From Croceivirga sp. (GTDB lineage Bacteria > Bacteroidota > Bacteroidia > Flavobacteriales > Flavobacteriaceae): a stretch of 64,000 nucleotides of DNA. The first letter of the stretch is position 1; the number at the start of each line of letters is the position of its first letter. Under the pieces are notes generated by a model. That model saw only the letters and a program-made list of their open reading frames with translations, ran no database searches and was not told the DNA's origin. The stretch is from positions 86,730 through 150,729 of the forward strand of contig JANQQQ010000016.1 of NCBI GenBank assembly GCA_028284935.1, in the 5' to 3' direction. Positions 1-64,000 of this stretch are shown one piece after another. A program made the translations under genes and the position numbers.

Positions 1-2
1 AA

Positions 3-557
3 CTGCGAAAATGGACGGTGCTATTCGAATCCTTGGTGATATTGGTGTACAATGTTTTGGTCTTGTTTGGAAGTTATACCTATTATAAAACCTCAATAAT
101 CAATGGACTCTACCCATTTCCCAAATTTACCTTTGAGGTGTATTACCCCATATTTTTTATCATTCTTCCCATCATTGTTTTTTCCCGATGGTATCTCACC
201 AAGAGGTCATTGAAAACTCCAGATATGCAAATCACACTTACGGGAGATAATAAATACGATGTCTTGAAGCTTCATGATGCCGATTTAATATGCATCTCCA
301 GTGCGGATAATTATGTGGAGGTCTCCTATTTGTCAAACAATGAACTTCGAAAAAAGCTTTTAAGAAGTACCATGAAAAAGATGCATGCCCAGAAACCTGA
401 ACTGGTTAAAGTGCACCGTTCACACCTGATCAACCCCTTTCATTTTAAAGAATGGAAGTCGAACAATAGCCTTCAATTGACCAAAATGGAAGTGCCGGTG
501 TCAAAAAATTATAGGAGAGATATTATCGCTATTCTTGATTCGCCCCTGAAACGATAG
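3..557 (+). CDS. Membrane-anchored LytTR-family transcriptional regulator (probably 5'-truncated by the window edge)
   Basis: Frame is open from nt 3. N-terminal hydrophobic segments, then a LytTR domain (ICISSADNYVEV...LLRSTMKK...VKVHRSHLIN...VPVSKNY). Confidence 0.85.
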   Translation: MRKWTVLFESLVILVYNVLVLFGSYTYYKTSIINGLYPFPKFTFEVYYPIFFIILPIIVFSRWYLTKRSLKTPDMQITLTGDNKYDVLKLHDADLICISSADNYVEVSYLSNNELRKKLLRSTMKKMHAQKPELVKVHRSHLINPFHFKEWKSNNSLQLTKMEVPVSKNYRRDIIAILDSPLKR

Positions 558-567
558 GTTTTATCCC
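539..567 (+). promoter_or_regulatory. Putative LytTR tandem binding boxes
   Basis: TTCGCCCC (539-546) and TTTATCCC (560-567), 21 bp apart, at the LytTR gene end and upstream of the next gene. Confidence 0.5.
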
Positions 568-628
568 AAACCCCTTAAAATAGAGGCTTTCTGGGATTTC
601 AGTGTCTAGTTTTGGAAAAAACAAATCA

Positions 629-1705
629 ATGCAACGGATACTTTTTACAGGGCTATTCATAGTGACACTCAGTGCAATTGGCCAAGAAAGAACAAACAAC
701 ACTCAGGAGAAACTGAGAACGTTTCTTGAGGAAAGTCAAGCCGCCGGAATTTCGGCAGGTTATGCGGTAAATGGAGAAATCATTTGGCAATCCGCAGAAG
801 GTTATGCGGATATAAAAGGTGAAATTCCCATCAAGACAAATACTAAAATACGGATGGCCTCTATTGCAAAATCCATGACGGCACTGGCCGTAATGCAATT
901 GTGGGAGGCCGGGAAACTGGATTTGGACGCTCCCATTCAAACCTATATTCCGGACTATCCTAAACAGCCTAAAACCCAAATTACTATTCGGCATTTGCTT
1001 TCGCACACCTCTGGTTTATCAGGGTACCAGAACCTAAAGGAACAGAGCAACACCAAAGAATATCAATCCTTGACGAACGCCCTTGAGGTATTTAAGGATA
1101 GGGAACTCCTTTTTGAACCTGGAACCAAATACAGCTATACCACCTATGGATATACTGTTTTGGGGGTCATTATCGAAAGGGTTTCAGGAATGACCTTTGA
1201 AGAATACATGCGGCAACATATTTGGGACAAGGCAAACATGATGGATACAGGTGTGGTCAAATATGGAGCTGTTTTGGAGAATGCCTCCGGCATATATCGC
1301 AGAAAAGGGGGAAAAGGCAAAGCGAGAGAGGGTGTGGAAACCAACTTGAGCGACAGAATTCCTGGCGGGGGATTGTATACTACGGTACCTGATATGCTTA
1401 AGTTTGGAAATTCCGTTTTGAACCATGTTTTTGTCAAAAGTGAAACCCTTGATTTGATGCGTGAGCACCATAGTTTGGAAAAGGAACGCAACGGATATGG
1501 ATTTGGGTGGTATTTATATGGTACCAAGCCAAATGAAGGAGACATCATAGGGCACTCAGGAGCACAAATGGGGGCCTCGTCCCAGCTTTGGATTGTTCCT
1601 GACAGGAAAGTGGTGGTAATTGTTTTGGCAAACACCTCAAGGGTGGAAGTTGGGGGATTTGCCAATGAATTGCTTATGACGGCGTTGGAGGAGGTGAAAA
1701 AATAA
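629..1705 (+). CDS. Serine hydrolase, beta-lactamase class C-like family, exported
   Basis: SxxK (MASIAK), LLSHTSG, YSYTTYGY and GHSG motifs. Signal-peptide-like N-terminus from ATG 629 (ORF track starts at GTG 602). Confidence 0.85.
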   Translation: MQRILFTGLFIVTLSAIGQERTNNTQEKLRTFLEESQAAGISAGYAVNGEIIWQSAEGYADIKGEIPIKTNTKIRMASIAKSMTALAVMQLWEAGKLDLDAPIQTYIPDYPKQPKTQITIRHLLSHTSGLSGYQNLKEQSNTKEYQSLTNALEVFKDRELLFEPGTKYSYTTYGYTVLGVIIERVSGMTFEEYMRQHIWDKANMMDTGVVKYGAVLENASGIYRRKGGKGKAREGVETNLSDRIPGGGLYTTVPDMLKFGNSVLNHVFVKSETLDLMREHHSLEKERNGYGFGWYLYGTKPNEGDIIGHSGAQMGASSQLWIVPDRKVVVIVLANTSRVEVGGFANELLMTALEEVKK

Positions 1706-1781
1706 TCCTTTTCTATGTTTTGAAAACTATATTTAAGACTTAATAGGATGAAATATTTGCTTAAACAATAAATTTTATCAG

Positions 1782-1807
1782 AATAGAGTCAATTAATTGA
1801 CTCTATT
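1782..1807. repeat. Perfect 26-bp palindrome (operator or terminator)
   Basis: AATAGAGTCAATT-AATTGACTCTATT, 28 bp upstream of the ATPase start. Confidence 0.85.
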
Positions 1808-1835
1808 TTATATTTTTATATCAAATTAATGAAAG

Positions 1836-3266
1836 TTGTTAAGGTCAATTTCAAAAAAACAAGTTTTGGAGAGGATTAAGTTTGAAAATCCTTGGTGGGT
1901 TGATGGCCACATCGAAGATGATTTTAATATCATGGCCAGAAGACTCTATTTTGATTTATTTAAACCATTGGTATATGAAAAAGACATCAGAAGAGCAGTA
2001 GTTCTTATGGGTCCTAGGCGAGTAGGAAAAACGGTCATGTTGTATCATATGGTAGAAGATTTGATAATGAACGGAGCTAATCCAAAAAAAATCATTTTTG
2101 TCACAATTGAAAATCCAATCTATAACAACATTTCACTAGAGCAACTTTTTGAGTATGCTAAGGAGGCCTCTGGTATAAAGGACAAAAATGATTGGTATGT
2201 TATTTACGATGAAATCCAATATTGTCGAGATTGGGAAGTACATCTTAAGTCTTTGGTTGATAGTTATAGAAAAGACAAATTTATTGTTTCCGGTTCGGCA
2301 GCAGCGGCGCTTAAATTTGCTAGTAATGAAAGTGGAGCTGGGCGTTTCACTGATTTTCTTCTACCACCACTTACGTTTAATGAATATATTTCTTTGCTTG
2401 GTTTGGAGCTTATTATTACCACAACGGAATTAAAATGGAAGGAACACGTCACCCAATTTTATACATCATCACACTTAAATGAACTAAACAAACATTTTAT
2501 CGATTATATAAACTTTGGAGGATATCCTGAGGTGATTTTTTCCAAGAAAATCCAAGAGAACCCCGGACGGTACATCAGACAGGATATAATTGATAAGGTT
2601 TTGTTGAGAGACTTGCCGAGCTTATACGGAATAAGCGATACAAGGGAGTTGAACTCTTTGTTCACAACCATTGCATATAATAGTGGAGGAGAATTTTCTT
2701 TAGAGACATTGAGCAAAGAATCTCAAGTTCCAAAAAACACCATAAAGAAATACATTGAATATTTAGAAGCTGCTTATTTGATAAAGAGGGTAAAACGAAT
2801 TGGTCAAAGTGGAAAACGTTTTAAAAGAGATAATTTTTTCAAAATTTATTTGACTAATCCGTCATTGAGAAGTGCATTGTTTTCCCCAATAGCAGCCACT
2901 GACGAAATGATTGGAAATATGGTTGAAACGGCGATTTTTTCTCAATGGCTGCATAGGGATTGGTTTACACCGTGGTATGCAAGATGGTCCAACGGTGAAG
3001 TAGATATGGTAGCTCTTAGTGAAACCAACCTAAAGCCTATTTGGGCCTTAGAAGTAAAATGGAGTAATCGATATTATGATAAGCCCAATGAACTAAAAAG
3101 TCTTCACAAGTTTTGTTCCGAGAATGATTTAAATCATCCAATTGTCACGACTATTGATGTCGAAGGCGAGAAGTATTATAAAGAACTAAACGTACAATTT
3201 CTACCTTCCGCTTCTTATGCATATACTATTGGGGCCAATACATTGGAACAGAAAAAAAATCGATAA
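1836..3266 (+). CDS. AAA+ ATPase (COG1373-type, AAA_14 + DUF4143-like C-terminus)
   Basis: Walker A GPRRVGKT, Walker B YVIYDEIQ, SGS and GGYPE motifs, C-terminal EVD...ALEVKW (PD-(D/E)xK-like). Confidence 0.85.
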   Translation: MLRSISKKQVLERIKFENPWWVDGHIEDDFNIMARRLYFDLFKPLVYEKDIRRAVVLMGPRRVGKTVMLYHMVEDLIMNGANPKKIIFVTIENPIYNNISLEQLFEYAKEASGIKDKNDWYVIYDEIQYCRDWEVHLKSLVDSYRKDKFIVSGSAAAALKFASNESGAGRFTDFLLPPLTFNEYISLLGLELIITTTELKWKEHVTQFYTSSHLNELNKHFIDYINFGGYPEVIFSKKIQENPGRYIRQDIIDKVLLRDLPSLYGISDTRELNSLFTTIAYNSGGEFSLETLSKESQVPKNTIKKYIEYLEAAYLIKRVKRIGQSGKRFKRDNFFKIYLTNPSLRSALFSPIAATDEMIGNMVETAIFSQWLHRDWFTPWYARWSNGEVDMVALSETNLKPIWALEVKWSNRYYDKPNELKSLHKFCSENDLNHPIVTTIDVEGEKYYKELNVQFLPSASYAYTIGANTLEQKKNR

Positions 3267-3311
3267 AATACTTGACCATTTTGGTGCCCTGTTGTTATTT
3301 CACACAATAGC

Positions 3312-4280
3312 TTAACAACATCCCCCACCATCATAATGAAAGGTAGATTCACTGATAAAAATATCGTCTCGCCCCAAGGAAGCTAATGCTCCTGCCGTTT
3401 TATCACAAACCGCCAAAGGTTGGTTTTTCAACAAAACATGCCCCTTGTGGTCATCAAAATAGTCTTCATCTCCAAAATAAATGGCCGCTTTTCCTGTGAA
3501 TATACAAGGGCCATCTTCTGGAATAGGGTCTTTGATGGCGGCAACCTCAATGGATTCAATATAAATTAATTCTTCCGTTGGGTAGTTTTTGGGATCCAAA
3601 ATGCGATAGGGTTTCCTGGCACGAATTTCAATGGTACCAAAGCCAACATCGGTCAATGCTTTGACGTACTGCTTTATGGGCAAACTTCCACTTAAACAGA
3701 GTGCCCTAAGCCTATCATCGTTTCTTAGGGTTTCATTCATGGGTTGTTCACAGGTGGGATCGCTCATCACCAATCGGCCATGGGGCTTGAGTACGCGGTA
3801 CATTTCTTCAATAGCGCGTTTAAGGTCCTCTTCCTTAAAGATATTGAACAGGCAATTTTGAGCCGCTACATCAATGCTATTATCTTCAACGGGCAAGTTG
3901 AGAGCATCGCCTTTTCGAAGCGCTACAAATTCTGATTGGAACCAATCGTTTTCCGCTTCCGCAATTTTGAAATTGTTGCGACTGGCTTCCAGCATTTCAT
4001 CCACAACATCCACTCCGACCACACCGCCTTTTTGGCGACTAAAATAAGAGAATTGAAGTAATTCCATTCCGCCACCAACACCCACGTATAAAATCTTGGG
4101 GTTGTTGGTCAAATCCCGGGCATGGACGGTACTCCCGCAGCCGTAGTTCATTTCTTGCATGATTTTAGGGATGGAAAGGCCCGGTAGTTCCCAAATGGGA
4201 TTGGTGGTGCAACATAACCCTACATCTGGTGTCAATGCTGCTTCTCTATATAAATCGCTGGTTGCTTCTAAATAGCTCAT
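3312..4280 (-). CDS. arsM: Arsenosugar-biosynthesis-associated arsenite methyltransferase
   Basis: GLCC, NYGCG, SAM-binding LYVGVGGG and ALCLSG motifs, C-terminal GGGCC. Directly downstream of arsS. Start taken at ATG 4280 (MSYLE). Confidence 0.85.
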   Translation of the reverse strand: MSYLEATSDLYREAALTPDVGLCCTTNPIWELPGLSIPKIMQEMNYGCGSTVHARDLTNNPKILYVGVGGGMELLQFSYFSRQKGGVVGVDVVDEMLEASRNNFKIAEAENDWFQSEFVALRKGDALNLPVEDNSIDVAAQNCLFNIFKEEDLKRAIEEMYRVLKPHGRLVMSDPTCEQPMNETLRNDDRLRALCLSGSLPIKQYVKALTDVGFGTIEIRARKPYRILDPKNYPTEELIYIESIEVAAIKDPIPEDGPCIFTGKAAIYFGDEDYFDDHKGHVLLKNQPLAVCDKTAGALASLGRDDIFISESTFHYDGGGCC

Positions 4281-4303
4281 ACTGTTATTTTGAATAGTTA
4301 AAA

Positions 4304-5392
4304 TTAGGTTACGGTTCCTTGACAGCTGCTTCCAGCCCCGGCCGTACATCCATAGCAATGTTGGGATATGATAATATTTCGGTCAGTAAGGATATCCTCA
4401 TTATAATCTTTGATGTGTTTTACCTTGCTAGCTAGCTTTAGGTCCAGCATTTGATTAAAATCACAATCATATAGCCACCCGTCCCAACTCACCGAAATGG
4501 TATTGGTACACATGACATTGGCCACAGCCGATGGGTTGTAGGCCTCTACCAAGGCATACATATAGTCCTCATAGTTCTCCGAAGCAATGAGGTAGTCCAA
4601 AAAGCGTGAAATGGGTAAATTGGTAATGGCGAAAAGGTTGTGGAACTGAATACCAAAATCTTCATCCAATGCCTTCTTAAAATCCTTTTCCAAAGCTGCT
4701 TGGTCCCCGGGAAGGTATGCTCCAGATGGGTTGTATACCAAATCCAATCGCAAATTGCTCCCTGGCATTCCGTACCCACGGGCATTCAATTCCTGTAGCG
4801 CTTTGATGGATTTATCAAAAACACCGTCACCACGTTGTTTGTCCGTTTTTCCCCGGGTATAATGGGGCATGGACGAAACCACGTGTACATTGTGCTTTTT
4901 GAAGAAATCGGGCAGGTCATAATACTTCTTATTGGCCCTGATGATCGTAAGGTTGGAACGAACGATAAAATCCTGAATTCCTGCTTTGGCCGCCTCTTCA
5001 ACAAACCATCTGAAATTTGGGTTCATTTCTGGAGCGCCCCCGGTCAAATCAAGCGTGTGTGCACCAGTATTGCGAATCACTTCCAGACACTGCTCCATGG
5101 TCTCACGGGTCATGATTTCCTTTCGATCCGGACCGGCATCAACATGGCAATGCTCGCATACTTGGTTGCACATATAGCCTACATTGATTTGTAGAATTTC
5201 CAGCTTTTTTGGCTTTAATGGATAGTGACCGATTTCGGAAATTTTGTCTTTAAAGTAGGGAAGCTCCCCATCGGCAAATAATCCCCCATTAAGGATGTCC
5301 AATTGCCTGTTCACAGAGGCCAGTTCATTATCACGGGCCTTCAATGATTTTTTGGATGCTTTCTTTACTTCGTTTAGAATACTTTGCGACAT
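4304..5392 (-). CDS. arsS: Arsenosugar biosynthesis radical SAM protein (Cys-rich C-terminus)
   Basis: CNQVCEHC (CxxxCxxC), TGGAPE, YDCDFNQ and the C-terminal HCYGCTAGAGSSCQG. Confidence 0.9.
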   Translation of the reverse strand: MSQSILNEVKKASKKSLKARDNELASVNRQLDILNGGLFADGELPYFKDKISEIGHYPLKPKKLEILQINVGYMCNQVCEHCHVDAGPDRKEIMTRETMEQCLEVIRNTGAHTLDLTGGAPEMNPNFRWFVEEAAKAGIQDFIVRSNLTIIRANKKYYDLPDFFKKHNVHVVSSMPHYTRGKTDKQRGDGVFDKSIKALQELNARGYGMPGSNLRLDLVYNPSGAYLPGDQAALEKDFKKALDEDFGIQFHNLFAITNLPISRFLDYLIASENYEDYMYALVEAYNPSAVANVMCTNTISVSWDGWLYDCDFNQMLDLKLASKVKHIKDYNEDILTDRNIIISQHCYGCTAGAGSSCQGTVT

Positions 5393-5395
5393 GGG

Positions 5396-5731
5396 TTACA
5401 TGGATAATTTATTGTACTTGTTCATCATTTGCACGCCATGAACCAGGGTGGCTCCGCTTTCAATAGCGGCACCTGCATGGACGGCTTCCATCATTTCTTC
5501 CTTTGTAATACCCCGTTGCAGACCGTCCTTAGTGTAGGCATCAATGCAATAGGGGCATTTGACCACGTGGGCAACGGCCAATGCTATCAAGGATTTTTCA
5601 CGGGCGCTCAAGGCCCCTTCTTCAAATACCTTTCCGTAATAATCAAAGAATTTGGTGCCGAGTTCTTCGCTCCATTCCGTTATATTTCCAAACTTTCGTA
5701 GATCTGCTGGGTCATAATATGAGTTTGCCAT
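5396..5731 (-). CDS. Arsenosugar-associated AhpD/carboxymuconolactone decarboxylase-like peroxidase
   Basis: EKSLIALAVAHVVKCPYCIDAY (CxxC AhpD motif), adjacent to arsS. Confidence 0.85.
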   Translation of the reverse strand: MANSYYDPADLRKFGNITEWSEELGTKFFDYYGKVFEEGALSAREKSLIALAVAHVVKCPYCIDAYTKDGLQRGITKEEMMEAVHAGAAIESGATLVHGVQMMNKYNKLSM

Positions 5732-5791
5732 GTTTTATAAGCTTATGGTGAATAAAATTTTTGGGTGCACTCCAAAAACGAGGAGTAACAA

Positions 5792-5819
5792 TTTTTCTGA
5801 AAAAGAAGGTTCAGAAAAA
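5792..5819. other. Intergenic stem-loop inside the ars operon
   Basis: TTTTTCTGAA (5792-5801) / TTCAGAAAAA (5810-5819), perfect 10-bp inverted repeat. Confidence 0.6.
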
Positions 5820-5841
5820 AAAGGGTCCAAATGGACAACAA

Positions 5842-6531
5842 CTAAAATGAAAGGGAGGGAGAGCCTTTGTTAAAAGGATGGCTGATTTCAAATGACTTGG
5901 GAACATTATGGTGATAAAAGCTATTCCATTGCTTTCTTCTAATTATGGATAGCAATAAACGAAAAAGGGCAACAGAAATAAAATCTCGATGGGCAATGAC
6001 GGATTGAATATCTGCTATGGAATCAATATCGGTCAATCTTGGTAATTGGTGAAGCATTCCCCTGCGCATAAAGAAGCGTGCAGTTTCCTGAAATAGCTGT
6101 TGCTTTTGCCAAGGGAGTTGACGAAAACCAATGGGTTCAAAACGGTTCTTGTGAATCCCTAAGAGATAGATGCCGCCATCCGTGCTCGGCCCAATAACGG
6201 TTTTGCCATTAATCAGGTTTTCATAGGCCCGCTGGAGGGTGGCAACCGAAAGGTTGGGGGTATCATTCCCAACAGTAATTACGCTATCAAACCCTTTTGA
6301 GAAAATGGATTGTATGGCAGTCGTAAAACGCGCCCCAAAATCTGAGCCTATTTGGAGCTCTTCGGAATACACAAAATAGGGCAGTCCCGTTTTTTTGACC
6401 TTAGCGACAATTTCGTCATTTAAGGATTTAAAGAGTGGACCTGATTGCGGAATACTTTTGCGTGCAGCATCTACGCCATGGGAATTGGCAAATATTAGTA
6501 TGGCCGTGGTATTCAAATTAGGCAGCTGCAA
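5842..6531 (-). CDS. DUF2064 / CofC-like nucleotidyl- or glycosyltransferase associated with arsenosugar clusters
   Basis: QIGSDFGARF, VGNDTP, IGPSTDGGIYLLG and DID motifs. First gene of the arsS cluster. Confidence 0.8.
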   Translation of the reverse strand: MQLPNLNTTAILIFANSHGVDAARKSIPQSGPLFKSLNDEIVAKVKKTGLPYFVYSEELQIGSDFGARFTTAIQSIFSKGFDSVITVGNDTPNLSVATLQRAYENLINGKTVIGPSTDGGIYLLGIHKNRFEPIGFRQLPWQKQQLFQETARFFMRRGMLHQLPRLTDIDSIADIQSVIAHRDFISVALFRLLLSIIRRKQWNSFYHHNVPKSFEISHPFNKGSPSLSF

Positions 6532-6577
6532 GAAAATTAAGCTTTAGGTAAACTTACGATAAAATTCCTGAGTAGGT

Positions 6578-7426
6578 TTGGTCGAATATTTGACAAAACA
6601 TTACAAAAAGTTTATCGTAAAGACTATAATTTTGGATGATGACAATCTGACCAAGATGATTGAACAATCAAAAAGACTGGGATTGGTGCTTTCCGGTGGA
6701 GGTATTCGGGGCATGGCCCATATTGGATTGATCAAAGCCATGCAAGAGCGTAACATTGAAGCTGACTCGATTGCCGGATCCAGTATTGGTGCTTTGATAG
6801 GAGCCCTATATGCCAATGAAACCTCAACGGATGAAATGCTACAGTTTTTCAAGGAAACACCGTTGTTTAAATATAGTTTTTTTGCGTTCGGGAAGCCTGG
6901 ATTCATAGATACCGAAAGGTATGTTCCTATTCTTAAAAAGCACTTTTCAGAGAATTCCTTTTCTTCTCTAAAGAAGCCTTTATTTGTGGTAGCCACTGAT
7001 ATGCAGAACGGAACCGAACGGGTTTTTAAAGAGGGGGAACTCATTCGACCTTTATTGGCTTCGGCCGCTTTGTCCCCCGTATTCAGTCCTGTTGTAATCG
7101 ATAATGTTTTATATGCGGATGGGGGAATCATGAATAATTTTCCGAAGGAATATCTGGAGAAGGATGCTGATTTTATCATCGGGAGCAACGTCTCCATCGC
7201 CGGGAAGTTGGACAAGAAGGACTTGCGTAATTCCATACAACTGGCTGCACGAATTACAGGCTTGATGGTGTATGCTTCAAGCCATGAGAAGTTGCAACAA
7301 TGTGATTTGAAAATAGAACCCTTGGATCTTGAGGGAATCGGTGTCTTGGACAAAAAGGGCATAGAAAAGGCCTACACCATCGGATATGATGCCGCCAGCT
7401 TTGCCCTAGATGAAATTATGACCTAA
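6578..7426 (+). CDS. Patatin-like phospholipase
   Basis: LSGGGIRG, GSSIG (GxSxG) and DGG motifs. True start may be ATG 6656. Confidence 0.9.
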   Translation: MVEYLTKHYKKFIVKTIILDDDNLTKMIEQSKRLGLVLSGGGIRGMAHIGLIKAMQERNIEADSIAGSSIGALIGALYANETSTDEMLQFFKETPLFKYSFFAFGKPGFIDTERYVPILKKHFSENSFSSLKKPLFVVATDMQNGTERVFKEGELIRPLLASAALSPVFSPVVIDNVLYADGGIMNNFPKEYLEKDADFIIGSNVSIAGKLDKKDLRNSIQLAARITGLMVYASSHEKLQQCDLKIEPLDLEGIGVLDKKGIEKAYTIGYDAASFALDEIMT

Positions 7427-8472
7427 ACATCATCATAATCCACTTTTAATGTTGGCGATTTTGCGTGTGCCTGGCAGGTTAGAATCAAACCTTCGGCAAC
7501 TTCGCTGTCCGTCAATATTTGGTTTTTGACCATTTCTGCTTCTCCTTCCACAATTCGGGCAATACAAGAGCTACAAACCCCACCTTGGCAAGAATACGGG
7601 GCATCAATGTCATTTTTAAGAACAGCATCCAAAACCAATTCTTTCCGGTCCATGGTAAACTCTTGCTCCTCATCATCCAAGACCACCGTTACCTTGGTTT
7701 GTCCCTCTAGCCCTTCAACTTCACTGGAGTCAGCATCCGACGAGGTAAATAGCTCGAACAAGATATCCTCTTCGGGCACACCATTGTTTTTTAGGGAATT
7801 GGATACTGTGTCAATCATTTGTTCTGGACCGCAGAGATAAAAGGCATCGAAATCAAATTCCTTGAATTTGTTCTTCACTACCAAATTGACCGTTGCATTT
7901 TCAATGCGACCAAAAAGGCAATCCGCTTCATTGCTACGACTGTAGACCCATTGAACAAAAAACCGATTGTTATATTTTTCTTGCAGTTGAAGCAGCGCAT
8001 TACGGTACATGGTCCCTTCGGGATTCTGATTTCCGAAAATCAATACGAATTGATTTCCCTCGTTCGATTCCAACACGGTTTGGACAATGCTCATAATTGG
8101 AGTGATACCACTTCCTGCGGCAAAGGCTGCAATGGTTTTTGGAGTTCCATTGTTTTCAAACACAAATCGACCTTCTGGCGGCATGACTTCCAAAGTATCT
8201 CCCGCAGAAATTTCTTCATTGGCATATTTTGAAAAAGTACCGTTTGGCATCTTTTTTATTCCTACCGTCAGCTTTCCCGATGAGGGTGATGAAGAAATTG
8301 AATAAGCCCGTCGCACCTCCTCGCCGTTCAACTGCTTTTTTAGGGTAATGTACTGCCCAGCCGTAAATTGAAAGGTTTCCTTTAATGAATCAGGAACATT
8401 GAAAGTCAAGGCCACCGAATCCGGTGTCAACGAATCAACGGATAAAACCTGTAGTGCGTGAAAATCACTCAT
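7423..8472 (-). CDS. Ferredoxin-NADP reductase-type oxidoreductase with C-terminal 2Fe-2S domain (PaaE-like)
   Basis: RAYSISS, AAGSGITP, YLCGP and YSCQGGVCSSC...LTCQ motifs. Confidence 0.9.
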   Translation of the reverse strand: MSDFHALQVLSVDSLTPDSVALTFNVPDSLKETFQFTAGQYITLKKQLNGEEVRRAYSISSSPSSGKLTVGIKKMPNGTFSKYANEEISAGDTLEVMPPEGRFVFENNGTPKTIAAFAAGSGITPIMSIVQTVLESNEGNQFVLIFGNQNPEGTMYRNALLQLQEKYNNRFFVQWVYSRSNEADCLFGRIENATVNLVVKNKFKEFDFDAFYLCGPEQMIDTVSNSLKNNGVPEEDILFELFTSSDADSSEVEGLEGQTKVTVVLDDEEQEFTMDRKELVLDAVLKNDIDAPYSCQGGVCSSCIARIVEGEAEMVKNQILTDSEVAEGLILTCQAHAKSPTLKVDYDDV

Positions 8473-8486
8473 AGCAAAAATTTTTG

Positions 8487-8494
8487 CAAAGCTA
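8487..8494 (-). promoter_or_regulatory. Bacteroidota -7 promoter element for the oxidoreductase
   Basis: TAGCTTTG on the minus strand matches TAnnTTTG, 14 nt upstream of the ATG. Confidence 0.6.
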
Positions 8495-8530
8495 AGACTT
8501 CGCCCATCGAAAAAACATACCTAAGATTAT

Positions 8531-8557
8531 TATGCATAAGAAAATTATGTATATTGC
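8531..8557 (+). promoter_or_regulatory. Putative PadR autoregulatory operator overlapping a -7-like element
   Basis: TATGCATAA-GAAAA-TTATGTATA inverted repeat (8/9 match), overlapping TATATTGC. Confidence 0.5.
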
Positions 8558-8603
8558 ATGGAGTTAAGAATGTTCCCATCAATGGTTGAACGAATTTGAA
8601 ATT

Positions 8604-8954
8604 ATGCCAAACGCTAAATTGTATAAGGGAAGTCTCAATACCATTATCCTAAAGTTATTGGATGAACAAGGCAAAATGTATGGTTATGAGATAACGCAAA
8701 AAGTCAAAAAATTGACCAAAGGGGAACTAAATATCACCGAAGGCGCGCTATACCCGGCACTGCACAAGTTGGAAAAGGATGGTCTCTTGGATGTGGAGGT
8801 CACCAAAGTAGGCAATAGAATTCGAAAATATTATAAGCTCACAGGGCTCGGCGAGAAGGAAACCGCCAATCGCTTGGTAGAGTTGGAAAAATTTATTCGA
8901 AATATGCAGCAACTGGTCAATCCAAAATGGAGTTTACTATGGATAAAAGCTTGA
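8604..8954 (+). CDS. PadR-family transcriptional regulator
   Basis: KGSLNTIILKLL...MYGYEI...EGALYPALHKLEKDG...RKYYKLT. ATG 8604 preferred over TTG 8586. Confidence 0.92.
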   Translation: MPNAKLYKGSLNTIILKLLDEQGKMYGYEITQKVKKLTKGELNITEGALYPALHKLEKDGLLDVEVTKVGNRIRKYYKLTGLGEKETANRLVELEKFIRNMQQLVNPKWSLLWIKA

Positions 8955-9613
8955 ATTCCGATCAAATCGGAACAATAGAAAAACACCTAGATTCAAAAAA
9001 CTTAAGTCACGTTGATTTGAGGTATGAGGTCATTGATCATATTTCGGAGGGCATACGGGAATCAATGGAAATATGGGGCATCAGTTTCGAAGACGCCTAT
9101 CGTAGGGAAGTGGAAAAATGGCATTATGATTTAAGAACGGGATCAACACGTTTAATGGGTTTAAAATGGGCCGTTCCCAATTTGGTAGTCGAAAAATGCA
9201 TTAGACTGGTAAGGGAAATTTGTTTAAAATCCCTCATAATTGCTTTCATCCTTACTGCATTTGGGTTCTATTTTTCGGATGTGTTGACCCCAATGTTACT
9301 AAAGTATCTCAACCTAACTTTTGGTATTTTCTATTTTTTGGGTTTTTTATTGGTGCTATTTTTCTATTTTGAGATTTGGAAAACCAAAATAAAAAGTACG
9401 TATAGTTTCCTTTTCAGAATTAATGCTGTAGGCTTTGGACTTTTTTATCTGTTTTTCAATCCAGTGTTGGTGAGCATTCTAAGTTTCGATATTGGGGGAA
9501 AACTAAATTATGCTTCCCTTTTTGGTAATACGTTCTTTTTGACTTTTTCCTATTTCTATCTCCAACTTTTTAAAAACCATATGTTAACGGCTAAAGATAG
9601 TAGGTTGATATGA
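8927..9613 (+). CDS. PadR-associated membrane protein of unknown function
   Basis: Soluble N-terminus (DLRYEVIDHI) followed by about 4 hydrophobic segments. Overlaps padR. Confidence 0.7.
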   Translation: MEFTMDKSLNSDQIGTIEKHLDSKNLSHVDLRYEVIDHISEGIRESMEIWGISFEDAYRREVEKWHYDLRTGSTRLMGLKWAVPNLVVEKCIRLVREICLKSLIIAFILTAFGFYFSDVLTPMLLKYLNLTFGIFYFLGFLLVLFFYFEIWKTKIKSTYSFLFRINAVGFGLFYLFFNPVLVSILSFDIGGKLNYASLFGNTFFLTFSYFYLQLFKNHMLTAKDSRLI

Positions 9614-9693
9614 GGTTCTTACACTTGCGAACCGATTGACCTATGTAACAAAATTTCAATTCTTACTACTAACCTAAAAAATTGTTCCAACCA

Positions 9694-11163
9694 ATGTTCA
9701 AGAGATTTATCAATCTTCAATGGAAATCCTTTTTCCGTTCCGCTTCTTTTGGGAAAAGCATGGGGATTAAGGTTTTTATGATTTTCATGGGCCTTTATGT
9801 CCTGGCTTCCCTAGGAATATTGGGAGGCTCTTTGTATTTCATCCTAAGAAAACTAGTGCCAAGCCAAGGTCCCATGTGGGTATTGAGCCAATTTTTGGTG
9901 TATTGGGTGTTGGTAGAACTTTTCTTTCGCTATTTCATGCAAAAACTGCCCATCATGGATGTAAAACCGTTATTGATCAACAATATTCCCAAATCCAAAA
10001 TTGTCAATTACATTTTGGGCAGGTCTGTTGTTTCCGGTTTCAATCTGTTTACTTTGGTCACCTTTATACCTTTTGCCATTGTCTTGATCATAAAAGGGTA
10101 CCCAACATTAAATGTAATGGTATGGCTGTTGGCGATGGCACTTATTGCGCTTTGCGCCAATTTCTTGAACTTTTTGATCAATAAAAGTGATGTTGCCCTG
10201 GGATTGATTATTGGGACATTGGCCCTGTTCTGGGGACTGGAATATTTCGGGGTCATTTCCATTCAACAGCTTTTTGGACCTATTTTCCACGCGCTGTATG
10301 CGTATCCTATTACTGTTTTAGTGCCATTGGCCGTTCTAGGGCTACTCTATTTTTTAAATTTCAACTACCTCAAAAAGGTGCTATACCTTGATGGGGCACT
10401 TAAAGGAAAAGCCAAAGAGGCCAAAGCCACCGATTTATCATGGACAAAACGTTTTGGGGAAATGGCGCCTTTTCTTCAGCTTGATTTGAAATTGATTTGG
10501 CGCAATAAGCGAACCAAGACCCAAGTGTGGATTTCGTTGCTCTTTGTTTTTTACGGACTCATCTTCTACACCCAAGAAATTTATGCCAACATGGTGGGCA
10601 TGCACGTCTTTTTGGGGATTTTTATGACGGGAATCTTTCTGGCCAACTTTGGGCAGTTCATTCCTGCGTGGGATAGTGCCTATTATGGCATGATGATGTC
10701 GCAGAATATTCCACTTAGAAAATACTTGGAATCCAAAGCGCTTTTAATCACCGTGAGTGTGGTGGTGATGTTCTTTTTGACCATTCCTTACGTCTACTTT
10801 GGATGGAAAATATTCGCAGTGAATGCGGCCTGCGCTATTTACAATTTGGGAATCAATATTCCCGTAATCCTATACTTTGGCTCCTTCAATAAAAAGCGAA
10901 TTGAACTCGACCAAAGTCCTTTCGGCAACATGCAGGGTACCAGCGCCGTGCAATTCTTAATTATGTTACCTGTTTTGGGCGCTCCCATTATTTTGTTCTC
11001 CTTGCTGAATTGGTTGGTTTCTTTTGAAGTGGCCATTACGGTATTGGTGGGCTTGGGAATTTTAGGATATGCCTTTAAAAGCAAATTATTGGATGCAGTA
11101 ACCCAACAATACGCCCATAAAAAACATGTAATGCTCCAAGGGTTTCAGCAAAAAAATGGATAA
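9694..11163 (+). CDS. ABC transporter permease-like multi-TM protein (DUF5687-type)
   Basis: About 12 hydrophobic segments, MFKRFINLQWKSFFRS N-terminus, directly upstream of an ABC ATPase. Confidence 0.75.
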   Translation: MFKRFINLQWKSFFRSASFGKSMGIKVFMIFMGLYVLASLGILGGSLYFILRKLVPSQGPMWVLSQFLVYWVLVELFFRYFMQKLPIMDVKPLLINNIPKSKIVNYILGRSVVSGFNLFTLVTFIPFAIVLIIKGYPTLNVMVWLLAMALIALCANFLNFLINKSDVALGLIIGTLALFWGLEYFGVISIQQLFGPIFHALYAYPITVLVPLAVLGLLYFLNFNYLKKVLYLDGALKGKAKEAKATDLSWTKRFGEMAPFLQLDLKLIWRNKRTKTQVWISLLFVFYGLIFYTQEIYANMVGMHVFLGIFMTGIFLANFGQFIPAWDSAYYGMMMSQNIPLRKYLESKALLITVSVVVMFFLTIPYVYFGWKIFAVNAACAIYNLGINIPVILYFGSFNKKRIELDQSPFGNMQGTSAVQFLIMLPVLGAPIILFSLLNWLVSFEVAITVLVGLGILGYAFKSKLLDAVTQQYAHKKHVMLQGFQQKNG

Positions 11164-11184
11164 TCAACACAACGTCATTACGAT

Positions 11185-11880
11185 ATGATTAAAATAGAAG
11201 ACCTTTCAAAAAAATACGGTGCCAACACTGTCCTAAACATTGAGTCCCTTGAAATTCCAAAAGGACAAAGTTTTGGTCTTGTGGGGAACAATGGCGCCGG
11301 GAAAACTACACTTTTCAGTTTGTTGTTGGATTTAATTCCTCCCACAACGGGCCAAATCAAAAACAATGAAGTTCAGGTGAATAAAAGCGAAGCTTGGAAG
11401 CCTTTTACGGCGGCCTTTATTGACGAAAGCTTTTTGATAGGTTATTTGACCCCCGAAGAGTACTTTTATTTCATTGGAGAGCTACGAGGGAGGAACAAAG
11501 CGGATGTTGACGCCCTTTTAGCGCAATTCGAGGACTTCTTCCACGGTGAAATATTGGGGCAAAAAAAATACCTGCGCGACCTTTCCAAAGGGAACCAAAA
11601 AAAAGCTGGAATCGTTGCCAGTTTTATCGGCAACCCTGAAGTGGTGATATTGGACGAACCTTTTGCCAACCTAGACCCCACCACGCAAATTCGATTGAAG
11701 GCCATTATCAAGGAATTGGCCGCAAAAGAAGAGGTAACGGTTTTGGTCTCCAGTCATGATTTGATGCACGTTACTGAGGTCTGTGAACGTATCGTCGTAT
11801 TGAACAAAGGAGCGATTGTAAAAGATATTGAGACTTCTGAAAAGACCCTTAAGGAACTCGAAACCTTTTTCGCAGGGTAA
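11185..11880 (+). CDS. ABC transporter ATP-binding protein
   Basis: GNNGAGKTT, LSKGNQKK signature, ILDEP and SSHD motifs. Confidence 0.95.
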   Translation: MIKIEDLSKKYGANTVLNIESLEIPKGQSFGLVGNNGAGKTTLFSLLLDLIPPTTGQIKNNEVQVNKSEAWKPFTAAFIDESFLIGYLTPEEYFYFIGELRGRNKADVDALLAQFEDFFHGEILGQKKYLRDLSKGNQKKAGIVASFIGNPEVVILDEPFANLDPTTQIRLKAIIKELAAKEEVTVLVSSHDLMHVTEVCERIVVLNKGAIVKDIETSEKTLKELETFFAG

Positions 11881-11891
11881 AAATCCATGGT

Positions 11892-12959
11892 TTGAGTTGG
11901 CGCCAAATATTCACGTTTTTCTTTTTGGGTTTTTGCTTTGCAGAGGCTCAAAATGAGGTGACTCAGGTAGAAAAACAGTTGATTCAGGGTGTGTTGACCC
12001 AATTTCCGGACAACACCCATTTTGCCATTGCATTGGTCCAGGACGGGCAGACCTCTTTCTACGGATGTGTTAAAAAACCAAACGGCCTCGTTGAAGTGGA
12101 CAACAGGAAAAACTTATTTGAAGTAGGCTCTATATCAAAAGTTTTTACTGCCACCTTGCTGGCAAATGCCGTATTGGAAGGGAAAGTTGAATTGAACGCC
12201 TCCATAAATGACCATTTAGGCTTTGACATAAATAATGGATATGAGTTCACTTTTTTACAATTGGCCAACCATACTTCCGGATTACCCCGAATGCCTGGAA
12301 ATTTTATATTTCACACCAATGATGCCCAAAACCCCTATAAGGATTACGATGAAAATGCATTAATAGAGTTTTTGGAGAAGTATGTAACATTGCTCAATTA
12401 TGAAAAAAGGGAATATGAGTATTCAAACTTGGGCGCTGGCTTTTTGGGGTATCTCTTGACGAAAATAAATGACCAGTCCTATCATACATTATTGGAATCC
12501 AAAGTGTTTCAAAAACTTAGAATGGTTGATAGTTATGGTTATGTTCCAAGAAACCATGAAAATTTGGTTAAAGGACGTAACGAAAAAGGGGAAGTTACTT
12601 CAAATTGGGACTTGAACATACTGGCCGGTGCCGGAGCAGTGGTATCCAATGTTGAAGATATGTCAAAATTTATTCTGGCGCAGTTTGATATTTCGGACAA
12701 AGCATTGGTATTAACCAGGGAAGAAACCCATAAAATGGATGAGCATAGCGCAATCGCATTGGGTTGGCACATTAACAAAAAAGTAACTTCCGAACCTATT
12801 TTTTGGCATAATGGGGGAACGGGGGGCTATCGGTCTTGTATGGCCATCAACATAGATAATAAACGTGGTGTAATCGTCTTGTCCAACGTCTCTGCTTTTC
12901 ATAAAGAATCATCGAAAATTGATAATTTATCCTTTGATTTATTGAAAACGCTCAACTAA
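11892..12959 (+). CDS. Serine hydrolase, AmpC-like family, exported
   Basis: EVGSISK (SxxK), YSN and HNGGT motifs, N-terminal signal peptide. Confidence 0.88.
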   Translation: MSWRQIFTFFFLGFCFAEAQNEVTQVEKQLIQGVLTQFPDNTHFAIALVQDGQTSFYGCVKKPNGLVEVDNRKNLFEVGSISKVFTATLLANAVLEGKVELNASINDHLGFDINNGYEFTFLQLANHTSGLPRMPGNFIFHTNDAQNPYKDYDENALIEFLEKYVTLLNYEKREYEYSNLGAGFLGYLLTKINDQSYHTLLESKVFQKLRMVDSYGYVPRNHENLVKGRNEKGEVTSNWDLNILAGAGAVVSNVEDMSKFILAQFDISDKALVLTREETHKMDEHSAIALGWHINKKVTSEPIFWHNGGTGGYRSCMAINIDNKRGVIVLSNVSAFHKESSKIDNLSFDLLKTLN

Positions 12960-13013
12960 TTTAAATTAGGGCATACCTTATCCATTCATTCCTACAGTAA
13001 GGCCTTCTATTTT

Positions 13014-13066
13014 CAGTTATGCTACTTAGGAAAGATGTTGACTTTTGAAGCTTCGTTTTACATCCA
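13014..13066 (+). repeat. Left copy of direct repeat (degenerate duplicate of the sprE 5' end)
   Basis: 13028-13066 matches 17831-17869 at 37/39 nt. CAGTTAT also aligns, at a constant offset of 4803. Confidence 0.92.
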
Positions 13067-13152
13067 AAGTTTCAAATTAAGAAGCGATTGCAAAAGACGT
13101 TGTAACCTCAGCGGAAACGTTGAAGGAATTGGAAAGCTTCTTTTCTGGCCAA

Positions 13153-13407
13153 TTAAGGAAACACCTCATAGCAATCTTCATCGTTTCCTGTTGGGGGACA
13201 GTACGAGGCCTTGCAGGCACCACCCTCCCTTTCTTCCGCCAATTCAATACATCTTGATTCTGAAACAAAAGCATGATTGGTAAAACTAAAGGGTTGACCT
13301 GTACGGAAACCACCACAGCTAATACTACAACTACCTAATTCATCCTCGGAAGAACAGGCGTAAAAACATAATAGTATGGAAAAAAACAGAAGCCTAAGAA
13401 ATCGCAT
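13153..13407 (-). CDS. Small Cys-rich lipoprotein of unknown function
   Basis: Lipobox FYA-C18 followed by acidic SSEDE, with six further Cys in 84 aa. Confidence 0.75.
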   Translation of the reverse strand: MRFLRLLFFSILLCFYACSSEDELGSCSISCGGFRTGQPFSFTNHAFVSESRCIELAEEREGGACKASYCPPTGNDEDCYEVFP

Positions 13408-13423
13408 GATATTTGGTTATTGG

Positions 13424-14005
13424 TTATGGTTGTTTCATTATACATTGTGCAGGTTCCATCAAACTGGCTTGAAGCTTTTTGCTCAATATTTCGTAATCGA
13501 AAAAAGTGCCCAGATCATCCGTGCCAAATTTCTCTTCTCCTACCTTGTTCGAAGAGAAATAGACTTTGATATAGGAGATGGGATGTTGTGCAAATAATTT
13601 CAACTGTTCTTGATTTACCTTGTAGAAAGGTTTATTGATTTCCGTGGTCACGGGAAGCGTAAATTTTCCAAGCAAGGTCCTGTCCGGGTGCAAGGTTTCA
13701 ATAGTGCCATTTTCAAATTGTATAATCAACGGGTTGTCCTTCATGATGTCGATTCTTCTTCCCAACTCCCTAACAAGTACTAGGGACAGATAATAATTCT
13801 CGGCGGACCTGACAAAATTGGCCGAAGCTGCCTGACTGAACTTTGAGAACAAAGGTTTAGGTTTTGTGGCCTCAATAATCTTTTCTTCGGTAAAGTGTTT
13901 GTTCGCCCTGCGCATGCCCTTTGAAGAATTCTTGCACTTTTGTCCTATCCCAGAAGCAAAAACGAACAGTATAAATAGAAGGGTTATATGTTTTGTTGTG
14001 CTCAT
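13424..14005 (-). CDS. Exported hypothetical protein
   Basis: 193 aa, signal-peptide-like N-terminus, overlaps the upstream gene by 4 nt (ATGA-type coupling). Confidence 0.75.
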   Translation of the reverse strand: MSTTKHITLLFILFVFASGIGQKCKNSSKGMRRANKHFTEEKIIEATKPKPLFSKFSQAASANFVRSAENYYLSLVLVRELGRRIDIMKDNPLIIQFENGTIETLHPDRTLLGKFTLPVTTEINKPFYKVNQEQLKLFAQHPISYIKVYFSSNKVGEEKFGTDDLGTFFDYEILSKKLQASLMEPAQCIMKQP

Positions 14006-14523
14006 AACGTCATTGTAATTTTTAAGTTCACCGAATTTGTTTGAGGAAAAATGTCCAGATGGACCGGCATGTATATTCCTGCGGATTTATCCTTTAGGGC
14101 AATGGACTTCCATTTTGGGACCAATATCCCAATAAGTGCCCCAACCGCGGCACCGGAACCGGCCATGGCCAAATAAAACCCAGCCGTCTTTTCCCGGGGC
14201 TGCCCTAATGGATCGGTATCCAAATCGATGAGTAGTGCCGAAAGGGACAAGGTTGCAGTTCCAAATAGTGCACCCTCCACCAGATGATTTCCCTTTGGGA
14301 TTTTGATAAGTGAAATATGTTGTAGGGGAAGCTCAGCTTCCTTGTTGCTTTTTAAATGAATGTATTGGGCCATTATGGGGCCTATTTTTAGATCACTGAC
14401 CCTAATCATCCGGTGATCTTTCAAAAAGATTTTAGCGTTCCGGTAATGGCCATCCTGTTCTTTTTGCGCCAAAACATTAAGTGCGATCAAGAGAAAAATG
14501 AAAATCGTAATGGTATCCCTCAT
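14002..14523 (-). CDS. Exported hypothetical protein with glycine-zipper-like hydrophobic hairpin
   Basis: Signal peptide from ATG 14523 (MRDTITIFIFLLIALNVLAQ). Contains GALFG...GSGAAVGALIG. Confidence 0.72.
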   Translation of the reverse strand: MRDTITIFIFLLIALNVLAQKEQDGHYRNAKIFLKDHRMIRVSDLKIGPIMAQYIHLKSNKEAELPLQHISLIKIPKGNHLVEGALFGTATLSLSALLIDLDTDPLGQPREKTAGFYLAMAGSGAAVGALIGILVPKWKSIALKDKSAGIYMPVHLDIFPQTNSVNLKITMTL

Positions 14524-14641
14524 GAAATTCTGTATGATAACAGCCCCTTTTGAAAAAGAAAGGCCATATTGATGAGTAAGGCATTCTGCAAATGGCAATG
14601 GGAATGGATAAAGCTATAAAGTACCTTGTTGAAGGAACAGC

Positions 14642-14673
14642 ACTTATAGTTCAATTTCTTCTACTTATAGGTC
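14642..14673 (-). promoter_or_regulatory. Tandem direct repeat, putative AraC binding site
   Basis: ACTTATAGTTC (14642) and ACTTATAGGTC (14663), 21-bp period, upstream of a -7-like TAGCTTTA (14609-14616, minus strand). Confidence 0.6.
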
Positions 14674-14695
14674 GATGAAGTCTTTTTAAATCGGA

Positions 14696-17548
14696 CTAAG
14701 CCTTATACTGGGACGGAGGGACCCCGAAGGTCTCATTAAAACATTTGGAAAAGTAGCCCACGTTCTCAAACCCTACTCTAAAAGCAATTTCAGAAACCGT
14801 ACCTACATTAACCTTTAATAATTGTGCAGCTTTTTTTAATCGTATTAAGCGGATAAATCCCGATGGTGAATAGCCGGTATGGGCTTTTAGTTTTCGGTAT
14901 AACTGTGATTGGCTCATATTCATGCAAGATGCAAAAGAGCTGACGTCAAAACTGGAATCATCTAAATGCTCTTCAACAATTTGTAGGGCACGTTGAATGA
15001 TTCTTTGGTGTTCCGTGGTATATTTTAACCGTTTGATAGGTAGTGTATTGGGATTGTTCCAGGTTTTGGCCAAATTGGTGGTCAACACCTGTATTTTTGA
15101 TTCAAATTGTTCCCGCGCGTCTCGTATTTGAGCAAAATGGCGGTAGCACAATACGGTTAAGCCAAGAATTGCTAAGGCATAAACACCATAGGCCCATGAA
15201 GATTGCCAATAAGGAGGGGAAATAATGAATACTAGAGAAGCTTTTCCTAGTCCATCATTTGTCGTTTTTACATTTAAAGTATAGGTTCCCGAACTTAAAT
15301 TCCCCATAGTAATGTGTTGGTTTTTACCCAGCTGATGCCATTCTTTATTTGTCCCGATGAGTTGATATTCATAGTGGCTATTTGCCAAATCCGAATAGTT
15401 CAATTCCGCAAAAGAGAAGGTCATGTTGTTTTGGTCATGAAGAAGCCTCAGGGTATCCACTCTGGAAATGTGTTTTTTTGGGAAGTCTGGAGCGGGAATA
15501 CGATTACTTTTTTCATCAAGTAGTTGAAAGTCGGTAAACACGATTGGAGCGCTTTGTGTGAGCTGACCAAAAGCAAGTGGGTCAAAAGAATTGAAGCCAT
15601 TAATTCCTCCAAAAAAGAATTCCCCATTAGCACTTTCAAAATAGGCCCCTGCGTTGAATTCGCTGTCTTGAAGGCCATGGTGAACATCAAAATGCCTGAA
15701 TTTTTTTGTAGTCTGATCAAGTACGCTCATGCCTGCATTGCTTGTAAACCAAATTCGGTTTCTGCCATCGACCAATACGCCATAAATGACATCATTCAAA
15801 AGTCCACTGTTAGCGGTAAAGTGTTCGAACATCCCTGAGGTGACGTCCAATCGATTGAGTCCTCCCCCATAGGTGCCGACCCAGATATACCCTTTTTTGT
15901 CCTCGGCAATACTGGTGATGTATTTATGGCTCAAACCTTGCGGGCCTTCGGAATCGAATAAATATCTTTTTATTACACCTGTATCGGTATCCATGCAATT
16001 GAGCCCATCTTTGGTTCCAATCCATAGCAAACCCTTTTTATCAAAAAACAACTTATTAATGGAATTGGCGGAAAGGGATTTGTCTTTATCGGCAGCGAAT
16101 AAAAACCTTTCGGAAGCATTCGTTACAACATTGAATTTCCATAATCCATAACTGCCAATCCAAAGGTTGTTGTCCGCGTCGGCAGCCAAGGAGCGTACTT
16201 GGATTATGGAATCGGTTTGCCCTGGTAAAGTATAAAAACGTTCGAATTTGTTTCTTTTCACGTCATACCTTTTCAAGCCGTTTAGCCAAGTACCCGCCCA
16301 AATAGCTCCTGTTGAATCTTCACAAATAGACCGAATGGTATTTAAAGGGGTGGTCGAAATTTCTTCTGTGTCGTTCATTAATAAGGTCACCTTTTCTGTT
16401 GCCCTATCCATGAGGTTTAGTCCTCCATGAGTACCCACCCATAGTCTGTTTTTGCTATCCAACAGAATGCTGCGAACGGTGTTCTGACTTAACGTATTGG
16501 TATTGCCAAGAGAATGTTTATAATGGTTGAACCGAGGTTGACGTGGGTCATACTTGTTGACACCCCCAACATAGGTGCCTACCCACACTATTCCATCAGG
16601 GTCTTGGTACAAAGACCTTATGGAATTTGAGTTGAGGCCCGTAGTATTGTAAGGGTCATGGAGTATGCTTTTAAAAGAATGGTCAAAACGGTTAAAGAGA
16701 ACAAGTCCACTATTTCTTGTGCCTATGAATAGATGATTTTTCGTGCCAATGGCAAGAGACAACACCCCGGTATTGGAAAGAAGAGGACGGTTTTTATCAT
16801 AAAACTTGGAGGATTGCAATTTATTACTATTAAGGCTGTAGGTAAGAAGCCCTCTAGCGTTGCCGATCCAAAGGCACGATGAATCCAACACCATAGAAGC
16901 TGGATATGGGTTTTTAAGGGACTCGTGAAGAACACTTGTAAATGAATGGTTATGAATCTTTATTTTTTCTAAGCTCTCGGTACCCAAAACCCAAAAATGG
17001 TTTTTATCATCAGCTACTATAGACCATATCACATGGTTCCCTTTTGCTTTTTCAGAAAGGTATCTTTTAAAACCCTTGTCTTTGTCAAAAGTGTTGAGTC
17101 CGTCCATGGTACCCACCAATAAGGCCCCATCGCCATTGATGCATAGGGCATTCACTATATCGTTCGATATACTATGTGCCATACTTGGGGAATGTTGGTA
17201 TCTGGTAAATGTTTCGGTTTCTGGGTTGAAGTAATTGAGCCCATTGTTTGTTCCCACCCACAAAAAGCCATCTTCATGTTCCAATATGGTGTTGATATAG
17301 CTGCTGGAAAGACTATTGTTATTGTTTGGTTGATGTCTGTAAATGGTAAAGGTGGAACCATCATATTTATTGAGGCCGTCTTCTGTTCCAAACCACATAA
17401 AACCACGACTGTCCTTAATAATGCAGGTTACCGAAGACTGAGACAGTCCTTGGGCCATAGTGAGATGTTCAAATCTTGAGAACATATTTTGACCGTGAAC
17501 CAAAGAATGGATCACAAAGAAAAACAGGATGGTTGGGTGCACTCTCAT
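14696..17548 (-). CDS. Beta-propeller/Y_Y_Y sensor-TM-AraC regulator (HTCS-like, lacking kinase and receiver domains)
   Basis: Signal peptide, repeated D..G.LW.GT..GL units, Y_Y_Y-like segment (YEYQL...LSSGTYTLNVK), TM helix, then the AraC HTH (MSQSQLYRKLK...VSEIAFRVGF...YFSKCF). Confidence 0.9.
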   Translation of the reverse strand: MRVHPTILFFFVIHSLVHGQNMFSRFEHLTMAQGLSQSSVTCIIKDSRGFMWFGTEDGLNKYDGSTFTIYRHQPNNNNSLSSSYINTILEHEDGFLWVGTNNGLNYFNPETETFTRYQHSPSMAHSISNDIVNALCINGDGALLVGTMDGLNTFDKDKGFKRYLSEKAKGNHVIWSIVADDKNHFWVLGTESLEKIKIHNHSFTSVLHESLKNPYPASMVLDSSCLWIGNARGLLTYSLNSNKLQSSKFYDKNRPLLSNTGVLSLAIGTKNHLFIGTRNSGLVLFNRFDHSFKSILHDPYNTTGLNSNSIRSLYQDPDGIVWVGTYVGGVNKYDPRQPRFNHYKHSLGNTNTLSQNTVRSILLDSKNRLWVGTHGGLNLMDRATEKVTLLMNDTEEISTTPLNTIRSICEDSTGAIWAGTWLNGLKRYDVKRNKFERFYTLPGQTDSIIQVRSLAADADNNLWIGSYGLWKFNVVTNASERFLFAADKDKSLSANSINKLFFDKKGLLWIGTKDGLNCMDTDTGVIKRYLFDSEGPQGLSHKYITSIAEDKKGYIWVGTYGGGLNRLDVTSGMFEHFTANSGLLNDVIYGVLVDGRNRIWFTSNAGMSVLDQTTKKFRHFDVHHGLQDSEFNAGAYFESANGEFFFGGINGFNSFDPLAFGQLTQSAPIVFTDFQLLDEKSNRIPAPDFPKKHISRVDTLRLLHDQNNMTFSFAELNYSDLANSHYEYQLIGTNKEWHQLGKNQHITMGNLSSGTYTLNVKTTNDGLGKASLVFIISPPYWQSSWAYGVYALAILGLTVLCYRHFAQIRDAREQFESKIQVLTTNLAKTWNNPNTLPIKRLKYTTEHQRIIQRALQIVEEHLDDSSFDVSSFASCMNMSQSQLYRKLKAHTGYSPSGFIRLIRLKKAAQLLKVNVGTVSEIAFRVGFENVGYFSKCFNETFGVPPSQYKA

Positions 17549-17616
17549 GGGCGCGTTAAATTACTAGTATTGAGAATATTGTATTTTAAAAATAAGACAA
17601 AAAGCCATTTTGTTCA

Positions 17617-17776
17617 AAACCCCCTTTTTATTGGGTATCCAAAAGAGTAATTGGACAATACACAACTACCCATAAACATGAAGAGAAATCAAAAAACTTC
17701 TCATTCAACTTATGCCAACTAGGTTGGGTAGATGGAATGCTGTGATAGGTCAGGAAAGCCTTTTAAAAGGGGGTTT
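17617..17776. repeat. Nested inverted repeats in the divergent intergenic region
   Basis: AAACCCCCTTTT / AAAAGGGGGTTT (12 bp) enclosing CTACCCA / TGGGTAG and TGAAGAGAA / TTCTCATTCA. Confidence 0.6.
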
Positions 17777-17816
17777 CCATTTTAGTAAAAGCCATTATAA
17801 TATTTAGCCTTTTTTC

Positions 17817-17869
17817 CAGTTATCTTAACTAGGAAAGATTTTGATTTTTGAAGCTTCGTTTTACATCCA
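17817..17869 (+). repeat. Right copy of direct repeat (functional sprE 5' end)
   Basis: Contains the sprE TTG start at 17848. Matches 13014-13066. Confidence 0.92.
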
Positions 17870-20400
17870 TACTTCCAGTTTTTGGACTACTACTGTTGGC
17901 ATTGGGCTGTTCTACCAAAAAAGACGCCTTTATCAACCGCAATTGGCATGCCCTCAACACCAAGTTCAATGTACTTTATAATGGCAATATCGCCTTTGAG
18001 CAGGGACGGGAAGAGCTCAACGCATCCTACCGTGATGATTTTTGGGAAGTGCTTCCGGTGGAGCGTCTCGAAGTCACCGATGAAATCAAGCTGGATTCGG
18101 AAGACAACAACCCCAACTTTGAACGTGCTGAAGAAAAGGCGACCAAAGCCATTCAGAAGCACAGCATGAACATTAAGGACGAAGAGCGAAATCCGCAAAC
18201 TGATGAGGCTTTCCTCTTACTGGGCAAGGCGCGTTATTTTGACCAACGTTATATTCCGGCTTTGGAATCCTTCAATTATATCCTTAGAAATTATGTGGAG
18301 AGCAATAAGTTGAATGAAGCGACCATTTGGCGTGAAAAGACCAATATGCGATTGGACAATCCTGAGATTGCCATAAAAAACCTAAAGCGACTTTTAAAGT
18401 TTGAGGAATTAAGGGATCAGGAATATGCAGATTCCCATGCCGTAATGGCGCAGAGTTACCTAATGCTCAATGCTCCAGATACTGCCATACAACAACTAAA
18501 AGTAGCGCAGGCCTACACAAATAAAAACGAAGAGCGGGGGCGCTATCTCTTTATCATTGGTCAGTTATACAATCAACTAGGCTTTAAAGACAGTGCCAAC
18601 TATGCCTTTGATAAGGTCATTGCCTTAAACCGAAAGTCCCCAAGGGTGTATATGATCAATGCCCATATCAAAAAAATTCAGAATACCGAAGTCACCTCCG
18701 AAAACCAAGAATTCCTTTTGGAATACCTTACCGATTTGGAAGAAAACCGGGAGAATCGACCTTTTTTGGACAAGATTTATCATCAGATAGCGAATTACCA
18801 TCTGGAAACGAGATCGGATAGTACCGCCTTGGTCTATTATAACAAGTCGCTCCGTGCTACGCAACAGGACCGGAAGTTAAATGCCAGAAATTATGAGACC
18901 CTTGGAGAGTATTTTTTTAATCTCAAGGAATACAAAAGAGCTGGAGCCTATTACGATAGCACCTTGACCAATTTGGCGGAGAACACCAAGAAGTTCCGTC
19001 GCATCAAGAAGAAGTTTGACAATTTGGAAGACGTGATCAAATACGAGGATATTGTTCAATATGCAGATAGTGTAGTTACGGTTTACCAAATGCCCGAGGA
19101 CGAGCGCATTGCCTATTTTGAAGATTATATCCAGCAGTTAAAAGAAGAAGCTGCAGCGCTTGAAGCTCAAAAGGAGAAAAAAGCCAATGCAGGCTATGCT
19201 GCTTTTGCACAGAGTCAAGGAGGTAAAGAAAATAAGGGCAAGTTCTATTTCTATAATGTCACCAGTTTGGGTTATGGCAAAACTGATTTTAAAACCCGAT
19301 GGGGAGAACGTCCGCTTGAAGACGATTGGCGATGGAGCAACAAGACCAGGGTGGCACCATCCGAAGCAACCGGAGAATTGGTGGCAGCCAATGATAGCGT
19401 TGCAATTGTATCTGACGAAGAGCGGTATTCAGTAGCATACTATATGGACCAATTGCCCACAGACCCCAAAGTTGTTGATAGTCTGGCAGGGGAACGAAAT
19501 TTTGCCAATTATCAATTGGGCTTGATCTACAAAGAAAAATTCAAGGAAAACCTTTTGGCCGCAGGAAAATTGGAAGCGGTCCTTAAAGGAAATCCTGAAG
19601 AACGATTGATACTACCTTCAAAATATAACCTTTATAAAATCTATCAAGAAACCGGAAGTCCCTTGGCTGAAGGCATACGACAAGATATTTTGACCAATCA
19701 TGCCGATAGTCGTTATGCTACCATATTATTGAATCCCGATGCAGTTTTGGCCGATGATGAACAAGGGCCGGAAGCCCGATATAATGAGCTGTTCAAAAAA
19801 TACCGGCAGCAAGAATTTTTACGGGTCATCACCGAATCACAAGACTATATCAATCGTTTTACCGGCGACCCCATTGTGCCCAAATTTGAACTCCTTAAGG
19901 CAAATGCCATTGGAAGGTTACAAGGCTTTGAACCTTACAAGGAGGCTTTGAACTACGTGGCGCTGACCTACCCCAATAGTCCCGAAGGTAAAAAGGCGGA
20001 ACAGATTATTGCCGAGCAACTGCCCAAGTTGGAGTCCAAGGAATTTTCTCCAGAAGAGGGGAGTACGGGCACTGGAAATTGGAAGGTGGTTTTTCCTTTT
20101 AAAATCCGTGACGACGAGAACGCATTGAAACTGCTTAAACGGCTGGACGATGTGATAAAGGATTTACGGTACAAGAATATTGCATCCAAGGACATTTACA
20201 ACCTGGAAAACCAGTTTGTGGTGGTACATGGCTTCAAATCAAAAGACTTTGCACTAGGCTTTTCGGAGCTTATAAAAAAGAATAAGGACTATCGCATCCA
20301 GGATGAGAATTTTGTAGTTTTGTCCAAGAACTACCAGACCATCCTTGTACACAAAAATTTAGACGCTTACAAAGCACAATTGTTAACCCCAAAACCGTGA
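17848..20400 (+). CDS. sprE: Gliding motility / T9SS TPR lipoprotein SprE (PorW family)
   Basis: Lipobox LALG-C, STKKDAFINRNWHALNTKFNVLYNG, TPR-like helices and WGERPLEDDWR. Sits upstream of bactofilin and the atp operon. Confidence 0.8.
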   Translation: MKLRFTSILPVFGLLLLALGCSTKKDAFINRNWHALNTKFNVLYNGNIAFEQGREELNASYRDDFWEVLPVERLEVTDEIKLDSEDNNPNFERAEEKATKAIQKHSMNIKDEERNPQTDEAFLLLGKARYFDQRYIPALESFNYILRNYVESNKLNEATIWREKTNMRLDNPEIAIKNLKRLLKFEELRDQEYADSHAVMAQSYLMLNAPDTAIQQLKVAQAYTNKNEERGRYLFIIGQLYNQLGFKDSANYAFDKVIALNRKSPRVYMINAHIKKIQNTEVTSENQEFLLEYLTDLEENRENRPFLDKIYHQIANYHLETRSDSTALVYYNKSLRATQQDRKLNARNYETLGEYFFNLKEYKRAGAYYDSTLTNLAENTKKFRRIKKKFDNLEDVIKYEDIVQYADSVVTVYQMPEDERIAYFEDYIQQLKEEAAALEAQKEKKANAGYAAFAQSQGGKENKGKFYFYNVTSLGYGKTDFKTRWGERPLEDDWRWSNKTRVAPSEATGELVAANDSVAIVSDEERYSVAYYMDQLPTDPKVVDSLAGERNFANYQLGLIYKEKFKENLLAAGKLEAVLKGNPEERLILPSKYNLYKIYQETGSPLAEGIRQDILTNHADSRYATILLNPDAVLADDEQGPEARYNELFKKYRQQEFLRVITESQDYINRFTGDPIVPKFELLKANAIGRLQGFEPYKEALNYVALTYPNSPEGKKAEQIIAEQLPKLESKEFSPEEGSTGTGNWKVVFPFKIRDDENALKLLKRLDDVIKDLRYKNIASKDIYNLENQFVVVHGFKSKDFALGFSELIKKNKDYRIQDENFVVLSKNYQTILVHKNLDAYKAQLLTPKP

Positions 20401-20404
20401 ACAA

Positions 20405-20836
20405 ATGTTCTCAGACAAACAAAAACCCCGACCTATGGAAAACTTTGGCGGACAGCCCAACAGAATCGAAAAGAATACCGTAATCAAAGGTAACATCACT
20501 TCTGAAGCTGATTTTAGAATAGATGGAAAACTGGAAGGAAATGTAAAAACTTCTGGTAAAGTAGTTATTGGTAAAGATGGATTGATCAAAGGAAAAGTGG
20601 AATGTGTAAATGCCGATATTGAAGGCAACTTCAACGGAGAGCTTTATGTATCGGAATTACTGTCCCTAAAAAACTCTGCAAAGATTGAGGGCACGGTCAA
20701 CGTGACCAAATTGGCCGTTGAACCAGGAGCAACCTTTAATGCCTCATGCACTATGGGCAAAGGGACTGCCCCGGCAACGGGAAACACCCATAAACTACAG
20801 CCTTCAAAAGTGAATGAGCCGGCAAAAGTCTCCTAA
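20405..20836 (+). CDS. Bactofilin (polymer-forming cytoskeletal protein)
   Basis: IEKNTVIKGNI...FRIDGKLEGNV...IGKDGLIKG...LAVEPGATFNASC. Confidence 0.9.
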   Translation: MFSDKQKPRPMENFGGQPNRIEKNTVIKGNITSEADFRIDGKLEGNVKTSGKVVIGKDGLIKGKVECVNADIEGNFNGELYVSELLSLKNSAKIEGTVNVTKLAVEPGATFNASCTMGKGTAPATGNTHKLQPSKVNEPAKVS

Positions 20837-21047
20837 GAAGAACAACGGCTTAAAAAATGGTGTTGCCTTAACTGGCATTGCCTTCGAAATGGGCATTATT
20901 ATATACCTTGCCGTAAAAGGGGGCAATTGGATGGATGCGCATTATGGAACCGAAAAAAAATATTTTACCGTGATAGCCACACTTTTAGGTGTGGCTATTG
21001 CTATTTGGGTAGTTTTGCAACAATTGAAACGACTCAATAATTCATGA
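20814..21047 (+). CDS. AtpZ/AtpI-family membrane protein
   Basis: Two TM segments (GIAFEMGIIIY...GNWMD), first of the atp-associated genes. Confidence 0.85.
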   Translation: MSRQKSPKKNNGLKNGVALTGIAFEMGIIIYLAVKGGNWMDAHYGTEKKYFTVIATLLGVAIAIWVVLQQLKRLNNS

Positions 21048-21436
21048 AGAAATTACCCTTTCGCTTCACTTTAGTGCTGCTAATTGCCTTGCTACTTGCT
21101 TTCTTTCTTCACTTTTTTGCATTGAAGAATTTGAACCTACCTCCTTTTGCTGATATGTTGGTTCCCTCCTACATCACTAATTTCTTGCTGGCTACTGCTA
21201 TTTTTATGGGCCTTTTTTATGCACGAAAAAAGCTGAAAAATGCGCTGGGCTTTTTATTTATGGGGGGCAGCCTAATAAAGTTTGCGGTATTTTTTGTTGT
21301 TTTTTATCCTTCGTATAGAGCAGATGGAGAAATTGTACGAACAGAATTCGCTGCTTTTTTTATCCCATATTTGACAGCACTTGTACTGGAGACCTATTTT
21401 GCTTCAAAAATGTTGAATCAGATTGCTGATTCTTGA
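21044..21436 (+). CDS. ATP synthase-associated 4-TM protein (AtpI-like)
   Basis: Four hydrophobic segments, located between atpZ and atpB. Confidence 0.7.
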   Translation: MKKLPFRFTLVLLIALLLAFFLHFFALKNLNLPPFADMLVPSYITNFLLATAIFMGLFYARKKLKNALGFLFMGGSLIKFAVFFVVFYPSYRADGEIVRTEFAAFFIPYLTALVLETYFASKMLNQIADS

Positions 21437-21504
21437 TTTTTACAACGGCTTTTAAATGACTAAAAATAAAGCAATAAAGCTTTTTTCCTTTTGAGGGAAA
21501 GACT

Positions 21505-21512
21505 TACATTTG
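21505..21512 (+). promoter_or_regulatory. -7 promoter element of atpB
   Basis: TACATTTG matches TAnnTTTG. Supports a start at ATG 21546 rather than TTG 21510. Confidence 0.65.
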
Positions 21513-21545
21513 CACCGATTTTTAAGGACCGTTAGTTCTAGCGCA

Positions 21546-22682
21546 ATGCGAAAAACGTTTTTGAAGAGTTTTCTTCTTTTTTCTGTACTGATTTTAAGTC
21601 AAATTTCCTTCGGAAAAGAGAAGGAAGAAAAACACGGTGGAGAAGGTCATGGAAAGGACCTCAAAACCGAAATCAAGGAATACATCCAACACCACTTACA
21701 GGATTCCCACGATTTCTCCCTTTTCTCGTATACGGAGGAAAATGGAGAGCATAAATATGTGGGCTTTCCATTGCCGGTTATCCTATGGGATGAGGGATTG
21801 AAAGTGTTCTCATCCTCTAAATTTCATCATGGGGAAACCTTGGCTGAAGTGGATGGCAATTATTACAAATTATACCATAGCAAAATTTATAAAACGGATG
21901 CTGATGGCACCATCACCTATGATGCGGAGCATCACCCAACCAATGTAAAACCTTTGGATTTCTCCATCACCAAAAATGTGGTGATGATCATAGTAACGGG
22001 TCTTTTAATGTTATGGTTGTTCAGTAGCTTGGCTAAATCATATGCCAAGAACAATAGCATTCCAACGGGGGTAGGTCGGTTTTTCGAGCCTATCGTCCTT
22101 TACATTCGAGATGATATTGCCCGACCCAATATTGGGGAAAAGCGGTATCAAAAATACATGCCCTTTCTGTTGACCATATTCTTTTTTATCTGGTTCTTGA
22201 ACATGTTTGGCATGACCCCACTTGGAATCAACGTAACAGGAAATTTAGCGGTTACGACCGCCTTGGCCGTTTTGACTTTTATCATTACCAATTTTACGGG
22301 AACAAAGGATTATTGGATGCACCAGTTCAACCCTCTTGGTGATTCCTTGCCTTGGTATGGAAAAATTCCTTTGTATATCATATTGGTTCCTATTGAATTG
22401 TTGGGACTTATTATCAAGCCGTTCTCACTGTTGATTCGTTTGTATGCAAACATGCAGGCCGGGCATATTGTTATTGGTAGTTTGATTGGTCTCATGTTCA
22501 TTTTTAAGAGTTGGATCGGAAGTCCTTTGTCCTTCGGATTAGCTTTTGCCATTATGTTGATTGAAGTTCTTGTAGCCTTGCTACAGGCCTATATATTTAC
22601 CATGTTGAGTGCACTGTATTTCGGATTCGCTTCCGAAGAACATGAGCATGAACATGATCACGAGGCAGAATTGTCTCACTAA
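21546..22682 (+). CDS. atpB: F0F1 ATP synthase subunit a
   Basis: KPFSLLIRLYANMQAGH and LQAYIF motifs, with the Bacteroidota-type long N-terminal region. Confidence 0.95.
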   Translation: MRKTFLKSFLLFSVLILSQISFGKEKEEKHGGEGHGKDLKTEIKEYIQHHLQDSHDFSLFSYTEENGEHKYVGFPLPVILWDEGLKVFSSSKFHHGETLAEVDGNYYKLYHSKIYKTDADGTITYDAEHHPTNVKPLDFSITKNVVMIIVTGLLMLWLFSSLAKSYAKNNSIPTGVGRFFEPIVLYIRDDIARPNIGEKRYQKYMPFLLTIFFFIWFLNMFGMTPLGINVTGNLAVTTALAVLTFIITNFTGTKDYWMHQFNPLGDSLPWYGKIPLYIILVPIELLGLIIKPFSLLIRLYANMQAGHIVIGSLIGLMFIFKSWIGSPLSFGLAFAIMLIEVLVALLQAYIFTMLSALYFGFASEEHEHEHDHEAELSH

Positions 22683-22713
22683 GTTGAATTTTTAATTTTT
22701 AAACTAGATACAC

Positions 22714-22905
22714 ATGGAAGTTCCAGTAATGGTAGGTGCAGGTTTGGTTGTTATCGGTGTTGGTATGGGTATTGGTAGAATCGGTGGTTCTGCAATGGAA
22801 GCCATCGCTCGTCAGCCCGAAGCATACGGTAAAATTCAAACAGCAATGTTGATTGCTGCTGCATTGATCGAAGGTATTGGTTTCGCTGCACTTTTTGCAA
22901 CCTAA
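22714..22905 (+). CDS. atpE: F0F1 ATP synthase subunit c
   Basis: GAGL..IG.G.GIG, ARQPE and ALIEG motifs. Confidence 0.95.
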   Translation: MEVPVMVGAGLVVIGVGMGIGRIGGSAMEAIARQPEAYGKIQTAMLIAAALIEGIGFAALFAT

Positions 22906-22924
22906 TCATTCCGAAAAAGCAAAA

Positions 22925-22947
22925 GGCCGTAACGGTTGGTTGCGGCC
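22925..22947 (+). other. Stem-loop after atpE (possible mRNA stabiliser)
   Basis: GGCCGTAAC-GGTTG-GTTGCGGCC, 9 bp including one G-U pair. Confidence 0.55.
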
Positions 22948-22980
22948 CTTGTTTAAAAATTAAAATGTAAAAAGAAAGAC

Positions 22981-23481
22981 ATGGAAAAATTATTGAGTGA
23001 GTTTTCATTGGGATTGTTCTTCTGGCAAACACTGCTCTTTTTGTTGTTGCTCTGGTTGCTAAGGAAATTTGCGTGGAAGCCTATTCTCAACGCGGTAAAA
23101 GATCGTGAAGAGGGCATAAAAAATGCTTTGGAAGCTGCCGAAGATGCCAAGAAGGAAATGCAAAACGTCACCGCGGATAGTGAAAAGCTTTTAAAGGAGG
23201 CCCGTGCGGAACGTGAGGCAATGTTAAAAGAGGCAAGGGAAATCAAGGATAAAATGATTTCTGACGCCAAAGAGCAGGCGCAAACGGAAGGCGATAAAAT
23301 GATAAAGCAGGCACAAGCAGCTATTGAAAGTGAAAAGAAAGCAGCGGTAGCTGATATTAAGGAGCAAGTAGCTACGCTTTCCGTGGATATTGCCGAGAAA
23401 GTAATCAAGGGAGAATTGTCCGACAAGAAAAAACAACTAAAGGTGGTTGAGGACATGTTGGGCGACATAAAACTGAACTAA
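22981..23481 (+). CDS. atpF: F0F1 ATP synthase subunit b
   Basis: N-terminal TM, KFAWKPIL, long coiled coil. Confidence 0.95.
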   Translation: MEKLLSEFSLGLFFWQTLLFLLLLWLLRKFAWKPILNAVKDREEGIKNALEAAEDAKKEMQNVTADSEKLLKEARAEREAMLKEAREIKDKMISDAKEQAQTEGDKMIKQAQAAIESEKKAAVADIKEQVATLSVDIAEKVIKGELSDKKKQLKVVEDMLGDIKLN

Positions 23482-23486
23482 TACCA

Positions 23487-24026
23487 ATGAGCAATAGTAG
23501 GGCTGCCATCCGATATGCAAAAGCAACCTTAGATTATGCGGTTGAGAAAAAAGCTGCTGATAAAGTAGATTCCGATATGCGTAATGTTTCGGAAACCGTT
23601 TCGGAAAACCTGGAACTACAGCAATTATTGACGAGTCCGGTCATTAAGAACGAGGTCAAAAAAAACACGCTTTCAACCATCTTTAAAGAGAGCAACCAAA
23701 TTACGTTAGGCCTAATCAATACACTTGCTGATAATAAGCGAATCGATCTATTACAAGAAGTTGCCTTTAAATACATTATTCAATACGAAAAAATGAAAGG
23801 CGAAGATATTGCTATGGTTACGACCGCCGTTCCACTTACGGCAGCATTGGAGAAAAAGGTTTTGGCCAAAGTAAAAGAACTTAGTGGAGGCAAAGTTTCC
23901 CTTGAAAACAAAATTGATGAGAGTATTGTCGGCGGATTTGTACTACGAATCGGAGACTTACAATATGATGCCAGTGTGGCGAACCAATTGAATACATTAA
24001 AACGAGAATTTACAAATAGTCTATAA
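23487..24026 (+). CDS. atpH: ATP synthase delta subunit
   Basis: RAAIRYAKA...[18 protein letters not shown]. Confidence 0.95.
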
Positions 24027-24027
24027 A

Positions 24028-25608
24028 ATGGCAGGAGTAAAAGCAGCTGAGGTTTCAGCAATATTGAAAAAGCAATTATCAGGTTTTGAGGCAACGGCTT
24101 CCTTGGACGAAGTGGGCACCGTACTACAGGTAGGTGATGGTATTGCCAGGGTTTATGGTCTGTCTAATGCACAATATGGGGAATTGGTGGAGTTTGATGG
24201 TGGTATGCAAGGTATCGTATTGAACTTGGAAGAAGATAATGTGGGTGTGGTATTATTGGGACCATCCAAGGAAATCTTGGAAGGCGCTACTGTAAAACGT
24301 ACACAGACGATTGCCTCCATTCAAGTAGGAGAAGGTATTGTGGGTCGAGTGGTGGACACCCTTGGAAATCCAATTGATGGAAAAGGACCAATTACAGGAG
24401 AAACCTATGAGATGCCATTGGAACGTAAAGCGCCTGGTGTAATTTACCGTCAACCGGTAAATGAACCGCTACAAACCGGGGTGAAGGCTATTGATGCCAT
24501 GATTCCCATTGGTAGGGGGCAACGTGAGTTGGTGATCGGTGACCGACAAACCGGTAAAACCACAGTGTGTATCGATACCATCCTGAACCAGAAGGAGTTT
24601 TACGATGCTGGTGAGCCCGTGTATTGTATTTATGTTGCTGTGGGCCAAAAGGCATCTACGGTTGCTGCCATTGCAAAGACTTTGGAAGATAAAGGTGCTT
24701 TGGCCTATACAACCATTGTTGCTGCAAATGCTTCCGATCCTGCTCCAATGCAAGTATATGCTCCTTTTGCTGGGGCTTCCATAGGAGAGTACTTCCGGGA
24801 TACAGGACGTCCTGCCTTGATTATCTATGATGACTTGTCAAAGCAAGCGGTCGCCTATCGTGAGGTATCCCTTTTGTTGAGAAGACCTCCGGGGCGTGAG
24901 GCCTATCCTGGAGACGTTTTCTATTTGCACTCAAGGTTGTTGGAACGCGCGGCGAAAGTTATTAATGATGACAAAGTGGCCCAGAATATGAACGACTTGC
25001 CTGATGCTTTGAAAGACAAGGTGAAAGGGGGCGGTTCGCTAACGGCACTTCCCATTATTGAAACACAAGCAGGTGACGTTTCTGCCTATATTCCAACCAA
25101 CGTTATTTCGATTACCGATGGCCAGATTTTCTTGGAACAAGACCTGTTCAACCAAGGAGTCCGACCAGCCATTAACGTGGGAATCTCAGTATCGCGTGTT
25201 GGGGGTTCTGCTCAGATAAAGTCCATGAAAAAAGTGGCAGGTACCCTGAAATTGGATCAAGCCCAGTTCCGTGAATTGGAAGCATTTGCCAAGTTTGGTT
25301 CCGATTTGGATGCCGCTACCATGAACGTTATTGAAAAAGGGCGTCGCAATGTTGAAATCTTGAAGCAGGCACAGAACGATCCTTTTACGGTTGAAGATCA
25401 AGTAGCCATCATTTTCGCTGGATCCAAGAACTTGTTGAGAGATGTACCCGTCAACAAGGTAAAAGAATTTGAAACGGATTTTATTGAGTTCTTGAACGCC
25501 AAGCACCGCGGAGTTTTGGATACGTTGAAATCAGGGAAATTGACCGATGAGGTAATTGAGACCTTAACCTCCGTGTGCATGGATTTATCAGGAAAGTACA
25601 AAGCGTAA
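24028..25608 (+). CDS. atpA: ATP synthase alpha subunit
   Basis: GDRQTGKT and [23 protein letters not shown]. Confidence 0.98.
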
Positions 25609-25623
25609 TACAAACAAGTTCAA

Positions 25624-26484
25624 ATGCCGAATCTTAAGGAGATACGAAATAGGATTGCTTCGGTAAAATCAACGATGCAGATTACCAGCGCCATGAAAAT
25701 GGTATCCGCTGCTAAGTTGAAGAAGGCACAAGATGCTATTACTGCCATGCGTCCTTACGCCAATAAGTTGACGGAGTTATTGCAAAATTTAAGTGGAAGC
25801 TTGGATGGGGATGTCGGCGCTAAATATACCGACAACCGCGAGGTAAAAAAGGTACTTATCGTATCCATTACGTCCAACCGAGGTCTCTGTGGGGCGTTCA
25901 ATTCAAATATCATCAAAGAATCCGTTTCATTGTATCATGGCAAGTATGGTGGAAAGCAAGTGGAATACATTACCATTGGTAAAAAGGGGAATGATATTCT
26001 GGGAAAGAAGTTTACCATTATTGCCAATGAAAGTGCCGTATTTGATGACTTGACCTTTGAAAATGTGGCCCGGATTGCCGAAGATTTGATGGCCAAATTT
26101 ACGGGAGGCGAATACGACCAAATTGACTTGGTCTACAACCGTTTTAAAAATGCGGCTACCCAAATTGTTACCACGGAACAGTTTTTACCCATAGTACCCG
26201 TTGAGGGGGATACCAATGTAGGTGCAGATTATATTTTTGAGCCCTCAAAACCGGAGATTGTGGAGCAATTGATTCCAAAGTCGCTAAAGACGCAATTGTA
26301 CAAGGCCATTCGCGACTCTTTTGCCAGTGAGCACGGTGCACGTATGACGGCCATGCACAAGGCAACGGATAATGCAGGGGAATTAAAGGACCAACTAACC
26401 TTAACCTATAACAAAGCAAGACAAGCGGCTATTACAGGTGAGATTTTGGAAATTGTTGGTGGTGCTGAAGCATTGAATGACTAA
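25624..26484 (+). CDS. atpG: ATP synthase gamma subunit
   Basis: QITSAMKMVSAAK, RGLCG and RQAAITGEILEIVGGAEA. Confidence 0.98.
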   Translation: MPNLKEIRNRIASVKSTMQITSAMKMVSAAKLKKAQDAITAMRPYANKLTELLQNLSGSLDGDVGAKYTDNREVKKVLIVSITSNRGLCGAFNSNIIKESVSLYHGKYGGKQVEYITIGKKGNDILGKKFTIIANESAVFDDLTFENVARIAEDLMAKFTGGEYDQIDLVYNRFKNAATQIVTTEQFLPIVPVEGDTNVGADYIFEPSKPEIVEQLIPKSLKTQLYKAIRDSFASEHGARMTAMHKATDNAGELKDQLTLTYNKARQAAITGEILEIVGGAEALND

Positions 26485-26520
26485 ATTAGTGGTAGGCCAT
26501 TAGCCATATAAACGATAGAT

Positions 26521-26547
26521 AGCCCCACATTAGTGGGGCTTTTTTTT
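26521..26547 (+). terminator. Intrinsic terminator of the atp operon
   Basis: AGCCCCAC-ATTA-GTGGGGCT followed by a T-tract. Confidence 0.9.
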
Positions 26548-26631
26548 GCATGAAACGAACATTAATAAATTTTATAAATCTCTTGACAAGAAGAAATGTA
26601 TAAAATTCTTAATGTGAGAGCGAAGCGGTTG

Positions 26632-26690
26632 CACACGTTCTTAATTTTATAATTAGCATCAATTAATAATTATTAAAATTATAACGTGTG
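26632..26690 (+). promoter_or_regulatory. Long imperfect inverted repeat covering the MFS start codon
   Basis: CACACGTT / AACGTGTG plus TAATTTTA / TAAAATTA plus TAATTA / TAATTA arms, about 22 bp in total, including GTG 26688. Confidence 0.6.
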
Positions 26691-27902
26691 AAATCAAAGA
26701 AGACTGCATTACTGTTCATATTTATCACCATTTTGGTTGATGTCATCGGAATAGGAATTATAATTCCCATCATTCCAGATTTTATCATGTTGTTGACAGG
26801 AGAGGGAACCCATATGGCCGTTATTTATGGAATGTGGCTAACCACTGCTTTTGCAGGAATGCAATTCTTTTTCTCTCCCGTGTTGGGCGAGATTTCAGAT
26901 CAATATGGGCGGAAGCCCATTCTCTTACTCTCACTTTTGGGATTAAGCATTGACTATCTGATCCATGCATGGGCACCAACCATTGCTTGGTTGTTTATTG
27001 GTCGTTTTTTGGCAGGTATTACAGGGGCTAGTTTTACGGTTGCCTCAGCCTATATTGCTGACATTAGTTCTGCCGAAGAAAAGGCAAAGAATTTTGGATT
27101 AATAGGAGCGGCGTTTGGACTAGGATTTATAATTGGCCCAGGTATCGGAGGATATTTTGGGGATATGGATATCAGGCTTCCGTTTTATATCGCTGCCGGA
27201 CTCACCTTTGCCAATTTTCTATTTGGATGGTTGATGGTGCCAGAATCACTCAAAGAAGAAAATCGTAGGTCGATTAATGTATTGAAAATGATTCCGGGAA
27301 TGTCATTAATTGCCCTTCGAAATTATAAAGGGGTATTGCTCTTAATAAGTGCGTTTTTCTTGGCGAATTTGGCAGGCCAGGTGCTACCCACGGTTTGGTC
27401 CTATTTCACGATTGAACGCTTTGATTGGAGTCCTAAGCAAATAGGTCTCTCTTTGGTCGCCGTTGGTCTTTTGGTGGCTTTTGTGCAAGGGTTTTTAGTA
27501 GGAAGGGCCATTGAGTGGTTTGGAAAACAAAAAGTGGTGACTTTTGGGTTTCTGCTATGGACTTTCGGCATGTTTTTATTCTCCCAGGCATCGGAACCAT
27601 GGATGCTTTACGCTTTTTTAATACCCTACGCCCTTGGAGGGGTTGCAGGACCGACCGTTCAAGGCATTATCTCCAACCAAGTATCTCAAAAGGAACAGGG
27701 TAATTTGCAAGGATCCATTACCGGATTGGTCAGCGTTACTGCTATTTTGGGGCAATTGGTTTTCGCACCGGTATTCTATTTCTATGTACGCCCCGAGGCC
27801 ACCATTTACTTTCCGGGGGCATCATTTGCCCTCGCGGCAGTCTTATTGTTGGCTGCTTTTATATTGGCGAAAACAGCCATGAATCGTATTTCATTGGATT
27901 AG
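26688..27902 (+). CDS. TCR/Tet-family MFS transporter
   Basis: GEISDQYGRKP (motif A), GRFLAG and GFIIGPGIGG (motif C), 12 TM segments. Confidence 0.92.
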   Translation: MKSKKTALLFIFITILVDVIGIGIIIPIIPDFIMLLTGEGTHMAVIYGMWLTTAFAGMQFFFSPVLGEISDQYGRKPILLLSLLGLSIDYLIHAWAPTIAWLFIGRFLAGITGASFTVASAYIADISSAEEKAKNFGLIGAAFGLGFIIGPGIGGYFGDMDIRLPFYIAAGLTFANFLFGWLMVPESLKEENRRSINVLKMIPGMSLIALRNYKGVLLLISAFFLANLAGQVLPTVWSYFTIERFDWSPKQIGLSLVAVGLLVAFVQGFLVGRAIEWFGKQKVVTFGFLLWTFGMFLFSQASEPWMLYAFLIPYALGGVAGPTVQGIISNQVSQKEQGNLQGSITGLVSVTAILGQLVFAPVFYFYVRPEATIYFPGASFALAAVLLLAAFILAKTAMNRISLD

Positions 27903-27990
27903 AAATTCAACCTTCTCCTATTTTTTTGGCATTTGGAAGTAACATTTTTTGGGTTTTGAATCAAAAGGGAAAATGATTAAAACTAAAAAA

Positions 27991-28833
27991 ATGAAAAGAG
28001 CAAAAAACGTAGTAGTGGTGGTAATTGTTTTCCTTTTAACCTACAACCTCCATGCTCAACACAAAACACTAGAGGTTCGGGTAGCTGGTGAAGGGAAACC
28101 CTTATTGTTTTTTCCCGGATTTACTTGTACGGATGAGGTATGGGAAGCCCAAGTTGCAGAACTATCAAAAGAATTTGAATGCCATTTGTTCACTTTTGCA
28201 GGATTTGGTGAAGTGCCACCGGTGGAATTTCCTTGGTATCCCAAAATTGAAGAGGGGGTTCACGAGTACATAAAGAAGAACAAATTGGAAAATGCCATAG
28301 CTATCGGCCATAGCTTGGGAGGCACGTTGGCGCTATCCCTGGCCTCGAAAGCACCTTTATTCAAAAAGCTGATCATTGTGGATGCCTTGACCGCAACAGG
28401 AGCTTTGATGTTTCCCAATTATAATAGCAATGATATAGTGTATGACAGTCCATACAACAAACAAGTGTTGGCCATGGGAGAGGAAGATTTTTCCAAAATG
28501 GCGGTTGGAATGGCTTCCGGCATGACAACCAATAAAGAGAAGCAAGATCAAATCGTTAACTGGATGAAACAGGCGGACCGAGAAACCTATGTATACGGGT
28601 ATACGGATTATTTAAAGGTGGACCTCAGGGAAGAGGTATCAAAAATAGAAATTCCAGTGATTATCCTTGCGGCAACCCAACCTTTTGGGGAGGAGATGGC
28701 CAAGCAGACCTATGCGGAACAGTATAAGAATTTAAGGGAGTATGAACTTCGATTTGCCCAAGGGGCTTCCCACTTTATTATGTTTGACCGACCGCAATGG
28801 TTCATGGAACAACTCAAGGTTAGTATTGATTAA
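27991..28833 (+). CDS. Alpha/beta hydrolase, exported
   Basis: FFPG, GHSLGG nucleophile elbow and ASHFIM. Start is uncertain (27949-27991). Confidence 0.88.
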   Translation: MKRAKNVVVVVIVFLLTYNLHAQHKTLEVRVAGEGKPLLFFPGFTCTDEVWEAQVAELSKEFECHLFTFAGFGEVPPVEFPWYPKIEEGVHEYIKKNKLENAIAIGHSLGGTLALSLASKAPLFKKLIIVDALTATGALMFPNYNSNDIVYDSPYNKQVLAMGEEDFSKMAVGMASGMTTNKEKQDQIVNWMKQADRETYVYGYTDYLKVDLREEVSKIEIPVIILAATQPFGEEMAKQTYAEQYKNLREYELRFAQGASHFIMFDRPQWFMEQLKVSID

Positions 28834-28844
28834 TCAATATCGCG

Positions 28845-29327
28845 TTGGAGGAAGATTTTAAAAAACTTTACGAAGAGAACTATTCTAAAATGGTACGCCT
28901 TTGTTTAGGTTATGTATCGGGTGATAAGGATATGGCCAAAGACCTTACACAGGAAGTCTTCATAAAGGTATGGCGCAATTTTAATTCTTTTAGAAATGAG
29001 AGCGCTATCACCACTTGGCTGTATCGCATCGCAGTGAATACATGCTTGATGAATTTGAGGAAAACAAAAAAAGCCCCGATTACAGATGCCGTCTTTCAAG
29101 ATAACACGATAGATACAGCGCCTGAAAAAGAGAGAGAACAACAATTTCAGAAAATGTATCAATGTATCGATACATTGGGGCCCACCAATAAGGCCATTAT
29201 TTTAATGGAACTGGAAGGAATACCCCAAAAAGAAATTGCCCAAGTCACGGGCTTAAAACACGAAGCGATACGAACAAGAATCCATCGTATCAAAAATGAA
29301 CTTAAAAAATGTGTAAATCATGAATGA
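28845..29327 (+). CDS. ECF RNA polymerase sigma factor
   Basis: DLTQEVFIKVW, TWLYRIAVN and region 4 EIAQVTG...RIHRIK. Confidence 0.93.
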   Translation: MEEDFKKLYEENYSKMVRLCLGYVSGDKDMAKDLTQEVFIKVWRNFNSFRNESAITTWLYRIAVNTCLMNLRKTKKAPITDAVFQDNTIDTAPEKEREQQFQKMYQCIDTLGPTNKAIILMELEGIPQKEIAQVTGLKHEAIRTRIHRIKNELKKCVNHE

Positions 29328-29877
29328 ATTTGAGGAATTAAAGAACGATTGGACAGAACAGCCCATTCAAGGGCCTTCGCCATCCGATTTTTTAGAGTTA
29401 AAAAGCGGAATTAAAAACGTTGCCAAAAAACAGAAAATCACTAACATTGTTCTGCTTGCAACAGTAGGCGTGTTGATCGTCTTCTTTTTCTATGTCGGTG
29501 CCATTGAATATAATGATGTGGCTTTGGCCATTGGAGCAATGATCGCCGCTTTGGTCATTAGAGTTCTGGTGGAATCTTTGAGTATAGCCCACTTAAAAAA
29601 TTTGGTGACCGCGATCAGCATTCAAAATTTTAAAGAAAGGCTAAAGAAGTATTACCAAAATAGGATATGGGTACACTTGGTATTGACTCCAATCTTACTC
29701 GCTGTTTACAGCTTTGCCTTTTGGACCTTATTACCGGATTTCAAGGTAAGTCTGTCAGAGGGTTTTTATAACTACATTGTGTATTCCTCCATAGCGCTGC
29801 TTATCATTTTTGGTTTCTTTATTGGAAATGAAGTACGCAAGGAATTAAGTGTACTCAGTGAATTAAAGAGGGATTAA
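29320..29877 (+). CDS. Membrane protein, probable anti-sigma partner
   Basis: MNEFEELKNDW N-terminus and four TM segments, overlapping the sigma gene. Confidence 0.7.
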   Translation: MNEFEELKNDWTEQPIQGPSPSDFLELKSGIKNVAKKQKITNIVLLATVGVLIVFFFYVGAIEYNDVALAIGAMIAALVIRVLVESLSIAHLKNLVTAISIQNFKERLKKYYQNRIWVHLVLTPILLAVYSFAFWTLLPDFKVSLSEGFYNYIVYSSIALLIIFGFFIGNEVRKELSVLSELKRD

Positions 29878-29886
29878 TGAGCCTGG

Positions 29887-31539
29887 TTAAGGCTTCCCCT
29901 TAAGGGGGGAATCAATCTGGTTTTCCAGATGGATATCGATATAGTGCTGGTTGAGCTCATCTGAATCCCCATATTGTGTTCTCAGTCCTTCCAACTTGGT
30001 TTTGAGAAGGGCAGTGATTTCTTCATATTCGGGTTTTCCGTAGACGTTATTGATTTCCAAAGGGTCTTTTTTACGGTCGTAAAGTTCCCATTCATCCACA
30101 TCATAGTAAAAGTGGGCCAACTTGTATTCCTTGGTGACAATGCCATAATGCCGCTTGACTTGATGAACCGCAGGGTATTCATAATAATGGTAGTACACGG
30201 CATCCCTTTCCCACAAACCTTCATTGGAGGTAAGCAATGGCAATAAACTTTCGCCCTGCATATCTTCCGGGGCCGCTATTTGGGCAGCCTCCAACAAGGT
30301 TTGCGCGAAATCAAGGTTTTGTACCATTTCTTCATTGGTGATGCCAGGTTGAATTCTATTGGGCCACTTTACCAACAAAGGGGTTTTGAAGGATTCATTA
30401 TAGATAAAGCGTTTGTCAAACCAGCCGTGTTCGCCTAAATAGAAACCCTGATCGGAGGTATAGATGACCAAAGTGTTTTCAGATAGTCGGTTTTCATCCA
30501 AATAGTCCAATACCCTCCCAACATTGTCGTCCACAGAAGAAATACAGGCTAGATAATCCTGCATATACCGTTGGTACTTCCATTGCATTTTTTCCCTTTT
30601 GTTCATTTTGGGCCAATTTTCTTCAAAATCGGCATTTATTCTATCTAAAATGGGCTCGTAAGCCGCTTTTTGAGCATTGGTCAGTCGTTCACTGTAAGGG
30701 CCATGAAAACCGTTTTTATATTCAGGAACAAAGGGCTCCGGTTGCATTTTTTTGGTCAATTCAGGTCTTATTTTACTGTCATGATTGTACATCATATGGG
30801 TGAGCAAGTTCATTTCGGCCGTTTTTGCCGCAGCGCCCCGATTTTCATAGTCATCAAAAAGGGTTTCCGGCTCAGGAAACTGTTTTTCAATAAATTCTTC
30901 AAACTTATCGGGTCTGGGCCACCAAGGACGGTGGGGTGCTTTATGTAAATACATTAGCATAAAGGGCTTGGAGGTGTCTCGTTTTTTCTCCATCCAATCC
31001 AAGGTCAAATCGGTGATTACATCTGTTACATACCCTTCGATTCTAATGGTATCGCCATTTTTGGTGATAAAATCGGGATTGATATAATTACCCTGACCTG
31101 GTAAAATCATAAAATCATCAACGCCTTTCGGGTTATTCCCAAAATGGAGTTTACCAAACATGGCAGTTTGATAACCGGCTTTTTGAAAGAGTTCTGGAAA
31201 CGTTACTTGAGTTGTATCAAAGGGTCTTGCATTATCTGTTTTGCCGTTGATGTGGGTATGCTTTCCGGTCAAGATGGTGGCTCTTGACGGGGCGCAAATC
31301 GAATTGGTCACGCAGGCATTGGCAAATAAGATACCCTCTTTGGCGATACGGTCAATATTTGGGGTTTCAATCAAATGATTTTGATAAGCACTAATGGCTT
31401 GATAGGCATGGTCGTCAGACATGATGAACAGAATATTGGGGCGTTCATTTTTTCTGGTTTCAACCTCTTTATGCTCTTTGCAAAATGTAAAGAACAACAC
31501 TACAATCAGTGGGGAAATAGGTCTCTTGAAGAGGTTCAT
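29887..31539 (-). CDS. Sulfatase (Cys-type, S1 family)
   Basis: PNILFIMSDD, CAPSRATILTG (CxPxR), GKLH and TSDQG motifs. Confidence 0.95.
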   Translation of the reverse strand: MNLFKRPISPLIVVLFFTFCKEHKEVETRKNERPNILFIMSDDHAYQAISAYQNHLIETPNIDRIAKEGILFANACVTNSICAPSRATILTGKHTHINGKTDNARPFDTTQVTFPELFQKAGYQTAMFGKLHFGNNPKGVDDFMILPGQGNYINPDFITKNGDTIRIEGYVTDVITDLTLDWMEKKRDTSKPFMLMYLHKAPHRPWWPRPDKFEEFIEKQFPEPETLFDDYENRGAAAKTAEMNLLTHMMYNHDSKIRPELTKKMQPEPFVPEYKNGFHGPYSERLTNAQKAAYEPILDRINADFEENWPKMNKREKMQWKYQRYMQDYLACISSVDDNVGRVLDYLDENRLSENTLVIYTSDQGFYLGEHGWFDKRFIYNESFKTPLLVKWPNRIQPGITNEEMVQNLDFAQTLLEAAQIAAPEDMQGESLLPLLTSNEGLWERDAVYYHYYEYPAVHQVKRHYGIVTKEYKLAHFYYDVDEWELYDRKKDPLEINNVYGKPEYEEITALLKTKLEGLRTQYGDSDELNQHYIDIHLENQIDSPLKGKP

Positions 31540-31653
31540 CTTGAAGTTTTTTTCAGCAATAAGATAACAAAATTGACCTCAAAAAGGGTAGTACCAATAA
31601 TGTTTGGCACTAAAATTGGTTTTATATCTTTATAAAAACCAAAAGAGAGACAC

Positions 31654-32139
31654 ATGAAAGCCATTACGTATATGATTATCGTACTTACTTTGTCGCTATC
31701 AAGCTGTTCATCCCAAAGGAAAATGGTAGACCAAGCACCGTTTGAAATGGGTCAGGCCACGTGCCAGGCATGGGCCGGCGGACGAGCGGAAACAGGATCG
31801 GGCCTAGTATTGGAAATCCCTATTCTAAGTGAAAATCTGGATGAAATGAAGCTGCAGCAAGCCTTTTTTAGGGGGAAGATTGCCGACTTAAAAATGGAAA
31901 ATACAGAAAAGGGATGGGTTGCGAAAGCCAATTTCAAAAACCAAAATGTGGGAAAGCCGGATATGGTCATGCATTCGGATTCAAAACAAGAAGTGGGAAA
32001 CCAACCCCCCAAACTCAAAGAAAAATTTCCTTTTGAACTGGGGAAGGACCAATGCGTTCTTAGCTTTTTGGACGGGGATACCGTAAAGTATTATAAAGTG
32101 GAGAACATCAAGGAGAAAAAGGCCAAAATGTTCAAATAG
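31654..32139 (+). CDS. Hypothetical lipoprotein
   Basis: Lipobox LSS-C, 161 aa. Confidence 0.75.
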   Translation: MKAITYMIIVLTLSLSSCSSQRKMVDQAPFEMGQATCQAWAGGRAETGSGLVLEIPILSENLDEMKLQQAFFRGKIADLKMENTEKGWVAKANFKNQNVGKPDMVMHSDSKQEVGNQPPKLKEKFPFELGKDQCVLSFLDGDTVKYYKVENIKEKKAKMFK

Positions 32140-32168
32140 TAGCTAATATTACTAACTTTAGCATTACG

Positions 32169-32193
32169 AACCCTGAAGTACACCTTCAGGGTT
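32169..32193. terminator. Stem-loop between the lipoprotein and flippase genes
   Basis: AACCCTGAAG-TACAC-CTTCAGGGTT, perfect 10 bp, followed by only a weak T-run. Confidence 0.5.
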
Positions 32194-32210
32194 TGCTTTA
32201 ATACGTTGTT

Positions 32211-33665
32211 TTGGCTCCCTTACAAAAACTATTTAGGCAAACGTTTATTTATGGCCTCGCCACGGTGTTGCCAAGGGTGCTCTCAGTGTTCCTACTGCCC
32301 CTTTATACTACGGTTTTTGAGCAGGCTTCGGGCTATGGTCAATACATCAACATCTACTCATGGATTGCCATTTTCAATGTTTTTTTGGCATATGGGATGG
32401 AAACTGCATTTTTCAGGTTCTATCATTTCGCTGAAAAAAAGAAAAGTGTCATATCCACTTCCCTTATTTCCTTACTCGCTTCATCCATCCTCTTTTTTTT
32501 GATTGCCCTGCTCTTTAAGGACCACATAGCAGTGTGGACAAATATCAGAAGTGATTTCATAAAATTTACCGTTTATATTTTGGTTTTGGATGCCTTGGCG
32601 ATTATACCATTTGCATTATTGCGTGCAAATGAAAAGCCCATGAATTACGCATGGATCAAGACCTTGAACGTAGCCATTAACTTAGGGATGAACGTGTTTT
32701 TCCTTTTGATTTTACCTAAGGTAGCAGGCAATTCGGACAGCTTTTTTACATCCATACATAGGGAGAATTTCGAGATTCAATATATTTTTATCTCAAACAT
32801 CATGGCCAGCGCCATTACACTTTTAATTGTTTCTCCGACATATGTTAAAACACCATATGTTTTTGATAGGGTACTCTGGAAAAAGATGTTGAAATACGCT
32901 TTCCCGGTCTTAATTGCGGGAATTGCGTTTACCATTAATGAGGTAGTGGATAAAATTTTATTGACTGAAATGGTTTCCGAAAGTGAAGCGGGCAAATATG
33001 GGGCATGTTACAAATTAGCCTTGTTTATGACCTTGTTCGGCACGGCCTTTAGACTGGGTGTGGAGCCGTTTTTCTTTAGTCAGGCCAAGGAAGAAAATCC
33101 ACAGCGCACCTACGCTCAAATCACCAATTATTTTGTGATTATAGGGAGTTTAATTCTACTGTTCGTTGTGGTGTACATTGAAGTTTTGGCTAAGCTTTTA
33201 ATTAGAAATAGCGCCTATTGGGAAGCTTTGGAAATAGTTCCCATCATCCTTTTGGCCAGTTTTTGTTTGGGCATTTACCACAATCTATCGGTATGGTATA
33301 AGATTACCGATCGAACCAAGTTTGGAGCGTTTATCTCATCGGTTGGGGCTTTGCTTACTTTAGTCATCAATTTCGCTTTAATCCCAAAAATGGGCTATAT
33401 GGCTTCAGCTTTGGCCACTTTGGTGGCCTATGGCAGTATGATGTCCCTTTCCTACTATTTTGGGAAAAAATACTACCCTATTCCCTACAATATGCGAAAA
33501 ATCGCATTTTACGGGGGACTTTCCGTGCTGTTTTCCGTCCTTTCCTTCTATGTGTTTAATCGAAATTTAATCGCTGGGAGCTTACTGCTTTTACTATTTT
33601 TGGGGCTGATTTACAAGTTGGAAGGCGACAAACTAAAAACCATATTTATTAAGCGTGAAGATTAA
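32211..33665 (+). CDS. Oligosaccharide flippase (Wzx-like)
   Basis: [22 protein letters not shown], multiple TM segments. Confidence 0.85.
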
Positions 33666-34089
33666 CATTATCAATAACTCAAAGCATTCTTTGCCCCACT
33701 ACGAGACGAATGCTTCGGCAGGAATGGACCTGAGGGCCAATATTTCCAGAACCATAACGTTGAAACCTTTGGGCCGGGCCATTATTAAAACGGGCCTATT
33801 CATTGAATTACCGGTAGGTTATGAAGCTCAAGTAAGGCCTAGAAGTGGTTTGGCAGCAAAAAAGGGAATCACGGTACTCAACGCTCCAGGGACCATAGAC
33901 GCTGATTATAGAGGTGAAATCGGAGTCATATTAGTGAATTTGTCCAATGACGATTTTGTAGTGGAAGACGGCGAACGGATAGCCCAATTGGTCATTACCA
34001 GGCACGAACGGGCAACATGGGTAGAAGTGGGGGAGCTCTCGGAAACCTCAAGGGGAGAAGGTGGATTTGGAAGTACGGGCACGAAATAG
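33655..34089 (+). CDS. dut: dUTP diphosphatase
   Basis: [21 protein letters not shown] and [10 protein letters not shown] motifs. Confidence 0.97.
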
Positions 34090-34120
34090 GATGTAAACTA
34101 ATAAACACTAAACTTTTATC

Positions 34121-35137
34121 ATGAAAATCATCGTCCCAATGGCAGGCCGTGGTTCTAGATTACGGCCACACACCCTAACCATTCCCAAACCTTTAATTCC
34201 CGTTGCAGGGAAACCCATTGTACATAGATTGGTCAGCGACATTGCCAAAGTCTTAGGTGAACCCATAGAAGAAGTAGCCTTTATTTTGGGAGATCCAGCT
34301 TTTTTCGGTGACGATATTGTGACCAGTCTTGAAAAACTGGCGCATGAATTGGGCGCAAAAGCCAGTATTTATCGCCAGTTAGACCCTAAGGGAACCGGAC
34401 ATGCCATTATGTGTGCCGAGCCTTCACTCTCCGGTCCTGCCGTAATTGCGTATGCGGACACACTTATACGTGCTGATTTTAATCTGGACAAAGGAGCAGA
34501 TAGTGTTATTTGGACCAAAAGGGTGGAGAATCCAGAAGCTTATGGGGTGGTCAACCTCAATGAACAGGGTCAAATTAAGGAATTGGTTGAAAAACCCACG
34601 GAGTTTGTGAGCGACCAGGCCGTAATTGGCATTTATTATTTTAAGGATGTAGGGGTGTTGCGAAATGAGTTGCAATTCGTCTTAGAAAATAACATCATCC
34701 ATGGTGGGGAATATCAAATCAATGATGGCATTAAACGCATGATGGCAGACGGTAAGGTTTTTGTGACGGGTAAAGTAGATGAATGGATGGATTGCGGCAA
34801 TAAGAAGGTAACCGTGGAAACCAACCAGCGTATGCTAGGCTTTTTGGAAAAAGACGGAGAGGAATTAATTGCGCAATCAGTGAAGAAGGAAAATGCCAAT
34901 ATCATTGAACCCTGCTTTATAGGCGAGAATGTAGTATTGAAGAATACAACTATTGGACCCTATGTTTCCATTGGTGCGGATACCGTTATAGAGAACTCAA
35001 CCGTTAAAAATAGCCTAATCCAAAGCAATAGCGTCATTAAAAATGCTAATTTGGATAATGCCATGATAGGCAACCATGTACGATATGATGGCAACTTTGA
35101 AACCATTAGTATTGGGGATTACTCGGTACTGGAATGA
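34121..35137 (+). CDS. Sugar-phosphate nucleotidyltransferase
   Basis: MAGRGSRLRPHT...KPLIPVAGKP, with a C-terminal hexapeptide-like region. Confidence 0.92.
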   Translation: MKIIVPMAGRGSRLRPHTLTIPKPLIPVAGKPIVHRLVSDIAKVLGEPIEEVAFILGDPAFFGDDIVTSLEKLAHELGAKASIYRQLDPKGTGHAIMCAEPSLSGPAVIAYADTLIRADFNLDKGADSVIWTKRVENPEAYGVVNLNEQGQIKELVEKPTEFVSDQAVIGIYYFKDVGVLRNELQFVLENNIIHGGEYQINDGIKRMMADGKVFVTGKVDEWMDCGNKKVTVETNQRMLGFLEKDGEELIAQSVKKENANIIEPCFIGENVVLKNTTIGPYVSIGADTVIENSTVKNSLIQSNSVIKNANLDNAMIGNHVRYDGNFETISIGDYSVLE

Positions 35138-35618
35138 GGACTTTGGAAAAGGAAGCAAAGTTGCCCAGAATAGAACTTAAGGGAAATGATGAGGAAACGT
35201 TTAGTGGTATTGGGATGTTCACTAAGTTGTTGTATGGGGGTTTTCTGCCAAGAAGGCCTCAATCTTAATCATTTATATATCCAGTGGGTCGTTACTCCAG
35301 AAATTGTCGATAGTGATTATTTGGGGCTTAGACCATATCGCATTGGGTTTAAAAAAAGTGATGAAGACCGTATCATTTCTTTCAGAAAATCCGATGATAA
35401 TGTAATTTATGACTATTCACCGTCGAAGTTGGTATGCCCATCCCCGCCCTCTAATTTGGGTGCAGAAAAATGGGTGGTAATTCCTGATTTAAAAAGGCTG
35501 GAACATCTTTTTTTCGATGAAAAAGGGGTAATTATATATTCCTCAACATATGAAATTGCCGATGTTAACCGAAAAGTTTTGAAATTAAAACGAATAAGCG
35601 AGTACCTTAATGAGGACT
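35133..35618 (+). repeat. 10-bp direct repeat bounding a 476-bp insertion
   Basis: AATGAGGACT at 35133-35142 and 35609-35618. Upstream GTAC aligns at the same 476 offset. Confidence 0.7.
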
Positions 35619-35626
35619 GGGAATAA
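35186..35626 (+). CDS. Exported hypothetical protein
   Basis: 146-aa ORF with a signal-like N-terminus and no recognised motif. Confidence 0.65.
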   Translation: MMRKRLVVLGCSLSCCMGVFCQEGLNLNHLYIQWVVTPEIVDSDYLGLRPYRIGFKKSDEDRIISFRKSDDNVIYDYSPSKLVCPSPPSNLGAEKWVVIPDLKRLEHLFFDEKGVIIYSSTYEIADVNRKVLKLKRISEYLNEDWE

Positions 35627-36566
35627 CATTATGGCAGTGTGTAGGCTATTTTTTTTCATTGTACTTACGGGAAACATCTTGGCCCAAGAAACCCCCAATG
35701 TGATTCAAGAAGAGGAAAGTGCTGAAGTCTTTTTGGAAGAATATACCGATGAGTTTCAAGAGACATTTTTTGAGGCCTTGAAACAAAAGGGTATTCAAAA
35801 CTATGATCGCACGATTAACCTACTCTTGGAATGCAAGCAATTAAAGCCAAAAAACACGGCATTGGACCATGAATTGGCCAAGGTGTATTTTTTGGACAAA
35901 AAGTACATCCCAGCGCAACAATATGCTGTCCAGGCCTTAATTTCGGAACCAGGGAATTACTGGTTTTTGAACAGTTTGGTTAGCATTACCGACAAACAAG
36001 GGATTCCCTTCAAAACCCTTGAAGGTACAATTCCATATAAAGATGTTACCTTGCGAAGCAATTTGGCCAAAATATATTTTCGAAAGAAAAATTATTTGGA
36101 AGCCAAAGCCGCTTTAAAGGGTCTGACCAGAGACCAGGGACTTTCGCACTTGGCGGATAAAATCAATGATTCACTGCTTAAGATTCAGAAACCAACAGCC
36201 GTTGCTACGTTAGAAAACCATACTGCTGTCAACGCCCCATCTGGAAGTGGAGCGCTTGAAAACCTACGGAATGCCTTAAAGTCATTGGCGAGCGACCTAA
36301 ATTACCTAAGTCTTGAGACAAAGGCCAGCGAGGCATTGGAAACATTTCCATTACAACCGGAGTTTTATTACTATCGCGGTTTGGCCTTAAACCAAATGAA
36401 CCGTTCTACGGATGCCGTAGACGTTCTGGAAGAAGGTCTGGAGTACCTTTTTGAAGAGAACCAACTGACCAATGATTTCTACAAAGAACTGGCGAAGGCC
36501 TATAAGGCAGTAGGAAATAATTCTAAAGCCAATGAGTATCTTAGTAAGATAAAACCCGGGTTTTAA
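35610..36566 (+). CDS. TPR-repeat protein
   Basis: Helical TPR-like repeats (YYYRGLALNQM...FYKELAKAY). Signal peptide. Confidence 0.8.
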   Translation: MRTGNNIMAVCRLFFFIVLTGNILAQETPNVIQEEESAEVFLEEYTDEFQETFFEALKQKGIQNYDRTINLLLECKQLKPKNTALDHELAKVYFLDKKYIPAQQYAVQALISEPGNYWFLNSLVSITDKQGIPFKTLEGTIPYKDVTLRSNLAKIYFRKKNYLEAKAALKGLTRDQGLSHLADKINDSLLKIQKPTAVATLENHTAVNAPSGSGALENLRNALKSLASDLNYLSLETKASEALETFPLQPEFYYYRGLALNQMNRSTDAVDVLEEGLEYLFEENQLTNDFYKELAKAYKAVGNNSKANEYLSKIKPGF

Positions 36567-37351
36567 TGAAATTAAGTCTTTTTCACCGTAATTGTGTGCT
36601 GCGCTTTGCCCTTCTTTTAGCAGTACTTCTTACCTCTTGCAAAGCAAAAAAAGCGGTAGTGGCCGGTGAGGTAGATGCCTCTTTGGGGACTAAAAAAATC
36701 ATTCAAAACCATTACGCCAGCACTCTGGATTTTGATACCATGAGCGGAAAAGTAAAGATTGATTACCAATCTGCGGAAACTGACCAGGGGGTTACGGTAA
36801 GCCTTAGAATGGAGAAGGATAAAGCCATTTGGGTGAGTGCTCCTTTAGGAATATTCAAAGCGTACATAACCCCTGAAAGGGTATCTTTTTACAACAAACT
36901 GGAAGGGGAGTATTTTGATGGGGATTTTGCATTTATCAGCAATCTTTTAGGCTATGAAATGGATTTTATAAAAGTGCAAAACGTGCTTATTGGAAACACT
37001 GTTTTGGATTTACGAAATGATAAATACGCCTCCTTTATTGAGAACGAAGGTTATATCTTGAAGCCTAAGCAGGAAAGGGAATTGTTCAAGATCTTATTTT
37101 CACTTGAACCCCAAAATTTTAGGGTAAAAAGCCAACAGATTTCCCAACCGGAAAAAGACCGGTTTTTGAAGTTGGATTACGGGTATCAGAACATCGCTTC
37201 CAAAGTGGCTCCAAGCCATGTCAACATTAAAGCAATCAATGAGGATGATGTAAGAATAATCGACCTGGATTTTAGGAATATCGAGTTTGACCGCAAATTG
37301 AATTTTCCCTATAGAATACCAAAAGGTTATAAGGCAATGGTCTCAAAATAG
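36566..37351 (+). CDS. DUF4292-type lipoprotein
   Basis: Lipobox LTS-C, SLRMEKDKAIWVS and C-terminal FPYRIPKGY. Confidence 0.8.
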   Translation: MKLSLFHRNCVLRFALLLAVLLTSCKAKKAVVAGEVDASLGTKKIIQNHYASTLDFDTMSGKVKIDYQSAETDQGVTVSLRMEKDKAIWVSAPLGIFKAYITPERVSFYNKLEGEYFDGDFAFISNLLGYEMDFIKVQNVLIGNTVLDLRNDKYASFIENEGYILKPKQERELFKILFSLEPQNFRVKSQQISQPEKDRFLKLDYGYQNIASKVAPSHVNIKAINEDDVRIIDLDFRNIEFDRKLNFPYRIPKGYKAMVSK

Positions 37352-37356
37352 ACGCT

Positions 37357-38577
37357 GTGAACAAAATATGCGCATATCGGTTTTTGGGGTTCGCTTTTTT
37401 GTTGGTGTGCGGACAAATCAATGCCCAAACCAGTGAACAGAGGGCACTTGAAGCCAAACGGGCCCAAATCCAAAAGGAGATTAGGGAAATGAACCGCCTG
37501 CTTTCCCAAGAAAAGGCAGAGAAGGGGAATGTTCTGGAGCAAATGGAGGTCTTGGACCAGAAGATCAATATGCGCCAAGAGTTGATTCGAGTTACAAATC
37601 GACAATCCAATTTGCTCAATCGACAGATAAACGCAAACGTCCGTAAAATTTCGAAACTTCGGGAGGACCTAGAGCTCCTAAAAGAGGACTATGCCAAACT
37701 CATTGTAAATTCCTACCAACAGCGATCTAATCAAAATAGATTAATGTTCCTGTTGTCTTCTGATGATTTTTTTCAGGCATTCAAACGCTTGCAGTACCTA
37801 AAGCAATACACGGAGTTCAGAAAACAACAAGGAGAGGAAATACTGGCGAAAACGGCGGAATTGACCACTTTAAATAAGGATTTGGTGGACCAGCGGAAAG
37901 TAAAGGAGGGACTTTTGGCAGAAAACCGGAAAGTAAAAAGTCAACTATCCAAAGAAATCGACTCCCAGAAGGATCTTTTGAAGACCATTAGGGCCAATGA
38001 AAGTAAATATGCTGCTGCCATTCAAGCAAAGCGAAAGGAAGCCAGAAGGATAGATCAAGAAATTGAGAGACTCATTCGCAGCGCCATCACCAGTTCCAAC
38101 AAAAGGTCGGGGAAATCCGGAACAAGGTCATTTTCCCTTACTCCGGAGGCAAGGGCGTTGGCTTCAAGCTTTACTGCTAACAAGGGAAGGTTGATATGGC
38201 CTGTTGAAAAAGGGGTAAAAAGCCAAGGTTTTGGGGTATATGCGGATAAAATCTATCCAGGTATAAAGCATCAGAACAATGGAGTTACCATTTCTACCAA
38301 CGAAGGGGAAAAGGCCAGAGCGATTTTTGATGGTGAGGTCATTGACGTGAAGACGACACGTACCGGCCAGAAAGCCATCTTTATTCGTCATGGGAATTAT
38401 ATCTCAACCTACTACAATTTGGCAAGTGCCTATGTGGAACGCGGTGATAAAGTGTTGGCAAGGGAAGAATTGGGGGAGGTGCACACCAACAAAACCAATG
38501 GATTGACAAAATTAAAATTCTATTTGTACCAGGATACCAAAAAATTGAATCCTGAGGAATGGATTTATCAATTATAG
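37357..38577 (+). CDS. Murein hydrolase activator, EnvC family (degenerate M23)
   Basis: Long coiled coil plus a LytM-like domain (KGRLIWPV, NNGVTI, KLKF) lacking the Zn ligands. Confidence 0.85.
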   Translation: MNKICAYRFLGFAFLLVCGQINAQTSEQRALEAKRAQIQKEIREMNRLLSQEKAEKGNVLEQMEVLDQKINMRQELIRVTNRQSNLLNRQINANVRKISKLREDLELLKEDYAKLIVNSYQQRSNQNRLMFLLSSDDFFQAFKRLQYLKQYTEFRKQQGEEILAKTAELTTLNKDLVDQRKVKEGLLAENRKVKSQLSKEIDSQKDLLKTIRANESKYAAAIQAKRKEARRIDQEIERLIRSAITSSNKRSGKSGTRSFSLTPEARALASSFTANKGRLIWPVEKGVKSQGFGVYADKIYPGIKHQNNGVTISTNEGEKARAIFDGEVIDVKTTRTGQKAIFIRHGNYISTYYNLASAYVERGDKVLAREELGEVHTNKTNGLTKLKFYLYQDTKKLNPEEWIYQL

Positions 38578-38581
38578 TGAT

Positions 38582-39418
38582 ATGAATAAAATTACAGATG
38601 TACAAGGCACTTTCACATTACATAACGGTGTGGAAATGCCCTATTTTGGACTTGGGGTATATCTCTCCAAAGATGGGCAAGAAGTCATCAATGCCGTAAA
38701 ATGGGCCGTTGAGGCAGGGTATCGACATATTGATACGGCTTCAGTGTATAAGAATGAAGATGGTGTAGGTGAGGGGGTAAAACGGTGTGGAATACCTCGA
38801 GAAGATCTCTTTGTGGTCAGTAAGGTTTGGAATTCAGATCAGGGCTATGATACCACCTTAAAGGCTTTTGATGCAAGTCTTAAGCGACTGGATATGGACT
38901 ATTTGGACCTTTATCTTATCCATTGGCCAGTAGCTGGGAAATATAAGGAAACATGGAGAGCCCTGGAAAGGATATATGAAGAGGGACGGGTAAAGGCCAT
39001 TGGGGTAAGTAATTTTATGCAGCATCACCTGGAAGATGTGCTCCAAGATGCTTCCGTGGTACCCATGGTCAATCAAATGGAGTTTCATCCCTTTTTGGTA
39101 CAACAGGGACTCATGGATTTCTGCAAGAAAAATACCATTCAGTATGAAGCATGGTCCCCCATGATGCAGGGTCGAATTTTCGATATGCAGGAGTTCAAGG
39201 ATTTATCGGAGAAATATGGCAAAACAGCGGCTCAGATAGTGCTTCGATGGGATTTGCAGAAAGGGGTGATTACCATTCCTAAGTCCTCCAAAAAAGAACG
39301 AATTATTGCCAATGCTGATATTTTTGATTTCCATCTTATGGAGGAGGATATAAAACTGTTGGACCGCATGCACCGAGGGCAACGATTTGGTCCAGACCCG
39401 GATAATTTTGATTTTTAG
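38582..39418 (+). CDS. Aldo/keto reductase
   Basis: GYRHIDTASVY, VSKVW, YLIHWP, IGVSNF and IPKS motifs. Confidence 0.95.
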   Translation: MNKITDVQGTFTLHNGVEMPYFGLGVYLSKDGQEVINAVKWAVEAGYRHIDTASVYKNEDGVGEGVKRCGIPREDLFVVSKVWNSDQGYDTTLKAFDASLKRLDMDYLDLYLIHWPVAGKYKETWRALERIYEEGRVKAIGVSNFMQHHLEDVLQDASVVPMVNQMEFHPFLVQQGLMDFCKKNTIQYEAWSPMMQGRIFDMQEFKDLSEKYGKTAAQIVLRWDLQKGVITIPKSSKKERIIANADIFDFHLMEEDIKLLDRMHRGQRFGPDPDNFDF

Positions 39419-39936
39419 GAATCCCCCATAAATAATGCCCGCAACTCGGTAGCTTCATTGGGCTTCATTTTTCCTGCCAATACCAAGCTCAGTTGTTTTC
39501 TTCGCAGTGCGGCAGCATACCGCTCTTTTTCGATATCGGTTTCGGGTTCTAAATGGGGCACTTCAGTTGGTGTTCCCGTTTCATCAACGGCCACAAAGGT
39601 ATAAATGGCCTCATTGGCCTTGACCCGTTCACCACTAATACGGTCTTCCATCCATACATCGATAAAGATTTCCATGGATGTTTTGAATGCCCGGGAAACA
39701 GCCGCTTCTACGGTAACAACACTGCCCAAGGGAACGGAACGATTAAAGGCCACATGGTTGACCGACGCCGTTACCGTAATTCTTCGACTATGCCTTCTCG
39801 CTGCGATACTGGCGGCACGGTCCATTCTTGCCAAGAGCTCTCCCCCAAATAGATTATTAAGGGGATTGGTTTCGCTGGGAAGGACCATATCCGTCATTAC
39901 AGTACGGGAATCACTGGGTTTTTTTGAACGCATCAT
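39415..39936 (-). CDS. Acyl-CoA thioesterase (hot-dog fold)
   Basis: NLFGGELLARMD and TASVNHVAF motifs. A -7 element TAACTTTG lies at 39949-39956. Confidence 0.9.
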   Translation of the reverse strand: MMRSKKPSDSRTVMTDMVLPSETNPLNNLFGGELLARMDRAASIAARRHSRRITVTASVNHVAFNRSVPLGSVVTVEAAVSRAFKTSMEIFIDVWMEDRISGERVKANEAIYTFVAVDETGTPTEVPHLEPETDIEKERYAAALRRKQLSLVLAGKMKPNEATELRALFMGDS

Positions 39937-39993
39937 TTAGAATTTGCGCAAAGTTAACTAAGATCAAATGGAAAAAAGAGCTTCTTCGGAAAG

Positions 39994-40941
39994 CTATTTT
40001 TCAGAAAGCATCCAGGCATCTGAAGAAATGGTCGCCTTAATTTTTCTTAAATAAGTTAAAGCTTCTTGGCTGTCCGAAAAACTATGAAACGCTACCTGGT
40101 GCAAACCATATCGATTGGTGCCTAAATAAGATGCGTCGTATCCCTGTGCCTTTAACTGGGTTATTTTCTTGTCAGCATTATCCCTAAACCTGAAAGCACC
40201 TGCAATGATATGGTGCATTGGTCCCTTTGGCCTTTTTGCAATATTCAAGGTCAAGGTAGGCAGTTCCACAGGATTGCCTTCAAAAAATGTGGCTTCCTGG
40301 ATATGTCTGGAAACCTGTTCCTGCACACTTTGTTGTACCAGTATTTGTTTTTGCTGGTTTTGGTTATAAAACTGGTATCCGCTTGCTCCGGAAGCCAAAA
40401 GCAACAGAAAAACGGCAGCGTATTTTAGCCAGTGTCGACCATTCGATGAACCACGGCTTTCTGGCGTAAAGGTAAAGGGTACTTTTTCCTCCAATTGCGC
40501 TACTTCTTCCTTGAGTTTTTCACGAATCACCGGAGCGGCATTGAATGATGAAAATCCGAAGGAAGAGACCAGATAGTTATGGCCTTCTTCAGGGGAAAAT
40601 TGAATTTTCCCTTCCTTTCCGGTCCATAGTTTTCCTATTCCCTCCAAAAACAACGATTTTCCACTTTCCAGTTTACCCTTCCATTGATTGGATACTTCAA
40701 TCACCTCTTCCAATAACTCCTCATAGGGCAGGTTTTTGGCATGTGCAATATGGGAAACCAACAGCCCGTCGTTCTTGGTCAATTGCTGATTAAAAGAGAG
40801 ATTTTTTGTTGGGGGATGTACGGTTTGTTGCTTGACATCAATCCGTGCAGAGGTGGTATTGGCCAAAAAAGCACCAAACTCGGGAACTACCACACAATTG
40901 TATCTATACAATAATTCCGCTATGAAGTATTCTACACGCAT
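39994..40941 (-). CDS. HU-like N-terminal / SPOR domain membrane protein
   Basis: CVVVPEFGAF, FNQQLTKNDGLL, TM helix, C-terminal HIIAGAFRFRDNA. Confidence 0.8.
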   Translation of the reverse strand: MRVEYFIAELLYRYNCVVVPEFGAFLANTTSARIDVKQQTVHPPTKNLSFNQQLTKNDGLLVSHIAHAKNLPYEELLEEVIEVSNQWKGKLESGKSLFLEGIGKLWTGKEGKIQFSPEEGHNYLVSSFGFSSFNAAPVIREKLKEEVAQLEEKVPFTFTPESRGSSNGRHWLKYAAVFLLLLASGASGYQFYNQNQQKQILVQQSVQEQVSRHIQEATFFEGNPVELPTLTLNIAKRPKGPMHHIIAGAFRFRDNADKKITQLKAQGYDASYLGTNRYGLHQVAFHSFSDSQEALTYLRKIKATISSDAWMLSEK

Positions 40942-41037
40942 AAAGGCAAATATTGAAAAAAATGTAGTGTCCCGAAATGTGTCGGATTACTTTTTATTAA
41001 CATTTGAATTTGGGTATATTGTGAAAAACTCCGGCTC

Positions 41038-42150
41038 ATGTCCATGCTTTCTTTTAACGAACTTTTGGCGCTTTTGCGATTGCAGAAAGTTCCTCTAGTA
41101 GGAGACGTAAATGCCAAGAAATTATTGGAAAGATGTGGTTCTGCGGAACAGGTATTTAAAGAGCGAAGGGAAGTGCTTCAAAAGATTGATGGAATCGGTT
41201 CCATACTGCTATCCCGATTGTATGATACCATGTATTTGGAGGAGGCAGAAAAAGAATTGGAGTTCATTCAAGAAAATGACATTACGTATTCCTTTTTTAA
41301 GGATGCAGCCTACCCCAAACATCTAAAACATTGCATTGATGCCCCTATTCTTATTTTCAAAAGAGGGAACATGGACCTCAAAGGCAAAAAAATCATTAGT
41401 ATGGTCGGTACCAGACAAATTACCAGTTATGGTAACGCTTTCATTGCCGAATTTATGGAAGCCATAGCACCTTTAGATCCGGTTATTGTAAGTGGTTTTG
41501 CGTATGGCATTGATATTACTGCCCATCGGGCTGCCATGGACCATAATTTACAGACCCTAGGTTGTCTTGCGCATGGTCTAAATCAGATATATCCCAAGAC
41601 CCATACCAAGTACGTTTCCCAAATGGAAAGAAATGGGGGGTTTATTACGGAATTTTGGAGTAGTAGTCATCCGGATAGGGAGAATTTTTTAAAACGTAAT
41701 CGCATTATTGCAGGAATGAGTGAGGCCACTATTGTGGTGGAATCTGCCGAAAAAGGCGGCAGTTTGGTAACAGCCGACATTGCCCATAGTTATCATCGGG
41801 ATGTTTTTGCCGTACCAGGCCGTTCAACAGATAAGTATAGTACGGGCTGTAACAACCTTATTAAACAGCAAAAGGCCCATTTATTGACCTCTGCGGCGGA
41901 CTTGGTGTATATGTTGGGATGGAAACTTTCTGAAAAACAAGGGATTAACTCTCAAAAACAGTTGTTTGTAGAGTTGGATGAAACAGAAAAGTCTATCTAC
42001 CAATACTTGCAGTTAAACGGAAAACAATTACTGGACACCGTAGCTTTGGAATGTAATTTGCCCATTTTTAAAACGTCTTCTTCCTTATTGAACATGGAGA
42101 TGAAAGGAATAATTCGTCCGTTACCCGGCAAATTGTTCGAAGCTATTTAG
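41038..42150 (+). CDS. dprA: DNA-processing protein DprA
   Basis: SMVGTRQ, VSGFAYGID and RNRIIAGMS...ESAEKGGSL motifs, C-terminal wHTH. Confidence 0.95.
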   Translation: MSMLSFNELLALLRLQKVPLVGDVNAKKLLERCGSAEQVFKERREVLQKIDGIGSILLSRLYDTMYLEEAEKELEFIQENDITYSFFKDAAYPKHLKHCIDAPILIFKRGNMDLKGKKIISMVGTRQITSYGNAFIAEFMEAIAPLDPVIVSGFAYGIDITAHRAAMDHNLQTLGCLAHGLNQIYPKTHTKYVSQMERNGGFITEFWSSSHPDRENFLKRNRIIAGMSEATIVVESAEKGGSLVTADIAHSYHRDVFAVPGRSTDKYSTGCNNLIKQQKAHLLTSAADLVYMLGWKLSEKQGINSQKQLFVELDETEKSIYQYLQLNGKQLLDTVALECNLPIFKTSSSLLNMEMKGIIRPLPGKLFEAI

Positions 42151-42542
42151 AAGGAATTTACCATTCATCGAAAGGAAATGAGACAGACAGGGTGTTACGG
42201 TATAACATGTCATTGAACAGGCTGAATTTGACGTTTTATCCTGATGAACACCTTTTTTTCGTTTCAATTTGTGGTTTCTAAAGTGTTTTGTGTAGCAAAA
42301 ATTTCTGCCGAAGAAGGGGTCTTTTCTTTGGTTTGTGATGCCCGCCCTGAACGCAGTCGAAGAGTTGGCAAGCGGCAGCAATGAACAATTAATATTCTTT
42401 TCTTTTTTGCATTGCCCAAAAAGGAAACAAAAAAGTCTAGGCTGATTTTCAATTTCTTGAAATCCAACGAATTTTTCAGCGTCCTCACCATCCAGACCGT
42501 TCCTGATTGACATCAGGATACTCTTTGGATAGTATCTTTAGA
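42151..42542. repeat. Structured ~390-bp intergenic element (repeat- or ncRNA-like)
   Basis: Contains CCCTGAACGCAGTCGAAG, a TTTTTG-N7-CAAAAA stem and the hairpins TCCTGAT / ATCAGGA and GATACT / AGTATC. Confidence 0.45.
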
Positions 42543-43511
42543 TTAATACCCCAATTTCTCCCGAACCCGGCTCAAAACCCCATCAGCCACCTTTTTAGCC
42601 TTCTCGGCACCGATCGCTAGGGCCTCGTCCACTTCGTGGAGATGGTCCATATAGTAGTTAAATTTCTCTCGGGGTGCTTCAAATTTGTCCAATAGCACTT
42701 CAAACAAGGCCTGTTTGGCATGGCCGTACCCATAATTTCCTGCAAGATAATTAGCGCTCATCTCTTCAATCTGTTCTTGGGAAGCCAGAATCTTATAAAG
42801 GGCAAAAACATTGTCATTACTGGGGTCTTTGGGGTCTTCCATGGGAGTGCTGTCCGTTACAATACCCATAATTTGCTTTCGTAGCTTCTTGTCGGTTTGG
42901 AACAGATTGATAAGATTATTGCGACTTTTGCTCATTTTTTCCCCATCCGTACCTGGAACATACATGGTGTTTTCCTGAACTTTTGCTTGGGGCAGTACAA
43001 AGGTCTCCCCCAGTTGATTGTGAAAACGTGAGGCAACATCACGGGTCATTTCCAAATGCTGTAATTGGTCTTTACCTACGGGCACAATTTCTGCATCATA
43101 CAACAGAATATCGGCGGCCATGAGCATGGGGTAGGTAAAAATACCGGCATTTACATCCTGCAACCTATCTGCCTTATCCTTAAACGAATGCGCCAGTGTT
43201 AATCTTTGATACGGAAAAAAGCAAGTTAAGTACCAAGCGAGTTCTGCCACCTGAGGGACATCGCTTTGGCGATAGAAAACCGTTTTTTCAATATCCAGTC
43301 CAAAGGCTAACCACGCGGCAGCTGTTGCGTAGGTATTCTGCCTCAATTCCCCGCCATTCTTAATTTGGGTGAGCGAATGCATGTCAGCAATAAACAAAAA
43401 GGATTCGTTTTCGGGTTTTTGCGCCATTTGTATGGCAGGAACAATCGCCCCTAAGATGTTCCCTAGATGCGGTATTCCAGTACTTTGGATACCTGTTAAA
43501 ATACGAGCCAT
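42543..43511 (-). CDS. trpS: Tryptophan--tRNA ligase
   Basis: HLGN (HIGH-like), VPVGKDQLQH and KMSKS motifs. Confidence 0.97.
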   Translation of the reverse strand: MARILTGIQSTGIPHLGNILGAIVPAIQMAQKPENESFLFIADMHSLTQIKNGGELRQNTYATAAAWLAFGLDIEKTVFYRQSDVPQVAELAWYLTCFFPYQRLTLAHSFKDKADRLQDVNAGIFTYPMLMAADILLYDAEIVPVGKDQLQHLEMTRDVASRFHNQLGETFVLPQAKVQENTMYVPGTDGEKMSKSRNNLINLFQTDKKLRKQIMGIVTDSTPMEDPKDPSNDNVFALYKILASQEQIEEMSANYLAGNYGYGHAKQALFEVLLDKFEAPREKFNYYMDHLHEVDEALAIGAEKAKKVADGVLSRVREKLGY

Positions 43512-43597
43512 TCCGTTTAGGATTTGGCCGTAAATGTAAGCATACGGGAGTGATAAAAAAAGTGGTTGAACAAGGCTTTTAAACCTTGCGAAACCGC

Positions 43598-43840
43598 TTA
43601 CGTTTTAAATAATCCAGCGACGAAAAGAATAACAATGGCACCGATGACGCCTGTAATCAAATCCCCAAAAAGGCCAGTTCCAATCTGTATGCCCAAGGTG
43701 CCAAAAAGCCAATTGCCCACGGCTCCCCCTACAATTCCCAAAACAATATTGATCAAGGCACCAAAACCGCCGCCTTTCATAATTTTTCCGGCCAACCAGC
43801 CGGCAATGGCACCAATTAGGATGGCATATAGGATACTCAT
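43598..43840 (-). CDS. GlsB/YeaQ/YmgE-family small membrane protein
   Basis: IGAIAGWLAG...NIVLGIVGG...GVIGAIVIL. Start taken at ATG 43840. Confidence 0.88.
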   Translation of the reverse strand: MSILYAILIGAIAGWLAGKIMKGGGFGALINIVLGIVGGAVGNWLFGTLGIQIGTGLFGDLITGVIGAIVILFVAGLFKT

Positions 43841-43897
43841 AGCATTGTTTTTGTTGGTTGCATCCTTAAAGATACCCAAAAATTCTACTTTTGATTC

Positions 43898-44644
43898 GTG
43901 TTGCGATTTTTCAAGAATATGGGCCATGCGCTATACCGAATCTGGTTTTACGTATTGGTGGCTGTGCCCATTTTAGTGTTTTCCCCGCTTTTGCTGTTAA
44001 CTACGCTTTCCAATACCACGTACAGCGCTTTTTATTGGTTGGCCCGTAATATATGGGCCAAGACCATTTTGTTTGGGATGGGGTGTTTGCCAAGGATCAA
44101 ATGGAAACAGCAAATGCAATTGGACAAAAGCTATATGTTGGTCGCCAACCATACCAGTATGTTGGATATTATGTTGATGCTTTTTGTTAGTAAAAACCCA
44201 TTCGTTTTTGTGGGGAAACAGGAATTGGCCAAAATTCCTGTTTTTGGGTTTTTTTACAAGCGAGTCTGTATTCTGGTAGATAGGAGCAGTCATAAAAGTA
44301 GATCGGCGGTATATCGCAGTGTTCGTGAACGGCTGGACAGGGGATTGAGCATCTGCATTTTTCCGGAAGCCGGGGTTCCTGATGAAGATATTGTACTGGA
44401 TGCATTTAAAGATGGGGCTTTTAGAATGGCTGCCAACCATAATATACCAATCGTTCCAATTACATTTTTGGATTGTAAGAAGCGGTTTCCTTGGTCTTTC
44501 TTCAATGGCGGCCCTGGCAAACTCCGGGTAACGGTTCACCCCTTTGTGGAAACGGAACTATTAGGTACGGAGGATACGTCCACCATCCGTGAAGAAACAA
44601 GGAGGTTAATTCTGAATGACTTACTGGAAGATCAAAATCCATAA
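43898..44644 (+). CDS. plsC: 1-acyl-sn-glycerol-3-phosphate acyltransferase
   Basis: NHTSMLD (HxxxxD), VDRS and FPEAG motifs. A -7 element TACTTTTG lies just upstream. Confidence 0.88.
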   Translation: MLRFFKNMGHALYRIWFYVLVAVPILVFSPLLLLTTLSNTTYSAFYWLARNIWAKTILFGMGCLPRIKWKQQMQLDKSYMLVANHTSMLDIMLMLFVSKNPFVFVGKQELAKIPVFGFFYKRVCILVDRSSHKSRSAVYRSVRERLDRGLSICIFPEAGVPDEDIVLDAFKDGAFRMAANHNIPIVPITFLDCKKRFPWSFFNGGPGKLRVTVHPFVETELLGTEDTSTIREETRRLILNDLLEDQNP

Positions 44645-44661
44645 GCTATTTTGACACTTCT

Positions 44662-44819
44662 CATTGAGGCAACTTCAATGAAAAAAGGGAAAGGCCCTGA
44701 GACGAAAACAGGGCCTTTGTGTATGCCGTTAAGAACGGCGTACTAACCAACTTCATAAAACATCACGTTCAGGGTTTTTACAAATTCAACGAAATCGATA
44801 GACTAAATCCTGAACGCAG
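44662..44819. other. Four tandem stem-loops between convergent genes, including a bidirectional terminator candidate
   Basis: CATTGA / TCAATG, AAAGGCCCTG / CAGGGCCTTT (44690-44718), GTATGCCGTT / AACGGCGTAC, and CGTTCAGGGTTT / AAATCCTGAACG. Confidence 0.65.
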
Positions 44820-44850
44820 GCCAAGGGTCTTCCCTATTTTTTCCCTCAAC

Positions 44851-46326
44851 TCAAAACCGAAAACTCAAACCACTATATACTCCTATAGTATAGGGCCTAA
44901 AATTCCCAGCGGTTTCAGAAAAGGTATTGAGTTGATATTTAAATATGGGTTCTACATTCAACTGTAATTTTTGGGAAATGTTATAGTTGAAACCAACACC
45001 TAAATTGGTGCTGAAATTAATGTCATTGGCATTATTGGCTTCCCCCATTTCCGTAATTAACTGCTCTGATTCAAGACTTACGGCGTTGTCTACCAAAAAC
45101 AGGGAACTGACACCACCAATAAGGTTGATGCCAAACTTTCTGTCCAGTAGCGCATAGTTGAGCTCCATGGGAACTTCAATATAGCCCAATTGTTGTACCA
45201 TTCTACCTTCGAAAGGCTCGGCAGTTCCTGCGAAAATAGAAGTATTATCTACGCTTTGTACCTCATTACTTTTGCTTTCAACCACTAAATTTCTTGAGGT
45301 TTGCGAATAATTAATATTATCAATGAGCTGATTGGTGGAAGTGGTCAAAGAAGAAGTAAAAACAACATCATTGGTATCATATCCGTAATCTACGCGATGG
45401 ACCCCTGAACGAACACTGAGTTTTTCACTTATATTGTAGGTAACCGTAAGACCGTAGCTTAGGTTGAGATTTCCCGATTTGGAATTAGAGGCAAAATTGG
45501 AGTGTATTGGGGAACCTTCACCAACGGAACCAAAGAATACCGGAGCTACTGAAGGACCCATGGACCATCTTTTTCCAGAATTTTTTGTTATTGCCAGTTC
45601 CTCCTGGTCCTGAAGTTCCTCAATAGCATCAAAGATGGAAATGGTATCCTCTTCATTCCCTTTCTTTTCGGCTGCTGCCACCTCATTTTTTGTTTCAGCT
45701 ATTCCATCTGGATTTAGGGTAGGTTCATTTAGGTTTTCTTCCCTTTGTTTTTTATTGTTTTCTACAATCGAGTTGTCAATATTGGCAGGAATGGCATTGG
45801 AATTCCTTTGTTCTGTTATCGTTAGTTGAGACTCCCGCTCCTGCTTTCGATTATTGGTATTGGTCACCAAGCCATCTTTAGGATTCAATACCTCTTGTTT
45901 GGGTACAAGTACATCTTTTGTTTGGGATTCCATAGAACCCGATGCTTCTTGCGCCGCTCTATTCGAACGTTGATTGGATTCCGTATCGGAAGTACCAACT
46001 ACTTGACTGTCCTGGGATTCCTCAAGGATTTTGGAATCTACAGTGCTATCGTCGATAGCATTGTTGGTGTCCTTAGGGGTATTCTTTTCGGTGTTGACGA
46101 TACTGGGGTCCACCGCATTTTCATTGGTCGAAAATGGGTTGACAAGGTAAAAAAGCAGGGCGAGTGCCGCTGCCGCCCCTCCCAGTTGCCACCAAATAGG
46201 CACAATTCTCTTTTTCTTCCTTTTGTTTAAGGAGGCTTCAATATTCTCCCAAACCCTCTCGTCAGGGGTTTCGGAAAAGTCCTTGAATTTTTCCTTAAAA
46301 AGGTTATCCAAATTATTTTTTCCCAT
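44851..46326 (-). CDS. Putative dual-membrane-spanning anti-sigma factor (N-terminal anti-sigma region, TM, disordered linker, C-terminal OM beta-barrel)
   Basis: DNLFKEKF...VWENIE, basic patch, TM at about aa 41-62, about 190 aa rich in N/S/T/E/D/Q, barrel strands (YIEVPMEL, LGVGFNY), terminal Phe. Directly after an ECF sigma gene. Confidence 0.72.
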   Translation of the reverse strand: MGKNNLDNLFKEKFKDFSETPDERVWENIEASLNKRKKKRIVPIWWQLGGAAAALALLFYLVNPFSTNENAVDPSIVNTEKNTPKDTNNAIDDSTVDSKILEESQDSQVVGTSDTESNQRSNRAAQEASGSMESQTKDVLVPKQEVLNPKDGLVTNTNNRKQERESQLTITEQRNSNAIPANIDNSIVENNKKQREENLNEPTLNPDGIAETKNEVAAAEKKGNEEDTISIFDAIEELQDQEELAITKNSGKRWSMGPSVAPVFFGSVGEGSPIHSNFASNSKSGNLNLSYGLTVTYNISEKLSVRSGVHRVDYGYDTNDVVFTSSLTTSTNQLIDNINYSQTSRNLVVESKSNEVQSVDNTSIFAGTAEPFEGRMVQQLGYIEVPMELNYALLDRKFGINLIGGVSSLFLVDNAVSLESEQLITEMGEANNANDINFSTNLGVGFNYNISQKLQLNVEPIFKYQLNTFSETAGNFRPYTIGVYSGLSFRF

Positions 46327-46336
46327 CTTTACGTGG

Positions 46337-46867
46337 TTAAGCGATGTTTACATTTTCTTTTTCAATTTTTTCCTTCAAAATCATTCTGGCCCTTGCCAAA
46401 TTGGATTTTGATGTTCCAGTAGAGGTTCCCAATAACTCGCTTATTTCTTTATGGGAATATCCATCCAAAACATAAAGGTTAAAAGTGAGTCGATATTTAT
46501 TGGGCAACTCTTGTATGTACTCTAAAAGCCTTGATAGGCTTATGCTTACCGTTTCATTTTCAAGTTCTACCTCATCCCCAATATTCTCATGTACCACATC
46601 CAAGCGTCTTTCCTTGCGATATTTTTGTAAAACAGTGTTCACCGCAATACGTTTCATCCAACCTTCAAAAGAACCTTTATGGTTGTACTGTCCAATCTTG
46701 TCAAAAATGGTCATAAAGGCATCATGAAGGTTATCTTCCGCTTCTGTGCGGTTTCTTGAATACTTCAAGCACATTCCAAAAAGGACCGATGAGTATTTTC
46801 GGTACAATTCTTCCTGCGCCATTCTATTCTGTTCCTTACAGTATTTTATGAGTTCATCCTGACTCAA
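46337..46867 (-). CDS. ECF RNA polymerase sigma factor
   Basis: AEDNLHDAF, FEGWMKRIAVN and YSHKEISELLG...SKSNLARAR motifs. Confidence 0.95.
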   Translation of the reverse strand: MSQDELIKYCKEQNRMAQEELYRKYSSVLFGMCLKYSRNRTEAEDNLHDAFMTIFDKIGQYNHKGSFEGWMKRIAVNTVLQKYRKERRLDVVHENIGDEVELENETVSISLSRLLEYIQELPNKYRLTFNLYVLDGYSHKEISELLGTSTGTSKSNLARARMILKEKIEKENVNIA

Positions 46868-46885
46868 AATGTTGGTTAGTTTGTT

Positions 46886-47314
46886 TTATTCGTTAATTTC
46901 GTCCACAACAGGCACTTGGTACTCTAGATATTGAAGATTTCCGTCAGTATCTTCTCCAGTATAAAATCTAAGGGTATAAATGTCAACGTTTTCCGCTTTG
47001 ACGGTCAAAATACCCGTCAAAGATTCATCGGTAGTGATACAATCTTCCTCCGTGAGCACGGATCCAATAGCAACCACAGTTGTCCGTCCATTCCCTTCTG
47101 AAAACACATCGAAACCTTGAAAAAAAGTACAGTCGTCCGGTCTAGAGAAGCTCACCTCAATGTTGTGCGATTCATTCAACACAAAAAAATCTGGGACATC
47201 CGCTTCAGTAATTTCCATAGAAACAAAATGGAAATTTTCTCCAGTGTCAAGTTCACAATTATAAAAAACCGAACCACATAACACTACCAATGCTATTGCA
47301 AAAATCCTTTTCAT
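46886..47314 (-). CDS. Acidic hypothetical lipoprotein
   Basis: From ATG 47314: lipobox FYN-C followed by ELD, beta-rich, with two further Cys. Confidence 0.75.
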   Translation of the reverse strand: MKRIFAIALVVLCGSVFYNCELDTGENFHFVSMEITEADVPDFFVLNESHNIEVSFSRPDDCTFFQGFDVFSEGNGRTTVVAIGSVLTEEDCITTDESLTGILTVKAENVDIYTLRFYTGEDTDGNLQYLEYQVPVVDEINE

Positions 47315-47399
47315 AATTAAAACAATTGCAGGGTAAAGATGCCCTGAGCACACTTAGGTTGCGTATTTATGGCCTTTTTAGGGAATCAAATGAGGGCAA

Positions 47400-48407
47400 T
47401 TAATCTTTTAGCGTTGCAATGGCCTCTTTTATTTTAGATTCCAACTCCTCGGAAAGTTCAGGATTGTCTTCCAGAAGTCCTTTTACGGCATCCCTTCCCT
47501 GGCCAAGCTTGGTATCCCCATAACTGAACCAAGAGCCGCTCTTTTTAATAATTTCGTAAGAAACCCCTAAGTCCAAAATTTCACCTACTTTGGAAATTCC
47601 TTCCCCGTACATGATATCAAACTCCGCAGTTTTAAAGGGAGGTGCTACTTTGTTTTTTACTACTTTCACACGGGTCTTGTTCCCTTGAACTTCCCCATCC
47701 GTAGATTTTATTTGTGTGGAACGTCTAATGTCCAATCGAACCGAGGCGTAGAACTTTAGCGCATTACCCCCTGTTGTGGTTTCTGGATTCCCAAACATGA
47801 CCCCAATTTTTTCGCGCAATTGGTTGATAAAGATGACCGTGCAATGGGTCTTGCTTATGGTGGATGTCAGCTTTCGCAAAGCTTGCGACATCAGTCGGGC
47901 GTGAAGCCCCATTTTGGAGTCCCCCATTTCCCCTTCAATTTCGCTTTTTGGGGTTAAAGCCGCTACAGAATCTATAATGACGATATCAATGGCCCCAGAG
48001 CGAATAAGATTATCGGCAATTTCCAATGCTTGTTCGCCATGATCGGGCTGGGAAATGATCAGATTATCAATATCAACGCCTAATTTTTGGGCGTAAAATC
48101 GGTCAAAGGCATGTTCCGCATCAATGAAGGCAGCAATCCCCCCTGATTTTTGGGCTTCTGCAATGGCATGCAAGGTCAAGGTCGTCTTACCTGAAGATTC
48201 AGGACCGTATATCTCAATGACCCTTCCCCTAGGATAGCCGCCTACCCCCAACGCTAAATCCAGTCCCAATGATCCAGATGAAATCACCTCAACATCCTCA
48301 ATGACATGGTCCCCCATTTTCATGACGGCACCCTTTCCATAGGTTTTGTCCAGTTTATCCAGGGTCAGTTTTAGGGCTTTTAGCTTCGCTTCTTTGTCGT
48401 TGCTCAT
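47400..48407 (-). CDS. recA: Recombinase RecA
   Basis: [16 protein letters not shown] and [17 protein letters not shown] motifs. Confidence 0.99.
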
Positions 48408-48428
48408 TTTTGCAAGGGATTAGACCTT

Positions 48429-48463
48429 CAAAAATACCACTTATTGTGTATTTTAAAATACCA
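48429..48463 (-). promoter_or_regulatory. recA -7 element with a tandem repeat
   Basis: TATTTTTG (minus strand, 48429-48436). AAAATACCA occurs at 48431 and 48455. Confidence 0.5.
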
Positions 48464-48660
48464 ACGCAACCTTTTTACGAACAGTTCCTCTTTAAAGAGA
48501 CTAATTCAAATAATTTTCAAAGTACCCTTCAGTACTTATGGAAATATATAATGAAAAAGAAAGGATATTGGTCATTAGGCACGTCTCTTGGATGTGCCTT
48601 TTTTATTTGGTTATCTTTGGCCAGCTTTAAATCATCTTTTAACTTAAATATTGGTATAGC

Positions 48661-49692
48661 ATGCAACTGTACAATACATTAAGTGCAAAAGAGAGGGAAA
48701 AATTAATTGAGGATGCAGGCAAAGAACGCCTTACCATTTCCTTCTATCAATACGCACATATTGGGAATCCCCATATTTTTCGAAACCACCTTTTTATACA
48801 TTGGAACGAGCTCGAGGTTTTAGGCAGAATTTATGTGGCCAAAGAGGGCGTCAACGCGCAATTATCTGTTCCAGCGGAGCAATTTGAAGCCTTCAAGGCA
48901 CATTTGGATAGCATCTCGTTTTTGAATGGTGTTCGTCTTAACATTGCCCTTGAACAAGACAATAAATCCTTTTTAAAACTGAAGATCAAGGTGCGGCATA
49001 AGATCGTAGCTGATGGATTAAAGGATGACACCTTTGATGTGACCAACAAGGGCATCCATGTAAATGCTGAGCAGTTCAATCAACTTATTGAAGATCCCGA
49101 AAGTGTTGTGGTGGATATGCGCAATCATTATGAAAGTGAAATTGGTCACTTTGAAAAAGCCATTACTCCTGATGTGGACACCTTTCGTGACTCTTTGGAT
49201 ATTATTGAGGAACAGTTGGCCGAACACAAAGAAGACAAAAAGTTGGTGATGTATTGTACTGGAGGAATCCGTTGTGAAAAGGCCAGCGCCTATTACAAGC
49301 ACAAAGGGTTCAAAAACGTATTTCAATTGGAGGGCGGAATCATAGAATATACCCGTCAAGTGCGCCAAAAAGGATTGGAAAATAAATTCCGGGGCAAAAA
49401 CTTTGTGTTTGACCATAGAAGGGGAGAGCGCATCTCGGATGAAATCATTGCCCAATGTCATCAATGCGGCAAACCTTGTGACACTCATGTCAACTGCGCC
49501 AATGAGGCTTGTCACCTCTTGTTCATTCAATGTGAAGAGTGCGCTAAAAAAATGAATGATTGCTGTTCACAGGAATGTATGGATGTGGTGGCCCTGCCTT
49601 TTGAAGAACAAAAAAAACGCCGTAGGGGTAAACATGCCAGCAATAAAATATTTAAGAAAGGTCGTTCCGAAGTCTTGAAGTTTAAGAATTGA
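48661..49692 (+). CDS. trhO: tRNA uridine(34) hydroxylase (rhodanese-related)
   Basis: GRIYVAKEGVNAQ, DMRNHYE..IGHF, MYCTGGIRCEK and FVFDHR motifs. Confidence 0.9.
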   Translation: MQLYNTLSAKEREKLIEDAGKERLTISFYQYAHIGNPHIFRNHLFIHWNELEVLGRIYVAKEGVNAQLSVPAEQFEAFKAHLDSISFLNGVRLNIALEQDNKSFLKLKIKVRHKIVADGLKDDTFDVTNKGIHVNAEQFNQLIEDPESVVVDMRNHYESEIGHFEKAITPDVDTFRDSLDIIEEQLAEHKEDKKLVMYCTGGIRCEKASAYYKHKGFKNVFQLEGGIIEYTRQVRQKGLENKFRGKNFVFDHRRGERISDEIIAQCHQCGKPCDTHVNCANEACHLLFIQCEECAKKMNDCCSQECMDVVALPFEEQKKRRRGKHASNKIFKKGRSEVLKFKN

Positions 49693-49791
49693 ACACAAAC
49701 GCTTCCTCAAAATTTAGCTATCTTTATCCATAAGAATTTATGAACCTAAATCGAGAGTTCCATGGTGACCTCTTGATTCAAGATATCTAAT

Positions 49792-50961
49792 ATGGGATGT
49801 AGCAGTTGCTCAAACGGTGCGGGTGGGCAACCGCGCGGCTGTAAGAACAATGGTACTTGCGGTACGGATGGTTGCAATAAGCTTACCGTTTTTGATTGGC
49901 TTTCCAATATGTCACTGCCTAATGGTCAAACTCCTTTTGACTGTGTAGAGATAAGATTTAAAAATGGCAGAAAAGAGTTTTATAGAAACACGGAAAAACT
50001 CTCCATCGCTATCGGGGATGTGGTTGCCACACAGGCCAAGTCCGGTCATGACGTGGGCATTGTCACCCTGACCGGTGAGCTGGTCAAAGTGCAGATGAAA
50101 CGTAAAAAGGTAAATTATGAGGACAATGCTCTCCCTAAAATTTACCGCAAGGCCACTCAACGCGACATTGACATTTGGCAAAAATACAGGGGCAAAGAAG
50201 AAGAAATAAAAAAGCGTTCCCGTGAAATCGCAATATCGTTGAATTTAAAGATGAAATTGAGTGATGTTGAATTTCAAGGCGATGGTTCCAAAGCTACTTT
50301 TTATTATACTGCAGAGGACAGGGTCGATTTTCGTCAGCTGATTAAGGATATGGCCAAGGCTTTTGGAACGCGAATTGAAATGCGCCAAATTGGCTACAGG
50401 CAAGAGGCACAGCGCCTTGGAGGAATTGGTTCCTGCGGCAGGGAACTTTGCTGCTCAACATGGCTCACTGACTTTAGGTCGGTTAGTACCGCATCAGCCC
50501 GGTACCAGCAATTGGCTCTAAATCCCCAGAAATTGGCTGGACAGTGTGGTAAACTAAAGTGTTGTCTCAACTATGAATTGGACATGTACCTGGAAGCCTT
50601 AAATGACTTTCCCTCAGCAGATAGTAAACTTCTTACCAATAAGGGAATGGCTTTTTGCCAAAAAGCAGATATCTTTAAGGAAACCCTCTGGTTTTCATAC
50701 AAGAATGATCCTTCCAATTGGCATGCCTTAAAAAAGGAACAGGTGCAGGAAATATTGGAAATCAACAGCGATGGCAAGAAAATAGAAAGCTTGGAGGAAT
50801 ACGTTGCCGAGACAACCGAAGAAGAGCGTCTAGCCTTTGAAAATGTGGTTGGGCAAGATAGCTTGACCCGCTTTGACCGCCCTAGGCGCAAAAAAACCAA
50901 ACGACATAAAGGCAAAAATCAAAAAAAGAAGAATAGAAACAAATCAGTCAAAAATGCATAG
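49792..50961 (+). CDS. ricT: PSP1-domain / RicT-family protein
   Basis: RVDFRQL...RIEMRQIG, GSCGRELCCSTW and AGQCGKLKCCL motifs. Confidence 0.85.
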   Translation: MGCSSCSNGAGGQPRGCKNNGTCGTDGCNKLTVFDWLSNMSLPNGQTPFDCVEIRFKNGRKEFYRNTEKLSIAIGDVVATQAKSGHDVGIVTLTGELVKVQMKRKKVNYEDNALPKIYRKATQRDIDIWQKYRGKEEEIKKRSREIAISLNLKMKLSDVEFQGDGSKATFYYTAEDRVDFRQLIKDMAKAFGTRIEMRQIGYRQEAQRLGGIGSCGRELCCSTWLTDFRSVSTASARYQQLALNPQKLAGQCGKLKCCLNYELDMYLEALNDFPSADSKLLTNKGMAFCQKADIFKETLWFSYKNDPSNWHALKKEQVQEILEINSDGKKIESLEEYVAETTEEERLAFENVVGQDSLTRFDRPRRKKTKRHKGKNQKKKNRNKSVKNA

Positions 50962-51436
50962 GTATTCGTTGGTTGTATTGACCCTATTGTTAATGGTTGC
51001 CTGCAATGAAAACCTAGTGTATTCAGAATATGTTCCCGTAAGCAATGGTACTTGGAAGAAAGCGGATACCATTACCTTTCAATGGAAGGATCTGGACACC
51101 TTAAATAAGCACCATGTTTTTTTGAATGTTAGGAATGACGAGCGTTACGAATTCAGCAATCTTTTTTTGATCACAGAGTTGGAAGCACCCAACGGCAACA
51201 CCCAAGTAGACACTTTGGAATATGAAATGGCGTTACCTTCTGGAGAATGGCTTGGAAAAGGCATGGGCAGCGTTAAGGAAAGTAAACTATGGTATAAGGA
51301 AAACATCGGTTTTGAAGATTCTGGCGTATATAGGTTAAGGGTGCTGCACGCCATGAGAAAGAACGGTACAGTGGAGGGCTTGGAGGAATTGTTGGGAATA
51401 ACTGATGTTGGAATTCAAATTGAAAAAGTGAAATAG
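50954..51436 (+). CDS. gldH: Gliding motility lipoprotein GldH
   Basis: Lipobox MVA-C, YEFSNLFLI, DTLEYEMA..GEWLGKG and DVGIQIEK. Start taken at ATG 50954. Confidence 0.9.
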   Translation: MHRYSLVVLTLLLMVACNENLVYSEYVPVSNGTWKKADTITFQWKDLDTLNKHHVFLNVRNDERYEFSNLFLITELEAPNGNTQVDTLEYEMALPSGEWLGKGMGSVKESKLWYKENIGFEDSGVYRLRVLHAMRKNGTVEGLEELLGITDVGIQIEKVK

Positions 51437-51438
51437 CA

Positions 51439-53769
51439 ATGGCTAAGAAATCTCCCCCTAAGAAGAAGGGTTTTTCAAAATTTATATTGTGGTTTTGGGC
51501 ACTGTTTGGAACAGGAGTACTTCTTGTTGCCCTTATTTTTCTAATGGCATCATGGGGCGTTTTTGGGGATATGCCGGAATATCAGTATTTAGAGAATCCA
51601 GAAACAAATCTGGCTACGGAAATTCTCTCTTCAGATGGGGTTACTTTGGGAAAATTTTATTTGGACGACAATCGGACGCCCATTAGTTTTAATGAATTGC
51701 CTGATAACCTTATTCACGCTTTGGTCGCTACCGAAGATGTCAGATATTACGATCATGCGGGTATTGACGCTCGGGGATTTCTTAGGGCGTTGGTATTTCT
51801 AGGTAAAAAGGGTGGTGCGAGTACCATATCCCAGCAATTGGCGCGTCAACTCTTCATAGGGGCAAGGGACAAAAAGAGTACTACAAATGCAATAACCCAA
51901 AAAATAAAGGAATGGGTCTTGGCCACACAATTGGAGCGCCAGTATACCAAAGAAGAGATTATCGCCATGTATCTGAATATTTATGATTTTGGGTATGCCG
52001 CTGATGGTATTCGATCTGCAGCCAGAATCTATTTTGGTAAGGAACCTATTGATTTAAGAACGGAGGAATCGGCGATGTTGGTGGGCATGCTTAAAAACTC
52101 TTCCCTATTTAATCCACTACGAAGGGAAGAACTTGTTTTCAATCGGCGAAATACTGTTTTAGGTCAAATGGCCAAATACGGGTATTTATCCATCAAGGAA
52201 AAGGATTCCCTACAAAATCTAGAAATAGATTTGAACTTTAGTCCGGAATCTCATCGAGAGGGCCTTGCCACCTATTTTAGAATGTACGCTCAGCGTTGGT
52301 TGAACAATTGGGTCAAAGAACATCCCAAGCCCGATGGTGAGAAATACAATATTTATTTGGACGGACTTAAAGTATACACAACCATCGATTCGCGTATGCA
52401 AAAGAATGCCGAGGATGCTGTAGAGGCCCATATGAAAAATTTACAGGCCGAATTTTTTGTGCAGAACACTCCTGAACGAAATCCAACCACCCCATTTATG
52501 GATTTGGAACCTGAAGCGATTAATAGCATTATGGAGCGTGCCATGAAGGCTTCCCAAAGGTGGAGGGCGATGAAACGACAGGGAATTTCCGAAAATGAAA
52601 TCAGGGCTTCCTTTAACGAAAAGACAGAAATGAATGTTTTTGATTGGAACAGTGATTCTTATGAAAAGGATACCGTAATGACCCCATTGGATTCCATTAG
52701 GTATTACAAAACCTTTTTGCGGACCGCGATGATGTCCATGGAACCGCAGACAGGACATGTAAAGGCTTGGGTTGGAGGTGTGGATTACAAACACTTTCAA
52801 TATGACAATGTGATTCAAGGAGAGCGTCAGGCAGGTTCTACGTTTAAGCCTTTTGTCTATGCCGCCGCTATTGACCAATTACGATATTCACCATGTGATT
52901 CACTACCCGACACCCAATACTGTATTGAGCCCATGAAACATGGAAATATGGAGAAGTGGTGCCCCAAAAATTCAGATGGAAAATACTCGTTAAAAAAGCG
53001 CACCTTAAAAAATGCGTTGGCGAATTCCGTGAATACCGTCACTGCCCAACTCATTGATCAAGTAGGACCAGGCTCCGTTGTGGAAATTGCAAAAAACATG
53101 GGATTGACCAAAGAAATCCCCCCTGTTCCTTCCATTGCGCTGGGAACAGTAGATTTCAATGTCTACGAAATGGTAGGGGCTTATGGTACTTTTGCCAACC
53201 AAGGGGTATACGTGAAACCGGTAATGATAACCCGAATTGAAGATAAAAATGGTACTGTACTTTATGAGTATGTTCCAGAAACCAAAGATGTGTTGAGCAA
53301 AGATGTGGCCTATACCATGGTGAATTTAATGGAAGGTGTCACACAAGGAGGGTCAGGGACCCGGTTAAGGCATACGTTTGGAGTCAATAATCATGTTTAT
53401 AAAGATGTGGTTACGGGGTATCCCTACGAACTTACCAATCCAATTGCTGGAAAGACAGGCACGACCCAAAACCAAAGCGATGGTTGGTTTATGGGGATGG
53501 TGCCCAATTTGGTGACCGGAGTTTGGGTTGGTGGTGAAGAACGTTCTACTCACTTCAAAGGATTGGATTACGGACAAGGAGCGTCCATGGCATTGCCGAT
53601 TTGGGCCTTGTACATGAAGGCGAATTACGAAAATGAGGAACTGGGTGTTTCCACCGATGCCTTTGAAGAGCCTGAGGACCTTTCCATCAATGTGGACTGC
53701 ACTAAAATCATGGAGGAAATCAAAAAGGAAACGGATACCGAGGATGATTTGGAAGACCTGGATTTTTAA
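51439..53769 (+). CDS. Penicillin-binding protein 1A (transglycosylase/transpeptidase)
   Basis: [22 protein letters not shown] (SxxK), SVN and KTGT motifs. Confidence 0.93.
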
Positions 53770-53780
53770 AAAGCAACAAA

Positions 53781-54491
53781 ATGATAAACAAAAAAGTCGC
53801 CAATGTTGAAGAAGCACTTAAGGGTGTAGAAAGCGGAATGACCCTTATGCTTGGTGGTTTTGGATTGTGCGGGATTCCCGAAAATGCGATTGCCGAGCTG
53901 GTAAGACTTGAGATAAATGATATTACCTGTATTTCCAACAACGCGGGGGTGGATGATTTTGGATTGGGGCTTTTACTTCAAAACCATCAAATCAAAAAAA
54001 TGGTTTCTTCGTATGTGGGGGAGAACGATGAGTTTGAGCGACAAATGCTTTCCGGCGAATTGGAAGTGGAGCTAACGCCACAAGGGACCTTAGCAGAAAA
54101 ATGCCGTGCGGCACAAGCGGGATTCCCCGCTTTTTACACCCCCGCAGGCTATGGCACGGAAGTAGCGGAAGGCAAGGAAACCCGGGAGTTTGATGGAAAG
54201 ATGTATGTTTTGGAAGCCGCCTACAAGGCCGATTTTTCATTTGTAAAGGCATGGAAAGGAGATGAAGCTGGAAACCTGATTTTTAAGGGAACGGCACGAA
54301 ATTTCAATCCATGCATGTGCGGTGCGGCCACCATTACAGTAGCCGAAGTGGAGGAATTACTTCCGGCAGGAAACCTTGACCCCAACCAAATTCATATCCC
54401 CGGAATTTTTGTACAACGGATTTTTCAAGGGAAGCGTTACGAAAAACGAATTGAGCAAAGAACGGTAAGAGCCACAGAACATGTTGGATAA
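53781..54491 (+). CDS. scoA: 3-oxoacid CoA-transferase subunit A
   Basis: [14 protein letters not shown] and PQGTLAE motifs. Confidence 0.9.
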
Positions 54492-55134
54492 AAACGGAAT
54501 TGCAAAACGAATCGCTAAAGAGGTTAAGGACGGATACTATGTGAATCTAGGGATTGGCATTCCTACTTTGGTGGCCAATTTTGTTCGAAATGATATCGAG
54601 GTAGAATTTCAAAGCGAAAATGGGGTTTTGGGGATGGGTCCTTTTCCTTTTGAGGGTGAGGAGGATGCAGATATCATCAATGCTGGGAAACAAACGATAA
54701 CTACGTTGCCAGGCGCCTCCTTTTTTGATTCTGCCACGAGCTTTGGAATGATTAGGGGCAAGCACGTGGACCTTACTATTTTAGGAGCCATGGAGGTGGC
54801 TGAAAACGGGGATATAGCCAATTGGAAAATTCCGGGAAAAATGGTCAAGGGAATGGGTGGTGCAATGGACTTAGTGGCTTCAGCGGAAAATATTATCGTA
54901 GCCATGATGCATACCAACAAGTCTGGACAGTCCAAACTTCTCAACAGATGTACCCTGCCTTTAACTGGAGTGGGCTGTGTAAAAAAGATTGTGACCAATA
55001 TGGCCGTATTAGAGGTTAAGAATCATGCATTTCATTTGTTGGAAAGAGCCCCAGGTGTCTCTGTGGAGGATATTAAAAAAGCGACTGAGGGAAGGCTTGT
55101 CGTGGCAGGGGATATCCCTGAAATGGAGCTCTAA
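54481..55134 (+). CDS. scoB: 3-oxoacid CoA-transferase subunit B
   Basis: [12 protein letters not shown] and GMGGAMDL motifs. Confidence 0.9.
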
Positions 55135-55230
55135 ACCTTCCGTTTATCCGAGAAAAGGTACTGTTCGTTTATCACACAACAACATGGGTTACATTCACAA
55201 CAAAATATTTATGGCGTTAAAGTCGTTAAT

Positions 55231-55238
55231 TATCTTTG
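55231..55238 (+). promoter_or_regulatory. -7 promoter element upstream of the small ORF
   Basis: TATCTTTG, an exact TAnnTTTG match. Confidence 0.65.
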
Positions 55239-55286
55239 AAATGAATTAAAAAATTTCCAAATTAACCTACTTTAATTCCAGACCCA

Positions 55287-55400
55287 ATGATTTCAGAATT
55301 TAACCATGAGCCTGTTGCTGTTGAACAGGAAATACAGGTGTACCGCAATGATTTTTACAGCGGTTTCGTAAGGTTGGTAAGAAAGCTTTTCATGCTATAA
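55287..55400 (+). CDS. 37-aa small protein (absent from the ORF track)
   Basis: MISEFNHEPVAVEQEIQVYRNDFYSGFVRLVRKLFML*, bracketed by a promoter and a terminator. Confidence 0.6.
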   Translation: MISEFNHEPVAVEQEIQVYRNDFYSGFVRLVRKLFML

Positions 55401-55429
55401 GCCCAACTATTTCAACCAAAAAACTAAAG

Positions 55430-55459
55430 GAGTCGATTTGTCGACTCTTTTTTATTTTT
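55430..55459 (+). terminator. Intrinsic terminator after the small ORF
   Basis: GAGTCGA-TTTG-TCGACTC followed by TTTTTTATTTTT. Confidence 0.85.
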
Positions 55460-55465
55460 GGGAGG

Positions 55466-55984
55466 ATGGAAATTACGTTTAGAAAGGGTAATCCCAAAGA
55501 TATCAATGAACTTCAAGGGCTTTCCATAACTACTTTTACACATGCTTTTGAAAATCAAAACGACCCAAAGGATTTTCAAGCGTACTTGACCAAAGCTTTT
55601 TCAAAGGAGCAGCTTCTTTCTGAGCTTAAGGATCCCAATACTTCATTTTATTTCGTAAGCCATCGAGGAACACCCGTAGGCTACTTTAAGACCAATATCT
55701 TTGAAGCACAAAATGAACTCCAGGAACCCGAAGGAATGGAATTGGAGCGCATTTACGTGAATTCCTTATTTCAAGGCAAAGGTATAGGTCTAAGAATACT
55801 GTCATTTGTGGAATCTTTGGCTCAAAAGGAGGGCAAAACCTATCTTTGGTTGGGCGTATGGGAACACAACACTAAAGCCATCCGATTTTATGAACGATAT
55901 GGCTATATGAAATTTGATACCCACCCCTATTACATCGGAAACGATGAGCAAACGGACTGGCTACTAAAAAAAGAATTCAAATAA
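55466..55984 (+). CDS. GNAT N-acetyltransferase (PaiA-like)
   Basis: ELERIYV..FQGKGIG, LWLGVWEHN.KAIRFY and GNDEQTD motifs. Confidence 0.9.
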   Translation: MEITFRKGNPKDINELQGLSITTFTHAFENQNDPKDFQAYLTKAFSKEQLLSELKDPNTSFYFVSHRGTPVGYFKTNIFEAQNELQEPEGMELERIYVNSLFQGKGIGLRILSFVESLAQKEGKTYLWLGVWEHNTKAIRFYERYGYMKFDTHPYYIGNDEQTDWLLKKEFK

Positions 55985-57133
55985 ATGAAAAAAGGAATCG
56001 TTTTTATTTTTCTGACCACTGTTAATTTTTGTTTGGCCCAAGACATTTTTTTTCCTGAAAGGAATCAGGATTGGGTTGTTATGAAGGAGGTTTCCTCTGC
56101 TTTTGATGAGGAAAGGCTAAATGTGGCGGTCCAGTTTGCACTGGACAATGAGTATTCAGGATCCCGTGATTTACGTAGGGCCATTTTAAAGGGATTTGAG
56201 CGCGAGCCTTTCCATGAAATCTTGGGACCTACCAAAAAGCGTGGAGGTCCAGCGGGAATGATTTTAAAGAACGGATACCTGGTCAAAAGTTGGGGGGATA
56301 CCCAACGTGTGGACATGACCTTTAGTGTTACAAAAAGTTTTTTGTCTACTGTTGCGGGTTTGGCTTACGACCAAAAGCTCATTGCCGACATTAATGATGG
56401 GGTTGGGGAATACATATGGGATGGAACGTTTCGGGGAGCACACAACTCAAAAATAACATGGGAACATCTTTTGCAACAGAATTCAGATTGGTCAGGACAA
56501 CTCTTTGGAATCAAGGATTGGGCAGACCGCCCACCTCGAAAAGGTGATTTGGACGATTGGAAATTTCGCGAATTGAGAGAACCCGGAACGGTAATGGAGT
56601 ACAACGATGTTCGCGTCAACGTTTTGGCCTACGCTTTGACGCATGTATGGCGCAAGCCGTTGCCGATGGTCTTAAAGAAACACCTTATGGATAAAATTGG
56701 TGCCTCAACCACGTGGCGTTGGTTTGGGTATAAAAATGCTTGGACAACCATTGATGGCATCCAAATGAAATCAGTTACCGGGGGTGGTCACTCCGGTGGC
56801 GGTATATTCATTTCGGCTGAGGACATGGCTCGTTTTGGATTGCTATTTCTAAACAATGGTAACTGGAATGGGGAACAGCTCATTAGCAAGGAATGGATTA
56901 AAATGGCCATCACTCCTTCAAAGCCCAATACTAATTATGGGTATATGTGGTGGTTAAATCTGGAAGGTAACAGACAATGGCAGGGCGTTTCTGAAAAGGT
57001 GTTTTATGCAGCGGGGTTCGGGGGCAATTTTATAGTTATCGATAAAGAAAATGACTTGGTCGTGGTAACCCGATGGCTGGAGCCCAGTAAAATAGGCGAG
57101 TTTATGAAAATAATTGCTGCTTCAATAGACTGA
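55985..57133 (+). CDS. Serine hydrolase (class C beta-lactamase / NylB-like), exported
   Basis: FSVTKS (SxxK), EYND, YGYMWW and AAGFGG motifs. Confidence 0.85.
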   Translation: MKKGIVFIFLTTVNFCLAQDIFFPERNQDWVVMKEVSSAFDEERLNVAVQFALDNEYSGSRDLRRAILKGFEREPFHEILGPTKKRGGPAGMILKNGYLVKSWGDTQRVDMTFSVTKSFLSTVAGLAYDQKLIADINDGVGEYIWDGTFRGAHNSKITWEHLLQQNSDWSGQLFGIKDWADRPPRKGDLDDWKFRELREPGTVMEYNDVRVNVLAYALTHVWRKPLPMVLKKHLMDKIGASTTWRWFGYKNAWTTIDGIQMKSVTGGGHSGGGIFISAEDMARFGLLFLNNGNWNGEQLISKEWIKMAITPSKPNTNYGYMWWLNLEGNRQWQGVSEKVFYAAGFGGNFIVIDKENDLVVVTRWLEPSKIGEFMKIIAASID

Positions 57134-57134
57134 C

Positions 57135-57410
57135 CTATAGGTTGAGCATACCATCTAGATACATAATGTCTCCCTCCGCCTGTAGTTTTTGAGCTAAGGC
57201 GTTTTCAAAGGCTACGTGTACCAAAAGTGCAATGGCCTTTGAATTGGATTTTGTTAGGCTATTTGTCCTATAAATGACATCACGTATTGTGGAGAAACTT
57301 ACGTTGCTCCTAAGCGAAACGTTGGCAATATCATCTTTTGATGTTGTTCTCCTAAGAATTTCAGATAGTCTTGCGTTTAAAGGTTTTCCATAATCTTCTG
57401 ATTTGAACAT
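57135..57410 (-). CDS. Small putative Cro-like HTH protein
   Basis: KDDIANVSLRSNVSFSTIRDVIYRT resembles an HTH. Divergent from an XRE/S24 repressor. Start may extend to 57455. Confidence 0.55.
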   Translation of the reverse strand: MFKSEDYGKPLNARLSEILRRTTSKDDIANVSLRSNVSFSTIRDVIYRTNSLTKSNSKAIALLVHVAFENALAQKLQAEGDIMYLDGMLNL

Positions 57411-57472
57411 GATTTCGTTGCGAATGGTTAAGGTATATTTTGAAGATGACATCATTTTATGTCTTCGTTTAA

Positions 57473-57560
57473 GTAATTGAACTTATATTTGCTTGTAATT
57501 GGATTACAGATAAATTACAATTTTTTGCGTATCAATATAAATATATGCAAAAAAATTACA
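57473..57560. promoter_or_regulatory. Operator-like array in the divergent region
   Basis: TGTAAT-TGG-ATTACA, additional GTAATT/AATTACA half-sites, TTTTTTGCGTAT / ATATGCAAAAAA, and a -7 element TATATTTG at 57484. Confidence 0.6.
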
Positions 57561-57573
57561 CAAATCATATATT

Positions 57574-58278
57574 TTGGAAATCATAAAGCAATTAAGAAGG
57601 AAAAATGGGATCAACCAAAGTGATTTAGCTTTTGCTATAGGCGTAAGTTTAAGAACCATTCAGCTTTATGAAAAAAAGAATGCCAATATTCCGATAAAAA
57701 ACCTTAATAAGATTGCAGACTTTTTTGAAATGAGTATTGGGGAATTGTATTTATATGAAGTCAATGAGGGAGAAGGGAACTACTCAAAAAAACAACCGTT
57801 TGTTAAGGGCAGAAGTTTTGGCTATCAATTGGAAAATGGAAAGGTACTTTTAAAAGTTCCGCTTTTGCCAACCGAGCTGCAACAGGATTTTTTGAATAAA
57901 CAGAATGAGGATGTCTTTATAAAAAGGTTGATCCGAATGGATTTTTTGCTTCAATCACCGGATGATACTTTTTATATGGCTTTTGAAATTAGTGGGGATG
58001 CCATGGACAATGGAACATCCTATTCAATCCCAAATGGCACATTGGTATTGGGGAAAAAGGTGGATAAATTCAAATTGCATTCTAACAAAGGGCTGAGGAA
58101 CAAAGCCTTTGTGTTTATTTGTGCTAACAGAATTATATGTAAATCAATTACAGCTATTTCTATGGATTTGGAGACCATAATTTGCCATAATTTAAATCCA
58201 TCCCCTGAATACAAGGATTTTGAAATTCAAATGAATGAGGTGAGTGACGTTTATGAGGTAATTAAAAGGCAGGTCTAG
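57574..58278 (+). CDS. XRE HTH + S24-like (CI/LexA-type) repressor, protease site degenerate
   Basis: N-terminal INQSDLAFAIGVSLRTIQLYE. C-terminal FEISGDAM (GDSM expected), ICK and NLNPSPEY. Confidence 0.85.
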   Translation: MEIIKQLRRKNGINQSDLAFAIGVSLRTIQLYEKKNANIPIKNLNKIADFFEMSIGELYLYEVNEGEGNYSKKQPFVKGRSFGYQLENGKVLLKVPLLPTELQQDFLNKQNEDVFIKRLIRMDFLLQSPDDTFYMAFEISGDAMDNGTSYSIPNGTLVLGKKVDKFKLHSNKGLRNKAFVFICANRIICKSITAISMDLETIICHNLNPSPEYKDFEIQMNEVSDVYEVIKRQV

Positions 58279-58302
58279 AATAAAAGGCAATCTACGTGAA
58301 CT

Positions 58303-59448
58303 TTAGATTTTGTTCAAGATTTCAGCGGCCTTGTCCAAAGTATCCTCTGTTTTTGCAAAGCAGAAACGTAGTTGTCGGTGGTCTTCGTGGTTCAAATTAA
58401 AAACGGAAATAGGGATACTGGCGATTTTATGTTCCTGAATGAGTCTTTTAGAGAAATCAATATCGCTTTCATCTGTAATGGTTGCGTATTCCAAAATCTG
58501 AAAATAGGTGCCTTTTGAAGGGTTGAAGGTGAACCTCGAAGTCCCAATTCCCTTCAAAAAATAATCACGTTTTTCTTGATAAAATTTTCCAAGGCTCCGA
58601 TAGTGGCTTTCGTCCTTTAAATAGGTGCCTACGGCCCTTTGCATTGGATGGTTCACACTAAAGACATTGTATTGGTGCACGCGCTGAAACTCTTTCATAA
58701 GTTCTTTTGGGCCAATAACGTATCCAAGCTTCCAACCGGTCACATGAAAGGTCTTTCCAAAGGAAGCACAGATTAAACTCCGTGAGGCAAGATTTGGATA
58801 TTTGGCCGCACTCTCATGTGATGAATTGTCAAAAACAATATGTTCATACACTTCATCGCTCAAGAGAATAATGTTTGTTCCTTGCAATAGATTTTCGAGT
58901 TGAAGCATATCCTCCTTGGAAAGCAAGGTGCCACTAGGGTTATGAGGTGAGTTGATAATGACCATTTTAGTGGCGGCATTGACTTTACTTTGAACAGCTT
59001 TCCAGTCAATTTTAAAATCTGTTGTAGAAAGTTGTACTGGAATCACTTTGCCACCATAGAGTTCTATAGCAGGTTCGTAGCAATCATAGGCCGGTTTAAA
59101 AACAATAACCTCATCATCCGGTCGTATAAAGGCTGAGATAGCTGTAAATATGGCCTGTGTGGCCCCAGCAGTTATGGTAATTTCCCTTTCAGGGTCGTAG
59201 GCCTTACCATAAAGGGATTGCATTTTGTCCGTAATCAACTCACGCAAGGGATAAATGCCCTGCATGGGCGCATATTGATTGTGCCCTTCATGTAGTGCCC
59301 TATTGACCAGTTCCAACAGTTTTGGGTCAGCACCAAAATTGGGAAATCCCTGTGAAAGATTGACAGCGTTATGTTGAGCTGCCATTTGACCCATAATAGC
59401 GAAGATGGTTGTGCCTACATTTGGCAATTTTGAGCTGTGATCAATCAT
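58303..59448 (-). CDS. Methionine aminotransferase (class I/II PLP, YbdL-like)
   Basis: VNLSQGFP, NSPHNPSG, SDEVY and SFGKTFHVTGWKLG motifs. Confidence 0.9.
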   Translation of the reverse strand: MIDHSSKLPNVGTTIFAIMGQMAAQHNAVNLSQGFPNFGADPKLLELVNRALHEGHNQYAPMQGIYPLRELITDKMQSLYGKAYDPEREITITAGATQAIFTAISAFIRPDDEVIVFKPAYDCYEPAIELYGGKVIPVQLSTTDFKIDWKAVQSKVNAATKMVIINSPHNPSGTLLSKEDMLQLENLLQGTNIILLSDEVYEHIVFDNSSHESAAKYPNLASRSLICASFGKTFHVTGWKLGYVIGPKELMKEFQRVHQYNVFSVNHPMQRAVGTYLKDESHYRSLGKFYQEKRDYFLKGIGTSRFTFNPSKGTYFQILEYATITDESDIDFSKRLIQEHKIASIPISVFNLNHEDHRQLRFCFAKTEDTLDKAAEILNKI

Positions 59449-59911
59449 AATGCTGTAAATGGTTTAGCACTTTAGCTAAACAGGTTTCAAGGTTTTTGTC
59501 CACCTCTTTTTGCCAGAATCGAAAAACCGTATACCCCAGTCGTTTTAACTCCTGGTTCACTTCGGTGTCACGTTGAATATTACGTTCAATTTTTGGAATC
59601 CAAAAATCCCGGTTACTCTTTATTTTTTCCTTTCGTTCCTCCCATTGGTACCCATGCCAAAATTCACCATCAATGAAAATCGCCGTCTTATACTTTCTCA
59701 AGGCAATATCCGGCTTTCCAATCAATTTTTTATAATCCACTCGGTAGCGGTATCCAGCTGCCCACAGTGCTTTGCGAAACGCCAATTCCGGTTTGGTGTT
59801 TTTGCCCCGAATTTTAGACATGATTTTGGAGCGCTTAGGGGTAGTATAAAACCCAGATTCTTCATTGAACCTTGGAACTATGATACGCTCTTTTGAATAC
59901 TCCTTAGGCAT
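59441..59911 (-). CDS. vsr: Very short patch repair endonuclease
   Basis: RSKIMSKIRGKNTKPE, GKPDI, FIDGEFWHG and KIERNIQRD motifs. Confidence 0.92.
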   Translation of the reverse strand: MPKEYSKERIIVPRFNEESGFYTTPKRSKIMSKIRGKNTKPELAFRKALWAAGYRYRVDYKKLIGKPDIALRKYKTAIFIDGEFWHGYQWEERKEKIKSNRDFWIPKIERNIQRDTEVNQELKRLGYTVFRFWQKEVDKNLETCLAKVLNHLQHYD

Positions 59912-59920
59912 ATGTGAATA

Positions 59921-59954
59921 TAAAAAATCCCAAACTCATTGGAATTTGGGATTT
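59921..59954 (-). terminator. Intrinsic terminator of the sdh operon
   Basis: AAATCCCAAA / TTTGGGATTT, 10-bp stem with a T-run on the minus strand. Confidence 0.8.
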
Positions 59955-59975
59955 GATATGTTGAGTTTTTAAAAG

Positions 59976-60722
59976 TTACCCTTTTACACTGGCAGCTAGA
60001 TATTCCCGGTTCATTCGAGCAATATTTTCAAGGGAAATCCCTTTAGGGCATTCCACCTCACAAGCCCCAGTGTTGGTACAATTTCCGAAACCTTCCAAAT
60101 CCATTTGCCGCACCATGTTCATTACACGGTCCGCTGCCTCCACTTGGCCTTGGGGTAATAATGCAAATTGGGAAACCTTTGCTGAAGTAAACAACATGGC
60201 ACTGGCATTTTTGCATGCAGCTACACAGGCCCCACAACCAATGCAGGTAGCGGCATTGAAGGAAGCATCGGCAGCATCTTTTTCAATCGGGATGGCATTA
60301 GCATCAACGGGTCGCCCAGAAGTGTTTACGGAGATGTATCCCCCGGCTTGTTGAATACGGTCAAACGCCGTTCTATCCACAATCAAATCTTTGATAACAG
60401 GGAAGGCTTTGGCCCTCCAAGGTTCTATGACTATGGTGTCCCCATCATCAAAACTACGCATGTGCAGCTGGCATACCGTAATTCTGGAATCGGGACCATG
60501 GGGTCGACCATTGATCATTAAGGAACATGTACCGCAAATCCCTTCACGGCAGTCATGATCAAATTCAACGGGCTCCTCGCCTTTTGCAATCAATTCTTCA
60601 TTTAGGACGTCCAACATTTCCAGGAAAGACATATCACTTTCCACACCATCGAGGGTATAGTCCACCATTCCGCCTTTGTCGTTGGCATTTTTCTGTCTCC
60701 AAATCTTAAGATATATTTTCAT
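59976..60722 (-). CDS. sdhB: Succinate dehydrogenase / fumarate reductase Fe-S subunit
   Basis: [20 protein letters not shown] and [13 protein letters not shown] motifs. Confidence 0.95.
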
Positions 60723-60729
60723 AGCAATC

Positions 60730-62733
60730 TTATTTGTAAGAACGTGTTTTTACTTTAATGTTTTCATAGGTCAACTCTTCCTTATGCAGTTTTGCTTTAC
60801 TGGGTTCTCCATTGTATTCCCAAGCCGCTACATATTTAAAGTTATCATCATCTCGCAAAGCTTCGCCTTCCGGGGTTTGATATTCCTCCCTAAAGTGACC
60901 TCCACACGATTCATTTCGCTGAAGTGCGTCCATGGCAAAAAGTTCGCCGAGTTCCAAGAAATCCGCAACACGTCCCGCTTTTTCCAACTCTTGGTTCTTG
61001 CCATCGGCAACACCGGTCACTTTCACATTTTCCCAGAAATCCTTGCGTAATTCGGCAATTTCCTTAATAGCGGATTTTAAATCTTTTCCATTACGGGCCA
61101 TACCGCATTTGTTCCACATGATCTTGCCCAATTTCTTGTGGTAGTAGTCAACGGAATGTAGACCATTGGCGGACATCAATTTGTGGATTCTATCGCGGAC
61201 ATTTTGCTCTGCCTCATCAAACTCAGGGGTATCTGAGGAAATAGGGCCGGTCCTGATATCATCACTCAAATAATCTCCAATAGTGTAGGGCAATACGAAG
61301 TATCCATCAGCTAGGCCTTGCATTAAGGCCGATGCCCCAAGACGATTGGCACCGTGGTCACTAAAGTTGGCTTCTCCACCTGCATAACATCCCGGAATGG
61401 TAGTCATCAAATTGTAGTCTACCCATAGTCCCCCCATGGTGTAATGTACCGCGGGATAAATCATCATTGGAGTCTTATATGGATTTTGGTCAACGATTTT
61501 TTCGTACATCTGAAAAAGGTTTCCGTATTTCGCCTCGACCACTTCTTCCCCCAATTTGCGTACCGTAACGTCATCGGGATTTTTCATACCAGAGGTCAAC
61601 GCCTTTTCTCGACCGTACCGCATGATTGCAGCATCGAAATCCAAATAAACGGCTTCCCCAGTCTTGTTTACACCATATCCAGCATCACAACGTTCCTTAG
61701 CCGCTCTTGAGGCGACGTCCCTGGGAACCAAATTCCCAAATGCTGGATAGCGACGTTCCAAGTAATAATCCCTGTCTTGTTCAGCTATTTCCGTGGGTTT
61801 CAGTTGACCTGCCCGAATAGCTTCAGCATCCTCTTTTTTGGCGGGTACCCAGATACGGCCGTCATTACGAAGGGATTCCGACATCAAAGTCAGTTTGGAC
61901 TGGTGATCTCCGGAAACAGGAATACAGGTCGGGTGAATTTGTGTAAAGCAGGGATTTGCAAAATGTGCCCCTTTCTTATGGGCCTTCCATGCCGCCATAA
62001 CATTGGCTCCCATACAATAAGTAGAAAGGAAGAAAAGGTTGCCGTATCCCCCTGTTGCCAAGACTACAGCGTGGGCGGCATGCCGCTCAATTTCTCCGGA
62101 TACCAGGTTTCTCGCAATGATACCTCTAGCCTTTCCATCCACCAATACCAAATCCAACATTTCATGACGGGTATAGGATTTGATCTTACCCCTTTGGATC
62201 TGACGGTTCATTGCTGCGTAAGCGCCTAACAATAATTGTTGACCTGTCTGCCCTTTTGCGTAGAACGTCCTTGATACGAGCACCCCTCCAAAGGACCGGT
62301 TGTCCAATAGCCCTCCATACTCACGTGCAAAAGGAACGCCTTGTGCTACGCACTGGTCAATGATGTTTGTGGACACTTCAGCCAGTCGATAAACGTTGGC
62401 CTCACGTGAACGGTAATCCCCTCCCTTTACGGTATCATAGAAAAGGCGGTAGACACTATCGCCATCACCTTGGTAGTTTTTTGCGGCATTTACGCCACCT
62501 TGGGCGGCGATGGAGTGGGCTCGCCTTGGGGAATCTTGATAGCAAAAAGTCTTTACGTTATATCCCAGTTCAGCCAAGGTTGCCGCAGCAGAACCTCCTG
62601 CCAAGCCAGTACCTACAACAATAATGTCAATGTTACGTTTATTCGCAGGATTAACAAGGTCAATTTCGTTTTTATGTTTGGTCCATTTATCGGCCAATGG
62701 GCCTGATGGAACTTTAGCATCCAATACTGCCAT
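60730..62733 (-). CDS. sdhA: Succinate dehydrogenase / fumarate reductase flavoprotein
   Basis: [27 protein letters not shown] and RLGASAL motifs. Confidence 0.95.
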
Positions 62734-62735
62734 AA

Positions 62736-63404
62736 TTAATGTGTTATTGGGTTAAGGTGATGGTAGATGGCTATAAAAGCAAAGGCCAAAGGCACTACCA
62801 CTGCAAATGCTTTTGCAAATTTTTTGATGCCTGGAGTGTATTTGTTGTTTACCCCCATGGATTGAAAAGAGGAGGCGAAACCGTGCCATAAATGAAGGCT
62901 GAGCAACACAAAGGAAACTACATAGATGACGGTTCTCCAGAAGGGAGCAAATTTTTCTACCGTTTCGGCATAGTATCGTGTTGGGTCTTCTGGGTTGGCT
63001 TCTACATACTTGTAGGCCATTTCATGCACCCAAAAATCATAAAAATGCAATCCCAAAAAGGCCAATACCACCAATCCACTGATAATCATGTTTCTTGAAA
63101 CCCAGGAAGCGTTGGCACCTCCTTGGTACTTAATGTAGCCTACCCCTCTTGCGTTTCTATTTTGGATTTCCAAAACAAACCCCATAACAAAATGTACAAT
63201 GACGCCTATAATCAAAATGGGCTGCATGGCAAATTGTACGATAGGATTATATCCCATAAAGTGTGAAGCTTCGTTGAAGAAGTCAGGCGAGATGACCGAG
63301 GCAAGGTTGATGGTCACATGAAGTACTAAAAAAATGACCAAAAAAAGACCCGAAAGTGCCATGACATATTTCCGGGCCAGCGACGATTTTATAAGTCCGC
63401 TCAT
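62736..63404 (-). CDS. sdhC: Succinate dehydrogenase cytochrome b subunit
   Basis: Five TM segments with His ligands, first gene of the operon. A -7 element TAAATTTG lies at 63421-63428. Confidence 0.9.
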
Positions 63405-63653
63405 TCGTTTGAGTTTTGTACAAATTTAAAGCACGGTCTAGTTTTTAACAAGTTTTCAACGGCCCACCCAGCCTTATTTAGAAGCGTTATAAGCAAGTTT
63501 CGAAAACGTTTGATTTCAACCTTAAAAATCACAGGTTTTTTCGCCAAATGCTTAGACAAACCTCTTATTAAAATAGCAATTACCATTTGAATCCTTCCTT
63601 AACTCTTTTTTTTGACCGATATTGAAGCCTAACTTAATTGGGAGTACCCACGA

Positions 63654-64000
63654 ATGAACATTGCCATTCTATCTGTTAGCCTCAACGTGCATTCTACAAG
63701 AAGAATAGTCCAAGAAGCACAAGAACTTGGTCATTATGTGGAACTTATTGACCATACCAAATGTTCGGTAAAACTAGGGGAAGGCAACCCCAAAATATTT
63801 ATTGGAGAAGAAGACATCACCAATGAGTTTGATGCAGTAATACCAAGAATTGGGTCTAAGGTTACCAGGCACGGTTCTGCCATAGTAAAGCAGTTTGAGA
63901 TGAATGGGATATTTAGCACCGCCCGCTCATTGGGTATTACAAGGGCCCGTAACAAAGTACGCACCCTCCAGATTATGGCACGGAAAGGCATACCCATACC
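63654..64000 (+). CDS. rimK: RimK-family alpha-L-glutamate ligase (3'-truncated by the window edge; not in the ORF track)
   Basis: Hand translation: MNIAILSVSLNVHSTRRIVQEAQELGH...DAVIPRIG...ARNKVRTLQIMARKGIPI. Confidence 0.85.
   Translation, partial: MNIAILSVSLNVHSTRRIVQEAQELGHYVELIDHTKCSVKLGEGNPKIFIGEEDITNEFDAVIPRIGSKVTRHGSAIVKQFEMNGIFSTARSLGITRARNKVRTLQIMARKGIPI

Follow-up and report, generated by a model that had tools for sequence, protein, structure and literature searches.

An additive recombination scar as the probable origin of a four-gene, 4.8-kb insertion at the start of sprE in Croceivirga

We analyzed a 64,000-nt stretch of a Croceivirga sp. genome (GCA_028284935.1 JANQQQ010000016.1:86730-150729; hereafter, the window), in which four genes are enclosed between two copies of the 5′ end of the gliding/secretion gene sprE (Table 1). 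The genes flanking this insert are core genes in all relatives. The upstream ABC transporter ATPase is 88-96% identical at the amino acid level in relatives, and sprE is always located downstream of it. The exported serine hydrolase gene between the ABC gene and the insert is intact by sequence, with both the SISK and the YSN motifs present. As originally predicted, the right copy holds the functional TTG start of sprE, an 850-aa open reading frame (ORF) assigned to PorW/SprE (NF052312, E=7.8e-255) and carrying the lipoprotein signal MKLRFTSILPVFGLLLLALGC. A conserved TATAAT/TATACT motif is located ~47 nt upstream of the sprE start; a scan for sigma-70-style promoters and terminators, a model ill-suited to Bacteroidota, did not exceed shuffled sequences.

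Table 1. Features of the ABC ATPase-sprE locus in the window (coordinates from the first letter of the window).
Feature	Position	Strand	Evidence or remark
DUF5687 membrane protein gene, conserved left flank	9682..11163	+	PF18940, E=6e-186; syntenic in all relatives
ABC transporter ATPase gene, full length, left anchor of the hotspot	11185..11880	+	PF00005
Exported serine hydrolase, beta-lactamase/CubicO fold (“Blac”), module 1	11892..12959	+	PF00144, E=5e-41
Resident hydrolase-sprE spacer, orphaned sprE promoter block and sprE codons 1-7 (TTG 13045)	12960..13066	+	Colinear with the L062 spacer up to ...ATCCA
Left repeat copy	13010-13074	+	Within the hydrolase-sprE spacer
ABC ATPase gene relic (last ~27 codons), left inner end of the insert	13069..13152	+	tblastn and alignments
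84-aa cysteine-rich lipoprotein gene, module A gene 4	13153..13407	-	ORF and signal/lipobox
193-aa exported protein gene, module A gene 3	13424..14005	-	No family match
173-aa exported/membrane protein gene, module A gene 2	14002..14523	-	
950-aa sensor-regulator, module A gene 1	14696..17548	-	Pfam: Reg_prop beta-propellers, Y_Y_Y, TM helix, AraC HTH
Regulator promoter region and lineage-specific filler	17549..17812	.	Promoter partly conserved with G009/G011/G013
Right repeat copy, working sprE promoter-proximal block and codons 1-10	17813..17877	+	Block conserved genus-wide
sprE/porW, T9SS periplasmic lipoprotein gene, right anchor of the hotspot	17848..20400	+	NF052312, 848 bits

The four enclosed genes (module A) are all encoded on the opposite, minus strand, and Pfam and NCBIfam scans detected no recombinase, transposase, or relaxase among them or their neighbors, in agreement with the original prediction. 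The sensor-regulator contains neither a kinase nor a receiver domain recognizable by Pfam, and its nearest homologs, in G011, G009, G013, and L069, are only 70-72% identical; among 5.8 billion proteins, none was closer than 72% and no donor was found, and exact-sequence look-ups placed the window hydrolase and regulator on one contig only, with no sister strains. The three small proteins belong to no family in Pfam or NCBIfam. The lipoprotein is 65-94% identical in G009, G013, G011, and L069 and the 193-aa exported protein is 74-77% identical in four relatives; the gene 2 ORF is open to 14598, and the relatives start at an ATG giving 173 aa. The filler next to the regulator includes an inverted repeat (17617-17640/17753-17776); no terminal inverted repeats were found at the insert boundaries, and the G+C content of the insert (0.38-0.44) equals that of the flanks, with no compositional anomaly.

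The two copies of the sprE 5′ end form a direct repeat with 55 of 65 positions identical (85%) at an offset of 4803. The predicted duplication was confirmed in its details, with a core (13028-13066 and 17831-17869) matching at 37 of 39 positions and CAGTTAT pairing at the same offset. Zero chance copies of the core are expected: none of the 100 dinucleotide shuffles yielded any extra match, with up to 3 mismatches allowed, and the whole 4.23-Mb genome contains only these two copies. Among 102 loci, a clear second copy of the sprE 5′ end is present only in the window. The overall similarity of the copies is at the level of orthologous promoters, and their coding parts are identical at all 22 positions. 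The copies share 24 nt of perfect identity, and RecA-type deletion between them may occur as a rare event.

The left copy had been read as a sprE stub, LKLRFTSKVSN*; the translation is correct, but it is not sprE throughout, because the “KVSN*” tail is the start of a remnant of the ABC ATPase C-terminus rather than decayed sprE. The relic reads VSN*EAIAKDVVTSAETLKELESFFSGQ, with the TAA stop changed to CAA. In tblastn searches with 21 ABC proteins, matches span 13069/13087-13149 (E down to 1e-5), and the 3′ end of the ABC gene of G009 together with its lipoprotein gene produces an unbroken alignment to 13092-13458 (85%, E=1e-119); the relic and the lipoprotein gene are colinear with both G009 and G013 at 85-88%. 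In G009, G013, and G011, the ABC stop abuts the lipoprotein stop, and the relic adjoins the lipoprotein gene likewise. Thus, the left inner end is colinear with the ABC-lipoprotein junction of relatives, which identifies the insert as a chunk of the homologous locus. At the junction itself (13066-13069), sprE codon 7 meets ABC codon ~204, and the two sequences are unrelated. The full-length ABC C-terminus of the window is of the clade type, TSEKTLKELE, versus the foreign type of the relic, TSAETLKELESFF; the clade-type 3′ end is common to the window, G015, and G008, the latter two without the hydrolase. The window relics are 12-28% diverged. The orphan sprE promoter faces the inserted operon in antisense orientation.

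Compared with related genomes, the window has 4.8 kb inserted right at the beginning of sprE, and the predicted empty site with one copy was found in metagenome contigs L062-L067, L068, and L072, in which the hydrolase gene is separated from sprE by 83-85 bp containing a single repeat copy. The order in L062 is ABC-hydrolase-sprE with an 85-bp spacer, and DUF5687 precedes the ABC gene in the metagenome relatives. In blastn alignments, positions 9687-13074 of the window pair with L062 5796-9183 and positions 17811-21514 with L062 9117-12823, and the 67 nt at L062 9117-9183 occur once in L062 and twice in the window; the left copy is colinear with the L062 hydrolase 3′ end and spacer through sprE codon 7. 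The hydrolase orthologs located between ABC and sprE are 81% (L062), 67% (L068), and 55% (L072) identical to the window protein, and a 53% identical ortholog in L071 has ABC upstream and, after 125 bp, a truncated ORF downstream. Croceitalea vernalis (L079) and L100 also have the order ABC-hydrolase-sprE, as judged by tblastn. Relatives that lack the four genes and carry both copies were not seen, with one copy only in each of the 16 relatives searched.

Four congeners have module A at this locus as well. In three Croceivirga species (G009, G013, and G011), the four genes directly follow ABC, without the hydrolase, and there is a single sprE 5′ copy, the module being without a flanking repeat. 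The distant congener L069 (SprE 76.5% amino acid identity), an independent assembly, has the same order of hydrolase and module A along with a sprE′ relic, which extends to about codon 11 versus codon 7 in the window. This relic significantly matches the poly-T codons of the L069 sprE and the region upstream of that gene (0/1000 shuffles), and its similarity to the window relic is not significant (175/1000 shuffles). Judging from these sequence comparisons, the L069 scar apparently derives from its own sprE and has a different breakpoint. The putative ABC relic of L069 is not significant (606/1000 and 312/1000 shuffles); it shares GGCCAA with the window relic, versus GG(C/T)TAA in intact ABC genes, a one-base hint only.

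The ABC-sprE interval is an old variable locus, or hotspot, in Flavobacteriaceae. Among 80 genomes of this family, the gap ranges from 87 bp to over 6 kb, and the four closest relatives by the SprE tree (G000, L062, G015, and G008) each have different gap content. The flanks of G011 and G004 are 95-97% identical, and the module A difference begins exactly at the ABC stop. The regulator tree pairs G011 with G009, contrary to the SprE tree, and the window is the only genome of its own clade with module A. The amino acid identity of the hydrolase (81, 67, 55, 53, and 46%) declines in step with that of SprE (93, 85, and ~76%). No block of elevated identity to L062 was seen, nor was identity elevated along the ABC-hydrolase tract for any of the lineages sampled; when identity to G015, G008, and L062 was followed in sliding 200-nt segments, there was no discontinuity in ABC or sprE and no clear crossover point within sprE.

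Taken together, we consider it probable that the 4.8 kb is a recombination scar stacking two alternative modules and that no mobile-island attachment site is involved. At this locus, homologous recombination within the conserved gene on either side would swap alternative modules. The original allele of the window lineage would have been ABC-hydrolase-sprE, and the donor a relative in which the lipoprotein, the two exported proteins, and the propeller/AraC sensor lie between ABC and sprE. The incoming piece would have extended from donor ABC codon ~204 to the donor sprE promoter and 5′ end. Its right end would have recombined homologously with resident sprE, and its left end would have been attached by an illegitimate event immediately behind codon 7 of that gene. 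The likeliest mechanism is either homology-facilitated illegitimate recombination (HFIR) of a linear fragment or Campbell-type single-crossover integration of the same fragment after circularization. The outcome would be additive, with the hydrolase retained and four genes gained, leaving two scars, namely, the orphan sprE promoter with seven codons (left repeat) and the adjoining ABC 3′ relic; the right repeat would be the sprE promoter and start that traveled or recombined with the incoming module. With respect to HFIR, one insert end is homologous to the recipient (the right end, with the genus-wide sprE promoter block and 5′ end), and the insert comes from the DNA of a related genome, as indicated by the colinearity of the ABC relic and lipoprotein gene, the host-like G+C content, and the presence of the module in four congeners. 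The identity of the 22 coding positions exceeds the expectation for two different lineages and counts against the proposed scar unless a crossover occurred inside the repeat. The structure, the empty site, both relics, and the lack of repeats around the same module elsewhere are directly seen; from these, we infer which module came in, by what pathway, and how the DNA was transferred. The polarity, with module A incoming and the hydrolase resident, would follow from parsimony.

Because the structure is symmetric, the opposite polarity yields the same order: a resident ABC-four genes-sprE allele would have received a piece containing ABC, the hydrolase, the sprE promoter, and seven codons, with homology in ABC or DUF5687 as its anchor and codon ~204 of the resident ABC gene as the point of illegitimate joining. 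The residency of the hydrolase is itself reconstructed, and no clade genome but the window has module A. However, we regard this polarity as unlikely, given that the divergence of the hydrolase from its L062, L068, L071, and L072 orthologs tracks that of the backbone, that none of the lineages sampled shows elevated identity to the ABC-hydrolase tract, and that the full-length ABC gene ends in the sequence type of its own clade, as in G015 and G008, the relic being of another type. It is quite improbable that the stacked allele (hydrolase-sprE′-′ABC-module A) is ancient, produced, for example, by tandem duplication of the interval from ABC 3′ to sprE 5′ or by early unequal exchange, with the simple alleles arising by repeated deletion between direct repeats and the window repeats kept similar by gene conversion. 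Deletion between ABC and ′ABC or between sprE′ and sprE would regenerate exactly the clean alleles observed, and both the order with a sprE′ relic in L069 and the GGCCAA shared by the two relics fit this scenario, but many independent deletions are required, the L069 relic matches its own sprE and not the window relic and ends at a different codon, and the divergence of the window relics is far too little for unconstrained sequence predating the L069 split.

The arrangement in L069 implies that the additive event either is recurrent or is old and was homogenized by gene conversion. Given that the window and L069, apparently independently, added module A to hydrolase alleles with breakpoints within sprE codons 7-11, the ~80-bp sprE promoter/start block might be a preferred capture site, which could reflect sequence-directed cassette capture, recombinase-free or with a recombinase acting in trans, beside a T9SS gene; we deem this very unlikely, and survivorship of rare illegitimate events is the alternative. 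The clustered breakpoints, the direct repeats flanking the insert, the regenerated gene end, and the one-copy empty site would also suit the originally proposed island with att-like repeats, mobilized in trans or self-excising, in the form of an integrative element with an att core in the sprE 5′ end and a site-specific recombinase encoded elsewhere. This proposal is largely refuted and appears highly implausible: the relic inside the left boundary belongs to the other flank of the same locus, so that there is no element end unrelated to the target, the module is repeat-free in three species, the L069 breakpoints are not identical, no recombinase was detected by Pfam or NCBIfam, the genome contains two core copies only, the composition is host-like, and the repeats are as similar as orthologous promoters. 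A transposon, integron, or phage was rejected given the lack of such genes and of terminal inverted repeats and the host-like composition, and an insertion sequence (IS) or composite transposon given the lack of a transposase and terminal inverted repeats and the 65-nt, degenerate duplication. The probability of an assembly mis-join at the repeat is negligible: the copies can be told apart and are each shorter than a read, the contig has a length of 394 kb, L069 was assembled independently with the same gene order, and such an artifact would not create two decayed relics at the left junction.

To conclude, this locus presents a natural case in which both parent alleles and the recombinant are visible, that is, hydrolase only, four genes only, and the two stacked, with relics of both flank genes at the joint. 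No new mechanism is revealed, and the scar is of a known kind; it suggests that bacteria can add, not swap, accessory genes at a hotspot without a mobile-element enzyme. For annotators, direct repeats that regenerate a gene end do not by themselves denote att sites, and the ABC-sprE gap is marked as a family-wide variable locus in Flavobacteriaceae.

Among known systems, integrase-driven islands at tRNA or gene-end targets share with the window the direct repeats, the regenerated gene end, and the one-copy empty site, but the window lacks an integrase and conserved element ends, its cargo is repeat-free in relatives, and its repeats resemble orthologous promoters. Campbell-type insertion-duplication likewise flanks the insert with directly repeated copies of the homology region, and the junction of sprE codon 7 with ABC codon ~204 would then be the closure point of the circle; however, the homology in the window would be only about 65-110 nt, and the circle is hypothetical, sequence alone being unable to separate this route from HFIR. 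In the Vibrio cholerae T6SS effector-immunity clusters and Rhs/CDI loci, displaced orphan modules have been described, for which HFIR was proposed as the cause, double homologous replacement being commoner (PMC5361080). There, as in the window, incoming modules take the place of a variable module beside a conserved gene, and the old gene is occasionally kept and pushed aside, leaving gene-end relics. In contrast, the window cargo consists of a serine hydrolase, a sensor-regulator, and three small exported proteins rather than toxin/immunity pairs, the part duplicated in the scar is a 5′ end with its promoter rather than a 3′ end, and there is a single layer rather than an array. HFIR is known from natural transformation or conjugation in Acinetobacter baylyi, Streptococcus pneumoniae, Pseudomonas stutzeri, and E. 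coli (PMC3240628), and the outcome of retaining the old gene and adding a new module has been described (PMC3240628, PMC5361080). The window differs in that the event is deduced from a natural scar and not observed, the “foreign” DNA is an alternative allele of the same locus that brings the relic of the other flank gene, and DNA was gained on balance, with what looks like a short duplication, instead of the usual insertion plus deletion. The likeness to HFIR lies in one end sharing homology with the chromosome (here, through the promoter and 5′ end of sprE), the other being joined non-homologously (here, sprE codon 7 to ABC codon ~204), and foreign genes being added beside the anchor with no need for a dedicated recombinase.

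The duplicated stretch at the 5' end of sprE, the gene for a periplasmic lipoprotein of the T9SS, is real. A repeat search returned a two-copy family in which 55 of the 65 positions are identical, with the copies 4803 nt apart; the predicted 39-nt core matches at 37/39 positions, with 0 extra matches in 100 dinucleotide shuffles, and the whole 4.23-Mb assembly contains two copies, both in the window. As originally read, the right copy holds the TTG start (17848) that opens an 850-aa lipoprotein ORF, identified here as PorW/SprE (NF052312, 848 bits; N-terminus MKLRFTSILPVFGLLLLALGC). The four genes between the copies (module A) all lie on the minus strand, and domain scans found no recombinase domain among them, as the original prediction had it. 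In the 950-aa sensor-regulator of this module, the domain scan found neither kinase domains (HisKA, HATPase) nor a receiver domain; homologues with this short architecture occur in many Flavobacteriaceae (~45-52% identity).

Features of the ABC-sprE interval and its surroundings (window positions)
Feature	Position	Strand	Remarks
DUF5687 gene			upstream of ABC
ABC ATPase gene	11185-11880		upstream of hydrolase
Exported serine hydrolase gene	11892-12959		beta-lactamase fold; stop 50 nt before left copy
Left copy of sprE 5' end	13010-13074
Cysteine-rich lipoprotein gene	between copies	-	84 aa; module A
Exported protein gene	between copies	-	193 aa; module A
Exported/membrane protein gene	between copies	-	173 aa; module A
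Sensor-regulator gene	14696-17548	-	950 aa; module A; Reg_prop propellers, Y_Y_Y, one TM helix, AraC HTH
Inverted repeat	17617-17640 / 17753-17776		24-nt arms, 79% complementary, 112 nt apart; in lineage-specific filler between regulator promoter and sprE promoter block
Conserved block upstream of sprE	17770-17850
Right copy of sprE 5' end	17813-17877

No orthologue of the hydrolase above 45% identity was found among the 19 genomes of the genus set; a 5.8-billion-protein collection yielded orthologues at 81, 67, 55 and 53%. An empty site with one sprE 5' copy, as predicted for relatives, is present where the hydrolase directly precedes sprE, namely in contigs L062-L067 (DUF5687-ABC-hydrolase-sprE-bactofilin, with 85 bp before sprE) and in L068 and L072 (ABC-hydrolase-sprE, 83-84 bp); in contig L071, the hydrolase is followed after 125 bp by a 569-aa incomplete ORF that is not assumed to be sprE. 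In blastn, window positions 9687-13074 align to L062 5796-9183 at 81.8%, and 17811-21514 to L062 9117-12823 at 84.5%; thus, the 67 nt at L062 9117-9183 occur once in that metagenome relative and twice in the window. In the multiple alignment, the left copy extends the L062 hydrolase 3' end and spacer base for base until ...ACATCCA (sprE codon 7), after which the similarity ends. Because of this colinearity, the left copy appears to represent the promoter and start that sprE originally used, which were orphaned when 4736 unique nt and one repeat were inserted.

If the insert is a chunk of a module A-bearing allele, the 3' end of an ABC gene is expected beyond the lipoprotein gene, and it was found there. 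In tblastn of 21 ABC proteins against the 64-kb window, their residues 205-231 align to the translation of 13069-13149, VSN*EAIAKDVVTSAETLKELESFFSG (lowest E=1e-5). A tract of relative G009 that comprises the lipoprotein gene and the adjoining 61 nt of ABC gives an unbroken alignment to 13092-13458 (85%, E=1e-119); the equivalent tract of G013 aligns at 88%. The stop codon of this relic is mutated (TAA to CAA). The joint therefore lies at 13066-13069, between sprE codon 7 and ABC codon ~204. The left stub had been read correctly as LKLRFTSKVSN*, but its end, KVSN*, is ABC sequence rather than the end of a truncated sprE. The lipoprotein gene and ABC relic (13092-13458) are 85-88% identical in nucleotide sequence to G009/G013, the rest of module A only 65-80%, a difference that could stem from constraint that varies along the module or from the module being a mosaic.

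The structure consists of two alternative alleles of one locus side by side, ABC-hydrolase-sprE' and 'ABC-module A-sprE. Throughout the genus, at orthologous positions in 16 relatives, an ~80-nt block preceding sprE is conserved irrespective of which gene comes before it, with the motifs TATA(A/C)T..TTTTTnAGTTAT..TAGGAAAGAT..TTGAAGCT, of which TAGGAAAGAT lies ~10 nt before the TTG start; it presumably serves as promoter and leader of sprE. The repeat simply belongs to this block. Two block positions that are invariant elsewhere are altered in the orphan left copy (TTATGC, GATGTTG), and the two copies have diverged to roughly the degree seen for orthologous promoters between sister species.

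We found sprE in 37 of the 41 related genomes and, for 16, took up to 18 kb upstream and established gene order by tblastn. The ABC-sprE interval is empty (about 90-100 bp) in six congeners; it holds module A alone in G013. In G009 and G011, module A is followed by a second set of four genes (module B). Module B together with other genes occupies the interval in G015, G001, G004 and G007, and one 233-aa gene does so in G008. In the three module A genomes (G009, G011, G013), the lipoprotein stop adjoins the ABC stop, the locus lacks the hydrolase and the sprE 5' region is single-copy (blastn-short). Each of 102 loci was searched with its own sprE 5' and ABC 3' ends; a second hit was obtained in the window alone. 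In 80 further Flavobacteriaceae genomes (Flagellimonas, Croceitalea, Maribacter, Arenibacter and others), ABC stays upstream of sprE across gaps of 87 bp to >6 kb, 87-120 bp in many Flagellimonas, Croceitalea and Croceivirga genomes and up to >6 kb elsewhere, with unrelated cargo. Across the family, the stretch that separates sprE from the DUF5687/ABC ATPase pair (11880-17848 in the window) is a hotspot of insertion. In two relatives (L069 12482-13219, L068 386-1096), the ABC ATPase carries a C-terminal extension and overlaps the hydrolase start, which suggests that the two genes are translationally coupled where the hydrolase is old.

The metagenome-assembled contig L069 (JANQOD010000089; SprE 76.5% aa) has the order ABC-hydrolase(46%)-module A-sprE. 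In the 113 nt between its hydrolase and lipoprotein genes lies a decayed sprE' relic, which has a 36-nt internal deletion and extends to about codon 11. This relic matches the contig's own sprE upstream region significantly (0/1000 shuffles) and does not significantly match the window relic (175/1000 shuffles); a putative ABC tail in the spacer is not significant. We interpret L069 as a separate case of addition, independent of the one in the window and broken at another point, and consider one old shared event followed by gene conversion decidedly improbable. Recurrence is expected if selection favours keeping the hydrolase and if later homologous deletion spares short repeats only. Separately, window positions 35126-35626 hold a short and weak repeat, AATGAGGACT with its neighbours, that might be a second scar of this kind.

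The proposal of an island bounded by att-like repeats did not hold: domain scans found no recombinase, the element ends are not conserved and one of them is the relic of a host gene, the breakpoints differ between the window and L069, three species carry the module A cargo without repeats, G+C inside is 0.38-0.44, as in the flanks, and the repeats themselves belong to the sprE upstream block. Deletion between the copies, which share 24 nt of perfect identity, may happen rarely and would restore an L062-type allele. An assembly artefact is unlikely, given repeats of 65 nt at 85% identity, a 394-kb contig, decay of both relics and the same gene order in the independent assembly of L069.

As to polarity, we favour module A as the probable newcomer, because the divergence of the hydrolase parallels that of the backbone (81% aa at SprE 93%, 67% at 85%, 46-55% at about 76%) and because the relic ABC C-terminus is of a foreign type (TSAETLKELESFF), the full-length one being the clade's own TSEKTLKELE, common to G015 and G008, both without the hydrolase. 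No block of unusual identity to any sampled lineage was found in the ABC-hydrolase tract. Two results count against module A as incoming: the protein collection search found no donor (nearest homologues 70-72% aa identical), and identity comparison showed no crossover point in sprE. The reverse, an incoming hydrolase beside a resident module A, seems rather improbable.

Had both crossovers been homologous, one in ABC and one in sprE, as in an ordinary double exchange, the hydrolase would have been replaced. Such exchange evidently occurs at this locus, as indicated by the comparison of G011 with G004 and by the regulator tree, in which G011 groups with G009, in conflict with the SprE tree. The flanks of G011 and G004 are 95-97% identical; the two differ in module A and an extra copy of a 123-aa gene (6533-11668 of the G011 locus L038 versus 11555-11718 of the G004 locus L037), the module A difference beginning exactly at the ABC stop, and in a 235-aa gene exchanged for an unrelated 241-aa gene (L038 14131-14948 versus L037 14182-15402), a swap ending ~50 nt upstream of sprE, just before its promoter. 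These differences look like clean homologous replacements. The additive outcome, with the hydrolase kept and module A gained, is rarer than replacement. One crossover would be illegitimate, the opposite end requiring homology only, either through homology-facilitated illegitimate recombination (HFIR) or through single-crossover integration of the same fragment after circularisation, both of which would give an identical sequence. HFIR as defined (PMC3240628) fits the observed structure, and it has been proposed for the old immunity genes retained at Vibrio cholerae T6SS clusters, a parallel to the hydrolase kept here (PMC5361080). The recombination scar in the window belongs to a known kind and is met here at a new site.

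Follow-up and report, generated by a model that had tools for sequence, protein, structure and literature searches.

A kinase-less propeller-AraC membrane regulator of apparent HTCS descent in Croceivirga

Bacteroidota sense glycans mainly through hybrid two-component systems (HTCS). It is still under debate how the periplasmic 'scissor' motion of their sensors is passed to the cytoplasmic output, one reason being that a single chain fuses kinase, receiver and DNA-binding domain. In ToxR, CadC and TcpP, dimerisation and proximity are considered to govern activity. Transmembrane transcription regulators have been the subject of a general census (PMC10269533). A described precedent is BguR of Formosa agariphila, a one-component protein that spans the membrane and activates laminarin PULs; in it, a propeller/Y_Y_Y sensor is joined through a TM segment to a GerE domain without a phosphorelay (bioRxiv 10.64898/2026.01.10.698779). 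Deletion of BguR abolished growth on laminarin together with the approximately 80-fold induction of the PUL, and its sensor was reported to bear only a distant likeness to those of HTCS, with an overall RMSD of ~13.8 A by its authors' own measure (bioRxiv 10.64898/2026.01.10.698779).

Here we describe a regulator with AraC output from Croceivirga sp., encoded in a window of 64,000 nucleotides (the whole stretch of DNA analyzed; contig JANQQQ010000016.1, positions 86,730 to 150,729 of the forward strand). Given the BguR precedent of 2026, the concept of a kinase-less propeller sensor is no longer new, and the novelty of the locus is lower than originally assumed because the principle had already been demonstrated experimentally with this GerE-output relative. 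A full-text literature search returned no paper on a propeller/Y_Y_Y-TM-AraC regulator or on an HTCS-derived, non-PUL form with AraC output. The features of the locus are collected in Table 1.

Table 1. Position of the regulator gene, its protein regions, the candidate control elements and the putative target genes in the window.
Feature	Coordinates	Strand	Basis or remarks
Regulator gene	14696..17548	(-)	950 aa; ATG start; reading frame open throughout
Residues 1-20, signal-peptide-like hydrophobic N-terminus	17489..17548	(-)	Hydropathy; low-pLDDT helix; kept in orthologues
Residues 24-700, two Reg_prop beta-propellers, predicted periplasmic sensor	15449..17479	(-)	Pfam, PDB 4A2L, Foldseek, dN/dS
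Residues 701-780, Y_Y_Y (Ig-like), membrane-proximal	15209..15448	(-)	Pfam Y_Y_Y at residues 717-768, E 1.5e-11; dN/dS
Residues 783-803, single TM helix	15140..15202	(-)	Hydropathy, charge pattern, model helix 784-828
Residues 804-828, conserved juxtamembrane cytoplasmic helix, YRxxxxxRxxFExKI	15065..15139	(-)	Orthologue alignment; AlphaFold2
Residues 829-844, flexible tether	15017..15064	(-)	Orthologue indels; pLDDT below 50 at 826-843
Residues 845-950, AraC/XylS-type DNA-binding domain, HTCS subtype, two HTH motifs	14699..15016	(-)	HTH_18; PDB match
Candidate operator, ~35 bp	14639..14674	(-)	Ungapped conserved block in 12/12 loci
Operator half-site GACCTATAAGT	14663-14673	(-)	Direct repeat, 21-bp period
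Operator half-site GAACTATAAGT	14642-14652	(-)	Direct repeat, 21-bp period
-7-like promoter box TAGCTTTA	14609..14616	(-)	Invariant TA..TT columns, fixed spacing (alignment)
Putative target gene 1	14002..14523	(-)	173 aa from ATG 14523
Putative target gene 2	13424..14005	(-)	193 aa; start overlaps gene 1 stop by 4 nt
Putative target gene 3	13153..13407	(-)	84 aa; Cys-rich, small lipoprotein whose lipobox (...FYAC) precedes SSEDE

Domain architecture and ancestry of the regulator

The original prediction, made from the sequence, described an intact frame encoding Reg_prop and Y_Y_Y domains, one TM helix and some 145 cytoplasmic residues with an AraC HTH, and neither kinase nor receiver. Pfam, hydropathy and AlphaFold2 bear this description out, and the frame is open from the ATG over all 950 aa. 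Pfam recognized Reg_prop in 8 stretches (E 2e-54) and HTH_18 at residues 873-949 (E 2.5e-21, 76.2 bits against a cut-off of 33.6), with HTH_AraC at 44.7 bits (cut-off 26.6), both above the gathering threshold. HisKA, HATPase_c and Response_reg gave no Pfam match in the regulator at E <= 0.1, and, judging from the alignment to the HTCS P0047 and the AlphaFold2 model, its cytoplasmic part is too short to hold a REC domain. The NCBIfam matches were confined to the AraC family, besides a PorZ match below its cut-off (138.6 bits against 260); we attribute this match to a common propeller fold and not to orthology, and read the Pfam SGL and LRRK2 propeller matches likewise as fold likeness.

Hydropathy analysis revealed one TM segment, with residues 783-801 as the top window, and a signal-like N-terminus. 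Lys and Arg residues number 0 just before this segment and 3 just after it, following the positive-inside pattern, so the cytoplasmic tail should comprise residues 804-950, 147 aa in all and close to the length first proposed. In the AlphaFold2 model (pLDDT 84), residues 27-776 are all-beta, the TM and juxtamembrane parts form one continuous helix (784-828), residues 826-843 are disordered and a seven-helix AraC domain follows at 845-941. The juxtamembrane helical extension spans ~25 residues and the tether ~17, the length of the latter differing among orthologues through indels. Foldseek placed the periplasmic part on the BT4663 sensor 4A2L (TM 0.79, E 4e-59) and on BT3049 3V9F (TM 0.82), the sequence of the sensor matched 4A2L at E 3e-101, and the top PDB match of the AraC region was an HTCS REC-AraC chain (12aw_A, E 6e-20). 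By sequence and model, the double propeller with Y_Y_Y is a genuine HTCS sensor and the whole protein follows a one-component design that crosses the membrane, carrying sensor and DNA-binding output in one chain.

The 41 nearest homologues, at 72-41% identity, all have the short architecture of the regulator, and full HTCS appear among its homologues at no more than 37% identity. A tree of the sensors unites these 41 short proteins in a single clade (support 100), the sister of which is P0047, an HTCS of 1369 aa (support 99). When the regulator was compared with P0047 by BLASTP, residues 8-805 and 817-949 aligned with the rest of the chain colinear, leaving ~428 residues of P0047 without a counterpart in a clean gap that spans HisKA, HATPase and REC. 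Residues 817-949 aligned to P0047 1234-1362, and the tether is the homologue of the linker that joins REC and AraC in HTCS. The AraC domain shares 45-54% identity with HTCS DNA-binding domains, and the nearest non-orthologous AraC domains were all located in full HTCS, in a search from which a length filter left out stand-alone AraC proteins. Taken together, the comparisons indicate that the regulator is descended from an HTCS by in-frame loss of the HisKA-HATPase-REC block and that the short architecture is old and monophyletic. The original prediction had reserved the case in which the closest homologues are all full-length HTCS and the gene is a recent deletion; since the closest homologues are instead short and fall in one clade, a recent strain deletion is not the explanation.

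Purifying selection acts on the sensor as well as on the AraC domain. Between the orthologous loci L002 and L003, dN/dS was 0.14 for the whole regulator, with the propellers likewise at 0.14 and the AraC domain at 0.06; overall, values were ~0.1 for the regulator, 0.10-0.14 for the propellers, ~0.07 for Y_Y_Y and lowest, at ~0.06, for AraC. The acidic residue through which the HTCS DNA-binding domain contacts REC (position 847 in the regulator) is acidic in 62/67 HTCS; at this position 17 of 45 short proteins carry an acidic residue and the window protein carries His, as expected once REC has been lost. The single clade, the gap relative to P0047 and the purifying selection support the idea, already put forward from the sequence, of a kinase-less HTCS derivative signaling without phosphotransfer.

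Candidate operator and putative target operon

The candidate operator lies ~25 bp past the stop codon of the regulator gene and has the family consensus TGAcACATatcTGTAAGAAAtTGcAACATAtGTg. The promoter box TAGCTTTA, to be compared with the Bacteroidota -7 consensus TAnnTTTG, follows the operator at a distance of 25 nt and precedes the ATG of putative target gene 1 by 85 nt, and both elements occur at constant spacing in 12/12 loci. The predicted operator resembles those of HTCS regulons, which are likewise direct repeats spaced ~21 bp apart (PMC3878776). A PWM built without the window site was used to score 8.46 million positions of the 4.2-Mb genome, and the window operator emerged as the top site at 26.1 bits. 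We considered a wider regulon and rejected it: the runner-up (C31:38097, 18.3 bits) is inside a coding region and all other sites score 12.4 bits or less.

Three small genes follow the promoter box. In the product of putative target gene 1, a signal peptide and a small N-terminal domain are accompanied by two hydrophobic segments rich in Gly; the gene follows the regulator in 10 of the 11 loci covering the position and is missing in the degraded Ulvibacterium locus L007. Putative target gene 2, found in all 11 loci that extend beyond the regulator, belongs to a small family (53 representatives) and encodes an exported protein of beta-sandwich type in which two Cys are invariant; the confident AlphaFold2 model of this protein (pLDDT 81) showed only a weak beta-sandwich likeness to PDB structures in Foldseek (best TM 0.37, E 4.5e-3). 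Putative target gene 3 is kept after gene 2 in seven loci (L001-L003, L007, L008, L010 and L012). Profile searches of Pfam, NCBIfam, PADLOC and PDB assigned no family or function to the putative target proteins, the gene 1 product giving no match in any of them.

The order of regulator, operator, promoter box and small exported-protein genes is the same in every complete orthologous locus, and the regulator and the exported-protein genes stay together even where all other flanks differ. The neighboring operon of three small envelope-protein genes is thus likely to be the target of the regulator. In agreement with what was originally reported, no SusC/D or CAZyme genes occur within ~15 kb on either side of the regulator. 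In view of this lack of a glycan-utilization context, and with targets of no known function, the naming of oligosaccharides as the class of ligand amounts to guesswork. The divergent neighbor of the regulator encodes the T9SS lipoprotein PorW/SprE (NF052312, E 8e-255). We rejected a functional link between the two, as the adjacency is confined to the closest genera, Croceivirga and Ulvibacterium, and absent from seven other orthologous loci; the PWM scan found no operator-like site on the PorW/SprE side of the regulator.

Proposed mechanism and alternative explanations

We propose, with a probability of roughly 0.7, that the regulator is a phosphorylation-independent dimeric activator derived from an HTCS, which switches on the adjacent operon through the proximity of its tethered AraC domains. 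The protein would be constitutively dimeric, as HTCS sensors are, and a ligand in the periplasm, in all likelihood an oligosaccharide, would close the sensor dimer as in the 'scissor' model of BT4663. Closure would draw the two TM and juxtamembrane helices together, and the two tethered AraC domains could then occupy both half-sites on one face of the DNA, roughly at -45 and -66, from where they would bring RNA polymerase to the promoter of the operon. Neither ATP nor phosphotransfer would be involved. Since the operator is so close to the stop codon, the membrane-inserted regulator would be near its target. We infer conformational change or dimerisation as the mode of signaling; because the tether is flexible and variable in length, control is probably exerted by how near the two DNA-binding domains come to each other and by their avidity, and not by rigid helical rotation. 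The same disordered, length-variable tether is also a point against the proposal, as it makes faithful conformational coupling less obvious. A further argument against it comes from the view that a DNA-binding domain on a dimeric membrane protein tends toward constitutive activity unless inhibited by REC (Gao et al. 2024), since the regulator has no REC.

The strict co-inheritance of the regulator with exported or membrane proteins across genera could also be read differently, namely as a ToxRS-like system of co-components in which the downstream envelope proteins bind the propellers and set the activity or stability of the regulator, so that the module monitors the state of the envelope instead of a free nutrient ligand. 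Precedents for such cassettes exist in ToxR-ToxS and TcpP-TcpH, CAZyme and SusC/D genes are lacking around the module, and distant homologues of the small proteins make up a trio in the envelope together with a beta-barrel protein of the outer membrane. We nevertheless consider this arrangement unlikely: a plain relation of regulator and target accounts equally well for the co-inheritance, the operator and promoter between the genes suggest that the small genes are regulated and not stoichiometrically co-expressed with the sensor, one distant locus has the trio and no such regulator within 6 kb, and the regulator sensor is structurally close to glycan-binding HTCS sensors. The same low odds apply to its more elaborate form, a glycan-sensor scaffold of HTCS repurposed for sensing the envelope state, in which the co-inherited proteins would be both output and propeller-docking input of a ToxRS-like, self-contained feedback cassette that would have nothing to do with nutrient acquisition and would move as a unit between genomic sites. 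The members of such an envelope-sensor cassette would be a signal-peptide membrane protein, a disulfide-bonded beta-sandwich protein and a small lipoprotein, joined in relatives by an outer-membrane barrel.

Control by abundance or proteolysis, with AraC domains that bind DNA constitutively and are released or destroyed by regulated degradation or intramembrane cleavage, seems to us a little less probable again. It would fit a DNA-binding domain that has no known inhibitor after the loss of REC, a 17-residue disordered tether open to proteases and the proteolytic control of TcpP-type transmembrane regulators. On the other hand, strong purifying selection on a sensor of ~750 residues (dN/dS 0.10-0.14) speaks for a function that depends on a ligand, the module has no conserved protease gene, and BguR acts as a substrate-inducible activator. 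As for a decaying HTCS remnant, whether a recent deletion allele or an incipient pseudogene, some decay is indeed seen in Ulvibacterium, where the orthologue (L007 / G279) is cut to a frame of 660-693 aa and the first target gene is lost, and the module is missing from a congener. Yet the architecture is common to 41 intact and monophyletic homologues with identity down to 41%, dN/dS is ~0.1 and lowest in AraC, and the operator is conserved downstream; these conservation data effectively refute the remnant reading.

The lineage offers a natural minimal system, with one protein, one predicted operator and one small putative target operon. In it one can ask directly whether regulation needs no more than two tethered AraC domains brought close by the sensor, and how an OFF state is upheld when REC no longer makes its inhibitory contact. 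As a compact pair, sensor and operator could also provide a simple chassis with which to make expression in Flavobacteriia respond to a ligand, and the putatively regulated envelope proteins are a small family without known function.

Comparison with known systems

The regulator shares with HTCS (BT4663, 4A2L/4A2M; BT3049, 3V9F; P0047) the signal peptide, tandem Reg_prop, Y_Y_Y, one TM segment and AraC domain, and a REC-AraC linker is still recognizable in it. In contrast to HTCS, it has no HisKA, HATPase_c and REC (~428 residues), the acidic REC-contact residue of the DNA-binding domain is not conserved in the short proteins, and its predicted target is three small envelope-protein genes and not a PUL. 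Among the other kinase-less lineages with propeller, Y_Y_Y and AraC, P0144 (879 aa) has sensor, TM, short linker and AraC in the same order. It forms an independent branch of the sensor tree, but the branch is long and its placement uncertain, and P0144 sits in a PUL-like setting beside GH127, rhamnogalacturonan-lyase-like and GH115 genes, unlike the regulator family.

With ToxR, CadC and TcpP the regulator has in common one membrane-spanning chain that links a periplasmic sensor to a DNA-binding domain without phosphorylation. The likeness to ToxR and CadC invoked in the original prediction holds for function and not beyond it, because DNA-binding fold and membrane topology differ: proteins of the ToxR type have an N-terminal cytoplasmic winged helix (OmpR/PhoB-type) and a C-terminal periplasmic part, whereas the regulator has an exported N-terminal sensor and a C-terminal AraC domain, with no relationship between the two in sequence or fold.

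BguR and the regulator are alike in design. Both proteins comprise a tandem propeller with Y_Y_Y, one TM segment, a helical linker and a C-terminal HTH, lack phosphotransfer domains, measure about 940 aa, come from marine Flavobacteriia and are encoded next to their targets (putative ones in the present case). The output is GerE/LuxR in BguR and HTH_18/AraC in the regulator; the BguR sensor is distantly HTCS-like, whereas that of the regulator matches BT4663 (E 3e-101); and BguR is found at beta-glucan PULs (laminarin or beta-1,2-glucan), while the regulator has no GH or SusC/D genes within ~15 kb. The Croceivirga genome also carries a separate BguR-type (GerE) gene at a GH16/GH17/GH30 laminarin-type cluster, so the regulator and BguR are distinct lineages. 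The short lineage also shows that the BguR-type solution is not unique and that the same end state arose independently, with another DNA-binding fold and outside PULs.

Architecture and ancestry of the regulator

The minus-strand regulator gene is an uninterrupted frame encoding 950 aa, in which Pfam searches identified Reg_prop repeats, a Y_Y_Y domain and an AraC domain (see table) and found nothing similar to HisKA, HATPase_c or a receiver domain (REC). Hydropathy analysis indicated a signal-like N-terminus and a single transmembrane (TM) segment with positive charges on its C-terminal side, leaving 147 cytoplasmic residues. The original prediction of an intact propeller/Y_Y_Y protein with one TM helix, about 145 cytoplasmic residues and neither kinase nor receiver is thereby borne out, as is the claimed lack of SusC/D and CAZyme neighbors, with no SusC/D or glycoside hydrolase gene within ~15 kb. 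NCBIfam returned AraC-family matches only, plus a PorZ match under the cut-off; PorZ identity was rejected, as that match reflects a propeller fold in common.

In an AlphaFold2 model (46-sequence input, pLDDT 84), residues 27–776 are all-beta, one unbroken helix (784–828) comprises the TM segment and a ~25-residue extension, and a disordered stretch (826–843) precedes a seven-helix AraC domain. The juxtamembrane helix carries a conserved YRxxxxxRxxFExKI motif. The periplasmic part matches the BT4663 sensor in sequence (4A2L, E 3e-101) and the BT4663 and BT3049 sensors of hybrid two-component systems (HTCS) in fold (TM 0.79–0.82). Since a strict HTCS needs both kinase and receiver, and these were tested for and are absent, the regulator is an HTCS derivative.

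Homologs were searched among 5.8 billion proteins. The 41 best matches after the query, from 72% down to 41% identity and ~900–1000 aa long, all have the short architecture, and full HTCS (1370–1430 aa) first appear at ≤37% identity. Named sources of short homologs, whose database labels are generic, were Flavobacteriaceae: Croceivirga, Ulvibacterium, Leptobacterium, Spongiimicrobium and Maribacter algarum. In a sensor-region tree a single clade (support 100) unites the 41 short proteins, with a 1369-aa HTCS, P0047, as sister (support 99). Outside this clade, proteins with different outputs are intermixed, so this sensor scaffold has often exchanged one output for another. Pairwise, regulator residues 8–805 are colinear with P0047 and residues 817–949 align with its residues 1234–1362; ~428 residues (HisKA, HATPase, REC) are cleanly absent and the former REC-AraC linker is still discernible. 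The nearest non-orthologous relatives of the AraC domain, among proteins of 522–1662 aa (the range searched), are all HTCS DNA-binding domains (45–54% identity), and its best PDB match is an HTCS REC-AraC chain, above stand-alone AraC-family proteins.

One alternative was that the closest homologs are full-length HTCS and the gene a recent strain-specific deletion. Against it stand the short, monophyletic nearest homologs and a whole-protein dN/dS of 0.14 (Nei-Gojobori, unsaturated orthologous pair L002/L003), with values of 0.14 for the propellers, 0.07 for Y_Y_Y, 0.15 for the linker, 0.06 for the AraC domain and 0.64 for the TM helix. A functionless HTCS remnant is effectively excluded.

Gao, Wu and Stock (mBio 2024, PMC11253607) found that REC contact keeps HTCS DNA-binding domains inactive; an Asp of helix alpha6 takes part, together with a Lys of alpha8 that lies 39 residues away. 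By alignment the two residues correspond to 847 and 886 of the regulator. An acidic residue occupies position 847 in 62/67 HTCS versus 17/45 short proteins, where Asn (20) and His (6, as in the window protein) also occur; Lys886, in the recognition helix, is retained in both groups alike. The REC-contact constraint thus seems to have relaxed, which fits a long absence of the receiver.

A conserved candidate operator and a small envelope operon

Comparison of the window with 12 orthologous loci by tblastn revealed that just two genes, both directly downstream, travel with the regulator. The 193-aa gene follows it in all 11 loci that reach past the regulator and the 173-aa gene in 10/11, the exception being a degraded Ulvibacterium locus. 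A small outer-membrane beta-barrel gene is also present in some loci, and the remaining flanks vary from genus to genus.

Features of the regulator locus and of related loci (window coordinates unless stated)
Feature	Location	Details
Regulator gene	14696–17548 (-)	950 aa
Reg_prop	regulator protein	eight repeats; Pfam E 2e-54
Y_Y_Y	residues 717–768	Pfam
TM segment	residues 783–801	hydropathy
HTH_18/HTH_AraC	residues 860–949	Pfam
Half-site 1	14663–14673	GACCTATAAGT
Half-site 2	14642–14652	GAACTATAAGT
-7 box	14609–14616	TAnnTTTG-like; ~25 nt beyond 35-bp block, spacing fixed across loci
173-aa gene	14002–14523	12 loci compared
193-aa gene	13424–14005	12 loci compared
84-aa Cys-rich lipoprotein gene	13153–13407	conserved in seven loci
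65-bp direct repeats	13010–13074; 17813–17877	85% identity
Spurious 82-aa ORF	13035–13283	begins in left repeat copy
PorW/SprE gene	17848–20836 region	850 aa; NF052312, E 8e-255
Bactofilin gene	20405–20836	starts 4 nt after PorW/SprE
PF00144 beta-lactamase-fold genes	11892–12959; 602–1705	two in window
Ulvibacterium sp. locus L007	NZ_OZ245846.1: 8762–11608	residues 269–949 only matched; 660–693-aa frame
Distant locus L093	JGI 3300002039 contig: 2126–4967	sensor-AraC homolog called as overlapping 308-aa and 655-aa genes
Distant locus L094	Logan SRR7589087 contig: 5453–7315	178-aa, 193-aa and outer-membrane beta-barrel genes
BguR-type gene, own genome	C11:143556–146354 (L097:12556–15354, -)	932 aa; Y_Y_Y + GerE/LuxR

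Between the regulator stop and the first small gene lies an ungapped 35-bp block, TGAcACATatcTGTAAGAAAtTGcAACATAtGTg, common to 12/12 loci and holding two direct half-sites with a 21-bp period; HTCS operators have been reported as direct repeats ~21 bp apart (Ravcheev et al. 2013, PMC3878776). The predicted operator would occupy roughly -40 to -71, as for an AraC-type activator site. With a weight matrix trained on the other 11 loci, the window left out, the window site scored 26.1 bits. Across the 4.23-Mb genome 8.46 million positions were scored (mean -53.5, sd 12.8), and this site ranked first. The second-best site (18.3 bits) is within a coding region and the third scored 12.4 bits. We therefore regard the protein as a regulator dedicated to its own locus, its sole strong predicted site preceding the downstream operon.

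All three downstream products carry signal peptides and are uncharacterized envelope proteins. The 173-aa protein has two hydrophobic Gly-rich segments, the third product is a lipoprotein, and in the 193-aa protein two Cys are invariant and the predicted fold is a beta-sandwich (pLDDT 81), for which fold comparison gave no informative match. The 193-aa protein belongs to a very small family (53 representatives in a set of 1.84 billion), whose distant members share a conserved trio of a 175–210-aa protein, a 190-aa protein and an outer-membrane beta-barrel. At L093 a sensor-AraC gene lies upstream of the trio; this copy of the module belongs to a more divergent lineage, and the split call of its sensor-AraC gene is due to a frameshift or an error in assembly. 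At L094 no sensor-AraC gene occurs within 6 kb of the trio, which sits amid GH13 alpha-amylase/cyclomaltodextrinase genes. This is the sole carbohydrate-context hint for the family, and no link of the target proteins to glycan breakdown was found.

Distribution and possible insertion site

We searched one genome per genus across 300 Flavobacteriaceae genera, plus the window's own genome. Full-length regulator orthologs were present in the genomes of five of the 300 genera; the Ulvibacterium copy is truncated. At that locus the first target gene is gone and the 193-aa gene, lipoprotein gene and operator are still there. Decay of the module may be under way in this genome. In a congener without the module, DUF5687, ABC ATPase and PorW genes are contiguous, amounting to an empty site; in the window, the ABC gene and PorW are separated by a beta-lactamase-fold gene plus the four-gene module. 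The segment from the lipoprotein gene to the regulator is flanked on both sides by direct repeats of the region upstream of sprE/porW and of its first codons, the two copies starting 4803 bp apart. They may have been left behind when a cassette inserted or recombined at this place; a recombinase gene is absent. Overall, the module acts like an accessory cassette.

The divergent neighbor encodes the T9SS lipoprotein PorW/SprE. A functional tie to the regulator was rejected because the two genes adjoin only in the closest genera, pointing to synteny. Bactofilin, DUF6168 and the ATP synthase operon follow, and the sprE-bactofilin pair is kept in Croceivirga, Ulvibacterium and the congener. Of the two beta-lactamase-fold genes, the one at 11892–12959, flanked by the ABC ATPase gene and the cassette, is missing from that position in the same three.

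Proposed signaling and relation to known systems

HTCS sensors are dimers, and ligand binding to BT4663, whose structures 4A2L/4A2M were recovered as matches to the regulator sensor, reportedly causes a scissor-blade closure that draws the membrane-proximal ends together (work of Lowe and colleagues, 2012). In the regulator, the TM and juxtamembrane helix is all that such closure could reach directly; from there a flexible, indel-rich tether would pass the effect on to two AraC domains. In the most economical model, ligand would govern how close the two DNA-binding domains lie and how they are oriented, and cooperative filling of the two phased half-sites would activate the adjacent promoter. 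No ATP would be consumed in signaling, and the OFF state would lack an inhibitory REC contact. The varying tether length argues against rigid rotational coupling. The phosphorylation-independent reading is supported by the absence of kinase and receiver, and we infer ligand-controlled AraC proximity as the mechanism. A ToxRS-like arrangement, with the co-inherited envelope proteins as co-components, is unlikely, and control through proteolysis or abundance slightly more so. The proposed ToxR/CadC likeness holds in principle only, as topology and DNA-binding fold differ.

The window's genome encodes five Y_Y_Y proteins, with AraC, GerE, HisKA-HATPase, GAF-HisKA_3-HATPase and HisKA_3-HATPase outputs; the three kinase-core proteins lack a receiver or DNA-binding domain. 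No full-length HTCS was found in this genome; they are present in other Flavobacteriaceae genera. Because the GerE protein is of BguR type, the cell has two kinase-less designs that are independent of each other, the AraC-type regulator being the second. Directly downstream of the BguR-type gene lie GH16+CBM4_9, GH2-like, 1142-aa (no Pfam match), GH17, GH30 and MFS sugar transporter genes, a laminarin-type cluster like that described for BguR. A further, probably independent AraC-type lineage (P0144, 879 aa; on a long branch of uncertain placement in the sensor tree) adjoins GH127, rhamnogalacturonan-lyase-like and GH115 genes.

Full-text literature searches turned up nothing published on the form with AraC output, and a 2023 transmembrane-regulator census counts Y_Y_Y domains without singling out kinase-less ones (PMC10269533). 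The principle of kinase-less membrane-spanning regulation is already published and the architecture recurs; the regulator is an HTCS-derived, AraC-output, non-PUL (polysaccharide utilization locus) member of an emerging Bacteroidota class of membrane-spanning one-component regulators. With one sensor, one operator and one small operon, it offers a clean minimal system to test mechanical signaling by HTCS sensors, and its predicted regulon is an uncharacterized envelope module. Functionally, the nearest precedent comes from Formosa agariphila, whose 940-aa protein BguR (propeller/Y_Y_Y-TM-GerE) has no phosphorelay domains and is needed for ~80-fold induction of a laminarin PUL; the authors found its architecture comparable only to SusR (Bartosik et al., bioRxiv 2026, 10.64898/2026.01.10.698779). 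The output of BguR is GerE, whereas that of the window regulator is AraC.

What the first reader, a model, noticed from the sequence alone, without database searches (positions are those of the whole stretch)
44851..47314. Lipoprotein - ECF sigma - dual-membrane-spanning anti-sigma triad in a flavobacterium
Seen: a 491-aa protein with a short cytoplasmic helical N-terminus, a non-cleaved TM helix, an ~190-aa polar low-complexity tether and a C-terminal beta-barrel ending in Phe. It lies 10 nt after an ECF sigma gene, which is preceded by a lipoprotein gene. Known: Bacteroides Dma1/Das1 and Reo/EcfO have this architecture, with NigD-like lipoproteins nearby, and control vesiculation and envelope stress. 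Inference: a free-living counterpart that could sense inner-to-outer membrane distance or OM state; its regulon is unknown.
Basis: partly seen in the sequence, partly recalled or inferred. Interest (0 to 1): 0.7.

Follow-up and report, generated by a model that had tools for sequence, protein, structure and literature searches.

The report
Envelope-spanning anti-sigma operon in flavobacterium

Summary
On the minus strand, 44851-47314 holds a lipoprotein gene (142 aa), an ECF sigma gene (176 aa) and, 10 nt later, a 491-aa gene.

The 491-aa protein has:
- a 40-aa charged N-terminus;
- one transmembrane helix;
- an acidic, non-conserved linker of about 165 aa;
- a C-terminal outer-membrane beta-barrel (AlphaFold pLDDT 92; best Foldseek matches OmpA, OmpW, NspA) that ends in Phe.

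This is the architecture of Bacteroides Dma1/Das1. Its closest detectable Bacteroidales relative is a sigma/anti-sigma pair next to a true NigD gene. Pardue et al. 2024 already reported Dma1 in 27 of 29 Bacteroidota, so this is a new member of a known kind.

New results here:
1. NigD is absent from this genome, and the operon lipoprotein has no family match.
2. A bipartite promoter, A(C/A)GCAACC-N15-CATC(T/C), lies upstream of the lipoprotein gene in 79 of 79 loci. It occurs once in the 4.2-Mb genome.
3. The second-best genome-wide match is 1.1 kb away and fronts a conserved candidate sRNA of about 105 nt (48498-48605). It has a compensatory terminator, no conserved ORF and no Rfam match.
4. 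Further motif hits in relatives sit just upstream of small lipoprotein genes.

Sigma binding, dual-membrane localisation and expression were not testable here.

The parts
47337..47364 (-). ECF-type promoter of the operon: ACGCAACC (47364-47357), 15-nt spacer, CATCT (47341-47337). It ends 22 nt before the lipoprotein ATG.
   Evidence: A[C/A]GCAACC-N15-CATC[T/C] with an invariant 15-nt spacer is present in 79/79 loci, in an otherwise unconserved intergenic region. It is the only strict match in the 4.23-Mb genome.
46886..47314 (-). First gene: 142-aa lipoprotein. Signal peptide, lipobox Cys20, acidic segment CELDTGEN, and two further conserved Cys (62, 92). No known family.
   Evidence: No Pfam or NCBIfam hit at E<=1. 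Present between recA and sigma in 78/78 loci at 33-66% identity.
46337..46867 (-). ECF sigma factor, 176 aa (regions 2 and 4), Das-like.
   Evidence: Sigma70_r2 9.7e-13, Sigma70_r4_2 2.8e-15, TIGR02937 1.8e-25. 39% identical over full length to the sigma of a NigD-linked Bacteroidales pair, E 4e-45. That sigma's best hit in this genome is this gene.
46207..46326 (-). Anti-sigma residues 1-40: conserved charged cytoplasmic segment (F17, P21, W26, L33 invariant; K/R cluster 34-40). Presumed sigma-binding module.
   Evidence: Alignment A1. 37% identity over 59 aa to the Bacteroidales homologue. The same P..VW..I + K/R + TM pattern occurs in 20/20 distant sigma-adjacent proteins. In B. thetaiotaomicron, residues 1-40 of Dma1 suffice to bind Das1 (PMC10927553).
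46138..46206 (-). Residues 41-63: single transmembrane helix (IVPIWWQLGGAAAALALLFYLVN).
   Evidence: Highest Kyte-Doolittle window, 1.71 at residue 41. P43, W45, W46, G49, G50 are invariant.
45637..46137 (-). Residues 64-230: acidic, polar linker that varies in sequence and length (periplasmic tether).
   Evidence: pLDDT 26-33 in the full-length model. Unalignable with many indels. Across 169 homologues the TM-to-barrel spacer measures 164-270 aa (median 199; that span also includes the conserved helix), is net acidic in 98%, and is 18% hydrophobic.
45580..45636 (-). Residues 231-249: conserved amphipathic helix (SIFDAIEELQDQEE...) just before the barrel.
   Evidence: S230, I231, I235 are invariant. 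Helix in both models, pLDDT 76-84.
44851..45579 (-). Residues 250-491 plus stop: 8-stranded outer-membrane beta-barrel with short periplasmic turns, a long variable second loop, and C-terminal ...SFRF.
   Evidence: AF2 pLDDT 92.1, pTM 0.83. Foldseek PDB top hits: OmpA TM domain (TMt 0.65), OmpW (0.63), NspA (0.73), Ail, OprG, Pla/OmpT. PF13568 at 24 bits here (27.2 in the genome scan) and precomputed in most homologues. C-terminal Phe in 167/169 homologues.
44681..44715 (-). Intrinsic terminator after the operon: GGCCCTG...CAGGGCC followed by TTTCCCTTTTTT.
   Evidence: RNAfold of the 3' region; coordinates.
48464..48491 (+). Second promoter of the same type (ACGCAACC-N15-CCTCT), divergent from recA.
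   Evidence: Second-best PWM hit in the whole genome (21.4 bits). GCAACC is present at this place in 72/72 loci, mostly with CATCT or TATCT at N14-15.
48498..48605 (+). Candidate sigma-dependent sRNA (~105 nt): conserved 5' ACTAA(C/T)TCAA, conserved core (C)TATGAAAAAGAAA...GTGGTC (48551-48574), and terminator hairpin plus T-run (48577-48608).
   Evidence: Core + hairpin (dG -10 to -26) + T-run in 72/73 loci. Terminator also found by the scan. 7 of 9 consensus pairs have compensatory changes. No conserved ORF and no Rfam match. The covariance model finds single copies in at least 32 of 151 genera of the family. A sigma-A -7 box, TATCTTTG at 48612, follows for the downstream gene.

Best explanation
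The three genes form one operon, read from a promoter that the operon's own ECF sigma factor recognises (ACGCAACC-N15-CATCT).

How it is built (shown):
- The 491-aa product is a Dma-type anti-sigma factor.
- Its first 40 residues lie in the cytoplasm.
- One helix crosses the inner membrane.
- An acidic disordered chain of at least 160 aa crosses the periplasm.
- An 8-stranded barrel, ending in an aromatic residue (the usual beta-signal), is presumably inserted in the outer membrane by BAM.

How it most likely works (inferred, by homology to Dma1):
- The N-terminal segment holds the sigma factor at the inner membrane.
- When the outer membrane, barrel assembly or the tether is disturbed, the anti-sigma factor is degraded and sigma is released.

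Predicted targets (from the motif):
- Its own operon, giving feedback and more of the 142-aa lipoprotein.
- A ~105-nt small RNA transcribed divergently from recA.
- At least one other small, probably surface-exposed lipoprotein (contig C13:359883-360260).

This genome has no NigD. The output is therefore probably a change in outer-membrane lipoproteins plus post-transcriptional control by the sRNA, rather than the NigD1-dependent vesiculation switch of B. thetaiotaomicron.
For: Architecture:
- Composition and hydropathy.
- Conserved N-terminus, TM and barrel against a variable linker.
- Barrel model at pLDDT 92, with only outer-membrane barrels as fold matches.
- Linker never shorter than 164 aa and net acidic in 98% of 169 homologues; C-terminal Phe in 167/169.

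Sigma pairing:
- 10-nt gap.
- Sigma directly upstream in 78/78 close loci and 20/20 distant loci across class Bacteroidia.

Link to the Bacteroides system:
- A Bacteroidales locus (L116) has a true NigD (NigD_N 5.7e-16, NigD_C 3.1e-24) next to a sigma 39% identical to ours and a 418-aa anti-sigma.
- That anti-sigma is similar to ours in both N-terminus (37% over 59 aa) and barrel (21% over 220 aa).
- Both find our genes as best or only hit in this genome.
- Published: Dma1(1-40) binds Das1; full-length Dma1 is in total membranes and C-terminal fragments are in OMVs (PMC10927553).

Taxonomic range: 62 of 75 Bacteroidia genomes have a match, against 5 of 226 other Bacteroidota.

Promoter and regulon:
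- Motif in 79/79 loci with a fixed spacer and unique in the genome.
- Next-best PWM hit is the conserved site in front of the candidate sRNA.
- In same-genus genomes the pattern occurs 32 times, against 4 for the reversed control.
- Of 15 extra hits examined (12 same-genus, 3 in another family), 6 lie 2-26 nt upstream of small lipoprotein genes and 2 lie ~170 nt upstream of fasciclin lipoproteins.
- In more distant Flavobacteriaceae (L093, L094) the motif again precedes a different lipoprotein gene followed by sigma and anti-sigma.
Against: - No experiment or expression data.
- Sigma binding, an uncleaved N-terminus and dual-membrane residence rest on homology to Dma1. I could not retrieve that sequence. 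The link is through an unnamed Bacteroidales NigD-linked homologue, with weak anti-sigma similarity (E 2e-6 and 2e-5 pairwise).
- Membership of the sigma in group ECF21 could not be scored, because no ECF-group models were available.
- The full-length model was poor (pLDDT 44.7).
- In this window the sRNA promoter has CCTCT rather than CATCT at -10.
- The C13 lipoprotein site has TATCT, and its conservation is shown only in close relatives plus one similar site, ACACAACC-N15-CATCA.
- That this sigma reads the motif is inferred from autoregulation logic, not shown.
- The Bacteroidales locus lacks this motif.
Confidence: 0.7

Rival explanations
1. The protein is made as one chain but is cut during or soon after biogenesis. 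An inner-membrane anti-sigma stub and a free outer-membrane barrel would then act separately. There would be no lasting physical bridge, and the signal would be sensed in the periplasm.
For: In B. thetaiotaomicron only C-terminal fragments of Dma1 are found in OMVs, and proteolytic fragments are discussed (PMC10927553). The conserved helix 231-249 next to the barrel could mark a processing or docking site.
Against: Full-length Dma1 was detected with both N- and C-terminal tags in total membranes. A linker that is always at least 164 aa and acidic in 169 homologues suggests selection for a spanning tether, not a disposable spacer.
Confidence: 0.12
2. The 491-aa protein is an ordinary outer-membrane barrel protein with an unusually long N-terminal export signal or anchor. 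It would have no regulatory tie to the neighbouring sigma factor.
For: Databases name the homologues only 'outer membrane beta-barrel protein'. No anti-sigma Pfam domain is detected.
Against: The 40-aa pre-TM segment is conserved, with invariant F17, P21, W26 and L33. It is far longer and more charged than a Sec n-region. The gene follows an ECF sigma gene in 98/98 examined loci across a bacterial class. The N-terminal module alone recurs next to sigma paralogues.
Confidence: 0.04
3. The conserved ACGCAACC-N15-CATCT element is read by a different sigma factor or bound by another regulator. The RNA element downstream of the second copy would be a 5' leader or attenuator of the rhodanese/TrhO-like gene rather than a free sRNA.
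For: No direct evidence links this sigma to the motif. The genome holds about 27 ECF-like sigma paralogues. The RNA lies upstream of, and on the same strand as, the rhodanese gene (48661), so read-through of the terminator is possible.
Against: ECF sigma factors typically autoregulate, and the strict motif is unique to this operon's upstream region in the genome. It travels with the sigma gene even where the first gene differs (L093, L094) or is absent (G319). A strong terminator is followed by a sigma-A -7 box, TATCTTTG at 48612, in front of the rhodanese gene. That points to separate transcription units.
Confidence: 0.15

Closest known systems
[quoted passage not shown] 2024, PMC10927553; Dma2: PMC13088901)
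   Same: - Same domain order: ~40-aa cytoplasmic segment, TM helix, long disordered linker, C-terminal 8-stranded OMP_b-brl_2 barrel.
- The gene directly follows an ECF sigma gene, with a lipoprotein gene alongside.
- Confined to Bacteroidota.
- Detectable sequence similarity to a NigD-linked Bacteroidales pair (sigma 39% identical).
   Different: - No NigD in the genome, so the published NigD1-dependent vesiculation output cannot apply as such.
- The adjacent lipoprotein is an unrelated 142-aa family and is the first gene of the operon.
- The predicted regulon contains small lipoproteins and a candidate sRNA.
- The promoter motif found here is not present at the Bacteroidales locus examined.
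- Marine, aerobic host.
RseA/sigma-E of E. coli with its sigma-E-dependent sRNAs (MicA, RybB, MicL) (established knowledge, from memory)
   Same: An envelope-stress ECF sigma is held by a membrane anti-sigma factor and autoregulates its operon. It appears also to drive a small terminator-ended RNA with no ORF.
   Different: RseA is an inner-membrane protein with a periplasmic domain; signals from the outer membrane reach it through DegS and unfolded OMPs. Here the anti-sigma factor itself carries the barrel. Bacteroidota lack Hfq. The targets of this RNA are unknown.
FecA-FecR-FecI trans-envelope signalling (established knowledge; contrasted in PMC10927553)
   Same: A signal from the outer membrane is passed to an inner-membrane anti-sigma factor that controls an ECF sigma.
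   Different: Receptor and anti-sigma factor are two proteins there. Here they are one polypeptide, with a small 8-stranded barrel and no TonB-dependent transporter.
NigD-like lipoproteins (Pfam NigD_N PF12667, NigD_C PF17415)
   Same: A lipoprotein encoded next to the sigma/anti-sigma pair and, by the promoter motif, under sigma control. NigD2 (BT_4719) is likewise induced in the dma1 mutant.
   Different: No NigD_N or NigD_C match at E<=1. 142 aa against about 260 aa. NigD_N was found in only 3 of 74 sampled Bacteroidia genomes.

Membership tests
[quoted passage not shown] | Short N-terminal cytoplasmic segment (~40 aa) that binds the cognate sigma | tested here: inconclusive
   A segment of exactly 40 aa is present and conserved. 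It is 37% identical over 59 aa to a NigD-linked Bacteroidales homologue. Binding itself cannot be tested with these tools, and complex modelling is not available.
[quoted passage not shown] | Single alpha-helical TM segment after the N-terminal segment, not removed as a signal peptide | tested here: inconclusive
   One 23-residue hydrophobic helix at 41-63, with the K/R cluster on the N-terminal side. Cleavage cannot be tested. The long, conserved, charged N-region argues against a Sec signal peptide.
[quoted passage not shown] | Long intrinsically disordered linker | tested here: met
   pLDDT 26-33 over 66-226. Unconserved with indels. TM-to-barrel spacer of 164-270 aa, acidic, across 169 homologues.
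[quoted passage not shown] | C-terminal 8-stranded outer-membrane beta-barrel (OMP_b-brl_2) | tested here: met
   Model at pLDDT 92.1 with 8 long strands. Foldseek hits to OmpA, OmpW, NspA, Ail. PF13568 at 24-27 bits. C-terminal Phe.
[quoted passage not shown] | Encoded next to an ECF21-group sigma factor | tested here: inconclusive
   Adjacency is met: 10-nt gap, and 98/98 loci. Assignment of the sigma to ECF21 could not be scored because no ECF-group models were available. The sigma is 39% identical to the sigma of a NigD-linked Bacteroidales pair.
[quoted passage not shown] | Restricted to Bacteroidota | tested here: met
   Within the phylum sample, 62 of 75 class Bacteroidia genomes match, against 5 of 226 from other classes. 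Named homologues are all Bacteroidota. Other phyla were not scanned specifically.
[quoted passage not shown] | One polypeptide resident in both membranes (fractionation, dual tags) | not testable with these tools
   Needs fractionation of a tagged protein, as done for Dma1 (PMC10927553).
Dma1 regulon / function | Controls vesiculation through NigD1 | tested here: not met
   No NigD_N or NigD_C match anywhere in the 99.99%-complete genome. The B. thetaiotaomicron control is positive.
NigD-like lipoprotein (for the 142-aa gene) | NigD_N OB domain plus NigD_C beta-sandwich | tested here: not met
   No Pfam or NCBIfam hit at E<=1. A true NigD (L116) scores 5.7e-16 and 3.1e-24 with the same tool.
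ECF sigma factors | Sigma-70 regions 2 and 4 only, about 170-200 aa | tested here: met
   PF04542 9.7e-13, PF08281 2.8e-15, TIGR02937 89.5 bits against a cut-off of 42.9.
Sigma-dependent trans-acting sRNA (for 48498-48605) | Own promoter, no conserved ORF, intrinsic terminator, conserved unpaired core, and expression as a discrete RNA | tested here: inconclusive
   Promoter, absence of an ORF, a terminator with covariation and a conserved core are met.

The most novel reading that the evidence does not exclude
In Flavobacteriaceae, the Dma-type envelope-spanning anti-sigma system controls a small, sharply defined regulon through the promoter ACGCAACC-N15-CATCT. Besides small surface lipoproteins, the regulon includes a conserved ~105-140-nt sRNA encoded beside recA. 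That would be a post-transcriptional arm analogous to the sigma-E-dependent sRNAs of Proteobacteria, in a phylum without Hfq and in organisms without NigD.
Probability: 0.5. Interest if true: 0.65.

Novelty: new member of a known kind. Interest (0 to 1): 0.5.

Why it matters
Dma-type anti-sigma factors are the only known regulators that physically join the outer membrane to the cytoplasm in one chain. They have been studied only in gut Bacteroides, where the signal is unknown and the output runs through NigD.

This flavobacterial member comes with a near-invariant promoter motif. That turns 'regulon unknown' into a short list that can be tested directly:
- the operon lipoprotein;
- a few small lipoproteins;
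- one candidate sRNA.

It also shows that the system exists without NigD. The family's core function is therefore probably more general than NigD-driven vesiculation.

The always-long acidic tether (at least 164 aa in 169 homologues) gives a simple variable to manipulate when testing whether the protein measures envelope geometry.

Tried and rejected
- **Full-length AlphaFold model.** With 29 close homologues it was poor (pLDDT 44.7). I re-ran the C-terminal 267 aa with 99 diverse sequences.
- **B. thetaiotaomicron Dma1 sequence.** It could not be retrieved. The link to Dma1 is therefore indirect.
- **ECF21 assignment.** No group models were available. The ECF reclassification paper and the Rhodius 2013 paper, as held, contain no ECF21 motif.
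- **Small protein instead of sRNA.** Rejected. ORFs from the conserved ATGAAAAAGAAA differ in frame and length, run through the terminator, are absent in about half of the loci, and the ATG is TTG or GTG in some.
- **Rfam.** No family at E<=1 over 44500-49000.
- **PWM regulon scan of the own genome.** It gave only three credible sites. The relaxed pattern GCAACC-N15-CATC occurs at chance level, 9 hits.
- **The motif elsewhere.** It is not found at 17 of 20 distant Bacteroidia loci, nor at the Bacteroidales NigD locus, so it is specific to this flavobacterial sigma clade.
- **Literature.** The F. psychrophilum transcriptome paper (PMC9723704) does not mention this motif, recA or this RNA in the passages found.
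Full report
**1. What is there**

The minus strand of 44851-47314 carries three tightly packed genes downstream of recA (47400-48407):
- a 142-aa lipoprotein gene (46886-47314);
- a 176-aa ECF sigma gene (46337-46867, TTG start);
- a 491-aa gene (44851-46326) that starts 10 nt after the sigma stop.

The sigma factor has regions 2 and 4 (PF04542 9.7e-13, PF08281 2.8e-15, TIGR02937 89.5 bits).

The lipoprotein has a signal peptide, an invariant lipobox cysteine (C20), an acidic stretch after it (CELDTGEN) and two more conserved cysteines. It has no Pfam or NCBIfam match at E<=1.

**2. The 491-aa protein**

- Residues 1-40 are 47% charged and end in NKRKKKR.
- Residues 41-63 form the only strongly hydrophobic stretch.
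- Residues 65-262 are polar and acidic (net charge -17).
- The C-terminus reads SFRF.

In an alignment of 29 homologues, the first ~63 residues and the last ~260 are well conserved. F17, P21, W26, L33 and the WW-LGG helix are invariant. The region between them cannot be aligned and varies in length.

The family is large. 4161 representative clusters (50% identity) match at E<=1e-3, and 1004 match at E<=1e-30.

A full-length AlphaFold model was poor (pLDDT 44.7), with pLDDT 26-33 across the linker. The C-terminal 267 residues, modelled with 99 diverse homologues, gave pLDDT 92.1 and pTM 0.83. That model shows:
- a helix at 231-249;
- eight long strands;
- 2-4-residue turns on one side;
- long loops on the other side, the second of which is the variable one.

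Foldseek against the PDB returned only outer-membrane barrels. The best target coverage was for 8-stranded ones: NspA (TMt 0.73), OmpA (0.65), OmpW (0.63) and Ail (0.61).

Across 169 homologues:
- the TM-to-barrel spacer (linker plus the conserved helix) is 164-270 aa, median 199;
- it is net acidic in 98% and 18% hydrophobic;
- the last residue is Phe in 167.

**3. Is it an anti-sigma factor?**

No anti-sigma Pfam domain is detected. The argument rests on association and homology.
- In the 80 best genome loci, spanning Croceivirga, Croceitalea, Flagellimonas/Allomuricauda, Maribacter, Eudoraea, Muriicola, Arenibacter, Ulvibacterium and others, the order recA - lipoprotein - sigma - 491-aa gene holds in all 78 loci with enough flank.
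- A profile of the family finds matches in 62 of 75 sampled genomes of class Bacteroidia, but in only 5 of 226 from the rest of the phylum.
- In 20 distant loci taken from that scan, every matching gene lies directly after a paralogue of this sigma factor.
- Those 20 proteins share the N-terminal P..VW..I pattern, a K/R cluster and a TM helix.

**4. Link to the published system**

Pardue et al. 2024 (PMC10927553) define Dma1 by exactly this architecture. They show that:
- residues 1-40 bind the ECF21 sigma Das1;
- full-length protein is in total membranes, while C-terminal fragments are in OMVs;
- Dma1 homologues occur in 27 of 29 Bacteroidota, from gut to soil.

I could not fetch Dma1 itself. 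However, among 74 Bacteroidia genomes only three have NigD_N. In one of them (L116), a true NigD gene lies divergent from a sigma gene followed by a 418-aa protein with the same layout.
- That sigma is 39% identical to ours over its full length (E 4e-45), and its best hit in our genome is our sigma.
- The 418-aa protein matches ours in the N-terminus (37% over 59 aa) and in the barrel (21% over 220 aa), and ours is its only hit in the genome.
- Its named relatives are Bacteroides and Fermentimonas proteins.

I therefore file the gene as a member of the Dma family. Sigma binding, the uncleaved N-terminus and dual-membrane residence remain inferred.

**5. Difference from Bacteroides**

NigD_N and NigD_C have no match anywhere in this 99.99%-complete genome, while the B. 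thetaiotaomicron control rings. The NigD1-dependent vesiculation switch therefore cannot be the output here.

**6. The promoter**

The recA-lipoprotein spacer (median 88 nt) is unconserved except for one element. A(C/A)GCAACC, exactly 15 nt, then CATC(T/C) is present in 79 of 79 loci, a median of 21 nt before the lipoprotein ATG. In the window it lies at 47364-47337.

The lipoprotein-sigma gap is short (median 28 nt; 18 nt here), so the three genes are one operon. The element has the form of an ECF promoter ('AAC' at -35, a C/T-rich -10). The strict pattern occurs only once in the 4.23-Mb genome. Autoregulation by the operon's own sigma is the simplest reading; this is an inference.

The same motif also precedes a different lipoprotein gene followed by sigma and anti-sigma in two more distant Flavobacteriaceae (L093, L094). 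In another family of the order it precedes the sigma gene itself (G319).

**7. Predicted regulon**

A weight matrix built from 75 distinct sites ranks the operon first. The second-ranked site lies only 1.1 kb away, at 48464-48491 on the plus strand, in the recA-rhodanese spacer. GCAACC is present there in 72 of 72 loci, mostly followed by CATCT or TATCT at 14-15 nt.

In 15 same-genus genomes the pattern occurs 32 times, against 4 for the reversed control. I examined 15 further hits, 12 in same-genus genomes and 3 in another family of the order:
- six lie 2-26 nt upstream of small lipoprotein genes (137-156 aa, most with an acidic run after the lipobox Cys);
- two lie ~170 nt upstream of fasciclin lipoproteins.

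In the own genome, the pattern relaxed to Y at the -10 (YATCT) has one further hit: C13:359837-359864 lies 18 nt upstream of a 126-aa lipoprotein gene (CSDDDDDD...). Its orthologues keep ACGCAACC; a 33%-identical one has ACACAACC-N15-CATCA.

**8. The candidate sRNA**

Downstream of the second promoter, 72 of 73 loci contain:
- a conserved 5' ACTAA(C/T)TCAA;
- a variable hairpin;
- a conserved core, (C)TATGAAAAAGAAA...GTGGTC;
- a GC-rich hairpin (dG -10 to -26 kcal/mol) followed by a T-run.

In the window this is 48498-48605, with the terminator at 48577-48599.

Supporting points:
- RNAalifold recovers the terminator, and 7 of 9 pairs show compensatory changes.
- ORFs starting at the ATG differ in frame and length, read through the terminator or are missing, and the ATG is not universal. 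It is not a protein gene.
- A sigma-A -7 box (TATCTTTG, 48612) follows, so the rhodanese/TrhO-like gene has its own promoter.
- Rfam has no match.
- A covariance model finds single copies in at least 32 of 151 genera of the family. This is a lower bound, because the filters missed the own genome. The window copy scores 47.6 bits.
- In G295 the RNA lies 2.4 kb from the Dma orthologue.

**9. Verdict**

The thing itself is a new member of a family already reported as phylum-wide. The added value is the promoter, the absence of NigD, and a short predicted regulon of lipoproteins plus a candidate sRNA. These make the system's output directly testable.

Noticed in passing
window 48464-48608 (+): Conserved candidate sRNA (~105 nt) with an ECF-type promoter identical in form to the sigma operon's. 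It lies between recA and the rhodanese/TrhO-like gene. There is no Rfam family and no conserved ORF. It is present in at least 32 genera of Flavobacteriaceae.
   Followed up: yes
window 45580-45636 (-), residues 231-249 of the anti-sigma factor: A conserved amphipathic helix (KKSIFDAIxEQ...) sits between the disordered linker and the barrel, with S230, I231 and I235 invariant. It could be a docking or processing element. The Dma papers, in the passages I read, do not mention it.
   Followed up: no
window 44645-44850 (-) versus 46868-46885: The operon's 3' region contains GTTGGTTAGT, complementary to ACTAACCAAC just 5' of the sigma TTG start (0.035 expected by chance). A complement of at least 10 nt between the 3' region and the sigma start region occurs in 17 of 78 related loci, against 2 of 78 after shuffling.
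   Followed up: partly
window 43898-44644 (+): A PlsC-type acyltransferase gene (PF01553, 8.5e-24) converges on the operon in 77 of 80 loci and shares the hairpin terminator at 44681-44715. Whether the link to phospholipid synthesis means anything is unknown.
   Followed up: no
window 48620-48660 (+), and the same place in L001-L080: The 25-30 nt directly before the rhodanese/TrhO-like ATG (TTCTTTAACTTAAATATTGGTATAGC) are almost invariant across genera. That is unusual for a 5' leader.
   Followed up: no
74 sampled Bacteroidia genomes: Pfam NigD_N matches only 3 of 74 genomes (none in Flavobacteriales). The Dma1 paper calls NigD-like proteins ubiquitous among Bacteroidota.
   Followed up: partly
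L082, L085, L088, L091, L099 (distant Bacteroidia loci): In five distant sigma + Dma-like loci, the anti-sigma gene is followed by the same pair: a ~420-440-aa lipoprotein and a ~190-aa exported protein. This suggests a second conserved Dma-type module.
   Followed up: no
own genome C36:330339-331417 (+): A sigma paralogue (E 1.7e-27 to this sigma) is followed by a ~210-aa ORF whose N-terminus weakly resembles the anti-sigma N-terminal module (E 0.005) but has no barrel. This may be a short, inner-membrane-only relative.
   Followed up: no
own genome C13:359837-360260 (+): A 126-aa lipoprotein gene (CSDDDDDD after the lipobox, no family) has ACGCAACC-N15-TATCT 18 nt upstream. It is a likely extra member of the regulon.
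   Followed up: partly
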